A stretch of DNA of 64,000 nucleotides from positions 8,680,001 to 8,744,000 of the forward strand of contig JBHGNT010000007.1 of assembly GCA_043228905.1 (NCBI GenBank). The letters are read 5' to 3'. Shown piece by piece: positions 1-64,000 of this stretch. Each line of letters begins with the position of its first letter. Position 1 is the first letter of the stretch. A program made the position numbers and the translations under genes. The notes under the pieces are model-generated. The model was not told where the DNA came from and searched no databases. It saw only the letters and a list, made by a program, of their open reading frames with translations. The DNA is from Azolla caroliniana (lineage: Eukaryota > Plantae > Polypodiophyta).

Positions 1-132
1 CCCCCCCCAGTCAACTCTCCATGTCTTCGACTGTCAACTCTCAGCCAGACCAGTCGACTGCTCCTTGTCTTTGACTGTCGGCACTCGGCCCACCCAGTCG
101 GTTGCTCCCATAGGAGGGACATATTCCTAACC
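1..132. repeat. End of an LTR cut by the window edge; same family as the solo LTR at 42757-55713
   Basis: GTCAAC/GTCGAC-rich tract ending taggagggacatattcctaac, nearly identical to the terminus taggagggacacattcctaaca at about 55692-55713. Confidence 0.6.
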
Positions 133-351
133 CTATCAAGATTATTTTTATTTTAGTTATATATTTATCTTATTGTATACTTTTAAGGTAAAGTTTTCCT
201 ACTTCACGACAACAGTTTTACGTTCTTTTTGTAACTGATCATGCTTCCTATAAAAAGGGGCATGCAACCTTGTAAATAGGTGGGCTTGTATGAGTTAGTC
301 GTGATAACACAAATCTTGAATTGAGTATCTCTATGTCTAGACTTTGTTTAG

Positions 352-769
352 TGTTACCGGCCGGCAAGGAGTCCAAAATACGGAGTGAAGGAATTAATTA
401 AGTATGGTTGTAAATAAGCATAGTGTGGACGGACGGACTGGAAACGGTATGCCGTTCCAGATCCGGACGGATCCCGAATAGGTGCGATAGGCACCGTTTT
501 GTACTACGGGCCGGAAACCTATTTAAAGGCCCGGACCCCATTGTAATCGCAGCGGATAATTAATAGAGCGTATGGTGTTTATACTTCTGTGTTGATTTCC
601 GTTCTGTATTACTGTTATATCTTACGCGTGTAATTAACAAAAGCGCTCTAATCGTGTAACCTACTTAGGTCGGTGTAATCGTTGAGTCATAATCCTATGC
701 CGTAATCATCCTTTGGTGAAGTGTCTCCGTGACACCTTGTGTTAGGCCTTGTCCGGTCAGAGAATAACA
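352..769 (+). repeat. 5' LTR of element A (418 bp)
   Basis: tgttaccggc...gagaataaca; differs from the 3' LTR by about 3 substitutions and one 1-bp indel by eye. Confidence 0.96.
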
Positions 770-775
770 CAGTTT

Positions 776-786
776 TGGCGACCACG
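776..786 (+). promoter_or_regulatory. Primer-binding site, probably tRNA-Arg(UCG)
   Basis: TGGCGACCACG 6 nt after the LTR, complementary to a tRNA 3' end ...GUGGUCGCCA (tRNA identity from memory). Confidence 0.7.
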
Positions 787-822
787 ATTCCTGCTTTCTC
801 GCAGCGAACGACGGCTTAATGG

Positions 823-3800
823 ATGACGAGACCAACGCAAGACCTGGTTACAGACCGAGCTCGACGGCTCGCCGAACGACAAAGACGGCGTGAGACTTTC
901 CAGCAAGCAGCGCACGAAATTCGCTCGGATCGTTCGTTCTCCAACGAGATCCGGAGAGTCGCGGAGGAATCTCTTCGGTTACAGCAAACTCGCGACCAGG
1001 ACGACGGAAGCAGTCTAAGTAGTCTCCGGGAAACCGAACGCCTCCTCGAGGCGCTGGCAAGCGGAGAAAACGAGGCAGAAGCCTTTTCAACCTACGAATC
1101 GGATTCCGAAGGGGGATACAGCGTGCACACGAATTACCGGAGCAGCAACGATACCCCCGGCGGCCCGGAGGACGACGGGTCGGATACCGTGCCGACTCCA
1201 GAACCGGAACCGTTCGACCAGGGCTATCCGGAACCGCAAACGGAAGCCGTCAACCCACCAACACCGGAAGTGGAAGAAGCAAAGCCACCGACACCAACGA
1301 AAGAGCCGGCGAAGGTACCGGAAGAAGAGCCGGTGAAGGAACCGGAAAAAGAACCGGAAGAGGAACCGGAAAAAGCACCGGCAAAAGAACCGGAAGTGGA
1401 ACCGGAGAGAAAACCGGAAAGATATCAACAAACGCCACTAAACCGCGGCCTAATACTGGACGACGACATGCCGTTCCAATACTCAAAGTATCGCGATGAT
1501 CCGGACGCGGAAGCGCATGTTCATGCCTTCGAGCAGACATGGGAAGCAAATCACGCGTCCCAGCGAATGACACCGGAGGAAGAAGAACGCTCGAAGATAG
1601 CGGAATTCGGGGTCACGTTGGAAGGACCAGCGGCACGATGGCGGCGGACGCAGGACCCGGCGACCATCACAACCTTTGCAGAATTAAAAGCAAAATTCTT
1701 GCATTTTTTCCACAAGGAGGTCGACCAGACGACAATGGTGGGCCTGTTTTATACGATCCGACAGGAGGCAGGGGAAAGCATTCCCCAATTCGTCATCCGT
1801 TTCCAACAAATGCATAGCCAGCTTGCCCGTGCACCCCCGGAGGAGGAATTACGGACGATATTTTTAAACGCACTCCGGGAACCGTTACGCACGGTGTGTA
1901 CGGTAATCGACTTTCGAGGAAGCACCATTGACCAGGTCATTGACCGGGTCAGAGAAATGGAAAAGTCAAGCTCATGGCTTACACTGGGAACACTGCAACG
2001 GGCGTTACCCACCGATGAAGATCTCCGGTTCCGGCAGGCAATTCAATGCACAATCTGCTTGAATGCCGGACACTCGACAGTGGAGTGCACCATGCGAACC
2101 CAGTGTGTGATTTGTCAATCCAAGAGTCATACAACGGACCGGTGCGAGTATAACCTGTTAAACCGACAAGCACCACCCGTCCGACGGATCGAGCCAAGAA
2201 GCAGCCGAGACGAAGATGACGATCGTTGGCAAAGAATGAACCGGTACCGACCGGCACAGGATGTCCGGTACGGAGACAGACAAGAGAATGATGGCCGGTA
2301 CGGGGATCGGCATGATAACTACGACCGGTATGAGCGATCGGACCGTTATCGGGAGTCCAACAGACGACACGAGCAATACGACAGAGACCATTCCCCTGGT
2401 TACCGAAGGCACCAGGAGGACTACGACCGATGTTACAATCCACCACGACAGGACTACAGAAATAAAAATAAGAATAATAAGAAACGTAATTTCAAGAAAG
2501 GTAGTCACCCTAGGGACCCGGAACATGGAACCCCAAGGAGCCAACCGGCACAGAACGCACCACTCACTACGGGACCGACTCCGGCTACCAGCAATGCCGA
2601 ATCCAACAATACCCGTAAAGAGTACTGCTATTACTGTAGGCAGGAAGGCCACTACAGTAACCAGTGCCCGGCAAAGAGCTACGATAAACGACCTGCAGTT
2701 AATATGGTGGTTCCGGAAGTGGCGGATGTACAGCAAGTAACCACACGATCGAAAGGCATGGCCAAAGAGTGGGAAACACAAGAGGCCATACAAAAACAGG
2801 CGACGGAATGGGTGAAGGAAGCCAATGAAAGGAACGTCGCGGACGCGGAACGGCAAAAGGCGAATACCATAGGAAGTGCCGGCGGTAGCCACGCGGAAAA
2901 CGAGACATGGCAAGCACTGCAAGAATGTCAGATCACGTTGCCATTAGGAAGACTCTTGCAGCTCGTGCCGCGATTTACGGAAGGACTAAAAACGGTCATG
3001 ACAGACGGTATAGCCCCACCGGCACCAGTCCTCTTCTCGAATCCGGAGGAGGGACCGACGGTGGTGGACACTAGTAGTCTGGTGATTACAGCTATTGTCA
3101 AAGGGCACGAACTTCCCGGCACAGTAATCGATGGAGGTTCCGGGGTGAACGTAATAAGCCTCCGCACGTGTGATGCCTTGGGTATACATGAATGGGAGCC
3201 ATGTCCGTTCTGGCTACGGATGGCGGATACGAGCTCTGTACGGCCGACGGGCTTAATACGGAAATTGGAAGTCACCATAGGAGGTCACACATTTCACATC
3301 TCGGTTGTAGTGCTGCAGCTACAGGCGCAAGGCGCGTACCCTCTATTGCTGGGCAGACCATGGTTGAAAACAACACACATCAAGCAAAATTGGCGGAAAA
3401 ATATGATTACCTTCCGGCGCGGAAAAGCCAAGGTCCGGGTACCGACACAACCACGGACGAGCAACGGTAAGGAATGCACACCGCTGTATGCGGAATGCGT
3501 TAACATGCTTGAAGGGTTGGCAGACGACGAAGAAGCCCAGTACTTGGAGGAACACCCGAAGATCGTACCACTCTTCGAGATTGATGTAGCTGAAGCCGTA
3601 GCGCCATACTTGCCGCAGCAGGACGAAACCGAAGCCGAACCAGACAAAGATTCGATTCGGGAATTACGGCAAGCACAGGAAGCGTTGGAACGGGAAATGG
3701 CCGTTTCCCAACGGGTAAAAACATCCCAGCTCGACGAAGTGAACCTAGGAAGCAAGGACGAATCAAAGCCGGTACACATCGCCAAAGAAATGAAGCTGGA

Positions 3801-6693
3801 AGATAAAGCGGCGATGATCAAACTTCTCACGGAGTTTCGCGACATATTCGCCTGGTCATACGAAGACATGCGAGGGCTGGAACCTCAATTATATCAGCAT
3901 CAGATCCACTTAGGCAAGGACGCGAAACCAGTGGCGCAAAGACGTTACCGAATGAACCCCAACTACGCCGCCAAAGTGAAGGAGGAAATCGACAAACTCC
4001 TAAGAGTGGGCTTCATCCGGCCGGTAAAGAAAGCGACGTGGCTGAGCCCCATCGTCGTCGTCCCAAAGAAGAACGGTAAAATCCGCGTGTGTGTAGATTA
4101 CAGGAAACTAAATGCAGCCACAATTACGGATGCATTCCCTCTTCCGTTCACGGATGGAGTACTGGATGCCGTCGCCGGCCATGAAGTTTATAGCTTTTTA
4201 GACGGGTTCAGCGGATACAATCAAATCCGGATGCACCCTGACGACCAGGAGAAGACAGCGTTCGTCACCGAATGGGGGGTGTTTGTGGCCGTAGTAATGA
4301 TGTTCGGACTAAAAACGGCACCAGCAACTTTCCAGCGAATCATCATGGAGATCTTCGGCGAATACATTCCAGCCTTCATGCAGGTTTTCCTGGATGACTT
4401 TGCAGTCTATAGCCGGGAAAAAGACCATTTGCAGCACCTACGGTTATGCCTTGAAAAGTGTAGGTTATACCGGCTAAGCTTAAACCCAGCAAAATGCATC
4501 TTTGGGGTTTCAAGTGGAATATTACTGGGACACATTGTAAGTAAGGAGGGCATTGCGGTCGACCCGGACAAAGTAAACGCGATACTAGGGGCACCGGCGC
4601 CGAAAACGGCCAAAGCACTAAGCCGATTCTTAGGACAGATCCGGTGGCACAGCCGGATGCTCCGTCACTTGGCTGACTTGGCTACACCATTACACACCGC
4701 GGTACATCGGACACCGTTCCAATGGACGGATACGGAGGATAAGGCATACAATGCCCTGAAGGTACTTTTGTCGCAAGCACCCGTCGTGCAGCCTCCGGAT
4801 TGGAGCAAGGAATTTCATGTGTTCGTTGACGCTTCCGACATCGCTATCGGCAGCGCCTTAATGCAACTTACGGAGCCTAAATGGTACCGGCCGGTATATT
4901 ACGCTAGCCGGAAGCTGTCCCAAGCAGAGAAGAACTATTCGACGACGGAACGGGAGGCCCTGGGCATGATCTACAGTGTCACAAAGTTTCGTCATTACCT
5001 ATTGGGAAGGAAGTTCTCCTTTCATGTGGATCACTCGGCGCTCCTGTACTTAGTGTCCAAGGCGTCCCTGACCGGTAAGTTGGCCTGTTGGACCTTGCTG
5101 TTGCAGGAGTTCGAATTCGAGATCTTCCACCGGCCCGGTATCCAGCATGCCGTAGCAGACTACTTGAGCCGGTTAGAGTCCGGAGAATCAGGCGATGAAG
5201 TATCGGATGAATTCCCGGACGCAGAGTTATTCCGTATCACCCCGGAAACGGCAGCGGACGACACGGTGGCATCAGAAGATAGGTGGCTGACAAACATGCA
5301 CCAATTCCTAAGCACAGGCCTGCCACCGGAGGAAATGAACCGGGACGAGAGGAAACGACTGGCGGTGCAGGGCCGCAATTTCTGTCTGTTACGGGACACT
5401 CTCTACCACAAGGGAGCAGATGGAATATGGAGACGGGCAGTCCGTAGTGACGAGAAACAAGTAATCTTACGGGAAGCACACTGTGGGGTTGCCGGAGGAC
5501 ACTATGCTGGGGAAGCGACGGCAAGGAAAGTATGGCAGAGCGGCTTATGGTGGCCCACGACGTTAAAAGACGCCGTCAAGTACGCTAAGGAATGTGACCT
5601 ATGCCAACGAATGGGCCAACCTACGGAGCAAGCACGGATGCCACACCAACCGGTACTTCCACTAGAGCCATTCCAAAAGTGGGGGTTGGATTTTGTCGGA
5701 CCGTTCAAGCCACCGGCAATGAGAACGGGTAATTGTTATGTCATCGTGGCAACAGATTATTGCACTAAATGGGTGGAGGCTAAGGCCTTGAGAGACAACA
5801 CCGCGTCATCCACAGCAAAATTCCTGTACGAGAACATTTGGTGCCGATATGGATGTCTGATTGAATTAATCAACGACCAAGGAGGGCACTTCCTCGGCCA
5901 GGTAGTTGAAAGCTTAACAACGTTCTATGCCGTGGTCCATAAACGGAGCACACCGTACTACCCACAAGCGAACGGGTTAGCAGAGTCAACCAACAAAACG
6001 CACCAGAACATTCTCCGCAAAATCGTCAATGAAAACCGAACGGACTGGGATACAAAGCTCCATAGCGCGCTATGGGCGTACCGAACGGCATACAAAACAA
6101 GTATCCAGACAACGCCGTTCCGGTTAGCGTTCGGCTTAGAGGCGGTCATGCCGGTGGAATTTCAGGTACCAAGCTTACGGATCCAACTACGGGAACGGCT
6201 GAATGAAAAGGAGTCGGAGGAAATGCGGGTAGCAGCACTATGCGAACTGGAGGAGCAACGGTTGGCCAGCATCCTACACATGGAACTGGAGCAACGACGA
6301 CAGAAAGCGTTCGTTGACCGTCACCGGAAAGGTAATGAAAAGATGTTCGAAATTGGAAAGCCGGTGCTAGTATTCCAAACGAGGATGGGCAAGATGCCGG
6401 GTAAACTCCGGTTTAGATGGACAGGCCCGTATTGGCTGACACGGGAATACAACGGGTCCTATCAGTTAGGGACACTTGCCGGTGAAGTGCTAGGCAAGTG
6501 GGTCAACGGATTTAGACTAAAGCCCTATAAAGGACCGATGCCAAATAACCCGTTTATGCAGCCCACCGGCACTATACCGGGAACGGTACGGATGGAAGAA
6601 AAAGACGACGGGGAACCCGTAGCAGAGGCGAAGGAAGACACGGCAACCCGTAAGGAAAACGGTAAGGGTCCGAAGGGACCTACGGATGTGTAA
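823..6693 (+). CDS. Gag-Pol polyprotein (gag, 3 CCHC knuckles, aspartic protease, RT, RNase H, integrase)
   Basis: 1956-aa ORF: CTICLNAGHSTVEC, CVICQSKSHTTDRC, CYYCRQEGHYSNQC; protease IDGGSG; RT LDGFSGYNQI, MMFGLK, FLDD; RNase H FVDASD; integrase H-H-CDLC, WGLDF, QANGLAE; WTGPY. Confidence 0.97.
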   Translation: MTRPTQDLVTDRARRLAERQRRRETFQQAAHEIRSDRSFSNEIRRVAEESLRLQQTRDQDDGSSLSSLRETERLLEALASGENEAEAFSTYESDSEGGYSVHTNYRSSNDTPGGPEDDGSDTVPTPEPEPFDQGYPEPQTEAVNPPTPEVEEAKPPTPTKEPAKVPEEEPVKEPEKEPEEEPEKAPAKEPEVEPERKPERYQQTPLNRGLILDDDMPFQYSKYRDDPDAEAHVHAFEQTWEANHASQRMTPEEEERSKIAEFGVTLEGPAARWRRTQDPATITTFAELKAKFLHFFHKEVDQTTMVGLFYTIRQEAGESIPQFVIRFQQMHSQLARAPPEEELRTIFLNALREPLRTVCTVIDFRGSTIDQVIDRVREMEKSSSWLTLGTLQRALPTDEDLRFRQAIQCTICLNAGHSTVECTMRTQCVICQSKSHTTDRCEYNLLNRQAPPVRRIEPRSSRDEDDDRWQRMNRYRPAQDVRYGDRQENDGRYGDRHDNYDRYERSDRYRESNRRHEQYDRDHSPGYRRHQEDYDRCYNPPRQDYRNKNKNNKKRNFKKGSHPRDPEHGTPRSQPAQNAPLTTGPTPATSNAESNNTRKEYCYYCRQEGHYSNQCPAKSYDKRPAVNMVVPEVADVQQVTTRSKGMAKEWETQEAIQKQATEWVKEANERNVADAERQKANTIGSAGGSHAENETWQALQECQITLPLGRLLQLVPRFTEGLKTVMTDGIAPPAPVLFSNPEEGPTVVDTSSLVITAIVKGHELPGTVIDGGSGVNVISLRTCDALGIHEWEPCPFWLRMADTSSVRPTGLIRKLEVTIGGHTFHISVVVLQLQAQGAYPLLLGRPWLKTTHIKQNWRKNMITFRRGKAKVRVPTQPRTSNGKECTPLYAECVNMLEGLADDEEAQYLEEHPKIVPLFEIDVAEAVAPYLPQQDETEAEPDKDSIRELRQAQEALEREMAVSQRVKTSQLDEVNLGSKDESKPVHIAKEMKLEDKAAMIKLLTEFRDIFAWSYEDMRGLEPQLYQHQIHLGKDAKPVAQRRYRMNPNYAAKVKEEIDKLLRVGFIRPVKKATWLSPIVVVPKKNGKIRVCVDYRKLNAATITDAFPLPFTDGVLDAVAGHEVYSFLDGFSGYNQIRMHPDDQEKTAFVTEWGVFVAVVMMFGLKTAPATFQRIIMEIFGEYIPAFMQVFLDDFAVYSREKDHLQHLRLCLEKCRLYRLSLNPAKCIFGVSSGILLGHIVSKEGIAVDPDKVNAILGAPAPKTAKALSRFLGQIRWHSRMLRHLADLATPLHTAVHRTPFQWTDTEDKAYNALKVLLSQAPVVQPPDWSKEFHVFVDASDIAIGSALMQLTEPKWYRPVYYASRKLSQAEKNYSTTEREALGMIYSVTKFRHYLLGRKFSFHVDHSALLYLVSKASLTGKLACWTLLLQEFEFEIFHRPGIQHAVADYLSRLESGESGDEVSDEFPDAELFRITPETAADDTVASEDRWLTNMHQFLSTGLPPEEMNRDERKRLAVQGRNFCLLRDTLYHKGADGIWRRAVRSDEKQVILREAHCGVAGGHYAGEATARKVWQSGLWWPTTLKDAVKYAKECDLCQRMGQPTEQARMPHQPVLPLEPFQKWGLDFVGPFKPPAMRTGNCYVIVATDYCTKWVEAKALRDNTASSTAKFLYENIWCRYGCLIELINDQGGHFLGQVVESLTTFYAVVHKRSTPYYPQANGLAESTNKTHQNILRKIVNENRTDWDTKLHSALWAYRTAYKTSIQTTPFRLAFGLEAVMPVEFQVPSLRIQLRERLNEKESEEMRVAALCELEEQRLASILHMELEQRRQKAFVDRHRKGNEKMFEIGKPVLVFQTRMGKMPGKLRFRWTGPYWLTREYNGSYQLGTLAGEVLGKWVNGFRLKPYKGPMPNNPFMQPTGTIPGTVRMEEKDDGEPVAEAKEDTATRKENGKGPKGPTDV

Positions 6694-7092
6694 GATCACA
6701 TACCGTCATTAAAAAAATATAAAAATAATAAATAAAATAAATAAAAATAAATAAAAATAAAAATCATTAAAAATCGAGGTATGAACGGACGTGAAAGCAA
6801 GGAGCGAAAAGGTACGTAGTGGGCATTTAAGAGCCGCCACATTACTTAATACTAAATTGGTACACGACGTGCGCATGCTCGGAAAAGGCGCCAAGACGCA
6901 CAGAGAAAAAGCAGAACGCATGGAGACCTTTTCATTTCGCGAGCCAAGAAGCACAGAAGCACCAAGGCAGTGGAAGCTTAGCAAACGCGAACCTGCACTC
7001 AGAGAACCCCCACGTTCGGAACTCTCTCTCTCTCTCGCTCTCACTCTCATCACCACTCTACCTCGCCATCTTTCCTCGACCTCGAAGCAGAC

Positions 7093-9762
7093 ATGGACCC
7101 ACAAACGCTGTCGGAAGCGGCCAGGAAATGGCTCAGGCAACACGGACTGGAGGGGTTCTTGACCATCATGGAGGCACCACCGCACAAAGAAGCCGACCGG
7201 GTCATCAAGGAGCTCGACACAGAAGTCATCACCGAGGAAGCGATCCGTGCGCTAACAGGCCTTCCGGAGGGAGGTATTTTTCAGATCGATAACCCAACCT
7301 CGGAGCAACTCATCCGATATTTCGGTGAGTACTCTCTAGCCGGCAAAGGCTATCGAACGCAGGGCGGCGAAGATCCGCTATTCAGGGAGATAGCTCGAGT
7401 GCTCCATGAGTACGGCCACATGTACCCCCGACCCCCTGTCATGCCAAAAAATCGGGCAGGGATGATCATAGCCACCTATGAAGGGATCAAGGTGGACTGG
7501 CCGGTGTTGATTGCAGACGGTTTGTGCGCGGCAATCGACATGGTACGAGGAAAGGATGGCAAGGAGGGCCGGAAGCTGTGGCATGCCGTAGCTTAGTGGA
7601 TAACATTGCTCGTGCCGCCGGTCGAGACCGTTCAGCCAAAGAAGCGGCCAAGATTATCGGAAGGAAGCACCTCGAAGCCGGCGTCCAAACGACAGCAGCT
7701 GCTGGCGTCGAAGGCGACGAAAGGGAAGAAACGGCTCCCAGAACCGGAGGAGGTGTCACCGGTCCCACCCGTTAAGATAACCATACGGCGACCGGGACAG
7801 AAGGAACCGGAACCCTTGACGGCACAGATACATGCCGTTACCCAGGAAGAGGAAACGGAGGAGCCAATAGAGCACCTCCAACGACGGTCAAGAAGTAGGA
7901 CCGCCGGGACAGCGGGGGAGCGTTCGGACCCGCAAAAGGAAGAAACGCCCCCAACTCAACCTGAGCAAACCACAAGGGAGGAACCGGAACCGGTGCGTAT
8001 AGAACCGGCCTTGTCGACTTCTATACAAGAAGTCATTCCAACGGCTCCGGAGACGGCGAGAACCGGAACTCAATAGCCGGCGAGCCCAGCCAGCACACAC
8101 GGCGGCCAAGGAGTAGGACCAGAACGGCAGATACAGGCACTCAGGCCAGACAATTCCACAGTGAACGAGCCGACTCGACCAGTACAGCAGCAAGGCACCA
8201 GTAGCATGTGGCTACGGTGGGTAGGCGAGCAAATCGCCGGAGCGGTCGAGTACATAGAGGCGGAGGAGAGAGCGCACCACGAACGGTTGCTCGTCACAAC
8301 CGTAGATCTAGAGACGGCCCGGTCCAGAATCCGGAGCCTTGAACAAGACTTGGACAGGGTCACAAGGGAAATGGCTCAATTGGCTTTGACACCACAAGTC
8401 CAAGCACTGGTGACTCCGGGCAATGTACAGAATAAAGCGTCAGATCAACCTGTACATAGCAATCAGACCCCGGCAACGGAAACCGTTCCGGAGAGAAATG
8501 CGGCACAAGCCCAAGAGCTTGCGAACTTAAAGGATGAGCTAGCTGCCCAAGAAGCGTTGAGGAGCCGCGAAAGAGAGTTGAAGACGGCAGCGGAGGCAGA
8601 ACTCAAAAAGACTGCTGAAAATCTACGCCGGGCCGAGGAGAGCTTACGAAAAGGCCACCAAGCGTACGACCGGCTCAAGGAGGAGAAGGAGAAAATGCTG
8701 CAAGAGAAGGACAGGCTCCGGAGAAACGCCGAAACAGAAGTAGAACGCCTGAAAGAGGAACTCCGGCAGCTAAAGGACCGGGAGGACCGGAACCATCGCC
8801 AGATCAACGGCAAGCTCAAACAAAAAACGGAGGAATTTGAGCACTTGCACCGAGAGTATAAACGGTTGCAAATGGAGCACAAGGAACGGACGGATGAGCT
8901 CCGGCAAGCAGTTGATCGGACCGCAACAGCATACGCTAATGAACAAGCGGAAACCAGAAGACGGTTGGAAGAGGCGGAGAAGGTTCGGACAGAGCTCCTC
9001 AGGCAACAGCAGGCGGAAAAAGAAAGAGCGGCGGAGGTACTGCAGAGGTTGCAAACAACATATCAAGGGCAGCTGACGCGCTACAGAGAGCAGGCGGAGG
9101 ATACGGCTAATCTCATCAAGCAGTTGAAGGAGGAACGACAAGTTGTGGAAAGTAGAGCGCAAATGGGAGCAAGTCGCATCCAGGATATCATGCGGGCCTG
9201 GTTGAACCAAACCAAGAGCTTGATTGACAACGGTTCCGTCAAATGGTGGACCAAGTGGGCCCCGAACGCGGTGGAACTCCAATTGCTCCGGGCCGACGTA
9301 GAGAACCGGCGGAAGGAGGGAGATGATTGCTATATGCTGACTTCCGAAGACTTCACCGGCATAAGAGATGAGCTGGCCGAAGACTTTCAAGCCTTGGCAG
9401 AGGACCAACTAGGGCAAGTCCGGCAACTTGTAGCTCAGCTGGACGACGACAGGCTAGAGGCGTAGATCCAGTTTGAAAGCTACGAGAGGTCCCGGATCCG
9501 GGAAGAGAAAGCACGAGAACCAGTAACGGTCAACCTCAGTGATGAGGAACCGTTACTGGAAGGAGACCGGACCGGAAGCAGTCAAACGGGGATGCCGGAG
9601 TCAGAGAAACAAACGGAGCAGCCGCCTATAGAGCAGCCGGAGCAGTCTCAGTCCCAACCGCAACCACAGCAGCAGCAGCAAGCACAGCCGCAACAACCAC
9701 AACCGGAAGAACAATTGGGAACTCTGGAACAAAGTATTTTGGACAATTTGGGTGAACAATGA
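7093..9762 (+). pseudogene. Accessory ORF2 of element A: 889 codons, N-terminal globular domain, acidic/Pro linker, long coiled coil, Gln-rich tail; three in-frame TAG
   Basis: ORFs 7093-7596, 7606-8076, 8161-9465 and the open stretch 9466-9762 share one frame, separated only by TAG at 7594, 8074 and 9463; the homolog near 61800 has Gln at the first TAG (VAQWLTLLVPPVE). Confidence 0.85.
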
Positions 9763-9814
9763 AGGGGCCGAGAAGGGTTCGACGTACAAGGTACTGTCCC
9801 ACGGGCGTGCCATG

Positions 9815-10233
9815 TGTTACCGGCCGGCAAGGAGTCCAAAATACGGAGTGAAGGAATTAATTAAGTATGGTTGTAAATAAGCATAGTGTGGACGGACGGA
9901 CTGGAAACGGTATGCCGTTCCAGATCCGGACGGATCCCGAATAGGTGCGATAGGCACCGTTTTGTACTACGGGCCGGAAACCTATTTAAAGGCCCGGACC
10001 CCATTGTAATCGCAGCGGATAATTAATAGAGCGTATGGTGTTTATACTTCTGTGTTGATTTCCGTTCTGTACTTACTGTTATATCTTACGCGTGTAATTA
10101 ACAAAAGCGCTCTAATCGTGTAACCTACTTAGGTCGGTGTAATCATTGAGTCATAATCCTATGCTGTAATCACCCTTTGGTGAAGTGTCTCCGTGACACC
10201 TTGTGTTAGGCCTTGTCCGGTCAGAGAATAACA
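9815..10233 (+). repeat. 3' LTR of element A (419 bp)
   Basis: Near-identical to 352-769 and followed by TSD TTTAG. Confidence 0.96.
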
Positions 10234-11906
10234 TTTAGTTTATTTCCATATACACTGAATATTATGTAAGTCAATCAGTTGTAGCCGAGTTAGGGCGAGT
10301 TCAAAGTGTGTTAAACAATTGAGCAGGTACCTTCTATGTGAATTTACCTCTACCTAAATCTGTGTTAAGAGTGCACCATAAGTAGTGCAACCTATTCAGT
10401 ATGTGTTACCCATCCCTCTGACCACAAGAAATTGATCAGGGTAGTTAGGGATTAAATATCCGAGCCATGTTACTAGAGACCAATAACAAAGCAAAGAGGG
10501 GTGCCAAACCACCCGACCACCCCTAGCAACAACATGAGATGGACCCCTACCTCCTGGATGTCCCATACCATCGAGGATTGATGTGGGTCATACCTTGGGT
10601 TCTATGAGGAATGCACGTGCTTAGCTAACAAGAGCCATAGCCACATTGTCATAGTCTCAACATAAGTCAAGCCTTCCTTCTGAAAAGAAGGTAGCTAGCC
10701 TCCTTATATAGGCAGAAACTCGATGCCCTAGTGTGTTCACACTTTACTACTTTATTTGAAGTTGTCAAGTGACAACACACTTAATAGATATCCCACACTG
10801 TGGAATTGAATATTATGATTCACACACTTAGAAATCCAAGTCCACTACTGACATTTATTACAATGTATCTCCATGTGATTCACACCACTCATGAGTGACC
10901 ATCTCTCTTGATAGTTTGTTCCACCAACAAAACTACCCTTCTTCGACAATTATCTTTCTTACTCGTTTTGTTTTGAGGTCGAGAGTCTATGTTTTGTGAG
11001 TGCATCCTAATTTTCTTCCTCTTTTGTAGTTGAGAAAGGCATCCAAATGCAAGTAGAGCACTTGGATTTCTAAGGTCATGCTCTTGAATCATACATGATT
11101 TCCTTCTATCAACAATATGAATTGGAGAATGATGAAAATATTTCTCTTGTTATGATAATTTTTCTTTATTGATCGAACCATTGATAGGGTGTCTAAAGTA
11201 TCCACTTCATTGAATACAAATGCATCTCCCATTCATTAAGTCAATGATGGAATTCAACACACACATGCCCCAAGGAGTGTGTGATGTAGCTTGTTATTTC
11301 ATAAGTGATATCCCAAGACCACCTAATGATGGGGATACAAACATCAAACTTGCTTCAATGTCGTTTGCATTTGACCAACCCCAACCACCACCTCTTACTA
11401 ACCCATAAATGTGAGGCCAACACCAATCCTTACTGTTTAGTTTTAGGATTTGTTCGCGTTTGTTCCACGTACATGCCATGGTGTTTGTTGTCTAGTGGCA
11501 AATTGTAATTCTACCAAATCAAGGCCAATCTTGTAAATAAGCTCATCAAATACCTAGGCTAGAAAAGGATCTTTATTCAGGAGGCCCAATGACTAATAAG
11601 TATATGCATTGCATGAGACAAGCAAATGCACAGTACTCGATGTACTTCCTACTATGTAATCTATATAGTGTGTACAACCATGCAAATAGGATGTGGAATA
11701 CACAGAATATTCTCGTTTAATGAAGATTGTGATGATGTAAGACATCCCCTAATCAAGGTGTAAGCATAGTTCTAGCCATACGTCCCATTCGTGTCATACT
11801 CAAACGCTAATATTCATATTATACTCATGCGTGAAAAGGCTCCAAGTATGATTGAAATCCATACGCGGTACATAGATATATACATATGGTGTATATGGTG
11901 TACATA

Positions 11907-11910
11907 GTGT

Positions 11911-11947
<37 letters not shown>

Positions 11948-12166
11948 GAAGCGTTCGTGGTCTAGAGAGAGAAGCCCTGTTTTGCATGTGTGAGGAGACA
12001 GTGGTTGAGTGTATATCTAGACTCTAGAGAGAGAGAGAGAGAGAGAGGAGCTATGGGTTTTGTGTGTGTGAGGGAGTGTGTAATATGTATATTAAATATC
12101 TAGATTTTGTAGAGAGAGAAGATCTGTCAGTTCTCTTGAGAGAGAGAGAGAGTGTGTGTGTGTGTG
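11907..12166. repeat. GT and GA microsatellite cluster upstream of ATG18
   Basis: Several (GT)n and (GA)n runs visible. Confidence 0.8.
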
Positions 12167-12596
12167 TCAGACGTCACTTCTATTCACAAAGAATTATGAA
12201 TATCAAAAATTTAAAAAAGCCAAAAAAAAAAGCCAAACGAATATCGTGTATCATATACGTACGTTTGCAAACGTTCATACGTCCAGTAAATTGGACGTAC
12301 GCGAATATTAGGAACTATGGGTGTAAGTGGACGAAGATTGGGAGATTTCAATAAACAATGGCGACACATGGCATTAACATGAACCTTAAACAAGACATTA
12401 ATGTCTTATTAGCTACATTTAATGTATGATTATACAACATATGCTAATAACAACGCATGTACAAAAATGGTCGATCAAGCGACAAGGTTTTTCTAACTTT
12501 ATGGAAGACAAAGTTCAATGTAAGCAAAGGGTGATAGCAAGTGATGAGTATTTCTTGAAATAATCGTATGCTTTGTTGGTCACCTTCTTCACATGT

Positions 12597-12627
<31 letters not shown>

Positions 12628-12632
12628 ATATG

Positions 12633-13424
12633 TAGCCGGGCCCGGTTCGGTTTCTTGGCCTTGAAACCAAACCAAACCATTTATTAATAATAAAAACCGA
12701 ACCAAACTGTTTTAAAATTTATGAAGCCATTTAAACCAAACCGTTTTATGAATAGGAGAAACCAAACCGTTTACGAAAAATTTAAAACCAAACCAATCCA
12801 TTTTTTATTGATATTAATCATCATACTTATGATAAATTTGTGTGAGAAAATCATCATAAGATTTGTCATCATACTTATCATAAGATTTGTCATCATATGA
12901 TAAGTATGATGATCAATTTGTCATCATAAATTTGGTCATCATACTGACCATAAATTTGATCATTATACTTATCATAAAATTGATCATCATACTTATCATA
13001 AAATTGATCATCATACTTATCATAATTGATCATTATACTTATCATAAAATTGATCATCATACTTATTATAATTGATCATTATACTTATCATAAAATTGAT
13101 CATCATACTTATCATAATTGATCATTATAAATGAAAAGGAGACTCTATATAAATTTCAATAAATTAAAACAAGAGTTTAAAATTAAAAGTTGAAAGTTAG
13201 AGCCTATAGAGAATATTTTTAAGTATTTTTTAACCTATAAACCTTTAAACCGAACCACATAAACAGAAACCGATAAGCCAATAAACCGATAAACCGGTAA
13301 ATTCAAAACCGATTAGTAACATTTTTAACCAAACCAAACCGTTTATTTATCTTTGAGCCTATAAACCGTTAAGCCGCGGTTTTTAAGTTTGGTTCAGTTT
13401 GAGCCGAAACTGGGCCCATTGCTA
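12633..13424. mobile_element. hAT-type non-autonomous DNA element (MITE) in a TATG microsatellite just upstream of the ATG18 start
   Basis: Imperfect TIRs tagccgggcccggttcgg / ccgaaactgggcccattgcta; many subterminal AAACC/AACCG motifs; 8-bp flanks tatatatg and tatgtatg; internal about 21-24-bp ATCATACTTATCATAAAATTG repeats (12815-13130). Confidence 0.75.
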
Positions 13425-13530
13425 TATGTATGTATGTATGTTGGTACGTAGGTGATATCTTCTTCACATAGATCATCCTGCCGAAGAAGCGAGCATTTGG
13501 GTTCTTTTCCCTTCCTTCTTGTACTAACAA

Positions 13531-14265
13531 ATGTCAGACCTCGACCTTCCATCGCCATTACCAAGAAACCAAATCGCCCATCAAGCTGCTTCTTCTTCTT
13601 CGTCTACTTCTACTTCTTCAGATCAGGAATCGAACCGAGATCTCTTGTCAGTTTCATTCAACCAAGACCATGGATGTTTCGCTTGTGCAACAAAGACAGG
13701 ATTCAGAATATACAATTGTGACCCTTTTAAGAGAACATTTCAAAGGGATTTCAACGATGGAGGTATATCTATGGTTGAGATGCTATTTAGATGTAATATA
13801 CTTGCGTTAGTAGGAGGAGGAGAGAAACCTCTGTTTCCACCTAACAAAGTGATGATATGGGATGATCATCAAAATCGATGTATCGGAGAACTCTCATTCC
13901 GATCTGAAGTTCGATCGGTTCGTCTTCGACGAGATCGGATCGTGGTAGTTCTTGAACATAAGATCTATATATACAACTTCTCAGACCTCAAATTGCTTCA
14001 TCAAATTGAGACGATTCCAAATCCAAAAGGTATTTGTGCACTCTCCTCGGCCTCAGATTCAATTGTTCTTGCCTGTGTTGGGTTGCATCGAGGTCAAGTG
14101 AGAGTAGAACATTATGGATTGAAGAAGACTAAATTTGTATTAGCACATGACACACATATTGCTTGCCTGGCTCTTACACTTGATGGCTTCCTTCTTGCCA
14201 CTGCTAGCTCCAAAGGAACGCTTGTTCGGATCTTCAACTCTATGGATGGAACAAAACTCCGTGAG
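13531..14265 (+). CDS. ATG18: Autophagy-related protein 18 (ATG18a-like WD40 PROPPIN), coding exon 1
   Basis: [49 protein letters not shown]; donor GAG|GTAGG, phase 0. Confidence 0.95.
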
Positions 14266-14296
14266 GTAGGAAGCTTACTTTTCAATGCAATATAAG

Positions 14297-14665
14297 CCCT
14301 CAGTTTGTTTTCAAAAATGATTTAGACTACCACCCTTTGTTCTAAATATAATTAGAATACTCCTCAAAATATTAAATTAGCAATTTCCACATTTACAAGA
14401 TTTCTCATGATTCTCAAAATTATTAGAATACTTCTCAGTTTCCAGAAACGGATTAGAATATCCTTGGAAAAACTGATTACAATACCCCTTGGTATCCAAA
14501 AACAATTTGAATATTGCTTGGTCCAATAAATAATTATAACACCCTCGGTTTCGAAAAGGTATTAGAATACCTCTCAGCTTCCAGAAATGATCAGAATACC
14601 CATCGGTTCTTAAAAGCTTTTAGAATACCCCTCAGGTTTCAAAAAACTATTAGAATGCCTGTCAG
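14297..14665. repeat. Degenerate about 31-bp tandem repeat in ATG18 intron 1
   Basis: Recurrent TTAGAATACCCCTCAGTTTC-like unit, roughly 10-12 copies. Confidence 0.7.
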
Positions 14666-15433
14666 ATATTTCAATAAAATGTATTAAATACATGTCACAA
14701 GAAGTTTAAGTCAGATTGTAGGAGTTGATTAGAGATACCATAAATTCATTAAGCTTAAGATGAAATTGTAAATTCAGATGAGAAGTTTTTAGGCATTTTC
14801 CTGTGAGGGAAACAAGACAATATCAGAGAGCTAATTTTCATCAACCAGTTGCAAGTTATCGATGTTTTGGATTTTTATACTAATCGTATGAATTTCCTTT
14901 TCATGTATGAAGAAATAGAAAATTATGAGAGGCTATCAGAAGTTAGTAGAAAATTTTGTATACCTCTGTCTGATTTTACTCTTCTTCTAAACATTTTCAA
15001 TCAAAAGCTCAAAACTTTGACTCGTGTTCTAGTGAATGGAGGGCATCATTACCCAAAAATGTTGGTAGCTTAGTTATATATGTCATGCAAAGATCTAGTT
15101 TTATGTAGACAAAAATATAAAACATTATGTTCTTGGATAAAAGTCAAATATATTGAACTGCCAATTCTGCACATTATTAGGTATCAAAAGAACAATACAA
15201 CGATGGTCTTTTGTGAGACATGTAGCATGTGTTGGCCCATGTTTTCTATTGTTCAACTGTATGAGCTTTTGCAGGCTACGCTTCCACACCTACCTAGCTA
15301 GATCTGCTCCCACTGGCCTACAGAAACACCATTTCCCCAGAATGCCAGAAATTGGAGTCATTGTAGGAAAATACCCTAGGAAAAACTTATATTCTGAATT
15401 AAACATGCCATAAAATTTATGCTCATCAAACAG

Positions 15434-15683
15434 GTCAGACGTGGCGCAGACAGTGCAAAGATTTATAGTGTCTCATTTTCATCGAATGCTCAATGGCTTG
15501 CTTTATCAAGTGACAAGGGAACAGTGCATGTATTTAGCTTAAAAGCTCCTGCAAGTGGTAATGAGCTGAAGCATGATGGTAGATCCTTGTCAGGTCTTCA
15601 TAATGGAAGTGGAACAAGTATTAGTGGTAGCCCACCTAGCACTAGTGCCAACAATCCAAGTTCTACCTTGTCCTTCATGAAAG
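15434..15683 (+). CDS. ATG18: ATG18 coding exon 2
   Basis: Acceptor AACAG; VRRGAD phosphoinositide-binding motif and SSDKGTVHVF; donor AAAG|GTATG. Confidence 0.93.
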
Positions 15684-16279
15684 GTATGGTCTAATTTATT
15701 TATGATTGATTTGTAAGTGGAAAACATCAAAATGTAATGATTTGACTATGTGCTGGCATTACTAATTTCCTCATATTTTTTGTCTTGTTAGTTAGAATTC
15801 ATTGAGTTACTTTTCTTTTGTAATTTTTATTACCATGTTTTTTATAACACTTCACTGCTGTAAATAGGTCAAACTAAGGTAAACGGCCAGTGCTGAACTA
15901 GTGTGAACCCTCAAACCTCCAAACCTAACTATATAAAAAGTAGGGCTTGTAAAGGTTGAGTGGTTAGCTTGTAAAGAATTTGATGACCATATTTAGTGTA
16001 TTGTACTGTCTCTCCCATTCCCTCTCAAGAACAATGTGCAATTATGAGTTTTCGTCCTCTCTAGGTTTCAGCATTGTGGCTGAAACCATTAGTTAGCTCC
16101 CTGTAAGTTGTACTATTGCTCCACTCTGTGATTGTCTTTGTCAGAGATGGGAAGGGATGAATGGTTATGTGGAGCGTGATTCTTCATGACTTTTGTTGAT
16201 GCTACAAGGAATGTTTGGATGTTTTCCTTGAAGAGCAAGGATGAGATGTGATTCGCTGGCTGCAGTAGAGATGTAGAAT

Positions 16280-17345
16280 TGAGTGAAGCTGAAGCCCTCA
16301 GATTGGACAATGTGGGAATCCAACTAGAACTGACAGATCCTTACACTCCAGTTCAGAACAGCATTGCATTAAGCATACTTACACCTCTTCAGAATTGCAT
16401 TGTGGAAAGGATGAATGGAGCATCCAAGTTTGGGCTGTCTTGATTTTACAACACACAAATCTGAACCAAGAGTTCTCGGCATAAGATGTGCTGACTGTTG
16501 TCCATGCAATAAATTCTCTCTAAGCAAACCCAAGGGCTTAAGAATAGGACAAGAGCTCTAGATTGGAAAGTCCCTGCATTATGAGCATCTACAAACATTT
16601 GCCTGTGACACATCTGCTCGTTTGCCCAAGGATCTATACGAGAAATTAGACCCAAAATTGAGAAAATGTATTTTTCTTTGATATGGACCCAATGCCAAGT
16701 ATGGGTACTGGTTGTGGGATCCAACTTCCCAAATGGTGACTTGGAGTAATGACATAATCATCTACTAGGAGAAGATGTATTAAAGGCATGCCAGAGAGGA
16801 AATAGGAAGGGTAACATTTACTGACTCACTGAACAGAGAAACGAGATATCAGGTGAGAACTTGTAGATTATGATTGGTATTGATGCCCAGATTGGTGTAG
16901 AGAAAAAGCAAACTGTAGGTAAGCCGGATGTTGAGAACTAGAGAGTCATGCTTGATCCCGGTGTTGCTGAAGGGGAGGACACATTTTGCTGAAGGGATAT
17001 GGAAATAAAGCAGATGAATGCAAAACGTGTCCTCATTTCTGTTCATTTCCAAATGGGCTAGATATGATAAGATTATTATTTAGTGGGCTTGAAAGCTAAA
17101 TTTTTTCATGTGGAAAAATTGAGTCATTAAAAGACTACAAAGCAATCGAAGAGATTCGAACCAATCACTTGGACAAGGTTCTTTGGAAACTTAAACACTC
17201 GTTGGGCTCAAAGTGTCCTAATTTGTGTTTGAAATATTCCCATAATGCTAGAACTCCAAGGGCTCTAAGAAAAAGTGGATAGGTATGCTATGATTATTTA
17301 GCAGTCATAAAAGCTGATATTTTTGCATGTGGAAATATTGGACAT
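16280..17345 (+). mobile_element. Highly decayed Copia-like remnant in ATG18 intron 2
   Basis: PYTP-QN-like integrase motif near 16339 and ADIF-like motif near 17313; no open frame; limits approximate. Confidence 0.4.
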
Positions 17346-19096
17346 TGAAAGTTTCTGCTTGAAAGCAGTCAAAGAACTTTCAAAAAAACCCGGCTTTACA
17401 TATTCATGAGATATAATACATAACTATCATAGTTTTGTTTATGATAATAACATTTAGTGCAACTTGTCAATTTAATATACAAATAATCAATGGCATGACC
17501 TTATCTGTTTCATTAAGAAGAATAGTGGTCATGATGTTATTCTGATTTTGGACTATGGAAACGTCAGAATCTTTTCTGTGTAAAATTGGTGGAGCTGTAG
17601 ACGTAGAACAAGACCATGAATATCTATCAGATTGACCAATTTGTATATTATGAGAACATCTATTAAGCAATAATTGGACTTTTATGGCAATATTCAATAA
17701 TATCAGAGTTGTTTGATAGCAGTGAATGTGTGTACGAAATTTATACTACATTTTCTTTTGTTTACCATTCTTTTACTAGAGTTCCAAATAATCCACGTGT
17801 TATAATAGTAATTTTGGCAGTATTCTCTTGCTACGTTAGAATTTGATGTTAAAAGATCCTGACACAAGTTTGAATGTTTTGGGCATAACAACTTCTCTTC
17901 TTTAAAGAAGACTCTTCATACCATTTCTTTTCTTCCCCACATTTTGATTGCATTGATAAAATGAAATGGGTGAGCTTTTCATATGGCTTCCTCGAGGTGA
18001 ATCAATTCGTTATTCTTAAAAAGGGTCCAGATGTAATCCTCATGCAAATTCAACAACTAAGGTTAACCTTGCAAAGATAATAGCCTCCTTTAATATTGAT
18101 GTTTACTAATTCAACAAGAATGCAGTTTCTCATAATCGATGCTAGTTTGTGTCTGATCAAGATAATAAAACAGTTGGTTGATATTGCTCTGGTGTTTCAC
18201 TTGACTAGAATGCACAGGATTGTTGCAAGTACTATTTTTGCTGGAAATGCATGAGGTAAAATTGGAGAGAACTCTGAAATGCAATTTTTAGCTTCCCATC
18301 CATTGTTTGCTATCGCCTATCCCATGTCCATATTCTGCTACATCATGTTTGTTTGATTAGATGTCACCAGCTATACAGACACGCTAACTGGTTCATTGAA
18401 ACTAACACCAAAGGATCCCCTAGCTATATGACAACCTAGCAACATAAATCAAGCAAACTCTACCCCACACTAGCCGTGATGGGTGGATTCCCCATATGCT
18501 CGAACTAGCATCCTACCCACAAGGGACAAGGTATGGAAATGACAAGGTATGGCTCTCTGCTAGCTGTGGTCATCATGTCACAAACTAGGTTTGAGTTTCC
18601 TTATATAACTGTCTGTGTTCATCCTCGTTCCCCCAGGTACAGAACCCACAAATCCAGACTATTTTTCATAAGCTTGATCCTCTACATACGGATATAACAT
18701 ACTTTCCCCCTTACAAATCATTGATTTCCTCATCAATGAAGCGCAGATACCAAGCTTTTTTGAGTTTTTAACAGATTTCTGAGTTGCAGAATTTTGAGAT
18801 TATCCATCACAAGTACTTATAGAAACTTTATGGTTAGAATGGTGTAGATATTGATGGAAGACTTTCAGATTTCAGATTCACATGAACATCTTTGTGAACA
18901 CTTTCCTGGATAGGAATGGTGAAATCAAACAAATTTTCTTATAAGTATGATATAAAAACTGAATGTATGGCAACACTTGAACCTTTTGTTTGTGGCTATT
19001 AGTTCTATATTGAAACTTACACAGAACCCCTTTTGGTGAACTATGGCATAGCTTTGGGATGATTTAGAGGATTTGCCATCTCTTGGTTCATTGCAG

Positions 19097-19223
19097 GTGT
19101 GCTTCCAAAATATTTCAGTTCAGAATGGTCATTTGCACAATTCCGGCTTCCTGAAGACATAAAGACTCTAGTAGGATTTGGACCTGATAAGACTACAGTG
19201 GTAATTGTTGGACTTGATGGAAG
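19097..19223 (+). CDS. ATG18: ATG18 coding exon 3
   Basis: Acceptor TTGCAG; [20 protein letters not shown]...IVGLDG; donor AG|GTAAA; phases consistent. Confidence 0.93.
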
Positions 19224-19317
19224 GTAAAAGATGTCTTTGAGAATATATTCTCTGTTTACTATCATTTTATCCTAAGTTTTTTTTTCATTGATTAGCATTT
19301 GGTTATGTGATGCACAG

Positions 19318-19456
19318 CTTCTATAGGTGTGCTTTTGATCCTATTCATGGAGGTGAGATGAAACAACAAGAATTTGCTAGGTTTATGAAACCAGATATAG
19401 AAGTGATGGTGGGGCAAAGTTCTAATGCCAAAAATGGAAGTGATCCTACATCATAA
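19318..19456 (+). CDS. ATG18: ATG18 coding exon 4 (stop TAA); spliced CDS 1251 nt, 416 aa
   Basis: Acceptor CACAG; SFYRCAFDPIHGGEMKQQEF matches the plant ATG18a C-terminus. Confidence 0.92.
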
Positions 19457-21003
19457 TCTCTATCCAAGTATTGGCATGATAAAAGAAAATATGTGATACC
19501 TTGAGAATTGGTTTAAGAACATTGGTGTAGTGGATAAATGTTGCTCTTTCTTGTCTCCAATGTCCTTCCATAAATGTAAAAAATATGATGAAAATATCAA
19601 AATTTCTCAAGTATCGTCTTGGGATGACCAAAACAACATTTATTGTCATGTATGCATATTGCTCCCAAGAAACCCCATTAGTTGTCTAGGATATGTGACA
19701 TTGTCGAATATAATTCGCTTTCAAGGTTTAGCTATGATAAGAACCTATTATCCTAGTGGTTGATTGACATTGTTTTCATGGGGGAAAATTTGTTAGCTTG
19801 TCTATCAGCAAGCAAAGAAATATCGCATTTCAGTGTATAAATGCTTTCATGGACTACAATGGCAAAATCTCACTATTCTAGTCGTTTGTCAACACGTTAC
19901 TTTAATTGAAGAGTTGTAGAATAACTTAATATGAACATACGATTTCTTTGAAGATGGGATGATAAGAGAAGGGGCAAATAATAAACAGGATAGGCATGTA
20001 TATATAGTGGTTAATAGTTATAGCATCAACTTTTCAAATGTTTTGAGAAAAGAGTAATCAAAAAGCAATTCTGCATCATAACCAGACAGTGGACAACCAT
20101 CTCTCTCAACCATTGTATATTGAATTGCAGCTTCCTAACATAATTGCTCATCAATGATAGGCATTTTTTGAAGTGAATGGAAAATTTGGGCTTCTTCAAC
20201 CATTGTAGATTTATTAATCACCATGTATTCTGGGAGAGCCATTGATACCCAACATTTGCAATTTTGTAGTATTGACCTAAAGTAGTACTATGCTTACCTT
20301 TATAAACTTGATAGCATACAGTGTTTGCATTATATCTGCTATGAAATAGAAAGGGTTACATCTATGCTTTCCCAAATTCATCTCTTTAACTAGATTAACA
20401 AACAGTTTAAATACAGTTTAAATGCAGAACAAACCCTACAACCACTACAACCATTCACATTCTTTTCATGCATAATATTTTGCAAGTAAACCTTCCAGGT
20501 GATTGTCAACAGTTAATATACTCTTTAAGATGCAATTTGATATGAGATCATTGTTATTAGCCCATTTCCAATGACATAATTAGCCTGGTGTCATTCGTAA
20601 CATCTACACCTGCAAATTATTGTCACTCCTGCTCTTTGTTCATGTCATGCCATTTAGGAAAGTCAATAGACTGGAACGCATAAATCTAATGACACATAAG
20701 ACATTTGTCATCTAAAACCAACAGTCATCGACACAGTCAGGTATCCATCACATGGATTTTCATCACAAATGAAACATTGTCAATTATATTGATGAGCCTG
20801 CAGGTCACCTATAACTAGTTAATTCTTAGTTGTCTTTGATTGCTTGACAAGCATATTATCCATGGCTTGGCCTTTGGAAGTTCATACTAGTGTTTTATTT
20901 TGTCAATCATGTGAAATAATTAGTGAGATGTGCTCGTTAAGTTATGCTTTTGCCAAGTACCATCAATGCCCTTAAATAGCTCTCTACAATCACCCAATTA
21001 AGA

Positions 21004-21099
21004 ATCCAGTTGCCACAATCAACATAATCTTCAGTGGAAACATCGTTCAAACTGTTATAGCATTGGATCAAACATCTTAACAAATTTCAATTTCCTTCA
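21004..21099 (+). repeat. Left copy of 96-bp direct repeat flanking Copia B
   Basis: atccagttgccacaatc...aatttccttca repeated at 26282-26377 with about 4 mismatches. Confidence 0.92.
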
Positions 21100-21320
21100 G
21101 AATGTTTAAAAGAACGGCTAGCCCAATGGCTAGTTATTTCCAACAGCTAGTTAGCCCAACGACCATATCTTGGCCTTTATAAAGAGGAACTTTCTCCTCA
21201 TGTAACAATAAACTATCTTTGTATTTTTCTCCCTCTAGCTGTGACATACCAATGTATATTACTGAACAGATGTGCCTTCTCATTTTTCCTTATGGTATCA
21301 GAGCATAGACCTGCCCCTTT

Positions 21321-21648
21321 GCAAAACCCTAGATCCACCCTTCTACTGGTATGACAGCGATTGGAACAGCACTGTCCTAGCATCCACAAGAGGGAAGGGG
21401 GATTTTTTTTCCATTTGGGATGACATTGCTATGTGATTGAGAGCAAAGATAGGCCAAGTTGACAACATGGATGAGGTGTCCGCCACTCTGCAAAACCCTA
21501 GATCCACCCTTCTACTGGTATGACAGCGATTGGAACAACATTGTCCTAGCATCCACGAGAGGGAAGAGGGATTTTTTTTCCATTTGGGATGACATTGCTA
21601 TGTGATTGAGTGTAGAGATAGGCCAAGGTGAGAAGACGGATGAGGTGT
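21321..21648 (+). repeat. 169-bp tandem duplication in the Copia B leader
   Basis: gcaaaaccctagatccacc...gatgaggtgt starting at 21321 and 21490. Confidence 0.9.
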
Positions 21649-24600
21649 TCTCAAAATTGAACGAGGATGAGGTGAAAACATTGGTGAAATACATGAAGCA
21701 GGCTGAGATTGTAGCATCTGGAGGTGTGAAAAGAACACAACCACCACCCCGACTTGAACTCCTCCCAGTTGAGTTCAAAATCGATGGACCAGCCACATAC
21801 TTGAGTTGGTCGCGTCGAATTATAGGTGTCTTGGCAAGGAGAAGCCTTGACGGATACTTAACAGGAGAAGAGAAAGAACCTCTTGTCATAACGAGCAATG
21901 AATGGAAAGCATGGAGAGCTACCCACATGTCTTTGTACATGTGCCTTCTCAACTCCATGGTTCCATCAATCGCCACAACAGTTGATGGAATTTTAAGTCT
22001 AAAGGAGATATGGGAGAAATTGCAAAAGACGTATGTTGGGAGGGGAAACAACATGAGAGTATTTCAAATCGAGAAAGAGATAGATGTTGTTTGGCAGGGA
22101 GATAGGATGATTCATGAATATGCCATAGAGCTAGAGTGTCTATGGGCAGAATACGATCATTTCTCGCTTGTGACAGTGTGCAATGATCCTAAATGTAAGA
22201 GCGAGGAAATTTCTGCTCAAAGAAGAACCATGGAATTTTTGAAACATCTCAACCCGTCATTTAATCAAAGAAGGGCAGTTCTTCTAGCCAAGGCTGAAAT
22301 TCCCACACTTGATGAGGCAATTGCGACTATGATACAAGAGGAGAGTAGAATGAAGCTACTCTCTGACACTACTAGACTTCCAGGGGTACGATCAGCGCTA
22401 ATGGTGTCAAATTCAAGCGGAAGTGAAAATCGAAAATGCTACAATTGTGGTGAAGCTGGTCATTTAAAGAATGCTTGCCCTAAACCATCGAAGGAGAGAG
22501 AATATGGAGGACGTGGACAAACTAGAGATCGTGGTCGTGGGGGGCAAAGAGGTGCAAGAGGTCACCAAGCAAACTTGATGGTAACAAAAGAAGAGGAAGG
22601 AACTAAGGTGTTCACCAAGAGGATCAAGCTCTCTTAGAAATACTTAGGTGGAAGCAAAGAGCCGCAGATGATACTTCGTTCATGTCAATAGGTAACATTG
22701 CCACCTATGCTTATTCAGCCACAAGTACTAGTAACACAAATACTCTTGCCTCTACACCAGAATGGATAATTGATTATGGTGCATCTAGGCATGTTACAGG
22801 TAATACTAGTGAATTCTCCTCGTATACTGACTTATCAATGCCAGAAAGCATTCAAATTGTTGACGGTACAACACAAACTGTAGTGGGTATAGGTACAGTA
22901 AAATGTACCGACTCTGTGACATTGTCTAATGTGTTGCATGCTCCTTCTTTCCCAGTAAACTTATTATCCATAAGTTCTAGCATACACCAACTAAACTGTG
23001 TTGTTTCTTTTGATATTCCCAAGGTGATATTCCAGGAGAAAGGGACAGGTCGGAGACTTGGGACATGGCATAGTGGACTATGGTATTTGGATCGTGAAGG
23101 GTTGGATTCAACATTAGCATCTATGGTAGAGGGAACAGATGTAAGGGAATCTAAAATGAGTTATGAGGAGTTGTTGATACTTTACCACTAACATATGGGA
23201 CATACATCTTATGGCGTTTTGAGTCGGGTGTATCCACACCTTTTTGAAAAAGGTTGATAAAACAAAACTTGTTTGTGATGCATGTGAATTCGGTAAGCTT
23301 ACTAAAAGCTCATATGCTAGTTCAAGTCATAGGAGTTCCCATGCATTTGATGTAATACACTCCGATGTTTGGGAACCATGTTCCACAAGTTCTATTAATG
23401 GATATCGATATTTTGTCTCTTTCATTGACTGCTTCTCTCATGTGATTTGGTTATATTTGATGAGGAAAAAGAATGAAGTATTTGCTTGTTTTAAAGATTT
23501 TCAAAGAGCAGTTCAAACTCAATATGGTGCAGTAGTAAAAGTGTTGAGGTCTGATAATGGAACAGAGTATGCTAACATGCGATTTAGGGCATACCTCTCA
23601 AATCAAGGAATACAACATCAAACTACATGCCCATAAACACCAAAACAAAATGGAGTAGCAGAGCGGAAGAATAGACATCTTCTAGAGGTAACGAGAAGCA
23701 TGATGATTTCTATGAATGTCCCAAAGCAGTTGTGGGGACTGGTAGTTTTGACGGCTGCCACATTGATCAATAGAATGCCCTCTAGAGTATTGGATTGGAA
23801 GTCTCCATGTGAGTTGTTTCAAGGCAATAACTCTAGAATCCTTCCTTTGAAGGTGTTTGGATGTGTGTGTTTTGTAAAGGACAGTAGACCATCTATAGGA
23901 AAACTTGATCCTAAAGTTGTAAAATGTGTATTTGTGGGATACTTTGCCACACAAAAAGGCTATGTTTGTTGAGTCTAGTAGAGAAGAGATTATTTGTGAG
24001 CATGGATGTGCATTTCAGAGAGCTAGAGCCATATTATAAACAAGGGGTAACTTCACTCTTTGATGACTTAATTGAGACTGACAATATGAGGGAAGGAGAT
24101 AATGGTGAGAAGTTGCTAAAAATAGGATCAATTCCTTTACTGATCCCTACATCAGCTAAGAAACAAGTGAGCGTAGGCGGTACGGAAGAAGAAGGAAACG
24201 AAGACGAGGAGCCTATATGCGTTGGAACTCGAGCTAAGGGGGAGCTAAAGGTGTATACAAGGAAGAGGAGGCAGAAAGAAGGAAATAGGAACACATCTTC
24301 AGTGCCACATGTGCCATCAAGTTCCATGTCTCGACCTACCTCGACTTCTAAAATACCTACAGAACTCCCAAACCCAGAAATCACAAGTGATATGATTTCC
24401 TCTCCTTCTCCTATAGAGATTAGGAGGACCTCTCGCAGTAATGCAGGAGTCCCTCCTGATCGTTATGGTTTTCCTCATGATATTGCTCAGTTTATCTCTT
24501 ATTCTAACATATCAGCTACACATAGAGCATTCACTGCATCATTAGACTATGTCACTTTACCCAAGTGTTGGCAGGTTGGTAAAGAAGATCCAAAATGGAA

Positions 24601-26022
24601 AGCCACCATGCAAGAAGAACTCGGAGCTCTTGAGAAGAACAAAACTTGGGAGATTGTATCACTACCACAAAGAAAGAAGGCAGTTGGGTGCAAATGGGTG
24701 TTTACAATAAAACAGACCCAAAGGGAAAAATAGATCGATACAAGGCACGATTGGTGGCTAAAGGATATAGTCAGACATATGGCATTGACTATGATGAGAC
24801 TTTTGCACCTGTGGTGAAGATGAGCACTGTTAGAACACTTATTTCCTTAGCAATGAATAGGGATTGTAAATTACATCAATTAGATGTAAAAAATGCATTC
24901 CTTCATGGAGAGTTGATGGAGGAAGTGTACATGGATGTCCCCCCAAGTTTTGGTACAATTCAAACAATAGGTAAGGTTTGTAGACTAAGGAAGTCGCTTT
25001 ATGGACTAAAGCAATCTCCTCGAGCCTGGTTCGACAGGTTAAGAAGGGCTATGGTGGGTATGGGATACCAACAGACAAATGCATACCATACAGTGTTTTT
25101 TCAACAACATAAGGAGCATACTACATTACTTGCTGTGTATGTGGATGATATAATTATCACGGGTAACGATGAAGGGGAAATTGCCCAACTGAAGGTGCAA
25201 TTGGGTAAAGAGTTTGAGGTGAAGAATCTAGGATTGTTACGATACTTTCTTGGAATTGAGGTAGCTCATGGAGCAGGAGTTGTTCTATGTCAGCGAAAAT
25301 ATGTATTAGATCTTTTCACAGAAACTGGAATGTTGGGTTGTAGGCACATAGCTTCTCCAATCGACCAAAAGATCAAGCTAATTGAACTTGCAAGAGAGAA
25401 AGTTGATCGTGAAAGGTATCAAAGATTGGTAGGTCGGCTGATTTATTTGACTCACACCCGTCCAGATATTTCATTTGCAGTAAGTGTGGTAAGTCGCTAC
25501 ATGCATGATTCGAGGAAAGATCATATGGATGCAGTGTACCATATTCTGAGATATCTCAAAGGTGCCCTAGGGAAGGGATTAATCTTTGGAAAACATGGTC
25601 ATTTTAACATTGAGGTCTATTGTGATTTTGATTGGGCCAGTTGTGCTGATGACAGGAAATCCACATCAAGATATTGCATGTTTGTTGGAGGCAATCTGGT
25701 CTCTTGGAAGAGTAAGAAACAGTTAGCAGTAGCAAGGTCAACAGCCAAAGCAAAGTATAGAGCTATTGCTATAGGAGTTGCAGAGATGTTATGGCTGAGA
25801 ACTCTCCTAGTAGAAATAAAGGTGAATCAAGAAAATTAGATGATGTTGTGTGACAATAAGTCAGCAATGAGCATTGCCAACAATCTAGTACAACACGATA
25901 GCAACAAGCAAATCGAAATCGACAGATTCTTTATCAAGGAAAAGCTTGATAATGGAATATTAAAATTGAGTCATGTTTCTATTGAATATCAAGTAGGGAC
26001 TTGTGCCAGTAAGTCTTACTAG
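21606..26022 (+). pseudogene. Copia gag-pol with stops and frameshifts
   Basis: gag KIDGPATYLSWSRR, CYNCGEAGHLKNAC; protease WIIDYGASRHVT; integrase HSDVW, RSDNGTEY; RT KARLVAKG, YVDD; RNase H SWKSKKQ. Confidence 0.92.
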
Positions 26023-26281
26023 ATTGTGTGACAAGATGGGCTTCGTGGATATTTTTCGCCCATCTTTAGGGGGAGTGTTGAGAATGTTTAAAAGTTATAA
26101 CAGCTAGCCCAACGACTAATTATTTCGAACAGCTAGTTAGCCCAACAGCCATATCTTGGCCTTTATAAAGAGGAACTTTCTCCTCATGTAACGATAAGCG
26201 ATCTCTGTATTTTTCTCCCTCTAGTTGTGACATACCAATGTATTTTACTGAACAGATGTGCCTTCTCATTTTTCTTTAGGG

Positions 26282-26377
26282 ATCCAGTTGCCACAATCAA
26301 CATAATCTTCAATGGAAACATCATTCAAACTGTTATAGCATTGGATCAAACATCTTAACAGATTTCAATTTACTTCA
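26282..26377 (+). repeat. Right copy of 96-bp direct repeat flanking Copia B
   Basis: Copy of 21004-21099. Confidence 0.92.
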
Positions 26378-26732
26378 TCTTCACATTGCTACTACAGAGT
26401 ACATAAATCTGATTCCACACTTTCTTGATTCTTCAATCATATCTCATCCATTCATTAGAAGGAAGTTCTACTTGAAATCAACTATCACGGTTGACAACAA
26501 TCATGAAATTTTCTGCATGAGGTTTATACAAGAAAACATTACAGTTTTCTATCTTATTCATAGGAAAGGTTGACATGTTGACAAATTCCCATGCTAGAAC
26601 CACCTCCGATCTCCAATGAGCCCATATCGCTAAACTCTCCATAAAGAGAATTCTGTTGTGAAGATGGTAGTTTGAACACTGAAAAAACTATTCTCAGATA
26701 AAAAATCTCAACCAATTCCAAAACAATCGGAG

Positions 26733-26828
26733 TACCAAAAAACAGCTTTTCTTAGAAATTATGACAAAACATAGACATATACCAAAAAACAGCTTTTCTT
26801 AGAAATTATGACAAAACGTAGACATATA
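26733..26828. repeat. 47-bp tandem duplication downstream of the PTH stop
   Basis: taccaaaaaacagcttttcttagaaattatgacaaaac at 26733 and 26780. Confidence 0.85.
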
Positions 26829-26960
26829 GAACTATGCCATAAAACACCAGTAAGTTATAACCTGGACAAAAAGAAAGATTCTCAATTATATTAACATACA
26901 GTAGGTTATTAAAAGATTCACAGTATTGACCGTTGGACTCAAGCTAAATATACAGGTCTT

Positions 26961-27065
26961 TCACACAGAAAGTTTAGGTCTCGACATTTTATCAATAGCA
27001 TTTTCAACACCCATTGTAGCAACTTGCCGAAGGACTTCAATCCCTTTGACAATAGTTTTGCTCAT
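26961..27065 (-). CDS. PTH: Peptidyl-tRNA hydrolase/CRS2-family gene, exon 8 (stop TGA)
   Basis: Acceptor TGCAG; MSKTIVKGIEVLRQVATMG...KLSV*; total CDS 738 nt. Confidence 0.85.
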   Translation of the reverse strand: MSKTIVKGIEVLRQVATMGVENAIDKMSRPKLSV

Positions 27066-27155
27066 CTGCATTTCAAAGTATCAAAAAAAAAAAAGTCACT
27101 AGTAAAAGCGACCAAAAATATTTATGAGTATCACCATCAGGTTAAAGTTAAATAC

Positions 27156-27232
27156 CATTTCAATTTCCTCCTTGCAAAATTTTTGTAAAACATAAGCTTT
27201 TGGGTCCATTTTGACAGGTGGTGACCCTATGC
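27156..27232 (-). CDS. PTH: PTH exon 7
   Basis: GIGSPPVKMDPKAYVLQKFCKEEIEM; AG/GT boundaries, phase consistent. Confidence 0.92.
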
Positions 27233-29153
27233 CTGTAGGTGGGTAGCATCATATTAGAGTTAATTTGATGCCATGGTTTCTCTTCTGGGTAAACCACAAA
27301 TAATTTTGAGATAACAATTTGCCACGAAACTGTAAGAAGTTTTGTTCATTAATGAGAGGTTTATTAGACTAATTTTGATTATTAACTAGAATATTTGTAC
27401 GAAGTATCAACACATCAATTGCTACCTAAATCAATATTAAATTAGCTTATGAAAAAAGAACAATGATTTGGTGATTTGAAATTTTGGATGCTTTTTTGGT
27501 AAATTCCCAAACTTTCTATGGGATATAGGTAATTTATTTAACCATCCAGTTAAATTTTAAATGGAGTATTATTAAATACCCTAATTTCTCACTACCCTAT
27601 CTCAAATAACCCTCATTTTTCATAATTCCCAGTTGGTGTTGATAGTAATGGAGTATTTCAGGTTGCCAGTATCGTCGCTCTCAGGTAAGTCCTGATCCTC
27701 TGCCTTCTAATGCAGATTCAGCTAGTTATCAGTCTGTTTGGCAGATGAATCTTGTGTGCTGGTCCTCTATGCATTTATCACTAGACCAAGTCTTACACAC
27801 TACAGCTCAGTAGCCTAACTCCTGCGGATCATTACATAGCAGCAGTACTTCGTTTATTACAGAAAGGTAGTACTAGAAAGTTAGAATTATATTCAATTTG
27901 GATCAGATCAAAATTATTCTGAGACACTTGGGCTCAAGTGGCCTGGCATACAATCATTCTTGCCAAGTCAAAGGGTAGCTTTGGTATTTTGGATCAAATC
28001 TCAAGCCCCTTCATCCTAAAGATGTATTACTATCAAGACCAGTTTCTGACACTTCAAGCAGATGAGCCATTCTGCGATCCATCTCCATAGTGACCAATCT
28101 ATGCCCTACAATGCTCCATGTAGAGTGGGGCAGCTCAGATTATCATCATGGGGGATGGGGTGTGTATAGAAATTGAGACAGATTTTAAGATATCAGAATT
28201 CCCATAACAGAAAGAAAGAAGAAAGAAAGATATATTAACGTCTTTTAAGAGGCAAAAATTGCCTATAAGCCCAAACAAAAGATTAAATCTTAAGTGTTGC
28301 CTCATCTTTGAGAACAACAAATCAAAATAAAATAAATATTACTCAGTAAATATAAAAGTAAACAAGATAAAAAGAGACTAAAGAATCTGGTTTTCGGCAC
28401 ATGTGAGAGGATCTGTTGGATTGCAATGACAGGTGTAAGGTGAGGAGCATTTCGTTTATGGATGCACATATATGCAGACATTAGATACAAGGATGTATTC
28501 TTTTCTTTGGAGAGCCTAAACTTCGCCAGATCATGGGAGCGATCAGAGGCTCAGTTTGGTCATCTCTTGCTCACGATAGAGAGGCATCAATATATACCAA
28601 GTGGGGAGACGACAGCCATGTCTAATAGTTTTGTTTTAAAGATGGACACATGTGAAAGGGGGGGGGAGTCACTCTAGAACAGGTAACAGCAGACAACCAC
28701 AAGCATCTAGACAGATGGCCCCAAGAACCCATTGTAAGTAGATTGAGAAGATAATACCCAAAAACATTACACCTAATGCTGATGGGAGGAGAGCCCATAT
28801 GAACTGCACACCCTGTGGAGACACTCATGCAAACCACAAACCACCTTTGCACCATACCTCACCCATGTGCAATTTTGCTACAATTTTTAGAGAGATACAT
28901 ATACCAGAGAGATGGTAAGAGTATTTTTGAGAAATTCGAAGGCTACGGAGTATTCTGGGAGTTTTTTAAATACAAATGGAAATTTTGAGAAAATAGTGAT
29001 ATTTTGCTTAATTCCCAATTTTAAATTTAGAATTTACAATGGAGGTTTATTTCATCTCTGAAGATGCACTGTCACAGTTTAAAAACATCTAAGTAAATGC
29101 TTCTGCTTTTCACAAGTATTGCATCACATGAAAAGAAATGTTAAGGAGCAAAC

Positions 29154-29212
29154 CAATGCGCATGCGTGGAAAGTTACGATTCCCGTTGAGATGAGCAATC
29201 AAGTTTATTAAC
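29154..29212 (-). CDS. PTH: PTH exon 6
   Basis: LINLIAHLNGNRNFPRMRI; AG/GT boundaries. Confidence 0.92.
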
Positions 29213-29359
29213 CTGTTGAAATTGGTATTCAGTACCAAAACATGGCCAATGCATACAACGAGAAATTATATTAATCTCTTTAGAAAATACTATGTGAACT
29301 TGTTATCAATGATGGAAAATCATATACTAGGTATGAAAGATCTGTATGAAGCAATTCAC

Positions 29360-29433
29360 CCTTTATGGTTTCCATGTCCACCATGTGGCAGCAACCATAG
29401 CTTTGCAAGTCTGGTTTCCATATCGTCAAACAT
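29360..29433 (-). CDS. PTH: PTH exon 5
   Basis: MFDDMETRLAKLWLLPHGGHGNHKG; AG/GT boundaries. Confidence 0.92.
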
Positions 29434-29896
29434 CTGAAATGTAACTAAAACTATTGATGGAATAATTGTACGAACACAAGTAAACTTATAATGAGAAATA
29501 GGCAAGTCCATTGAATCTTATAGTATATCTACAAAACAGCCACCTATACAATTTTAAGTTATGTCAAAAACAAGTGCACTGTTTCTAGCTATATGAGTCA
29601 AAAATCCCCTTGCCATGCCTCTAATGCAAGGCCACTCATCTTTACAAGAACAAAGAAACCATGATTTTTACAAAAACCAAAAATGTAGTCAATAACACCA
29701 CAAATGGGCCTTGCCATGCCTTTAATATAAGGTACCCATCTCAACAAGAACAAAGAAACCATGGTTTTTACAGAAGCCAAACAATAGCCAACACCACCAC
29801 AAATCAAAAACTAAAGTCAAAGACAATTACAAAATTAATCATTTGAACTGCAATAACTATAGAAAAGCAAATCTCATGTTGTTATACAGATAATAC

Positions 29897-29947
29897 CACG
29901 ACTATACGTTCAGAGGGCAGACCATAATGCTCCATAAGTGGTGCAAC
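29897..29947 (-). CDS. PTH: PTH exon 4
   Basis: VAPLMEHYGLPSERIVV; TGCAG acceptor, GT donor, 51 nt. Confidence 0.88.
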
Positions 29948-30499
29948 CTGCAATCACAAACAAACTTCCTATGAAATGAAGACCCTGAGCTAATAATAGT
30001 GTTTTAATGCTTAGCCGTTATTATGAATCAGCATTGTATTTCAAGACAATCACTGTCAAATCAAATTAAGTACTTAATCTTGAAATATAACAAATTGATA
30101 CCAGAAAAATCTATTTGTAGCACACGTAATATGCAAATTACAAATACTACTTTATATAAGTTTATTTATGCTAATAAACAGATATTTTCAACAGATTGTA
30201 GCCTGCAAAGTCGATATTGACTTGAACAATCGAACACTGCACAGTTCCTGAAAACCCTACCATATTCTATGACTAAATAATTGAAAATATACATAACAAA
30301 AAATATATTTGCCAGCTGATTAGGCATATAATAAAAGAACATAACTTAAGATTATAATGCACACTGATGCTACTCGAGTAATCCACATGCATACCCTGAT
30401 GCGTTAGGTGAAAATTAGCACTTTAGGTATAGAGATACAGCCGTAGTGACCTAGAATCTTATCAAGCAAAATGTGCCCCTTGTTGATAATGCTAACCCA

Positions 30500-30720
30500 A
30501 GGCTCAAGTTCTCCTCTATCAAATTGGTGGCGCTTCCATTCCCAACTAGGACAAGAATCAACCACGAAATGCCACATATCCCCATTTGCGATAATAGTCT
30601 TGGAGGACCCATGTAAGGGAAGCAGGTTCTACACGTAGAGATTGCGATGCGGCTGAACAAAGGCACAAAATGAGCCAGCTTCGTAAGCCAGTCAATCACA
30701 CAGAGTATCATCTGTTGAGT
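30500..30720 (-). mobile_element. Decayed Gypsy integrase fragment in PTH intron 3
   Basis: VIDWLTKLAHFVPL resembles the VVDRLTKxAHFIP integrase motif. Confidence 0.55.
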
Positions 30721-31151
30721 AATCTGAAGGACCACAATGAAGTTCATGGAAACATTTTACCACCAAAAAATCAAGAATGAGCAAATGCAGCAATTATCTA
30801 GGATACTTAGCTCTCTTAGTTCAAGCTCTGAAAAGCAAATCACAGCAATAATAACAAATTACATCCTGTTTCATATATGACCACATGTAGACCATGTACA
30901 TTAACTCTGAAGTTTGCATGATTCCCAGGTGTCGTGTAAGGACTATCATGACAGTCTCAGTGCAGGAGGTTCTTGATCGTGGAATACTCCATTCCAAATA
31001 TGTTTATATTAATGTTTATCCCCGTGTAACCACTTTTCCATCGATGATAGCATGGTGATTTCTATATTTATATAGAGTTTACTTGTGCACATGTTTGTAT
31101 GCAAGGGGTAGGAATGAAGATATTATTACATTCTTAAAGACAAAAAAGAGA

Positions 31152-31196
<45 letters not shown>
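31152..31196. repeat. (GAT)15 microsatellite
   Basis: Directly visible. Confidence 0.95.
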
Positions 31197-31197
<1 letters not shown>

Positions 31198-32029
31198 GGA
31201 TGGAGAGATTGTGTTAGGTGAAAGTCCTAGGTGCCACCTATTCTCATAAAGATGGCAACCTACTGCAACCTATAAAGGGCATATCACCGACAATCATACT
31301 CAGGTTTGACCTCTTGTGTGTTAGGGAATAATCAATAGGACTTTGACTCATGTGATGAAAGGGATCAAAGCCTTTCATCTGGGTACTGAGATCCACTCAG
31401 ATATACAGGTGAAGGAAATAATAACAAGAATACAACCACCTGAATAGAAAAGCAGGAAAGGTTATTGTGTTTTACAAGCATTATTCCCTGTGAAATTCCT
31501 AATCAAGTTGTGTTACCCAGTATGTTTGTCATTCCTATCACTGCTTATTCAGGTGGTTATACTCATGTTATCATTTGTTGATGACATGGCACCATACCTA
31601 AAGGATGAATTATCCTCAAACAAGGTTGAAATAGTAATTATAAAAGTTCATTTACAAAAACGAAAAGAGGTCATCAAAACATGCATCTCTATAGTTAAAG
31701 ACAATGTAAATAAGGAAATCTATCATGGATCAAGATGGCCAAAGATGCCAAAGCTCAAGCTGAGCATGCTCAAAAAGAAATTAACGCAAATGCTCCTTGT
31801 ATAAAGGTGGTGAAAAAGCAAAAAGGAACAGCGGTAGATAAATGCACCTACGCATATTTTATTCCCTTTCATAAATGCACATGTTACAAAACCCACCATC
31901 TTTTTTGTATTCGAAGGCTTTGTCTCACTAAGAAATATAATTCTTGTTTAATCTATTTTTAAGTTGCAGCTAACCTCTTTGGCACCTTAAAATTATTCAT
32001 AACAGTTTTCTCACATGTATTCTACAGAA

Positions 32030-32830
32030 CAATCTCCATGATAGAGTGTGTGTTGCGCATAAGGATGTCGATGCATTTTATAGCTGGATCCATCTCTTAT
32101 ACCAGAAATAATAGAGTTCTCTAACTCTAGTAGACTTAGTGGTTTGGCAGCAGATCACACATACCAACACTTTGAGGTGAAGGAAGGATGCAGAAAGGAT
32201 GTATATTCTCAGAATGAAGTGGACTGGCTAAATACCAATTTACTCTGGAGATTATTCATGTGTATAGTTGTGAAATATACAGTGGCATGCGAGATTTGGA
32301 TCCTTTTGCACCCCTAGAGGATGTCACACAAGGATTTTCAAAGCCATTGCATAGAGCTGCCACAAATGCCTTTCCCCACACAACAGGTAATGCACCCAAA
32401 CCTGGACAAGTTATACAAAATAGATGGTATGATGAAGAATGTTATAATACAAGGAGAAAGCTTGCAACATGAAGTAACTTGGGGAATTCGTACACACAAA
32501 CAAGAAAGAGGAACCTTCGAACACCTTGTGAGGAAGAAGAGAAGAGCATATGTGGCTAAATTTGAAGCACATGTGTATTGTTTGTTCCTAGGGAAAGAAA
32601 GTAAAAGAGCATGGAAAATGTTTAATGTGGCAAGTTACCACACAGTTGACATCACCTCAAGTGTGGCATAAATATGCAAAAGTACTATATGATATCCCCC
32701 GTCAGCCCCACCTAAACACAACCAAAGCAGAAAAGAATAGAGTGATCTGAACTGATATTATTGGATTAGATAACAGAAGAACATGGAACAGCGCCACAAC
32801 ATCTCTTGGTAAGAAGATGGGCCACAATTA
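32030..32830 (+). mobile_element. Possible decayed non-LTR retrotransposon (LINE ORF2 linker region)
   Basis: NRWYDEECYNTRRKL, LVRKKRRAY and AWKMF resemble the EN-RT linker of LINE ORF2; fragmented. Confidence 0.4.
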
Positions 32831-32834
32831 GACA

Positions 32835-33017
32835 CATTTTACATGCATCAGAGGATGGATTCACCATCATACTCTCTTATATGAACGTACATCTATCGCA
32901 TTTGCTGTGCAGTGGGATAGTTCAGCATTTTACATGCATCAGAGGATGAATTCACCATCATACTCTCTTATATGAACGCACATCTATCGCATTTGCTGTG
33001 CAGTAGGATAGTTCAGC
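32835..33017. repeat. 91-bp tandem duplication
   Basis: cattttacatgcatcagagg...gatagttcag at 32835 and 32926. Confidence 0.9.
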
Positions 33018-33174
33018 AGCAGACCTCTTCACATCAGTTAGAGATGGATATAGGCAGATATGCACGCACACCTCTAGAAGAAAGACTTTGGGGTGGACTT
33101 TGAAGAACACTATGTTTGTCATTGTACAGTCTTTTATAAACAAGGGAGATGCCATTGCCTCTTTAACCCGACAC

Positions 33175-33203
33175 CGTGGGTTCGTTTCCCACAGACGGCG
33201 CCA
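33175..33203 (+). other. 3' segment of a tRNA-Lys(UUU)-like sequence including CCA; not a tRNA gene
   Basis: cgtgggttcgtttcccacagacggcgcca: T arm, acceptor 3' strand and CCA, with T at tRNA position 58 (33185). Confidence 0.7.
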
Positions 33204-36200
33204 ACCTCCCACTTAAAGGTCCGATGTGAACATTCAAGTAACTCCCACTAACTGTATGCAATGCTCATGTTGAGCTTTGCCAAGACTTTTGGTGAGAATA
33301 TCTGCAGGATTATCCTGTGTTTTGATCTTGGTCAATGTGACTAGACCATCCTCCAAAACTTGTTTGATAAAGTGATGTCGCACATCAATTTGTTTAGTGC
33401 GCGAATGAAACATGGCATTCTTAGCCAGATACACAGCACTCTGGCTATCACATCCTAACACAGGAGTACTAACAGACATGCCAAGATCTTCAGCAAGTCT
33501 GCTGAGCCATATAGCTTCCTTTGAAGCTTCTGTAGCTGAAATATATTCAGCTTCAGTAGTACTCAATGCTACAATCTTTTGCAATTTGGAGCACCAAGAC
33601 ACTGCTCCACCAGCAACCATAAATATATACCTGCTAGTAGACTTACGTGTATCCAAGACACCTGCCATGTCTGCATCACAATATCCCTGCAAACTTAATG
33701 CACCCTTCCCATAGCATAAACATTTTCTCTATGTACCTTTAGGATACCTGAAAACACACTTTACAGCCTCCCAATGTGCTTTGCCGGGATTAGACATATA
33801 GTGAATGACAACTCCCACTGCATAAGCAATATCTGGACGAGTAGCTACCATGGCATACATTAGAGAACCACATGATGATGCATAAGGAATTCCCTTCATA
33901 GCATTGATTTCCATCTCATCCTTTGGACAATCAGCCTTGCTAAGTTTAAGCTATGGCAGTAAAGGAACTCCAAGAGACTTTGCTTCTGCCATATTAAACA
34001 TGTTAAGCACTTTTTCAATGTACTTTTCTTGTGACCAATACAACAAATTGTCCTTTCTGTTTCTACTAATTCTCATGCCCAAAATATGCTCTGCATTTCC
34101 CAAATCTTTCATAGAGAAGACCGATTTCAATTGATCTTTTAGAGCATCAAGACTAGTCTTTCTTTTCCCAGCTAGCAACATATCATCCACATATAGAACA
34201 AGTATGATGGGACTATCATCGATATCCTTTTTCGTGTATAAACAATTATCTGCATAGCTACGATCAAAGCCTTGAGAAAGCATAAAAGTATCAAACTTCT
34301 TATACCATTGTCGTGGTGCTTGTTTAAGGCCATACAAGCTACGTTTTAGTTTGCATACCAAATGCTCCTTGTTAGGGACTACAAAACCCTCAAGTTGTTT
34401 CATGTAGATCTCTTCGTCAATATCACCATGCAAAAAAGCGGTCTTTACATCCATTTGGTACAACTCCAAATTAAGCATTGCAGTGAGAGCAAATAGCACA
34501 CGGAGTGTGGTCATCTTCACAACAGGAGAGAAGACCTCTTGGAAGTCAATACCTTCCTTCTGTGCATAACCCTTGGCAACTAATCTTGCCTTGTATTTTG
34601 GTTTCCCTTCAATTTCCTTTACCTTATAAACCCACTTATTTGGAAGAGTTTTCCTTCCTTCAGGTAAGGACACAAGATCCCAAGTATCATTTGCATACAA
34701 AGATTTTATTTCTTCTTGCATTGCAAGCTCCCATTTACTGGTCATATCTATATACCTGCCTCCTTGAACGATTAGACCTATGTACCCAATGATCAGTATT
34801 TTCTGGGATTGGTTCTAAATCTGGAGGAAAATTAGTTTCAGCACTTTCTGGCTGTTGCAAACCATGTCCAACATGTTGTTCGACATCTATATTTTGTTCT
34901 TCAGTACCTTCATTTCGTTGACCAATACCTTCATGGGCATCTCTTTGCTGTCCAACTTCTTCTGGCTCAAAGATAACCGGTCGATCATCATATTCAACCT
35001 TTGGTATAGCATCATGAGGTTTATTTTCAGATTTTGTGGGTGTCTGTAATTGCTGAAATGTAACGCTCTTAGAGTTCCCAACAGAGGAACACGCATTTTT
35101 CAGCAATTTTTCTTCATTAAAAACAACATCCCGGCTGCGTACAATTTTTCTGGACTGAGGTAACCAAATCCTATGGCCCATTTCACCTTCATCACCATAG
35201 CCCATAAAAATGCCCATGGTGGACTTAGCATCGAGCTTATTTCTCAGCTCACTTCTAATGTGTACAAATGCATCACAACCGAAAATTCGTAAATGGTCAT
35301 ATGAGGCTGGTTTGCCAGACCAAACCTCCTCAGGGATTCCATTCTTTAAGGACTTGTTGGGAGAACGATTACATATATGAACCGCGGTTTTTAATGCTTC
35401 TCCCCAAAATTCATGAGGGAGATTAGCTGTGGACAGCATGCACCGTACTCGCTCACACAAGGTCCTATTATATCTTTCTGCCACCCCATTGGATGAAGGG
35501 TTATAAGGAGCTGTAAGTTCTCTTTTAATACCATGTAAGTCACAATAGGACTTAAATTCTGCAAATGTAAACTCAACCCCATTATCTGTTCTGAGACATT
35601 TCAGTTTTATCCCTTTTTGGGTAGTCACAAATGCATGAAAAGATTTAAATGCATTAAATGCATCACCTTTCTTTTTCATCAAGTACACCCAAATCTTCCT
35701 AGAATAATCATCGATAAAGGAAATAAAATATGCAGCACCGCCCAAGGATTTTACAAGCATGCTACATACATCAGAATGCACCAAATCTAGCACATTTGGT
35801 TTACAAGAGATACCAGAATAATAAGAATTTCTCATTTGTTTGCCAAATAGACAATCATTACAAAAAATCAGCTTTGATCCTTTAACATCAAATCTTTTCA
35901 GAGCAGAAAGGACTTCAAGTCCTTTTTGGCTCATATGTCCTAATCTCTTATGCCAAAGCTCTAAACAAGAGTCAAATTCAGCAATAGCAAGAAACCTTCT
36001 AGGTAAAGCTTTACATTGCAAACAGTACAAAGTGCCCTTTTTGCAACCTTTCACAATAACCATAGATCATTTCTTTAGTTTCCACAATCCACCACCGAAT
36101 AATGTGGTGTAACCATGCAAATCCATCTGTCCTACAGATAGCAAACTTTTCTTAATGCCAGGTACATACCTAACATCTTTGAGCACGAGCTCTTGACCAT

Positions 36201-37382
36201 TATCCAAAGACAAGTGTATGGTTCCAATACCATCAATATTGCAAGCACTATTGTTACCAAGATAAACTTTTCCATAACTGCCTACGTCAAATGTGGTAAA
36301 GCATTCCAAACATGGAGTAACATGAAAAGAAGCCCCAGAGTCTACTATCCATGTCTGTGTCAATCCATCATCAATTGACAATAAAGCATCAATAACATCT
36401 GTTTTGGTGATTTGCATGTCTTGAACATGAGCTATGAGGGCATCACCTGTAATACAAAGTACATCACCATCTTCACCAGATAGGTCTTCGATGATAACAT
36501 TTGAAGTCATATTAGCTTTCTCTGTTTTATTAAATTTATCATCTTTATTTTTCTTCTCTCCTACATTCTTCTTCCTTTCTAGTTCCATCTTCAAATATCT
36601 ACAATCAGGTTTCTTATGACCTTTACGGCCACACTAATAGCATGTGATATCTTGTTGCTTTCCTTTCCCTCTACTCTTACTTCTATTTCTTTGTCCCACA
36701 TTTGGGTTCCTCTTATCATATCTCCCCCTAATATTGTATGTTGAACCACTACCTTCTCCACTAGATTGTCTTCTAATCTCTTCACTGAGAATAGAGCCCC
36801 GCACACCATCGAAGGTCAAGGTGGGGCTATTAGATAGTGAAACAACTAATGTTTCCCACGAATCGGGTAAAGTCATAAGTAGGAAGATAGCTTTGAGCTT
36901 GTCATCAAAAGCTGGTAATCCTGAATCTTGTAGTTGGGAGAGAGTACATGTGAATAACAATAGATGCTCTGTTGCACCTTTCGACTCATCAAGCCTCATA
37001 CTGACAAGTTTTCTCATCAAATGCACCTGATTCAGTTGTCTTAAGTTTCTCCCAAACTTGATGGGCAGTAATTAAGCCCTTTATATCTACAAGAATTTCA
37101 TTAGAAATAGCCATTTTAATATATGTAATGGCTTTCTTATTCAGAGTGTTCCAAGCATCATTTTCCATGCTCTCAGGTTTCTTTTCCACGAGAGCATCTT
37201 CACAATCTCTCAGAAAGAGGATGCCCAGCATACGCTCTTTCCATAATTCGAAACCTTTTCCATCAAATCTCTTGATTTCAAAGAGGTTTTTCATTTCAGT
37301 TGAAGTGGAGGCCATTGCTCCCAAGATTTATGACAGATGCCTTCAAAAAATTGAGCAGAATACCAATAGGAAAGGGTCTGAC

Positions 37383-37419
<37 letters not shown>

Positions 37420-37500
37420 AACTGTGTTTTTTTTTGCTGATTCTGAATCTAAAAAACACAGCAAAAAATTGAGCAGAATATCAATAGGAAAGGGTCTGAC

Positions 37501-37535
<35 letters not shown>

Positions 37536-37821
37536 AACTGTGTTTTTTGCTGATTCTGAATCTAAAAAACACAGCAAAGCAGAGGAAAGAGATTTGGCTC
37601 TGATACCAGTTAAAGGTAAAGAGGGATGTTTGAGGGAGCAGCTATTGATTGATGACATTCAACAAACAAGACTATAGTAGAGATGAGAGTAGAGACAGAT
37701 TTTTGGGTGTACCCAACCGCCTTGATTGGTACACAAGAAAAAAAGGATATTACATTAGTTAACCCTACAAAGAAAGAGGTGTGTTCACATTACAAAAGGA
37801 GGTGTCCTGTCCAGGTGAACA
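33204..37821 (-). mobile_element. Ty1/Copia element C, decayed, 3' LTR absent, inside PTH intron 3
   Basis: PBS TGGTATCAGAGCCA 37608-37595; putative 5' LTR about 37821-37610 (outer end uncertain); PPT AAGTGGGAGG 33214-33205; leader has a about 118-bp duplication with (AT)n. Confidence 0.88.
33234..37324 (-). pseudogene. Copia gag-pol (Tnt1-like motifs) with stops and frameshifts
   Basis: RFDGKGFELWK, WIVDSGASFH, LWHKRLGH, HSDVC, RTDNG, KARLVAKG, YVDDML, STTEAEY, NPADILTK. Confidence 0.93.
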
Positions 37822-38774
37822 ATGTGTTCACATATACGAATAATACCTAATTTGTGAACTACGGGCCTTTACACCTAAAAGGTAATACAATATGAGGAGA
37901 AACAGTGGTTGGGACTATTCTTGCAAGAACTCAAGAGAACCAAGGACAAGTTGTTGATGTACAAGAATACAATCACACAAGCTCATCAACAAAGAACAAT
38001 CCTCCACAAATTGTTGATCTCACCACCCTTGTCATCGAGATATGAAAGCCCTTATTTCCTACCATCATAGGTGCTTCCCTTGCTTTGGAGATTTCTCCAT
38101 TCTGCATTGACTTATGCCAGATATGTTCCGAAGACAAATTACAATCTATCTAAATTGATAATCTCACATGTGTAGACAAAAGGATTCTTTACTAATTTCT
38201 ATTTTTATTTACATTTATTTTGGTTTGTTGTTCTCAAAGATGAGACAATATTTTTAAATGTAGTCTCTTGTTTGGTCTTATTCACCACTTTGGCTTCTTA
38301 AAAGATGTTAATATATTTTTAGTTCTTGCTTGACTGCTTTCTTCTTTTTTCCTCCTTCCTTTCTTAGGACATAGATAAGATATAAAGTTATGCATATGAG
38401 TAAGCCTAAAACATAAGGGTCAAGCCACCTCATTTGGTTGCCCATCCTAGGATGGTGAACCTATGTAAAGCCCTAAATGGGAACTTAAAGGGGGAATTTT
38501 TACAAGAGAAGAATACAACAGCAACGTGGCTCACAAATTCTTTTCACTTGATTAATACGAAGCTTGGTTAATTTCTTTTCTTTTCTCTCAGTTCATTTTA
38601 CTTGTATGATTTTGTTGCACTACCTACCAGCTATGTTATTTACATTTAATTAAGTATTAAATTGTCATGAGATCCATCAACAAAACCACGGCCCCTTCTC
38701 ACCACTTGCAGATAGAGGCCAGGTGCTTGTTCATAAACACACACCAATCACGCCATGTATAAAAACTATCATAG

Positions 38775-39681
38775 TCTAAGAGCAACAGGTTCTCTACCAT
38801 CTGAACTAAGCTGACATCATGCCAAGAAAAATGCACAATAGAGAAAGAAAACAAGAACAAACAAGATCACAACTAGACATTACTTTTACTCTGCATGTGT
38901 ATCCTCTCAACATCATCAGAAGCCAATGGGGCCAAGATAGTGCTACTTATGCATGTTCTACAACTCTGGACAATGAAAGTGCTCACTAAGATACAAATTG
39001 TGGCATTGTGTAGCTGTCTTCTATGGATTTATGTCAACAGGAAAAGATAATTTGACTTCAGTTAGCTGACTACAGCGGACATCTGTTGACATTGAATCAA
39101 ACGAGTGGTAGAGAACCATGGCAGTGAGCATCAACAAAGTATATCCCCGGAGACAAGCAGCAGCTGGGCACCTAACAATCCAACATTCAACGTGGTGGCA
39201 CTCAACAAACTTGAGTAGCATGAGGATCTAAGAGCAACAGGTTCTCTACCATCTGAACTAAGCTGACATCATGCCAAGAAAAATGCACAATAGAGAAAGA
39301 AAACAAGAACAAACAAGATCACAACTAGATATTACTTTTACTCTGCATGTGTATCCTCTCAACATCATCAGAAGCCAATGGGGCCAAGATAGTGCTACTT
39401 ATGCATGTTCTACAACTCTGGACAATGAAAGTGCTCACTAAGATACAAATTGTGGCATTGTGTAGCTGCCTTCTATGGATTTATGTCAACAGGAAAAGAT
39501 AATTTGACTACAGTTAGCTGACTACAGCGGACATCTGTTGACATTGAGTCAAACGAGTGGTAGAGAACCATGGCAGTGAGCATCAACAAAGTATATCCCC
39601 GGAGACAAGCAGCAGCTGGGCACCTGACAATCCAACAACATTCAACGTGGTGGCACTCAACAAACTTGAGTAGCATGAGGA
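38775..39681. repeat. 452-bp near-perfect tandem duplication in PTH intron 3
   Basis: Units 38775-39226 and 39227-39681; few substitutions, one 3-bp indel, TCT microhomology. Confidence 0.93.
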
Positions 39682-40110
39682 TCTCAATGAAAATTTGGCA
39701 TGAAGGCAGTTGAATTCGGGAGAACATATAGCTACCCACCCAACCCTAGCCTTATATATTGTGTGTCAGGTCATTACATAGAAAACCAAGGGCCCACACC
39801 CTAAGGTTAAGTCTACACATCCAAATTAGGACATACCTTTGCACCTTGTGTGCATCCTGCACAGTTCGGCACATGATAGCAACGAGGAAGAAATCTAGCA
39901 CATTATGAAAGTGCCTCTCATAGAGAGCATATTGTGTACATAATATAACATAGAATCACAAAGATACGTACAGACTCGAGTGAAAAACAAAACAAATTAA
40001 ATGTAGCAGCAGGCATAAATAAGCTCCCTGAAGGCTGACACACTGTTTAATTGCCCATGCTCTGAAACCTTTTCTAATTAAAAAATCAGACAAGTTGGTG
40101 ACAAACTCAC

Positions 40111-40178
40111 CGATTCTCCTATCAAATTCGCGTATGTTTGTGGTTTAGCTAACACAACGGGAACTCCTTTGATAGTTC
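40111..40178 (-). CDS. PTH: PTH exon 3
   Basis: GTIKGVPVVLAKPQTYANLIGES; TTGCAG acceptor, GTGAGT donor. Confidence 0.93.
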
Positions 40179-40258
40179 CTGCAAGACAAATTTCATCAAC
40201 ATAGACTCCTTTTATAGTACAAATATATTATGAATATTAAATGTTTCTCAAAAAATAC

Positions 40259-40343
40259 CTTCTCCTATATAAGCATTATGGAAATTTGTGCTGAATGAAA
40301 TCCCCTCAGCCATTGACAAGGCATCTATCATCTCAAATCCAAT
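40259..40343 (-). CDS. PTH: PTH exon 2
   Basis: IGFEMIDALSMAEGISFSTNFHNAYIGE; AG/GT boundaries. Confidence 0.92.
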
Positions 40344-40543
40344 CTATTACAAATTATATCATAAAGAATCAGGGGGAGATTTTCATGTTACTTAGAGTTT
40401 ATCTTAATTCACATTATGAGATCTTTTATCATAGCTATTCAAACTTAAAGAATAACAAACATAAGTCATATGCACTTTGAAAAACCAAATAACTAGGCAA
40501 CACCGAAGACTCCAATAGCCCAAAGAAAAAATATCCAAGGATC

Positions 40544-41208
40544 TGTTAGATATAGTCAATGATCACCCCCAGTTGTCATCTGCACATGCATTCTTAGAGT
40601 GCACATTTTGTGATAACATCCCAAAAGAGAAGCACCTATTGTGTGACCTGACCATATGGTTTGATAGGGTGTCAATGTGGGAAACTGCAGATAAGTCAAA
40701 CAGAGTGTATTTACGAAAGAGGGACGTAGGGTAATGGGATTGACTAGTCAAGCCGCCTAGAAGAATATTCTTTGCTGGCAGTTTTAAATGTACTTAGCCT
40801 TGAAGTATGTGCTATTGACTTTAAAATAAGTACTATTTAGCACTAGCTTGTATCTAGGGACTTAGGTCATATTAAATGACAAGTCGGTTGACAAAATAAG
40901 AATAGCCCCACTATTATCAATTAACTTGCACAAAACATAGTTATCCACCCTCTTTCTCTTATGCTTAGCTGATGTACTATTATCTGTGTCAACTAACTCT
41001 ATAGTTGACTAGTCCAGATCCCTCTGAACTCTAAGGTGTGTGCCCATGGGAGAACTACCATAATTAAGCTACTCTCATATGTAATAGAAAGTTTGTGTTG
41101 ACACCTATACATCTCTGTCAATGTAACCTATATGACTATCTAGTCGACTCTCAATATTTACTTAGTGGGCTTGACCTCTACACAGTTGACCCACACATTT
41201 TTCTAACA
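40544..41208. mobile_element. Solo LTR in PTH intron 1
   Basis: tgttaga...tctaaca inverted termini; flanks GGATC / GGTTC (5-bp TSD with 1 mismatch); GTCAAC/GTTGAC-rich. Confidence 0.75.
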
Positions 41209-41725
41209 GGTTCAGTTTTCCTCAGTTCAATCAATCTTGCCTTTTCCAGCTAACTTAGCAAACTGCTTAACTCCATCTGCCAAAATAAGACAGAAATTTT
41301 CTTTAAAAGAAGCAAATCCTAAAAGAAGTATATACGTTTTAAACTAAACTCTAAAACTTTGGTATTTTTCCCCATTTTCACACAGTTATACACCAGTAGA
41401 ATTGAAGTATACAGGTTGCATATGATTCTCTGGATATATAACTTTCATCACACATACTCTAGAATTAAAACTACTCAATTTCATCTATTGTTTATCATTA
41501 TAATTTAGATCTTGACATTTTCTTTTGTCATGGATAACGTGATGTACAATTTGTTCATGGGCCAATTTTGGTCTCTTGTAAACTAAAACCCTCTCCCTCA
41601 GTCTTAGTGTTTCTAGAAAGTGGAAGAAGGAAAACAAAGTTTTTATGCCCTTCAAAGATTTTACAAGTACATATTGAAAGCAAAACATACGAGAAAAGGA
41701 GAAGCATGGGATGGACATAGCTTAC

Positions 41726-41944
41726 ATTGTGACGCGTTCCCCGAAACTTGAGGCCAGGGTTACCAACGCCCACAAAGAGCCATGGAAGCTTCGCCGTTTC
41801 TTCAACCTTCTTCTCCTCCTCATTCTGGAGAAGAGTTGCGAACAACCGATTGCAGGACTGAGGAATGCGAAGGAGATGGCGATGGCGATGGCGATGGTGG
41901 TGGAGACTGAGAGATATGACTGAAGACAGGCAGCAGAAGAACAT
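41726..41944 (-). CDS. PTH: PTH exon 1 (transit-peptide-like N-terminus and start of Pth domain)
   Basis: MFFCCLSSVISLSLHHHRHRHRH...PWLFVGVGNPGLKFRGTRHN; donor GTAAGC; start codon inferred (alternative upstream start at 42001). Confidence 0.9.
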
Positions 41945-43231
41945 CAGGAAGACAATTCTCTCTCTCTCTCTCTCTCTCTCTCGTATGGGCTTTGTGTCCA
42001 CTTTTCCTTGGGTGACACTTTGCGTGGGTGTCCATGTATGTATGTATGTTGTGTGAAGCTATGGGAATGTAATGTAAGTGTACACCCAACCATTCCTTGG
42101 GCTTCATGAGTGCACACTCCTAGGTACATCACATCCCGCTCAGCCTCCATGACAATGTGGCTATGACCCTTGTTAACCTTAAGCACACGCGATCCTCGCA
42201 GGACCCAAGGTACTACCGCATCAGCCCACAAATGGTATTTTCAAAGGTATTTTGGATTGTATACTCAAATTCTCACTTGGTGAATGGACACCGGAATTTG
42301 ATCACATGAATGTAATTTGATCACAAGACATTCATGTATTGACCTCGAATGGTATTAAATGGTATTTTGGATTGCATACTCAAATTCTCACTTGGTGAAT
42401 GGACACCGAAATTTGATTGCATGACTTCATATATTGACCCCAAATGTATTAAATGGTTTTTTGAGTCTGAGAATGTAATTGAAGGTATCAAATAAACATA
42501 TTTACGCATATTTATCTTCCAAAATGGTTGAGGATATATTACAAATGACAAAGACACAATGTGGTTCAACTCTTGAATGTAAATGGGAAGCTTTCAAGAA
42601 AGATGTTTTCTCATGCCCAAACGAATGCTTTTCTATCAAGCACAAACCTTGGAAAGGCATCAAGAAATGTAGTTCAAAGAAAAAATAGTTTAATAAGGAA
42701 TTCCATGATGCTTGAAGATGTCTTATGATTTTGGATGTAGTAAAGGATGTAATATGTGTAGAGAAATGTATCGTAGACAAACAAGAAAGATAGACTGAAA
42801 TGAACAAGAACAAAAAACAAAATACACAATACACAAGATTTACATGGAAACCCTAAACAAAGGGGAAAACCACAGGGCAATAGATCTTTACTATGTGACA
42901 GAGATACAATAGATTACAAGTCTCTGAGAATTAGAGGGTCACCACTTAGGATTCGCATAATGAGTATCACTCACTCTCTCTTTCTCTCTCTTGTCTCCTT
43001 GCTACTCTCTATGTATATTATGTTCAACGCCTTCTTCGCTACACAACTACTGCTACAATAGACCACGTGTAGTTTGCCCTAGTTCTACATATTTATAGAA
43101 GGAATAAGTTATTATTATATTATAATAATAACAGTTAATTGGCGGACAGGTCGACTCGATTAGCCGACTCCTATGTCAACTATCCAGTCAACCCGACTAG
43201 CAGACCTTTTCATTGACCATCCAGTCAACGT

Positions 43232-44320
43232 TGTCATGAAGATTTTCTGCAATGGTGTGAAAATCACATAAAACTACAAAAAGATGGAGGTCTTGAAGAG
43301 CTTTCGGATGCATTTTATCACATAAGAAATGGACATCTAAGTGTCAACTTATGTGGGTAGGAAATTTGCAAAGACAAAGAGAAAATAAAATTGTGAGATA
43401 TCCCACATAGACAAGATAAATAAGGATCTCACCATATATAAGGTCTAAGAGCAAAAGCTATTATCTCTTGTGTCTATTTGTGGAGCATAGAGAGTTCAAG
43501 GTGACTTGAACTAAGCTATTGGATGAATGGGTGTGGCTTGGCTACTTGCAAAGGTTTTGGGGAACTGGCGACGGAGCCGATGGCAACCAACATTTGACGA
43601 CCGGACGGTAACCGACATCTGGCGACGGAATCTGACAATAATCAGCATCCGGCATCCAGCGACAGAACCGATGGCAACCAACATCTGACGACCGGACGGT
43701 AACCGACATCTAGCGACGGAATCTGACAATAATCAACATCCGACATCCAGCCCAAACAGTAATCGGCATCTAGATGGATAAATCAATATATATACATATA
43801 CACAAGGAGGGAAAGTAAGGATTTGAACCTTGCACCTCCAAGTTGAGGGTCAATAGGCTTACCACTAAGCCAACACATTTTCTTGGACATATATTTTTAT
43901 CATTGTAACTTTACATGTAAATTCTCATACATGAGAGCTAAAATGAGTGACATGGTTATCATGCACCAAATGGTATACATGAGCGCCAAATGGCAAACAT
44001 GCATTTTATGAATGTCTTGTACCCTCACATGCATGAGGGCATCTATAAAAGAGAGGAGGGAAAAAGATAAAAGGACTAATGTAAAATTTTTGGATGATCA
44101 AATAAGAGACTTGTAACCCTATTGTTGATGTATCGTCTCTCTCAAATCTAAAATCAAGAGTTAAATCTTTATTTCAGTATCTCTCTCCTTCCATATCAAT
44201 CTCTCTCAATCTATCTTAAATACTTTCTCGCTAAAACTAGCATAAACTTCGAATCCTTCCGGTCTAGAACCCCGGCGGTTCCGCCTCACGATCCGCGCCT
44301 AGTGACGGATCTTCACGACA
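43232..44320 (+). repeat. 5' LTR of element D (1089 bp)
   Basis: tgtcatgaag...cttcacgaca; TATA-like CTATAAAA near 44043; GC-rich internal repeats 43560-43770. Confidence 0.93.
43819..43872 (-). promoter_or_regulatory. tRNA-type Pol III internal promoter (A box and B box) inside the LTR, antisense
   Basis: A box TGGCTTAGTGG (43872-43862), B box GGTTCAAATCC (43829-43819), 32 nt apart; degenerate copy at about 55027-55080. Confidence 0.65.
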
Positions 44321-44328
44321 TAATTAAG

Positions 44329-44346
44329 TGGTGAACCCAACGTGAA
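44329..44346 (+). promoter_or_regulatory. PBS complementary to tRNA-Trp
   Basis: TGGTGAACCCAACGTGAA, 1 mismatch to TGGTGAACCCGACGTGAA (plant tRNA-Trp 3' end from memory). Confidence 0.8.
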
Positions 44347-44392
44347 AGAGGCGGTAGGAAGGATCAAGTCGAGGATCAACCAATACTTGGAG

Positions 44393-45450
44393 ATGGCATC
44401 CTCAAGTAATCAAGCGGGAGAATTTGAAATGATGATGATAATCGTCGAACAAATGATGAGATCTCGAGACAACGATGCGAGTGTGGAGAAGGCCATCAAT
44501 CGTGTCGTAGAGGTCGAGGGTCAATTTGATGGAAGGAATGTTGCGAAGTTCCTTGACGCATACGAAGGGAGATGAATCAAAGAGATGTGTCTGAAGCACG
44601 GAAAATCACGAGTTTCAAGAGGGTGGTCTCCCACAACATCCAAAGACGCGTCATCGAGCTTCAAGAAGGTAAGATAACATGGTCCAAGTTTGAGAAAGCG
44701 ATATTAGCGGAGTTCGTGATTGAAGACTCAACGAGGATGACTCGACATGCCCTCATGAAGTGGATAGAGAAGAAAAATAAGAAGATGCGCGCCTCGAGGG
44801 TGTACGACGAATTCGACCAAATGTTTCGTCGTTTCCCCGCCATAGACCAAGTGCTACTTGAGGAGGACAAAACTTTGTACTTCCTAAAGGTTGTGGGTAT
44901 AAAGGATAGACGAGAACTGGGTACTCTCCTCGAAGATGATACCCAAGCAAATGGGCTTGTGGCGGACTGGGTCGCGGTGAAGTGAGCATGCAATAGGCTC
45001 GACAAGCGTCGTCAGTGGGTTGATGACACCGACTTGGTGGGATCGATTGTCGCGGAGAAAACTAGACAACCGAAAGTAGTTGAGCCGCCCAAACAAAGCA
45101 ACCCGGAAGAAAAGAAGATTGATGACGACATCATTGAAGAGCTAGCGAAGAAGTTCAAGATGGTCACGCTAGCCAACATGAATCATCGGGGCCCCAAAGG
45201 AAAAGAACCCTTTAGATGTGTGTGGTGCAATAGCATGGATCACATGAGAAGGGATTGCGCGAGCCTTCGAGAGGCGATCTGACAAAATATCATATACATA
45301 GATGACAACATGATTTGTTTGACTGAAACTCGAAGACCCCTACGGGTGAATTTCAGAAGAGGGGGAATGAAGAAATCTATGGAAGATGCTGAGGCGACTC
45401 ATATGGATGTGATGCACTATGTTGCAACGGCCAAAATAAGAGTCGGGTTC
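44393..45450 (+). pseudogene. gag of element D, frameshifted
   Basis: GQFDGRNVAKFLDAYE, TWSKFEKAILAEF, knuckle CVWCNSMDHMRRDC. Confidence 0.8.
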
Positions 45451-48400
45451 ATTTTGTTAGGAATTTTTCTAGGGTTAGTAACTTTCTTGTATTCTTCTTC
45501 TTCTTCTTCTCCTTCTTGAGAAGTTGGGCGTCGTAGCCATGGCGGTAAAGCTGTTAGGGTTAACTTCTTTTCTTCTAAGCGTAGCCAGCTCGAGGTTGGG
45601 GTTGTATCTTCCCTCTTTGTAATATATACACTCATATCTATTTGTGCATAAGAGTCGGTGTCGCGTGTGCATGCTCTCTCTCTCTCTCTCTCGTGTTCGG
45701 TTGCCTCCGAATCATGTCCGGAGTCGGTTTTCTTGGCGTCTCGTTCTCCCTCGCCCGAGACCCTCGTGGTCCCACCCCTTCTACACGCACGCGCGTAACA
45801 ACGCGACATCTTTGGTGAACCCGACGTGAAAGGGCGGCAAGGGAGAATGGAGTTGAAAGAAGACGACTTCGCACAACTTTTTGTTGAAGCGGTGAGGGAG
45901 TTTGGACAAGCAACAACAAGAAGAGAGACGGCGCAACAAGCTAATGAGCGAGTGGTTGAAAGAGTCGGCTGTTTCAACGGGGACAAGGTCCCATTCTACT
46001 TGGAAGCCTACAACGCGGAAATGGAGGAGTGAGACGTAGACGAGGCGTTGAGGCTGGAGTTCTTCTGTCGGGTCGTCGTCGTCCGTATGCACGAGGAAGT
46101 GAAGGAGCTCTGAGAAGCTCATAGTTCGTGGGAGGCCTTCGAAGAGGCGCTCCTGCAGGCATATGGAGGACTTCAGAATAATCGGGGACGACGCGACTTC
46201 GACCAGTGGGTGACATCGGCGAAGACCCACCAGGGCGCAACGAAGGCGTTCCGAGAGTTCAAGCGACGACTTGCTCAGCTCCCGGAGCGGGAACAAGGTT
46301 TGGTGGGGGTGGACAGAGTCATGTTGTTCGTTAAGTCGATCGACTGAGCGGAACGGGAGGCCATCGGGATTGAGCTCGAAGATGAGGACAGAGCGAATGG
46401 CCTTACGGAGGACTGGTCGAAGGTCGAAAGGGTATGCCAATGGCTAGATGACGAGCGGGCCGAGAAGGCTAGGAGGAAGGCGCGCGACGGCGTGCCATCA
46501 TAGCGGGAAGAAGCCGAATGGCAAAGAGAGTCAGCAAGGCTCGGCTTCGGGGCCAGGTTTGCAAAGGCGTATGCAGCTCTCACGGCAATCCTTGAGGCAG
46601 AGGAAAGAATGAGGCCGCAAGCCGACGTCGAGGAGACGGTCTTGCCCCACGAGATGGCAGAAGATTGGTACGACGGTACCACAAGAGAGGGTGCAGAACA
46701 AAACGCCCTCTCGGCTTGCGGAGACGGAACGACCAAGGACAAGGCTGAGATACCGATCGTAGAATCGGAACGTTGGGACCGGTGGTTTCGGGCATGTTAG
46801 CCCGAAACTCCGGACATTGGAGAAGCAAGCCTAGGTGGGGCTTGCGCGATCGGTAAGAAGACGGCCACCAACTATGAGGAGCCAGTGCCTATATACAAGG
46901 GCGCAAATAGGACGAGCGATTCTATGCGTCTTCCCACACTTGCTCCCAAGACGATGGCAATCGGGCCCGAGTGCCCACGTGAGTCCCAAGAGGAGGAAGG
47001 CGGTGGTGTGAGACCTAGAGTCGTCGGCGAGATTATACAAGGAAGGAGCGAACAAAAGCCCTCGGAACCGATTCCGGAGAACTTGGCATTCAGGCTCTTA
47101 TGCCCATGTGAGACCAAGGAGATGGATGACAGTATCGAGGATTCTTGGCACGATGCCAGTGAAGATGGATGGGAAATGGCCCGCAGGGAGGTCGATGGAG
47201 GAACCGGGACACGACCCGAACGGGGACTGAACCACGCGGCATTCCGATTCGGGTGGAGCGCGATCCGGTCGTGGATTGTTCGACCGGGGCCAAAATCGGC
47301 TTGAGGGTGCTGATACGGGAGAGGGTGCGGAACGAACCGCCCTATTTTAAATGGGGAGAAAGACCGACCGGGCTAAGGTCGGGAATCGAAAGGAAGGTGA
47401 TCAAGGGTTCAGAACGACCGGCGGTTTCGGGCACGTCAGCCTGAAACTCCAGACATTGGAGAATCAAGCCTAGGCGGGGCTTGGTTGATCACAGTGCGGA
47501 TGTTATCCACCGACACCACTAAAAGGGTCGGTGGCCTGGGACGAGTCGCCGGAGGACGTTACGAAATCGGTTACCCCACATCTTGACCGGAGACTTCGGC
47601 AGTTCAAGCCAACAAGGCAACGTGAGTCCGAAAGAGAAGGGAGATGGTAGGGGAGTGTAAGGAAGGGATCAACGACGACGGGGAAAAATGAAAGACGCGG
47701 TTGACTAAAGTATGGGTCCTCCACACTGATTCCCGAGACTTAGGCAGTTGCGTCTGAGAACCAACGAAAGACCTAAGAGACAGAAAGTGGTGGCGAGGGC
47801 GCGGAGGTCACGACCAATACAACTGATCCGGAAGCAAAGAACGAAGACCGGTCCTATGGGTCACCTCACACCGGGCTAGAGACTTCGGCGGTCGGCATCG
47901 GATCCGACGTAAGACCAAGATACTGACGATGGCGGCAGGAGAACGGGAACCGGCAATCCAGAGAGTGACGGATGGACCTGGACGAGAACCGGGCGGAGCG
48001 GACTTCCAGATAACCAATTCAGGAGGGAGGAGAGAGCAGGCCTATAGAGAAGCTAGGAACACGGTACGTCAATACCACGGGAGAGGGTGTGGAGCGAGCC
48101 ACCCTCTCGACTTGCAGAGAAAGACGACCCAGGACAAGGGTCTGATATACGAAAGCCCAAGGAGAATCCTTCACACCGGATCTAGAGACTTCGGCCGTCA
48201 ACAGCAGAGCCGACGTAAGACCAAGAGACTGACGGTGACAGCGAGGGACGAGGGCAAAGGCAGCGAAAGACCGGTCCTATGGGATCCTCACACCGATCTA
48301 GAGACATCGGTAGTTCAAGCCGACGTGGCAACGTGAGCCCGAGTGTGAAGGATAGTGGCAGCAGGAAACGGGAATCGGCGATGCGGGCAACGTGGATGGG

Positions 48401-50036
48401 CGATCCTATGGCGATCCTCACACCAATCTGGAGACACCGACAGTTCAAGCCGATGTGGCAACGTGAGACCGAGTGAGAAGGATGGTGGCGGCAGTGAACG
48501 GGATCAAGCAGGAGGGGCGAAGGTGGAGTGGCAAGGGGGTATCGGGCCGGCACGACGGCCACTAACTGAACTCGGGCCTTCCGGCAAAGAAACAAAGGGG
48601 TGAGTCGGGAACCGACCCGACCGGAAGACAATGCGGAAGTCGGGAGAAGGGAAGAGAGACGTTCATATGGGATCCTCACACCGATCCGGAGACACCAACA
48701 GTTCAAGCCGACGTGGCAACATGAGACCAAGTGAGAAGGATGGTGGCTGCAGGAAACAGGACCCGACAACACGAAAGAGTGGATCAGGAGCCGACAAGAC
48801 AGGAGCTGGCAAGGCCAGAGTTGACAAGGGCGAAACCCTTACCGACCGGTTATGGGTTCGGAAGGGAGCCGGTAAAGGGTGAGCAAGGAGCGGTGTGCCA
48901 AGACGGATGGGCACAACCGGGAGTGGATCGAGAGACGTGCATGTGGTCATTAAGGGCCGAAGGAAGCATGAGTACGGGATGGTGTTCGGCACATGGCAGT
49001 GCCAGGAACGAGGTAATAGGCACACAATGGACTACACGGGTCAGAGACCGGAAATGATATCATGGGCCGGAGAAGGATCCTCCACACCCGCTTCGGAGAT
49101 CTCAACGGCCTAGTCAAAGTGGCAACGAATGGCGTGGCAAGCCAAGCCTGAGATGACAAGTTGGTTGGGGCGAGGGGACGACGGCAAGCAAAAGGCTCCA
49201 GACCGGTCGCAGCAGCGCGAGACGAAAGGGAGCCAAGCGGGCTACTACGGGGTGTTCCTTGGACACGGAGGACACCGGTATGCGGAGAGGAAGGTGATGC
49301 ACGATCTGGCCGGGCAAGGGCTGACAACACATGCGAAAAGGGTCACCGGAGTTGGCACGGCGGTGCCGAACAAGGGCAACGAAAGACGGCACACGATGGT
49401 GCCAGGAACGGGAGTACAGATGCAAAGGGTGGCCGCTGGTTCAAGTGATCTTGCGTAGAAGGCCAGAGAGGGATCCTCCACACTGGTTCCAGAGACCTTG
49501 GTAGTTCGACCGCCATGGCTATGTAAGACCAAGGAGAAGGTAGGTGGTGACGAGGGGACGAAGGCGATGGAGATCAGCGTGGGACAAGAACCGGGACGAC
49601 GCGAAGGTCGACGGAGGCCAAGCGGGCCATTATGGGTGCTCCTCGGACGAGGGACACCATGTATCCGGAGGAATAGGAAGCGTGCAGGCGGTCAAGAGAA
49701 GGGCCAACAAGGGAGCACGCGTAGGAGGGATCGCGGCAAACGACCTATCGACGGGTCGAACGAGCCTACGGGGAGGCAAACGTGGAGACGGAATTTTTGT
49801 TAGGAATTTTTCTAGGGTTAGTAACTTTCTTGTATTCTTCTTCTTCTTCTTCTCCTTCTTGAGAAGTTGGGCGCCGCAACCATGGCGGCAAAGCTATTAG
49901 GGTTAAGTTCTTTTCTTCTGAGCGTAGCCAGCTCGAGGCCGGGGTTGTATCTTCCCTCTTTGTAATATATACACTCATATCTGTTTGTGCATAAGAGTCG
50001 GTGTCGCGCGTGCATGTTCTCTCTCTCCCTTCCTCT

Positions 50037-50118
<82 letters not shown>

Positions 50119-50231
50119 TTCGGTTGCCTCCGGGTCATGTCCGGAGTCGATTTTCTTGGCATCTCGTTCTCCCTCGTCTGAGACCCCTATGATCGTGCCC
50201 CTTCTACACACACAAGCATAACAATGCGACA
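45451..50231 (+). mobile_element. Non-autonomous gag-only LTR element E nested in D; left junction apparently deleted
   Basis: Direct repeats about 45451-45808 and 49793-50231 ending GCGACA; PBS TGGTGAACCCGACGTGAA 45813-45830; gag-like GCFNGDKVPFYLEAYNAEM similar to D gag; no pol motifs; followed by ACGT 50232-50235. Confidence 0.85.
47569..49530 (+). repeat. Array of about 9 degenerate about 55-bp repeats separated by variable GC-rich spacers
   Basis: Consensus GGGATCCTCACACCGATCTAGAGAC...CAGTTCAAGCCGACGTGGCAACG at about 47570, 47713, 47857, 48163, 48280, 48409, 48668, 49075, 49469. Confidence 0.8.
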
Positions 50232-50235
50232 ACGT

Positions 50236-53200
50236 GTTCTTGATAGCCACGTGACTTTGTCCTTGAGGGAACTACTTGGCATTACGAAGAAGGAGTTCCA
50301 TGACAAAATCGTGGACCTTGTAAAAAGAAAGAGGCAACAATCGGACGAGGAAGAAGAGAAGCCACAAAGAGCAAAAGCAAATGCCATAACGATGGCAAGA
50401 GACGAAGTCGATGAAGAAATGGTGAACAACCACTATACTCGACCTCATTGGGCACGAGCGACAACAGAGACGTCAGTGAAGATCGGGGAGAAGAAAGAGA
50501 CCGTGGTAGCCTTAATCGACCACGGCTCGGAGATCAACCTCATGTCAACCGACTTCTACAAAAAAGGAAGATGGCCAATCAATACAAATCATGGATGGAA
50601 GATTCACGCGGCAACAAAGACTACGGAGGACTTGTAAGGAGCTTGTCCCAATGTTAAAGTCGCGATTGGGGATGTGGAGATGGATCAACACTTCTTCGTG
50701 CAAGAATCGGCGTCGCATCCTGTCATCCTAGGACAATCGTATATCACATCATCCCGGATGGAGACCAATGTGTTCGATAATGGAGCAGCCTTCGCGTGAA
50801 TCAAGAGTCTTAACAATCAAAGATCTATTCAATTCCTAACGGTGCGAGCTAATCATGAAAGAAATCGAGATAGTCTTGGAGGCGAATCCCCGGATTTTTA
50901 GAGCGGACTATTGAAGCACGGGGCACAAATAGTTTGAGCGATCACAAGTCCCCACAAAGGAGTAGAGTGCGTGGATTGCGAGGAGAAGCAACATGTGTCA
51001 CACCTAGTGGCGCATGTAAACCAGTACTACCCGAGAAGAAGGACAACCATCGGATACAAGACTTCGAGAAGATGCTTAAAGAAGAAAACATAATAGAAGA
51101 AGAAGAGTTTGTGACTCATATTATGGAAGAAGCCTCATTTAACGACACCATCGGCGAAATCGAGGAAGTTGTGGATTTGAGCTATCTTCATGATGAATGC
51201 GTGGTTTCGGTTAACTCCATCAACATGTATGCTATCATCGATGAATACCATTGTGGCATCTTGATGGAGGAAGCTGAAGTTAACACAAAATATAAAACGG
51301 TGGATAAGAAGATCAAGCCAGTTGTGGTTCCACTACCGGAAGATAGCTGGCAAAAGATGAAGGAAGTCGTGAATTATCCAAGCTTAAGGGATCCGAAGAC
51401 AATAGGTCATGTCTTCACCGAAGAGACGAAGGGAAAGCTATGAGTTGGAAGGGAGGATTTCCTCCTCCCTGAAGAAGAGTGAATGTTTCGCAACATGCTT
51501 GAGAGACATGGAAAGGCTTTCGCATTTTTCCCACAAGAAATCGGATGTGCTGATCCAAGGATGATAGAGCCGATGGTGATCTTCATGGTGCCGCATGTGC
51601 CTTGGAATTTGAAACCGATACCAGTTCCAAGAGCGCACCTTCCGAAGCTGATCAAGCTCTTAAAGGAGAAAGTGAATATGGGTATTCTAGAACCGTTGAA
51701 TGCTCCTTACTCTAATAGGTGGTTCATGGTGCCGAAGAAGAATGGATCATTGCGATTCATCCAAGATCTTCAACCTGTCAACAAGGTGACAATTTGAAAT
51801 TCTGGAATCGGTCCAAGCGTGAACGAATTTGCCGAGGCGTTTGCGGGCCAGTCCATCTACTCCATTGGTGATCTCTACTCCGGATATGACCAATTCCAAT
51901 TGGCGATTGACAATAGTGACATTACAACCATGAGGACTCCAATCGGGCTCGTGCGGATGTGTACCTTACCTCAAGGTGCAACGAACTCGGTGGCTCATAT
52001 GGTGAATGCCATGAATAAGGTCTTGAAGGATTGCATCCCGGACATCACGATGCCATTCTTGGATGATATTCCAATAAAAGGATGTTCGGATGAAGAGAAG
52101 AATGAATCAGAAGATAAGGAAGGGTGTAGAAAGTTCGTCGCGGATCATATGAAAGATTGCAAGAAGGTGCTCCAAAGGCTCGAAGACGTGAATTTGACAT
52201 TTTCGGGAGAGAAATCCGCATTCGGGCAACCAGAGATCTTGGTGGTAGGTCACTTATGTGGAGCATATGGCTGGAAGCCTTCGCCATCAAAGGTGAATGC
52301 AATCTAGGACATGAAAGAAGAATGTGTAAACCAAACAGAGGTTCGAAGGTTCCTTGGAGCATGCACATTTTACCATTTTTGGATTCCGCACTACGCCCAT
52401 GTTGCCGAGCCTTTATATGGATTGCTAAAGAAAAGAATGAAGTTCGAATGGTGAGACGAGCACATGAACACGATGCGAAGATTGAAGAAACTACTTCTTG
52501 AAGCTCCAACACTAAGAAAGGCTGACTATACCAATGGAAAGCCGATTTATGTGATTGTAGATACGAGCGCAACCGGAATCGGGTGGGTCATCAACCAAGA
52601 AGGAAAAGATAATGTGCGGTATGCCATCCGATTCGGAGCAAAAGTTCTCAGCGAACAACAACAAAGATACGCCCATGTCAAGTGGGAACTTTGGGGTATT
52701 GTGTCGGCAGTGAAGACGGACAAAGATTACCTGATCGGGTCGGAAGTGATAATAGAGACAAATTGTCTCCCAATACTCGGAATGATATTGGGATGTGCGA
52801 CCCCAGATTTAGCTATGCTAAGGTGGATCGCCTATATCAAGTCTTTAAGCCCAGAGATCCGCCATATTGCAGGCAAGAAGAACGCCATGGCTGATATGCT
52901 GTCGAGGGCAAGATTTGAGAATGAAAGTGACATGGTTTCGGAAGATGAAGACGTTACCCTCGACTTCTTCAAGATGGCTCGACTATCGGAGGAAGACAAG
53001 GACACACTAACCCTCCACGCCTTCAACAAGGACGAGTACGAAGGAGAGTGGTTACTGATCGGCCGATTCCTAAAAACAATGTTGGTGGATGCTTCGTTGA
53101 CGAAGGAGGAGGCCCTACAAATCCAGAAGAAAGCTTACGAATACTCCTTGAAGGGAGGCTTCCTTTGACGACACCCAAAAAGAAGGACAGGAATACCACG

Positions 53201-54358
53201 TTGAGTGGTGGTGAAGAAAGAAGAGTAAGTGACGTTAATGATCGAATTCCACAGGAGTGCCTGGGCAGGTCATAGAGGAACATGGGCGGCGTTCGAGAAG
53301 TTGAAGGAGAAGTATTGGTAGCCAAGCATGTACAAAGATGTACTCCATTTTGTGTCCACATGCGAAACATGCCAAGTACATTCGAATATACGTCATCATG
53401 ATGAGCTACGATCGACATACCCGCTCACTATACACTTCAAATGGATGGTGGATCTGGTCTCAATGCCAATGGGAGTGGGACAAATGAAGTACATAGCTCT
53501 AGCAAGAGAAGACTTGACAAATAAGACGACGTCAGCTGTTTGCAAATTTCTACTTGAAGAGGTTGTCTGTCGATACGGATGTGTGGGGAAGATAGTCGTC
53601 GACCGAGTGGAGTTGGATGCACACGAAGCAACAAAGCTTTTCGAACGACTAGGCGTGAAGCTCTCCCTCATGACTACCTACAATCCATAAGCGAATGGGA
53701 AGATCGAGCGAGGGCATGGACCCATCGTCAAAGCCATCGTACAAGCATGCAACGGTCGAGTCGGGAATTGGCCACGACTATTGCCCTATGCCTTGTGGGC
53801 CGACAAAACGACACACAACTCGGTGATAGGGTATATGCCAATGGAGCTTATGTATGGACAAAAGCTGGTGATGCCCATCGAAAGGACGATCACCTCATGG
53901 GTAGTGATACCATGGGAGAACGAGATGAGTAGAGAAGAATTATTAACGGCACGGATAAGGCAACTTGAAAGGAGACTTGAAGATCTAGAACATGCGCGAA
54001 AAATGATGGAGGCAGCCTGAGTGAAGAACAAAATTCGGTTCGACAAGACGCATCGACTACATCCCAAGAAAATCGAAGAAGGAGATTGGGTATTGGTCTA
54101 TGACAGCAACCTTGACAATCAACACAACACAATAAGAAAGTTCGCAAGAAGATGGTTCAGACCGTATGTGGTGATAACTGCCAACGACAATGCCACAGAC
54201 CACCTTGCAAAGCTAGATGGATCAAGGTTGGCCATACCCATTGCGAGAAAAAGAGTAAAGTTTTCAAGAAAAGACAAGACGAGGATCCTGACCTCGATCA
54301 CCTCGACGATGAAGATAGTACGATGGATGTGAATGAGGACGTGGAGGAATCTGATTGA
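50236..54358 (+). pseudogene. pol of element D (protease, RT, RNase H, integrase), many stops
   Basis: ALIDHGSEIN; DLYSGYDQF, LPQGATNS, PFLDDIPIKG; IVDTSATGIGW; CETCQ, KWMVDLV, NGKIERGH, PYALWAD. Confidence 0.92.
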
Positions 54359-54430
54359 TCACCGTAGCCGAAATCTCACACTCTCTCTTCTTGGCACGTA
54401 CCAGAGGACGTGCGGTTTGGTGGGGGTGGA

Positions 54431-55528
54431 TGTCGTGAAGATTTTCGGCAATGGTGTGAAAATCACCTAAATCTACAAAAAGATGGAGGTCTTGAAGAGC
54501 TTTCGAATGCAGTTTATTACATAAGAAACAGACATCTAAGTGTCAATTTATGTGGGTAGGAAGTTTGCAAAGACAAAGAGAAAATAAAATTGTGAGATAT
54601 CCCACATAGATAGGATAAATAAGGATCTCACCATATATAAGGTCTAAGAGCAAAAGCTATTATCTTTGTGTCTATGTGTGGAGCATAAAGAGTTCAAGGT
54701 GACTTGAACTAAGCTATTGGATGAATGGGTGTGGCATGGCTACTTGCAAAGGTTTTGGCCAACCAAAACCGGACTGGCGATAGAGCCGGTGGCAACCGGC
54801 AACGTAACCGGCATTCGGCGACTGGGCGGTAATCGGCATTTGGCAACGTAACCGGCATCTGGCGATCGGACGGTAACCGCATACGGCAACCGACGTCATC
54901 CGGCGACGACAACCGACAACTAGATGGATAAATAAATAAATAAACATATATACATCCGGCGATCGAACGATAACCGCATCCGGCAACGGTGACCGACAAC
55001 TAGATATACACAAGGAGGGAAAGTAAAGATTTGAACCTTGCAACTCCAAGTTGAGAGTCAATAGGCTTACAACTAAGCCAACACATTTTCTTGGACATAT
55101 ATTTTTATCATTGTAACTTTACATGTAAATTCTCATACATGAGAGCTAAAATGAGTGATATGGTTATCATGCACCACATGTAATACATGAGCACCAAATG
55201 GCAAACATGCATTTTATGCATGTCTTGTACCCTCACATGCATGAGGGCATCTATAAAAGAGAGGAGGGAAAAAGATAAAAGGACTAATGTAAAATTTTTG
55301 GATGATCAAATAAGAGACTTGTAACCCTATTGTTGATGTATCGTCTCTCTCAAATCTAAAATCAAAAGTTAAATCTTTATTTCAGTATCTCTCTCCTTCC
55401 ATATCAATCTCTCTCAATCTATCTTAAATACTTTCTCGCTAAAACTAGCATAAACTTCGAATCCTTCCGGTCTAGAACCCCGGCGGTTCCGCCTCACGAT
55501 CCGCGCCTAGTGACAGATCTTCACGACA
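54431..55528 (+). repeat. 3' LTR of element D (1098 bp)
   Basis: tgtcgtgaag...cttcacgaca followed by ACGT. Confidence 0.93.
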
Positions 55529-55789
55529 ACGTATCCCTTACTTGGTTCATTCAACCAATACAGTCAACTACCTAGTCAACTCTCCATTTTCTCTAGTAAG
55601 TGGACTATCGAGTCGACTCATTGGTCGATCCGATCAATCATCCTGAATTCAACTTGTTGACTCCTCCAATTCGACTACCGACTTCTCCCATTAGGAGGGA
55701 CACATTCCTAACAATATGGCAGGGCATGGCAGTATCCACAAGACACTTATGAAGATTTGACAACTTTTTTTTACCCCATATGGAGTTGG

Positions 55790-56210
55790 ATGTAAAAGGT
55801 TGCATCCAATCATGTTTGACATGTCAACGAGTCAAAGCTCAGTGTGGATGACCGTATGGCTTACTACAACCCATATCAATACCTACTCAACCATGGGATG
55901 TGGTAAGCATGGATATCATGGTGATCATCCAATCTCTAAACAAGCTCACTTCATATGAGCAAAACCACCTCTCACAACACTCTAAGTTGCCAAATTGTTC
56001 TTCAAAAATGTATTTAAATATCTTGGCATGCCTATAATTATCGCGTTGGATAGGGATTCACAAATTGCTAGGCACACAACTCTGAATTTTCGAGTCCATG
56101 GATTATCCCCAAATAGATGGTCAAGTGGAAAGGGTAAGCCATGGTAATAAGGACTACATTCATTGTTATGTGTAGGCATATAAGAAAGATTGGGTGGATC
56201 ATATTGATGA
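55790..56210 (+). mobile_element. Very decayed Gypsy integrase-like remnant
   Basis: Fragments such as GMPIIIALDRDS and DGQVERV in broken frames. Confidence 0.4.
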
Positions 56211-58089
56211 GAGGTGCTCCAGTTGGTACATCAATAAAAGTGTGTTTGAAGCATTGGCGGCATCCCCCTTTTCCTTGTTCAACTTGCTCCTAGTGGATTT
56301 ACCACCCATTCCCTCTTAAGCTACACCCACCATTCTCTAGTTTTTTTGATTGAGTGTGAAACTAACTATCTTGTGTGTTTTTCTTTGTGCACATGCCATG
56401 ACATGACAATGTCTACTTAATGTCATGTATACCTTGAGCCGAAGTGTTTCCATTTTCTTAATGCAACTATATTTGTAGATCATATCTTCAAGGTAGAATT
56501 TGCACACCAACAACATTATCTCATTCCTCAATTCTCGATACTCTCCACTTGGTTTGAAAGGTCTTCCCTTGTTACTACTAGTTAATTCATTTATTAGAAA
56601 TCCATAAGGTATGACCATGGTGTCGACCATCTAAACGAAGTTGACCATCTAAACGAATTATCATTGGCCCAAGCTTTAAATATTTCACCCGTTTATGGGC
56701 ACTTTATCTTTACATGTTGGAGATGATTCATTGCTAGGGTGCTAAACAAATTGTTCATCTTTAAGGTGAAAAAATAAAAACTTTACCAATTTTACAAGAG
56801 ATTTTACTTCTGGTCCTCAAGCCTAAGACATTAGTGTTATTTGCAAGATAGACAACTTGTATATTTCCATCTTGCTTGTCCGTTTCCTTATACTTTTCAC
56901 CTTTACATTTGTCTTTGGGATGCTAGACACATTCATCCTTAGGCTGCACTAAAGTCAAATCACCTTTAGAATGTTATAGATGATTCATTCTTAAGGTAGG
57001 AAAATGAATACTTTTGCAAAAATGATCACTTTCAGCCCAAGTTACCTAAAACCTATGATCTTTGTTGTTCTATTATCAAAGACACTTTATCCAATTAAGA
57101 TAGGAGGACAAAAGATAGCAATAGTGAAGAGTCTTGTATGCTTTCTATTCTTGTCCCTTTATATTTATTCTTCACCTTTTGATTCATCTTTATATGGATG
57201 ATTCGTCTCAAGATGATTTGTTTTGAGATTTGTCAAAAGAAATTGTTGATCTAATTATACAAAAACCCTAATTGATCAAGAAGCACAATTAATAGAAATT
57301 TCACTTAACTAACAACTCTTTAACTACTTAGATTAGTAAAGGAACTCTTTAATTTCTTTCATAGAAAATTGAAGGGTACCAAAAAAATTCTAGCCCCCAA
57401 AACAAATCCCTAATTTTTGTCTTTTATAGTTAAATGACCATGAGGTAATTTCTAGTTTTAGATGGTTTATGCAAAGGTCATCATTTGGGTGGTAGAGGCG
57501 ATTTGTTCTTAGGCTACAAAAAGATTGCGCACTTATTACCAATTTTGTTAAAATGGTCACTTTTGGCCCATGTTGGTTTCAAATCACACAAGATCGAGCA
57601 CAAAAGGGGTTGAAATTGGAAGCTGAGTACTTTAAGGTTTTCGAACTTGCGTCTTTCACAAAAAAAAATACTTTTGTAATTACGTGAAAGACGTAGAAAA
57701 TTAGTTATCATACCTTTACCATGATTCTAAGAACCAAAGCATAAGATTGTATTCAGACATTTTAAGCACATAAAATAATATAGATATAAGGAAAATTTCT
57801 ATCAGTATTGATATGCACATTGTGAACACGTTTTTTCCAATTCGATTCCTCACTTTATATATAGTCTCCCATAGTAATAAGAAACAAAATGAAGTCAAAT
57901 TTAATTTGTAATTAGAACTTATGACGAAAGCAAAAGATACAAAGATATGTAAAACAGAAATGCATAGATCAAAAGTTACAAAGCTAAGTATTTTTCCGAG
58001 TAAATAGTGAATGATGCATACTATATTGGAGACTCCAAGTTTATAGAGGGCTAACTTGTTTTTTTTTCCAAAAAAATATGCTATCCATT

Positions 58090-61000
58090 AGTTAGGAAGA
58101 AATACATGAGATATCATATGTACAAGGGCTAGGCCTCAACCTACTTCCATTTGTGGATTGATCTCTGTCCACATAACTTGGCACTTCCTTAACAATGAGT
58201 GCTAGCTCCTTGTTCACCGCATCACTCCCAAGGGGGATTTTGTTGATATATTTCGGTAGTGATGTGTGCGAACACACTTAGGACTATAGGGGTATTTTTT
58301 CTCTCTTTAGGATGTTTTTTCCCCTTGTCTATAGATACTCGCATAACCCTAAAGTGGGGAAGTTTTTGTGATTCAAAACGAGAACCCAACAATGGTATCA
58401 TAGCAACTAACCGACGTTTGAGCAGCAACGCAATGAGTGAACAACAAGGTGACGACCCCCATTTGCAGTCCGTGTGTGCCATATGTGGTGGCATTTTTCT
58501 GCTGCTGTAAAACAAGTTTCTACATGTTTTCTTCCTTTGTGTGTGGTTTCAGATGCGTTTTTTTGCTTCACACCGATTTAATCCTACTATAAGTCTCCTT
58601 GAGTTTTCTACGACCTTCCTACAACCCTCTTATGTGCGGTTGCTGCACAAAAATTAGATTTGCTTCCTTTTCTCTTCATTGGTTCATTTTCCAAGTCAAA
58701 GAGGTACATTATTCCTTTTTATTCATTCCGTAGTCCATTTTTTGCATCAAAACATGTTTAGTCAATGGCCATGGCTAAGGGCAATGATGTATTTCGGATG
58801 CTTGTTGTCGACGATAAATTGGATGGAACAAATTACCCTCTTTGGGCTTATATGATGTGTCATGTATTAGTAGCAAAAGGGTTCTGGGATGTGGTTTATG
58901 GGGTTGAAAAATGTCCTGTTGTTGTGAACACAAACACTAATGGTATTGATTCTGTTGAGGATGTTGATCATCCTACTCATGCTCATGATGCAATTTCTAT
59001 TGTACCAAATGCAGAGCAACTTCGTTGGGATCACAAAGATGCTCAAGCACATGCTTTGATAGCTTTGTTTGTGAAACATGCCACTATTCCCCATATTCGC
59101 TCTTGCAAGACAGCAAAGGATGCTTGCGATACTCTTACCACTTTGTACCAGACAAGAAATGAGGCTTGTGTTGCTTATCTCCAAATACAGTTGGAGAGTG
59201 AGCACATGAACGAAGGTGATTCTATGGACAATTTTCTTACAAAAATCAAAGATTTAAAGGAACAATTAATTTTTGTTGATGAAATGATACCAGATAATTC
59301 ACTTTTGTAGACAGTTCTAAATGGTCGTCCTGATTCATATAAGAGTTTTGCTTCTAGATACCCTTTGTTTAATGATGAAAGGTAATCCCAATGCCTTATC
59401 GTTCGAGGAGTTAGTTTCTGTTTTGTTATAGGAAGATCAGTCTAGGCAAAATAGGTCTATTATGCATGTTGCAGATGAAGCTTTCCTAGCTAGTTAGAAG
59501 GGCAAAGGTAAATGGAACTCATCTGCTAACAAGCAGAGATTTGCTAATACTTCACAAGTGAATGAAAAAAAACAAGAGCAGAAACAAAAATAGTTTTGCA
59601 AATACTATAAAGAAAATGATCCAAAATTGGCTGCACAAGAGCCAAAGAAAAACAAGCAGGACTGGTTGTTGCAAAAGTCTCTGCACCGAAAACAAAGTTT
59701 GCAAATCTTGTGTAGAATGAAGATTGGGGATTTACTACTATTTGCAGTTTTGACCCATCTTCACTTGAACAATGTATGTCTGTTGTCAAATCAGATGTTT
59801 GGTACGTCAACAGTGGAGCAACCAAACATATTATCTCACAACGCAATTTCTTCACTTCATTGGAGCCTGCCCCTATAGAGAATATTGTCACACGCACCAA
59901 CAACCCATCGTATCTAGTTATGGGTGTTGGTAAGACCATTTTGACTATTATTCATTGTATTTCTTTCACCTTGTCAAATGCTTTGTTTGTGCCAGGGATC
60001 AAGATTTAAAGTTTGTTGTGAGATTCAACATTAGCCAAGATGGTTCAGTTAGAGTTAGTAGAAATTGTAGCTTGTTCATAGTAATGTCTGTGGTCCTATC
60101 CAAACACATTCTCTTGGGAACTGTCTTTACTTCTTGACTTTCATTGATGAATTTTGTAGTCATGCATGGGTATATCCATTGAAGGTAACGTCCGAAGTGT
60201 TTCTGTGCTTCAAATAGTTTCTACCTTTGGCCGAAAATTTGTCAACATGTAAAATGGGCACCCTCAATTCTGATCGAGGGGGGGAATATATGTATTTTGA
60301 TTTTAATGCATTTCTAGCTGAACATGGGATAAAACATCAGTGTATAGTGCCATATATACCTCAAAAAAATGGAGTTGCTGAAAGAAAGAACAAGTCACTC
60401 ATGGAAATGGCGAGGTGTATGATCAAAAGTCAGGCTTTACTACATAGTTTCTAGCTTAAGGTTGTCATGTATGCAACATATGTACTTAACAAATGTCCTC
60501 TAAATCATTGCACTCTATCACTCCATATGAGGCCTGGCATGGCCGCAAGCCATATGTTGCTCATTTGCGTGTTTTTAGTTGTTTGGCATATGCATTAGTG
60601 CTAAACAACAACGCAAAAAATTGGATGATAAAGCAATGAAATGTATTTTTGTTGGATACAGCTTTGAAAGTAAACTTGGCTATCGTTTGTATCATCTATA
60701 GACTAAATGCATTCTGGTTAGCTGTGACATTGTTTTGTGGAGGATGCAGTTCAACCATTGCTTTCATGTACTAAGGAGACATTAGTTATCTCCAGATATG
60801 TGTATGACACTTTTTTGCCTCTTTTTACAAGTGGATAGTTAAGTGTTGGCCCAATTGAGGCACCTTCTCAACCTTTGGAAGCTACTCATAATGATGTAGA
60901 TTATTACATTTCTGATGCAGACTTACATGATGATGTAGAGGAGGCACTAAATGGTTGTTGCATACTTTTGCAAGATAGCAAATTAGATATTCCTTTGTCA

Positions 61001-61397
61001 TACCATACTCGTTGACGTTCTCATAATGTTTCTTTTGCATCAGATTGTTATGTTATGTTTGTCTAATCTTTTGATGAGAATGAGCTAGTTTCTTTTGATG
61101 TAGCACAAAAATCAAAAAATTGGATGGATGTTATGCAATCAGAATATGAGGCTATTATGAAGATTGGTACATGGTCTTTATGTGACTTGCCTCTTGGCAA
61201 GAAGGCTATTGGCACTAAGTGGGCATATAAGTTGAAGCGTAAACATGATAGAAAAGTTGACAGGTATAAGGCTAGGCTTGTTGCGAAAGGTTATGCCCAA
61301 GAAAATGGCATTGATTTTGACGAGACCTTTGCGCCAACCTGCCATATGACTACTATTCGTAGCATATGCGCAATTGTAGCTCATCATGGTTGGAATG
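58090..61397 (+). mobile_element. Old Ty1/Copia element F, truncated within RT by later insertions
   Basis: LTR ending CCAACA at 58391 (start approximate); PBS TGGTATCATAGC at 58393; KLDGTNYPLW, WYVNSGATKH, SDRGGEY, PQKNGVAERKN, KARLVAKG; breaks at HHGWN where tgttggag begins. Confidence 0.85.
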
Positions 61398-61719
61398 TGT
61401 TGGAGTCTAAGATCATCAATGTGGAAACATAAACAACACATTGAGATGAAGATCACCGAGTTAGCAGGTGAAGGCAAGATCAAGAAGACAGAATGAGAGA
61501 GAGAAAGAAAGAAAGAAAGAAAGAAATATTAACGTCTTCTAAGGCCAGAATTGGCCCATGAGACAATTGGTTTACAACAAAATGGGATATTTACCCATTC
61601 ATCGAAAGTAAAAATAAAATAAAATAAAAATAGAGCTTAAGCTAAATAGTTCTAGTAAAATAACAAACATGTTCTACAATGAAATGGCTTTATACTAAGT
61701 CTAGTTTCATTTCCATCCA

Positions 61720-63795
61720 AATCTTGTTGGGCGTGGTCTCGGTTACTCGAACCCACTTCTTAGTCCTTACCGGCTCCACCGGTGGCACCAAAAGAGTCAA
61801 CCATTGAGCCACGACCATCATAATTTCTTGTTGTTCTGCACTAATTCTATCACCCTTCGCAAGCAATCGACCAATCCACTTGCACCCCTGTGTATGTAGC
61901 AATGATGAACCCGACTTTGTTCTTTGGCATTGCTGGGGGTCGGGGGTACACGAACCCATACTCGTGGAGGACACGTTGTCGCGAAAATACGACAAGGACA
62001 CGTGAACTTTGAGGCAAGACCCCGGGGCCTCCGACCGGAAGATATCTTCCTACTGCCTCGTTTCACATCGGGTTCACCAAAGATGTCGCGAAAATACGAC
62101 GAGGATACGTGAACGTTGAGGCAAGACCTCGGGGCCTTTGACTAGAGGATATCAAATTTGTGTATTTATGTACTAAGAATTAACCAAAATGAGAAAGATT
62201 AACAAATTTCATTAACAAGTAGAAAGAAAGATTACAATTAATCCCAAGATTGGGATTACAAAAAGTTTGCTAATGGAGATGGCTAGAGTAATAGATTAGA
62301 AGAAATGAGATATGAATTTAATTAGAATATTAGGGTTTTTAGCTTCAATTCAAAAATTAGGGTTTTTGAGTTGTATGGCTTTGATTAGGAAATTAGGGTT
62401 TACTTGAGAGATATGGCTTCTGTAAGGAAATTAGGGTTTTGAGTTCCGTAAGGAAATTTAGGGTTTTTTAGTGTTATGGCTTTCCTAGGGAAAATTATAG
62501 TTTATGAGTGTTATGGCTTCGATAAGATAAGGGAGGTAAGAAGGAAAAGAAAATAATATATGGAGAGAGGATGAGTGTAGGAAAAAAAATGGAATTTTAT
62601 ATGGAGTTCTCCCTTGATCATCTACATGTCCACTTTTTGTTGCATGGCCTCTACTTTTAGTTGCTTAGCTTTTTCTTTTAGTTGTATCTATTTTTAGTTG
62701 CATGCGACTATCCACATGACCTTTACTTTTTGCATGCACTCCAACTTTAGTTGCTTGCGTCCACATGGCCTTTACTTTAATTCTCTTCACTTTATTTTAG
62801 TTTGTTGCATGATCCAATCTTCTGTCCGTCCGTGTCCAACCTCGTCCGGTAGCCGGTTCCGCCCAATCGTCGAATCCCTCACCGGTTGGTTCTGGTTCCG
62901 ATTTTGCTTGTCGGCCGATTTCGGTTTGATTGCCGACCGGTTCTGATTCCGGTTTGCTTGCTGACTGGTTCCTGTTTTGCTTACCGGTCAGTTTTCGGTT
63001 TTGCTTATCGGCCGGTTTCCAGTTTCCAATTTTGGTTACCAGCCGGTTTCCGGATTTGCTAACCAGCCGGTTTCTAGTTTGCTTATCGGCCAGTTTCCGA
63101 ATTTGCTTACCGGCCGGTTTCCGATTTGCATACCGACCGGTTTCCGAATTTTGCTTACCGGCCAGTTTCTGGATTTTGGGAACATGGCCACCATCATCCA
63201 TTGAGACAAAGTGGCCAAAGTGTTCTTAGCACAAATGAAAAATGAGGGAGCTCAAGGTGCTTATATAGCTAGGGCCTTAAGTTTCCTATCTATGTGGGAT
63301 AGTTCTAATTTCCCTATCTTCTCAAACTTCATTTTCATATAACTTGATATGTATTTCTCCATTTTGTATATAGTAAAATATGTTTTGAAGCTCTTGAGTA
63401 TATCCATCTTTCTATAGTAAGCTACTAATCTAATCTATAATAATTATTTAATTATTTTTTTATATAGTGTGTGAAGATTCACACGACAACGTGCCACTTC
63501 TCTGAAACAGGGGGTCCTTGCCGCCCTGTGTCCAGTGAGCCTTACTAGCGAGGGAATACTTGTCAAAAAACTTGGTTAGTGTTTCAAGAGAAGGGTTCTC
63601 GATGGAGTAGATGTGCCCTTCTGACAGTCCGATTAGAGCGTAGATGGCTTCCTCCGTTATGACTTCCGTGTCAATTTTCTACACAACTTCTTCTGATTCG
63701 TCGTGCGGCGGTGCCTCTGCTATCCTTAGGAAACCTCCTAACCCATGTTGGTTGTACCATTTCTTGGTTGTTTCGGAAAGTGCCATAGGTTCCAT
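61720..63795 (-). pseudogene. Homolog of element A ORF2 from a diverged family member, split by element H
   Basis: MEPMALSETTKKWYNQHGLGGFLRIAEAPPHDE, EVITEEAIYALIGL, REVARVLHEYGFVYPRPPAMPKNKVG and VAQWLTLLVPPVEP align to 7093-7640. Confidence 0.88.
61977..63488 (-). mobile_element. Internally deleted tRNA-Trp-primed LTR element H: full 5' LTR, PBS and last about 70 bp of the 3' LTR; TSD ACGT
   Basis: LTR 63488-62084 (TGTCGTG...CGCGACA); PBS TGGTGAACCCGATGTGAA 62079-62062; duplicate LTR end 62046-61977; ACGT at 61973-61976 and 63489-63492; LTR layout resembles D (ATCCCACATAGATAGG motif, GC-rich ACCGG repeats). Confidence 0.88.
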
Positions 63796-64000
63796 CTCGT
63801 CGTCTAGTTCTGCGGGGGTGGGTAGGGCCGATGTGCTTGTATTTTCTTCTTGCGTCCGTCTGCTTACTTGTATTGTCCTTTGTGTGCTCAGTGCTTTGTG
63901 TTCGCAAAATGAAAGAGACTCTACGAGGCGGAGGTTTCGTGTTCCCATGCTTGGCGCCTTTCTCGATTCCCGCCCATGCACGTCATGTACTATAATAGCA

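What the first reader, a model, noticed from the sequence alone, without database searches (positions are those of the whole stretch)
43228..63492. Three tRNA-Trp-primed Gypsy insertions all sit at the palindrome ACGT: a candidate sequence-specific plant retrotransposon lineage
Seen: D is flanked by ACGT (43228-31, 55529-32), H is flanked by ACGT (61973-76, 63489-92), and the one intact end of E is followed by ACGT (50232-35). The three targets are unrelated: a solo LTR, a gag-pol and an accessory ORF. Removing H plus one ACGT restores the host frame REVARVLHEYG, homologous to REIARVLHEYG in element A, so the duplication is exactly 4 bp. All three share the TGGTGAACCC(G/A)A(C/T)GTGAA PBS and LTRs ending CGACA, yet have different LTR sequences. 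Known: most plant LTR elements make 5-bp TSDs of variable sequence, as the other elements here do (TTTAG, ATATG). Inference: the integrase recognises ACGT, a CpG-containing word and the bZIP/G-box core, which may steer insertions into young CpG-rich transposons.
Basis: partly seen in the sequence, partly recalled or inferred. Interest (0 to 1): 0.85.

Follow-up and report, generated by a model that had tools for sequence, protein, structure and literature searches.

The report
Known plant retrotransposon inserting at CG
These are retrotransposon copies, likely of the already described Phygy lineage of non-seed plants, that sit at 4-base sites with CG in the middle; ACGT is the commonest such site but not the only one, so the pattern is real and largely known.

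Summary
Observation confirmed. D and H are flanked by a 4-bp ACGT duplication, E's intact end abuts host ACGT, and ACGT is not part of the LTR. The lineage is not new. REXdb (Neumann 2019, PMC6317226) describes Phygy as 4-bp TSD (100%, motif NCGN), tRNA-Trp PBS (81%), 7.7-10 kb, with no extra domain. D matches on TSD, size and domain content. Its PBS matches if my recalled tRNA-Trp identity is right, and no Phygy reference sequence was available for a tree. Strict ACGT is refuted: of 25 LTR-flank junctions in related contigs, 19 are NCGN but only 6 are ACGT, and a fourth element at window 211 has another flank. ACGT is still the mode: the majority flank of 43-57 contigs reads ACGT in 4 of 4 sequencing runs. 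None of the 25 flanks starts with T or ends with A, which points to a palindromic V-CG-B preference. Named relatives occur in liverworts and a fern. The integrase most likely reads the CG-centred site itself (inferred), and a G-box/bZIP link is unsupported. Low interest, with a small refinement of a known motif.

The parts
43228..43231 (+). D left target duplication, ACGT
43232..44320 (+). D 5' LTR (TGTC...CGACA)
   Evidence: K2P 0.08 to the 3' LTR overall, 0.025-0.056 outside the tandem-repeat middle
44329..44346 (+). D primer binding site, 18 nt, one transition from the clade form
44347..45451 (+). D gag, decayed, cut by E and by a deletion
45452..45808 (+). E 5' LTR, 5'-truncated
45813..45830 (+). 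E primer binding site; exact reverse complement of an 18-nt CCA-ending small RNA filed as miR894
45831..49794 (+). E internal region: decayed gag-like start, then GC-rich repeats; no pol seen (non-autonomous)
49795..50231 (+). E 3' LTR, also lacking its 5' part
50232..50235 (+). ACGT target word of E, part of D's gag
   Evidence: loose ends before 50231
50232..54330 (+). D gag end, protease, RT, RNase H, integrase; 11 stops in 51252-54269; no chromodomain or aRH hit
54421..54430 (+). D polypurine tract
54431..55528 (+). D 3' LTR
55529..55532 (+). D right target duplication, ACGT
42757..55713 (+). Host of D: 656-bp solo LTR of another family, with 5-bp ATATG duplication, split by D
61973..61976 (+). 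H target duplication, ACGT
61977..62046 (-). H last 70 bp of the 3' LTR, joined to the gag start at a GATATC microhomology
62062..62079 (-). H primer binding site
62084..63488 (-). H full 5' LTR
63489..63492 (+). H target duplication, ACGT
134..211 (-). Fourth element of the clade: first 78 bp of an LTR; flank 212-215 is ACAG, not ACGT
   Evidence: (90% to L039 over 78 bp)

Best explanation
D, E and H are decayed Ty3/gypsy LTR retrotransposon copies, likely of the Phygy lineage, that sit at 4-bp CG-centred sites, and their integrase is inferred to cut a palindromic V-CG-B word (V = not T, B = not A) with a 4-bp stagger, ACGT being the commonest form. Shown: the paired duplications at D and H, the LTR/PBS/PPT anatomy, RT-RH-IN order without chromodomain or aRH, and the flank spectrum. 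Inferred: reverse transcription is primed by tRNA-Trp (identity recalled); a symmetric intasome bends the flexible central CG step and reads the outer bases directly, as retroviral integrases do; E, and the element that gave H, were moved by an integrase of the same clade; off-motif flanks such as ACAG and CTGC arose later by CpG decay. Because V-CG-B words are about 8-10 times denser in young GC-rich elements than in old DNA, nesting would follow passively.
For: REXdb additional file 5: Phygy, 186 elements, TSD 4 bp (100%, NCGN), tRNA-Trp 81%, 7,656-9,968 bp, no extra domain; main text names Phygy as the exception with an NCGN preference. D net of E is 7,517 bp plus about 450 deleted. Related loci share the PBS, a GGGGG-type PPT and TGTCG...CGACA ends. 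19 of 25 flanks are NCGN against 3.3% in neighbouring DNA (p about 1e-23); 4 more are one CpG transition away. None of the 25 starts with T or ends with A, though 58% of background NCGN words do. ACGT is enriched within NCGN (6 of 19 against 8%, p=0.003). Majority flank ACGT in 4 of 4 runs. D's RT lies in a 100/98 clade with Riccia and Adiantum proteins.
Against: No Phygy reference sequence was available (REXdb files 1 and 3 unreadable), so the defining tree placement is untested. The tRNA identity is recalled, not shown. The 25 junctions are one-sided, come from collapsed contigs, mostly from one series of assemblies, and give no paired duplication (L003 has two different flanks). Two flanks (ACTT, CCTT) fit neither NCGN nor a single CpG transition. 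Nothing here shows that the integrase, and not a host factor, does the reading.
Confidence: 0.85

Rival explanations
1. One reading: a distinct lineage, or a derived branch in this genome, whose integrase strictly requires ACGT.
For: 3 of 3 elements in the finding; majority flank ACGT in all 4 runs; one further E-type end joined to an ACGT at 54396 in 3 of 4 runs. With a 25% ACGT rate, 3 or more of 4 has p about 0.05, so this genome may be more ACGT-rich than its relatives.
Against: A D-type end joined to CCGG at 47549 in 4 of 4 runs (side 26-30, letters between not known); a 2-contig ACGG flank in X1; the fourth window element has CTGT; 19 of 25 related flanks are not ACGT. Overall agreement 0.37-0.38 lies below a strict-ACGT simulation (0.44-0.45), but the tool's definition of agreement is not known to me and the value also falls below my loci-like simulation (0.40-0.41).
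Confidence: 0.05
2. A sister clade of Phygy that shares the 4-bp CG-centred site and Trp primer but would branch separately from the Physcomitrella elements.
For: REXdb defined Phygy from one moss; the clade here spans liverworts and a fern at about 45-87% protein identity, and no named Physcomitrium protein appeared among the listed hits.
Against: Each structural feature that could be checked matches Phygy; Phygy is already reported in the liverwort Apopellia. Absence of named moss hits is expected if such elements are not annotated as genes (inference).
Confidence: 0.07
3. Site choice comes from a host factor, a bZIP-type protein or a methyl-CpG reader, that tethers the intasome to ACGT/CpG words, with the integrase itself indifferent.
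For: ACGT is the bZIP core (recalled); H sits in CACGTG; the motif is centred on CpG.
Against: A bound factor would be expected to place insertions at an offset, not exactly on its own site (inference); D and E are not in G-boxes; no bias beyond the 4 bases; no chromodomain. In PFV and MLV, single integrase residues shift the local target bias, including towards C...G.
Confidence: 0.03

Closest known systems
Phygy, non-chromovirus Ty3/gypsy clade (REXdb; Neumann et al. 2019, PMC6317226)
   Same: 4-bp duplication with central CG, Trp-type primer site (identity recalled), about 8 kb, polyprotein filling the internal region of D, no chromodomain, no aRH.
   Different: Defined from Physcomitrella patens only; the host here is unnamed and relatives include liverworts and a fern. 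The published motif is NCGN; the flanks here narrow it to V-CG-B with ACGT as mode. E and H are non-autonomous or deleted forms.
TatI (REXdb)
   Same: 4-bp duplication and tRNA-Trp primer.
   Different: TatI carries an aRH domain (100%); D has no such hit and no NCGN motif is listed for TatI.
Selgy (REXdb)
   Same: Short non-chromovirus of a non-seed plant with 4-bp duplication (96%).
   Different: tRNA-Ala primer, about 5 kb, no sequence motif listed.
Fungal Ylt1 / SN_1006 non-chromodomain gypsy clades (PMC2864245)
   Same: Chromodomain-less gypsy elements; D's RT motifs resemble them as I recall them, and unnamed proteins at 34-42% identity form the next branches.
   Different: Those proteins bear no organism names, so the link is a lead only; the passages read gave no target motif for Ylt1.
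PFV and MLV integrases (PMC4477651)
   Same: 4-bp duplication, palindromic local bias, flexible central pyrimidine-purine step; PFV is among the closest solved integrases by sequence.
   Different: Their bias is described as a statistical logo; here about three quarters of flanks keep CG.

Membership tests
Phygy | Ty3/gypsy order PR-RT-RH-IN between LTRs | tested here: met
   Pfam RVT_1, RT_RNaseH, Integrase_H2C2 in order; weak protease hit upstream
Phygy | 4-bp duplication | tested here: met
   D and H paired flanks; 5-bp words differ
Phygy | NCGN target motif | tested here: met
   3 of 4 window elements; 19 of 25 related junctions
Phygy | tRNA-Trp primer binding site | tested here: inconclusive
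   E's 18-nt site is the exact complement of a CCA-ending small RNA; that this tRNA is Trp is recalled, and searches gave no confirmation
Phygy | No chromodomain, no aRH | tested here: met
   No such Pfam family on P0002 or among the domains listed for 120 relatives
Phygy | Size 7.7-10 kb with polyprotein filling the interior | tested here: met
   D about 8.0 kb after removing E and adding back about 450 bp; not true of E and H
Phygy | RT-RH-IN clusters with REXdb Phygy sequences | not testable with these tools
   Reference FASTA too large to read; tree holds no Phygy reference
TatI | aRH domain | tested here: not met
Selgy | tRNA-Ala primer and about 5 kb size | tested here: not met
   Size about 8 kb; the primer difference rests on recalled tRNA identity
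Chromovirus (Tcn1, Galadriel) | C-terminal chromodomain | tested here: not met
   Integrase ends shortly after the GPY-type motif

The most novel reading that the evidence does not exclude
Across mosses, liverworts and ferns this clade carries a CpG-reading integrase with a defined palindromic code, V-CG-B with ACGT as mode. The code would be set by a shortened target-contacting helix (D-R-G-E-L, one residue shorter than Ty3's) and could sense CpG methylation, so that copies pile into young, undecayed retrotransposons and lose their targets as these age.
Probability: 0.25. Interest if true: 0.55.

Novelty: new member of a known kind. Interest (0 to 1): 0.2.

Why it matters
Sequence-selective integration is rare among plant LTR retrotransposons; REXdb names Phygy as the only exception it found. 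The existence of such a lineage is therefore known. What this adds is modest: the motif looks narrower than NCGN, the clade reaches liverworts and a fern, and the integrase has a distinctive helix start that can be mutated. If direct CpG or methyl-CpG readout were shown, it would explain nesting into young elements without chromatin tethering and give a natural model of base-specific integration.

Tried and rejected
No whole genome is held, so no genome-wide logo. (first protein) used the wrong frame and found nothing; repeated correctly. Viral contigs gave nothing by protein or pattern, nor did genome contigs. No tRNA gene in the window. Earlier scan findings: none. Phygy reference sequences could not be had: REXdb files 1 and 3 too large; Physcomitrium RLG transcripts cut at 400 letters and without the motifs sought. 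Cluster look-ups gave no organism names. 'ACGT is part of the LTR' rejected. Rows dropped before counting: one search listed 29 non-PBS, non-PPT flank rows in loci; 4 are sub-repeats inside an LTR (L023 534, L035 4155, L041 7143, L042 7026). L028 333 was first dropped too and then restored as a decayed true end, so one search's statistics are on 24 rows and the final count on 25; with all 29 kept, NCGN is 20 of 29. The agreement figure could not be calibrated. Summed depths are not copy numbers.
Full report
Observation. The junctions are as reported. D runs 43232-55528 with LTRs of about 1.1 kb (87% BLAST identity; K2P 0.025-0.056 outside a variable repeat block) and ACGT on both sides; the 5-bp words differ. 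H lies on the minus strand at 61977-63488: one full LTR, a primer site, a few gag bases, then a deletion at a GATATC microhomology into the last 70 bp of the second LTR, with ACGT on both sides. Taking out H and one ACGT gives REVARVLHEYG, matching element A's accessory ORF. E sits in D's gag. Its 5' end went with about 450 bp of D (comparison with L001), so it has one flank only. Contigs of uninserted D-family copies run through host gag into that ACGT in 3 of 4 runs (15, 17 and 17 contigs), so it is host DNA. LTR ends at the primer site are followed by TAAT or TCTT, and 3' LTR starts follow a polypurine tract, so ACGT is not part of the element. Three identical 4-mers by chance has p=2.5e-5.

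What it is. D encodes protease, RT, RNase H and integrase in gypsy order, with 11 stops in the pol stretch and no chromodomain or aRH hit. It is 26% identical to element A's polyprotein. Named relatives are from Riccia sorocarpa, R. fluitans, Calypogeia fissa and Adiantum nelumboides; the closest (up to 87% over the pol protein) are unnamed metagenome proteins. An RT tree of 41 rows puts D in a 100/98 clade with the Riccia and Adiantum proteins, far from A, whose branch is long. The host of the window was not identified; a non-seed land plant is inferred. The 80 best of 256 related metagenome loci show a nearly constant primer site, a GGGGG-type polypurine tract and TGTCG...CGACA termini.

Comparison with the literature. 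REXdb (PMC6317226; I read passages, section 9 and additional file 5 whole) says TSD sequences are highly variable except in Phygy, which prefers NCGN, and lists Phygy as 186 elements, 4 bp (100%), tRNA-Trp 81%, 7,656-9,968 bp, no extra domain. D, net of E and with the deletion added back, is about 8.0 kb. TatI shares 4 bp and Trp but has aRH; Selgy uses tRNA-Ala and is about 5 kb. PMC6911290 (passages) also reports 4-bp TSDs as commonest in Phygy, GC-rich centres in 4-bp TSDs, and Phygy nested in Tcn1 in moss. PMC12885004 (passages) reports Phygy in a liverwort. The defining test, tree placement among REXdb Phygy sequences, could not be run because additional files 1 and 3 are too large to read; file 1 lists each element's TSD and may already hold the refinement below. 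That the primer is tRNA-Trp is recalled; what a call shows is that E's 18-nt site is the exact reverse complement of a CCA-ending small RNA listed as miR894 and mapped to gypsy repeats in PMC5846777 Table 3 (passages).

Is it strictly ACGT? No. In the fetched loci 25 LTR-to-flank junctions were kept from 29 rows (4 were sub-repeats inside LTRs): ACGT 6, CCGT 5, ACGC 3, ACGG 2, CCGC 2, GCGG 1, then ACAG 2, CTGC 1, CCAT 1 (one CpG transition from NCGN) and ACTT 1, CCTT 1. NCGN is 19 of 25 against 3.3% in adjacent DNA (p about 1e-23). None starts with T or ends with A, though 58% of background NCGN words do (p=6e-8 for the 19), and ACGT is over-represented within NCGN (6 of 19 against 8%, p=0.003). 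These are one-sided flanks from collapsed contigs, mostly from one series of assemblies. In runs that hold the window's own DNA, flanks beyond D's LTR end pool to a majority ACGT followed by unrelated letters in 4 of 4 runs (46, 43, 57, 43 contigs; three samples; 24 of 74 rows shown). The 15 joints shown of 891 include a D-type end at CCGG (4 of 4 runs) and an E-type end at ACGT (3 of 4), both with short sides and unknown letters between. The window itself holds a fourth element of the clade, starting at 211 on the minus strand (90% to L039 over 78 bp), flanked by CTGT. The best description is a palindromic V-CG-B preference with ACGT as mode; this genome may favour ACGT more than its relatives do.

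How it most likely works. Shown: anatomy, 4-bp duplication, flank spectrum. Inferred: the integrase makes a 4-bp staggered cut across a CG step. For retroviral integrases a flexible central pyrimidine-purine step and residues of the alpha-2 helix and C-terminal loop set the local bias (PMC4477651, passages). Here the second catalytic aspartate is followed by R-G-E/D-L in 81 of 93 relatives with a scorable integrase (120 examined), and the profile aligns to Ty3 with a one-residue gap at this point. That is a candidate determinant only. Bases outside the four show no clear bias, and only H lies in a G-box, which argues against bZIP tethering. V-CG-B words are 47 and 38 per kb in A and E, 15 in D's pol, and 4.6-4.9 in older DNA; ACGT alone varies far less (1.1-4.5 per kb). 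Passive nesting into young elements is thus plausible, more so for the wide motif than for ACGT, but untested. Methylation dependence could not be tested.

Novelty. A plant gypsy lineage with Trp priming and a 4-bp CG-centred target is in print. Searches for a follow-up on the motif (open-licence library only; listings, plus passages of PMC13469084) found none that narrows NCGN or ties it to integrase residues. Verdict: real, a new member of a known kind, interest 0.2.

Noticed in passing
window 45813-45830 (also 44329-44346, 62062-62079): The primer site is the exact complement of the abundant plant small RNA filed as miR894, which ends in CCA and so looks like a tRNA 3' fragment; PMC5846777 maps it to gypsy repeats and asks whether it silences them. 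It could target this clade's primer site.
   Followed up: partly
window 45452 and 49795: Both LTRs of E lack their 5' part and homology starts at the same TTTTG run; the polypurine tract is missing too (compare L065). Two deletions ending at nearly one point, or a conversion event; unexplained.
   Followed up: partly
window 352-10233: Element A: young gypsy (LTR K2P 0.007, 5-bp TTTAG duplication) with an open 1,956-aa gag-pol frame and a long 3' accessory ORF broken by stops; no aRH hit in Pfam. A relative of its accessory ORF is H's host.
   Followed up: partly
window 1-133 and 55533-55713: The fourth element's LTR is interrupted after 78 bp by DNA resembling the solo-LTR family that hosts D: the two families appear nested in each other.
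   Followed up: partly
window 51252-52361: The RT of this clade has an insertion of about 16 residues just after the FLDD motif relative to Ty3 and caulimovirus RT.
   Followed up: no
window 12809-13129 and 13528-14295: A 22-24 bp tandem array precedes an ORF with a PROPPIN (ATG18-like) Pfam hit, the only clear host gene piece among the ORFs scanned.
   Followed up: no
window 21113-26281, 33234-37600 (minus), 58393-61400: Decayed copia elements with TGGTATCA-type primer sites.
   Followed up: no
L020, L022, L032, L043, L069: Contigs with two primer sites or repeated gag starts suggest tandem or self-nested copies; L032 shows an insertion just behind a host primer site. Collapsed assembly could mimic this.
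   Followed up: no
protein P0349: An RT of this clade (62% identity) is filed under the bacterium Kitasatospora herbaricolor on a 1.5-kb contig; probably plant contamination.
   Followed up: no
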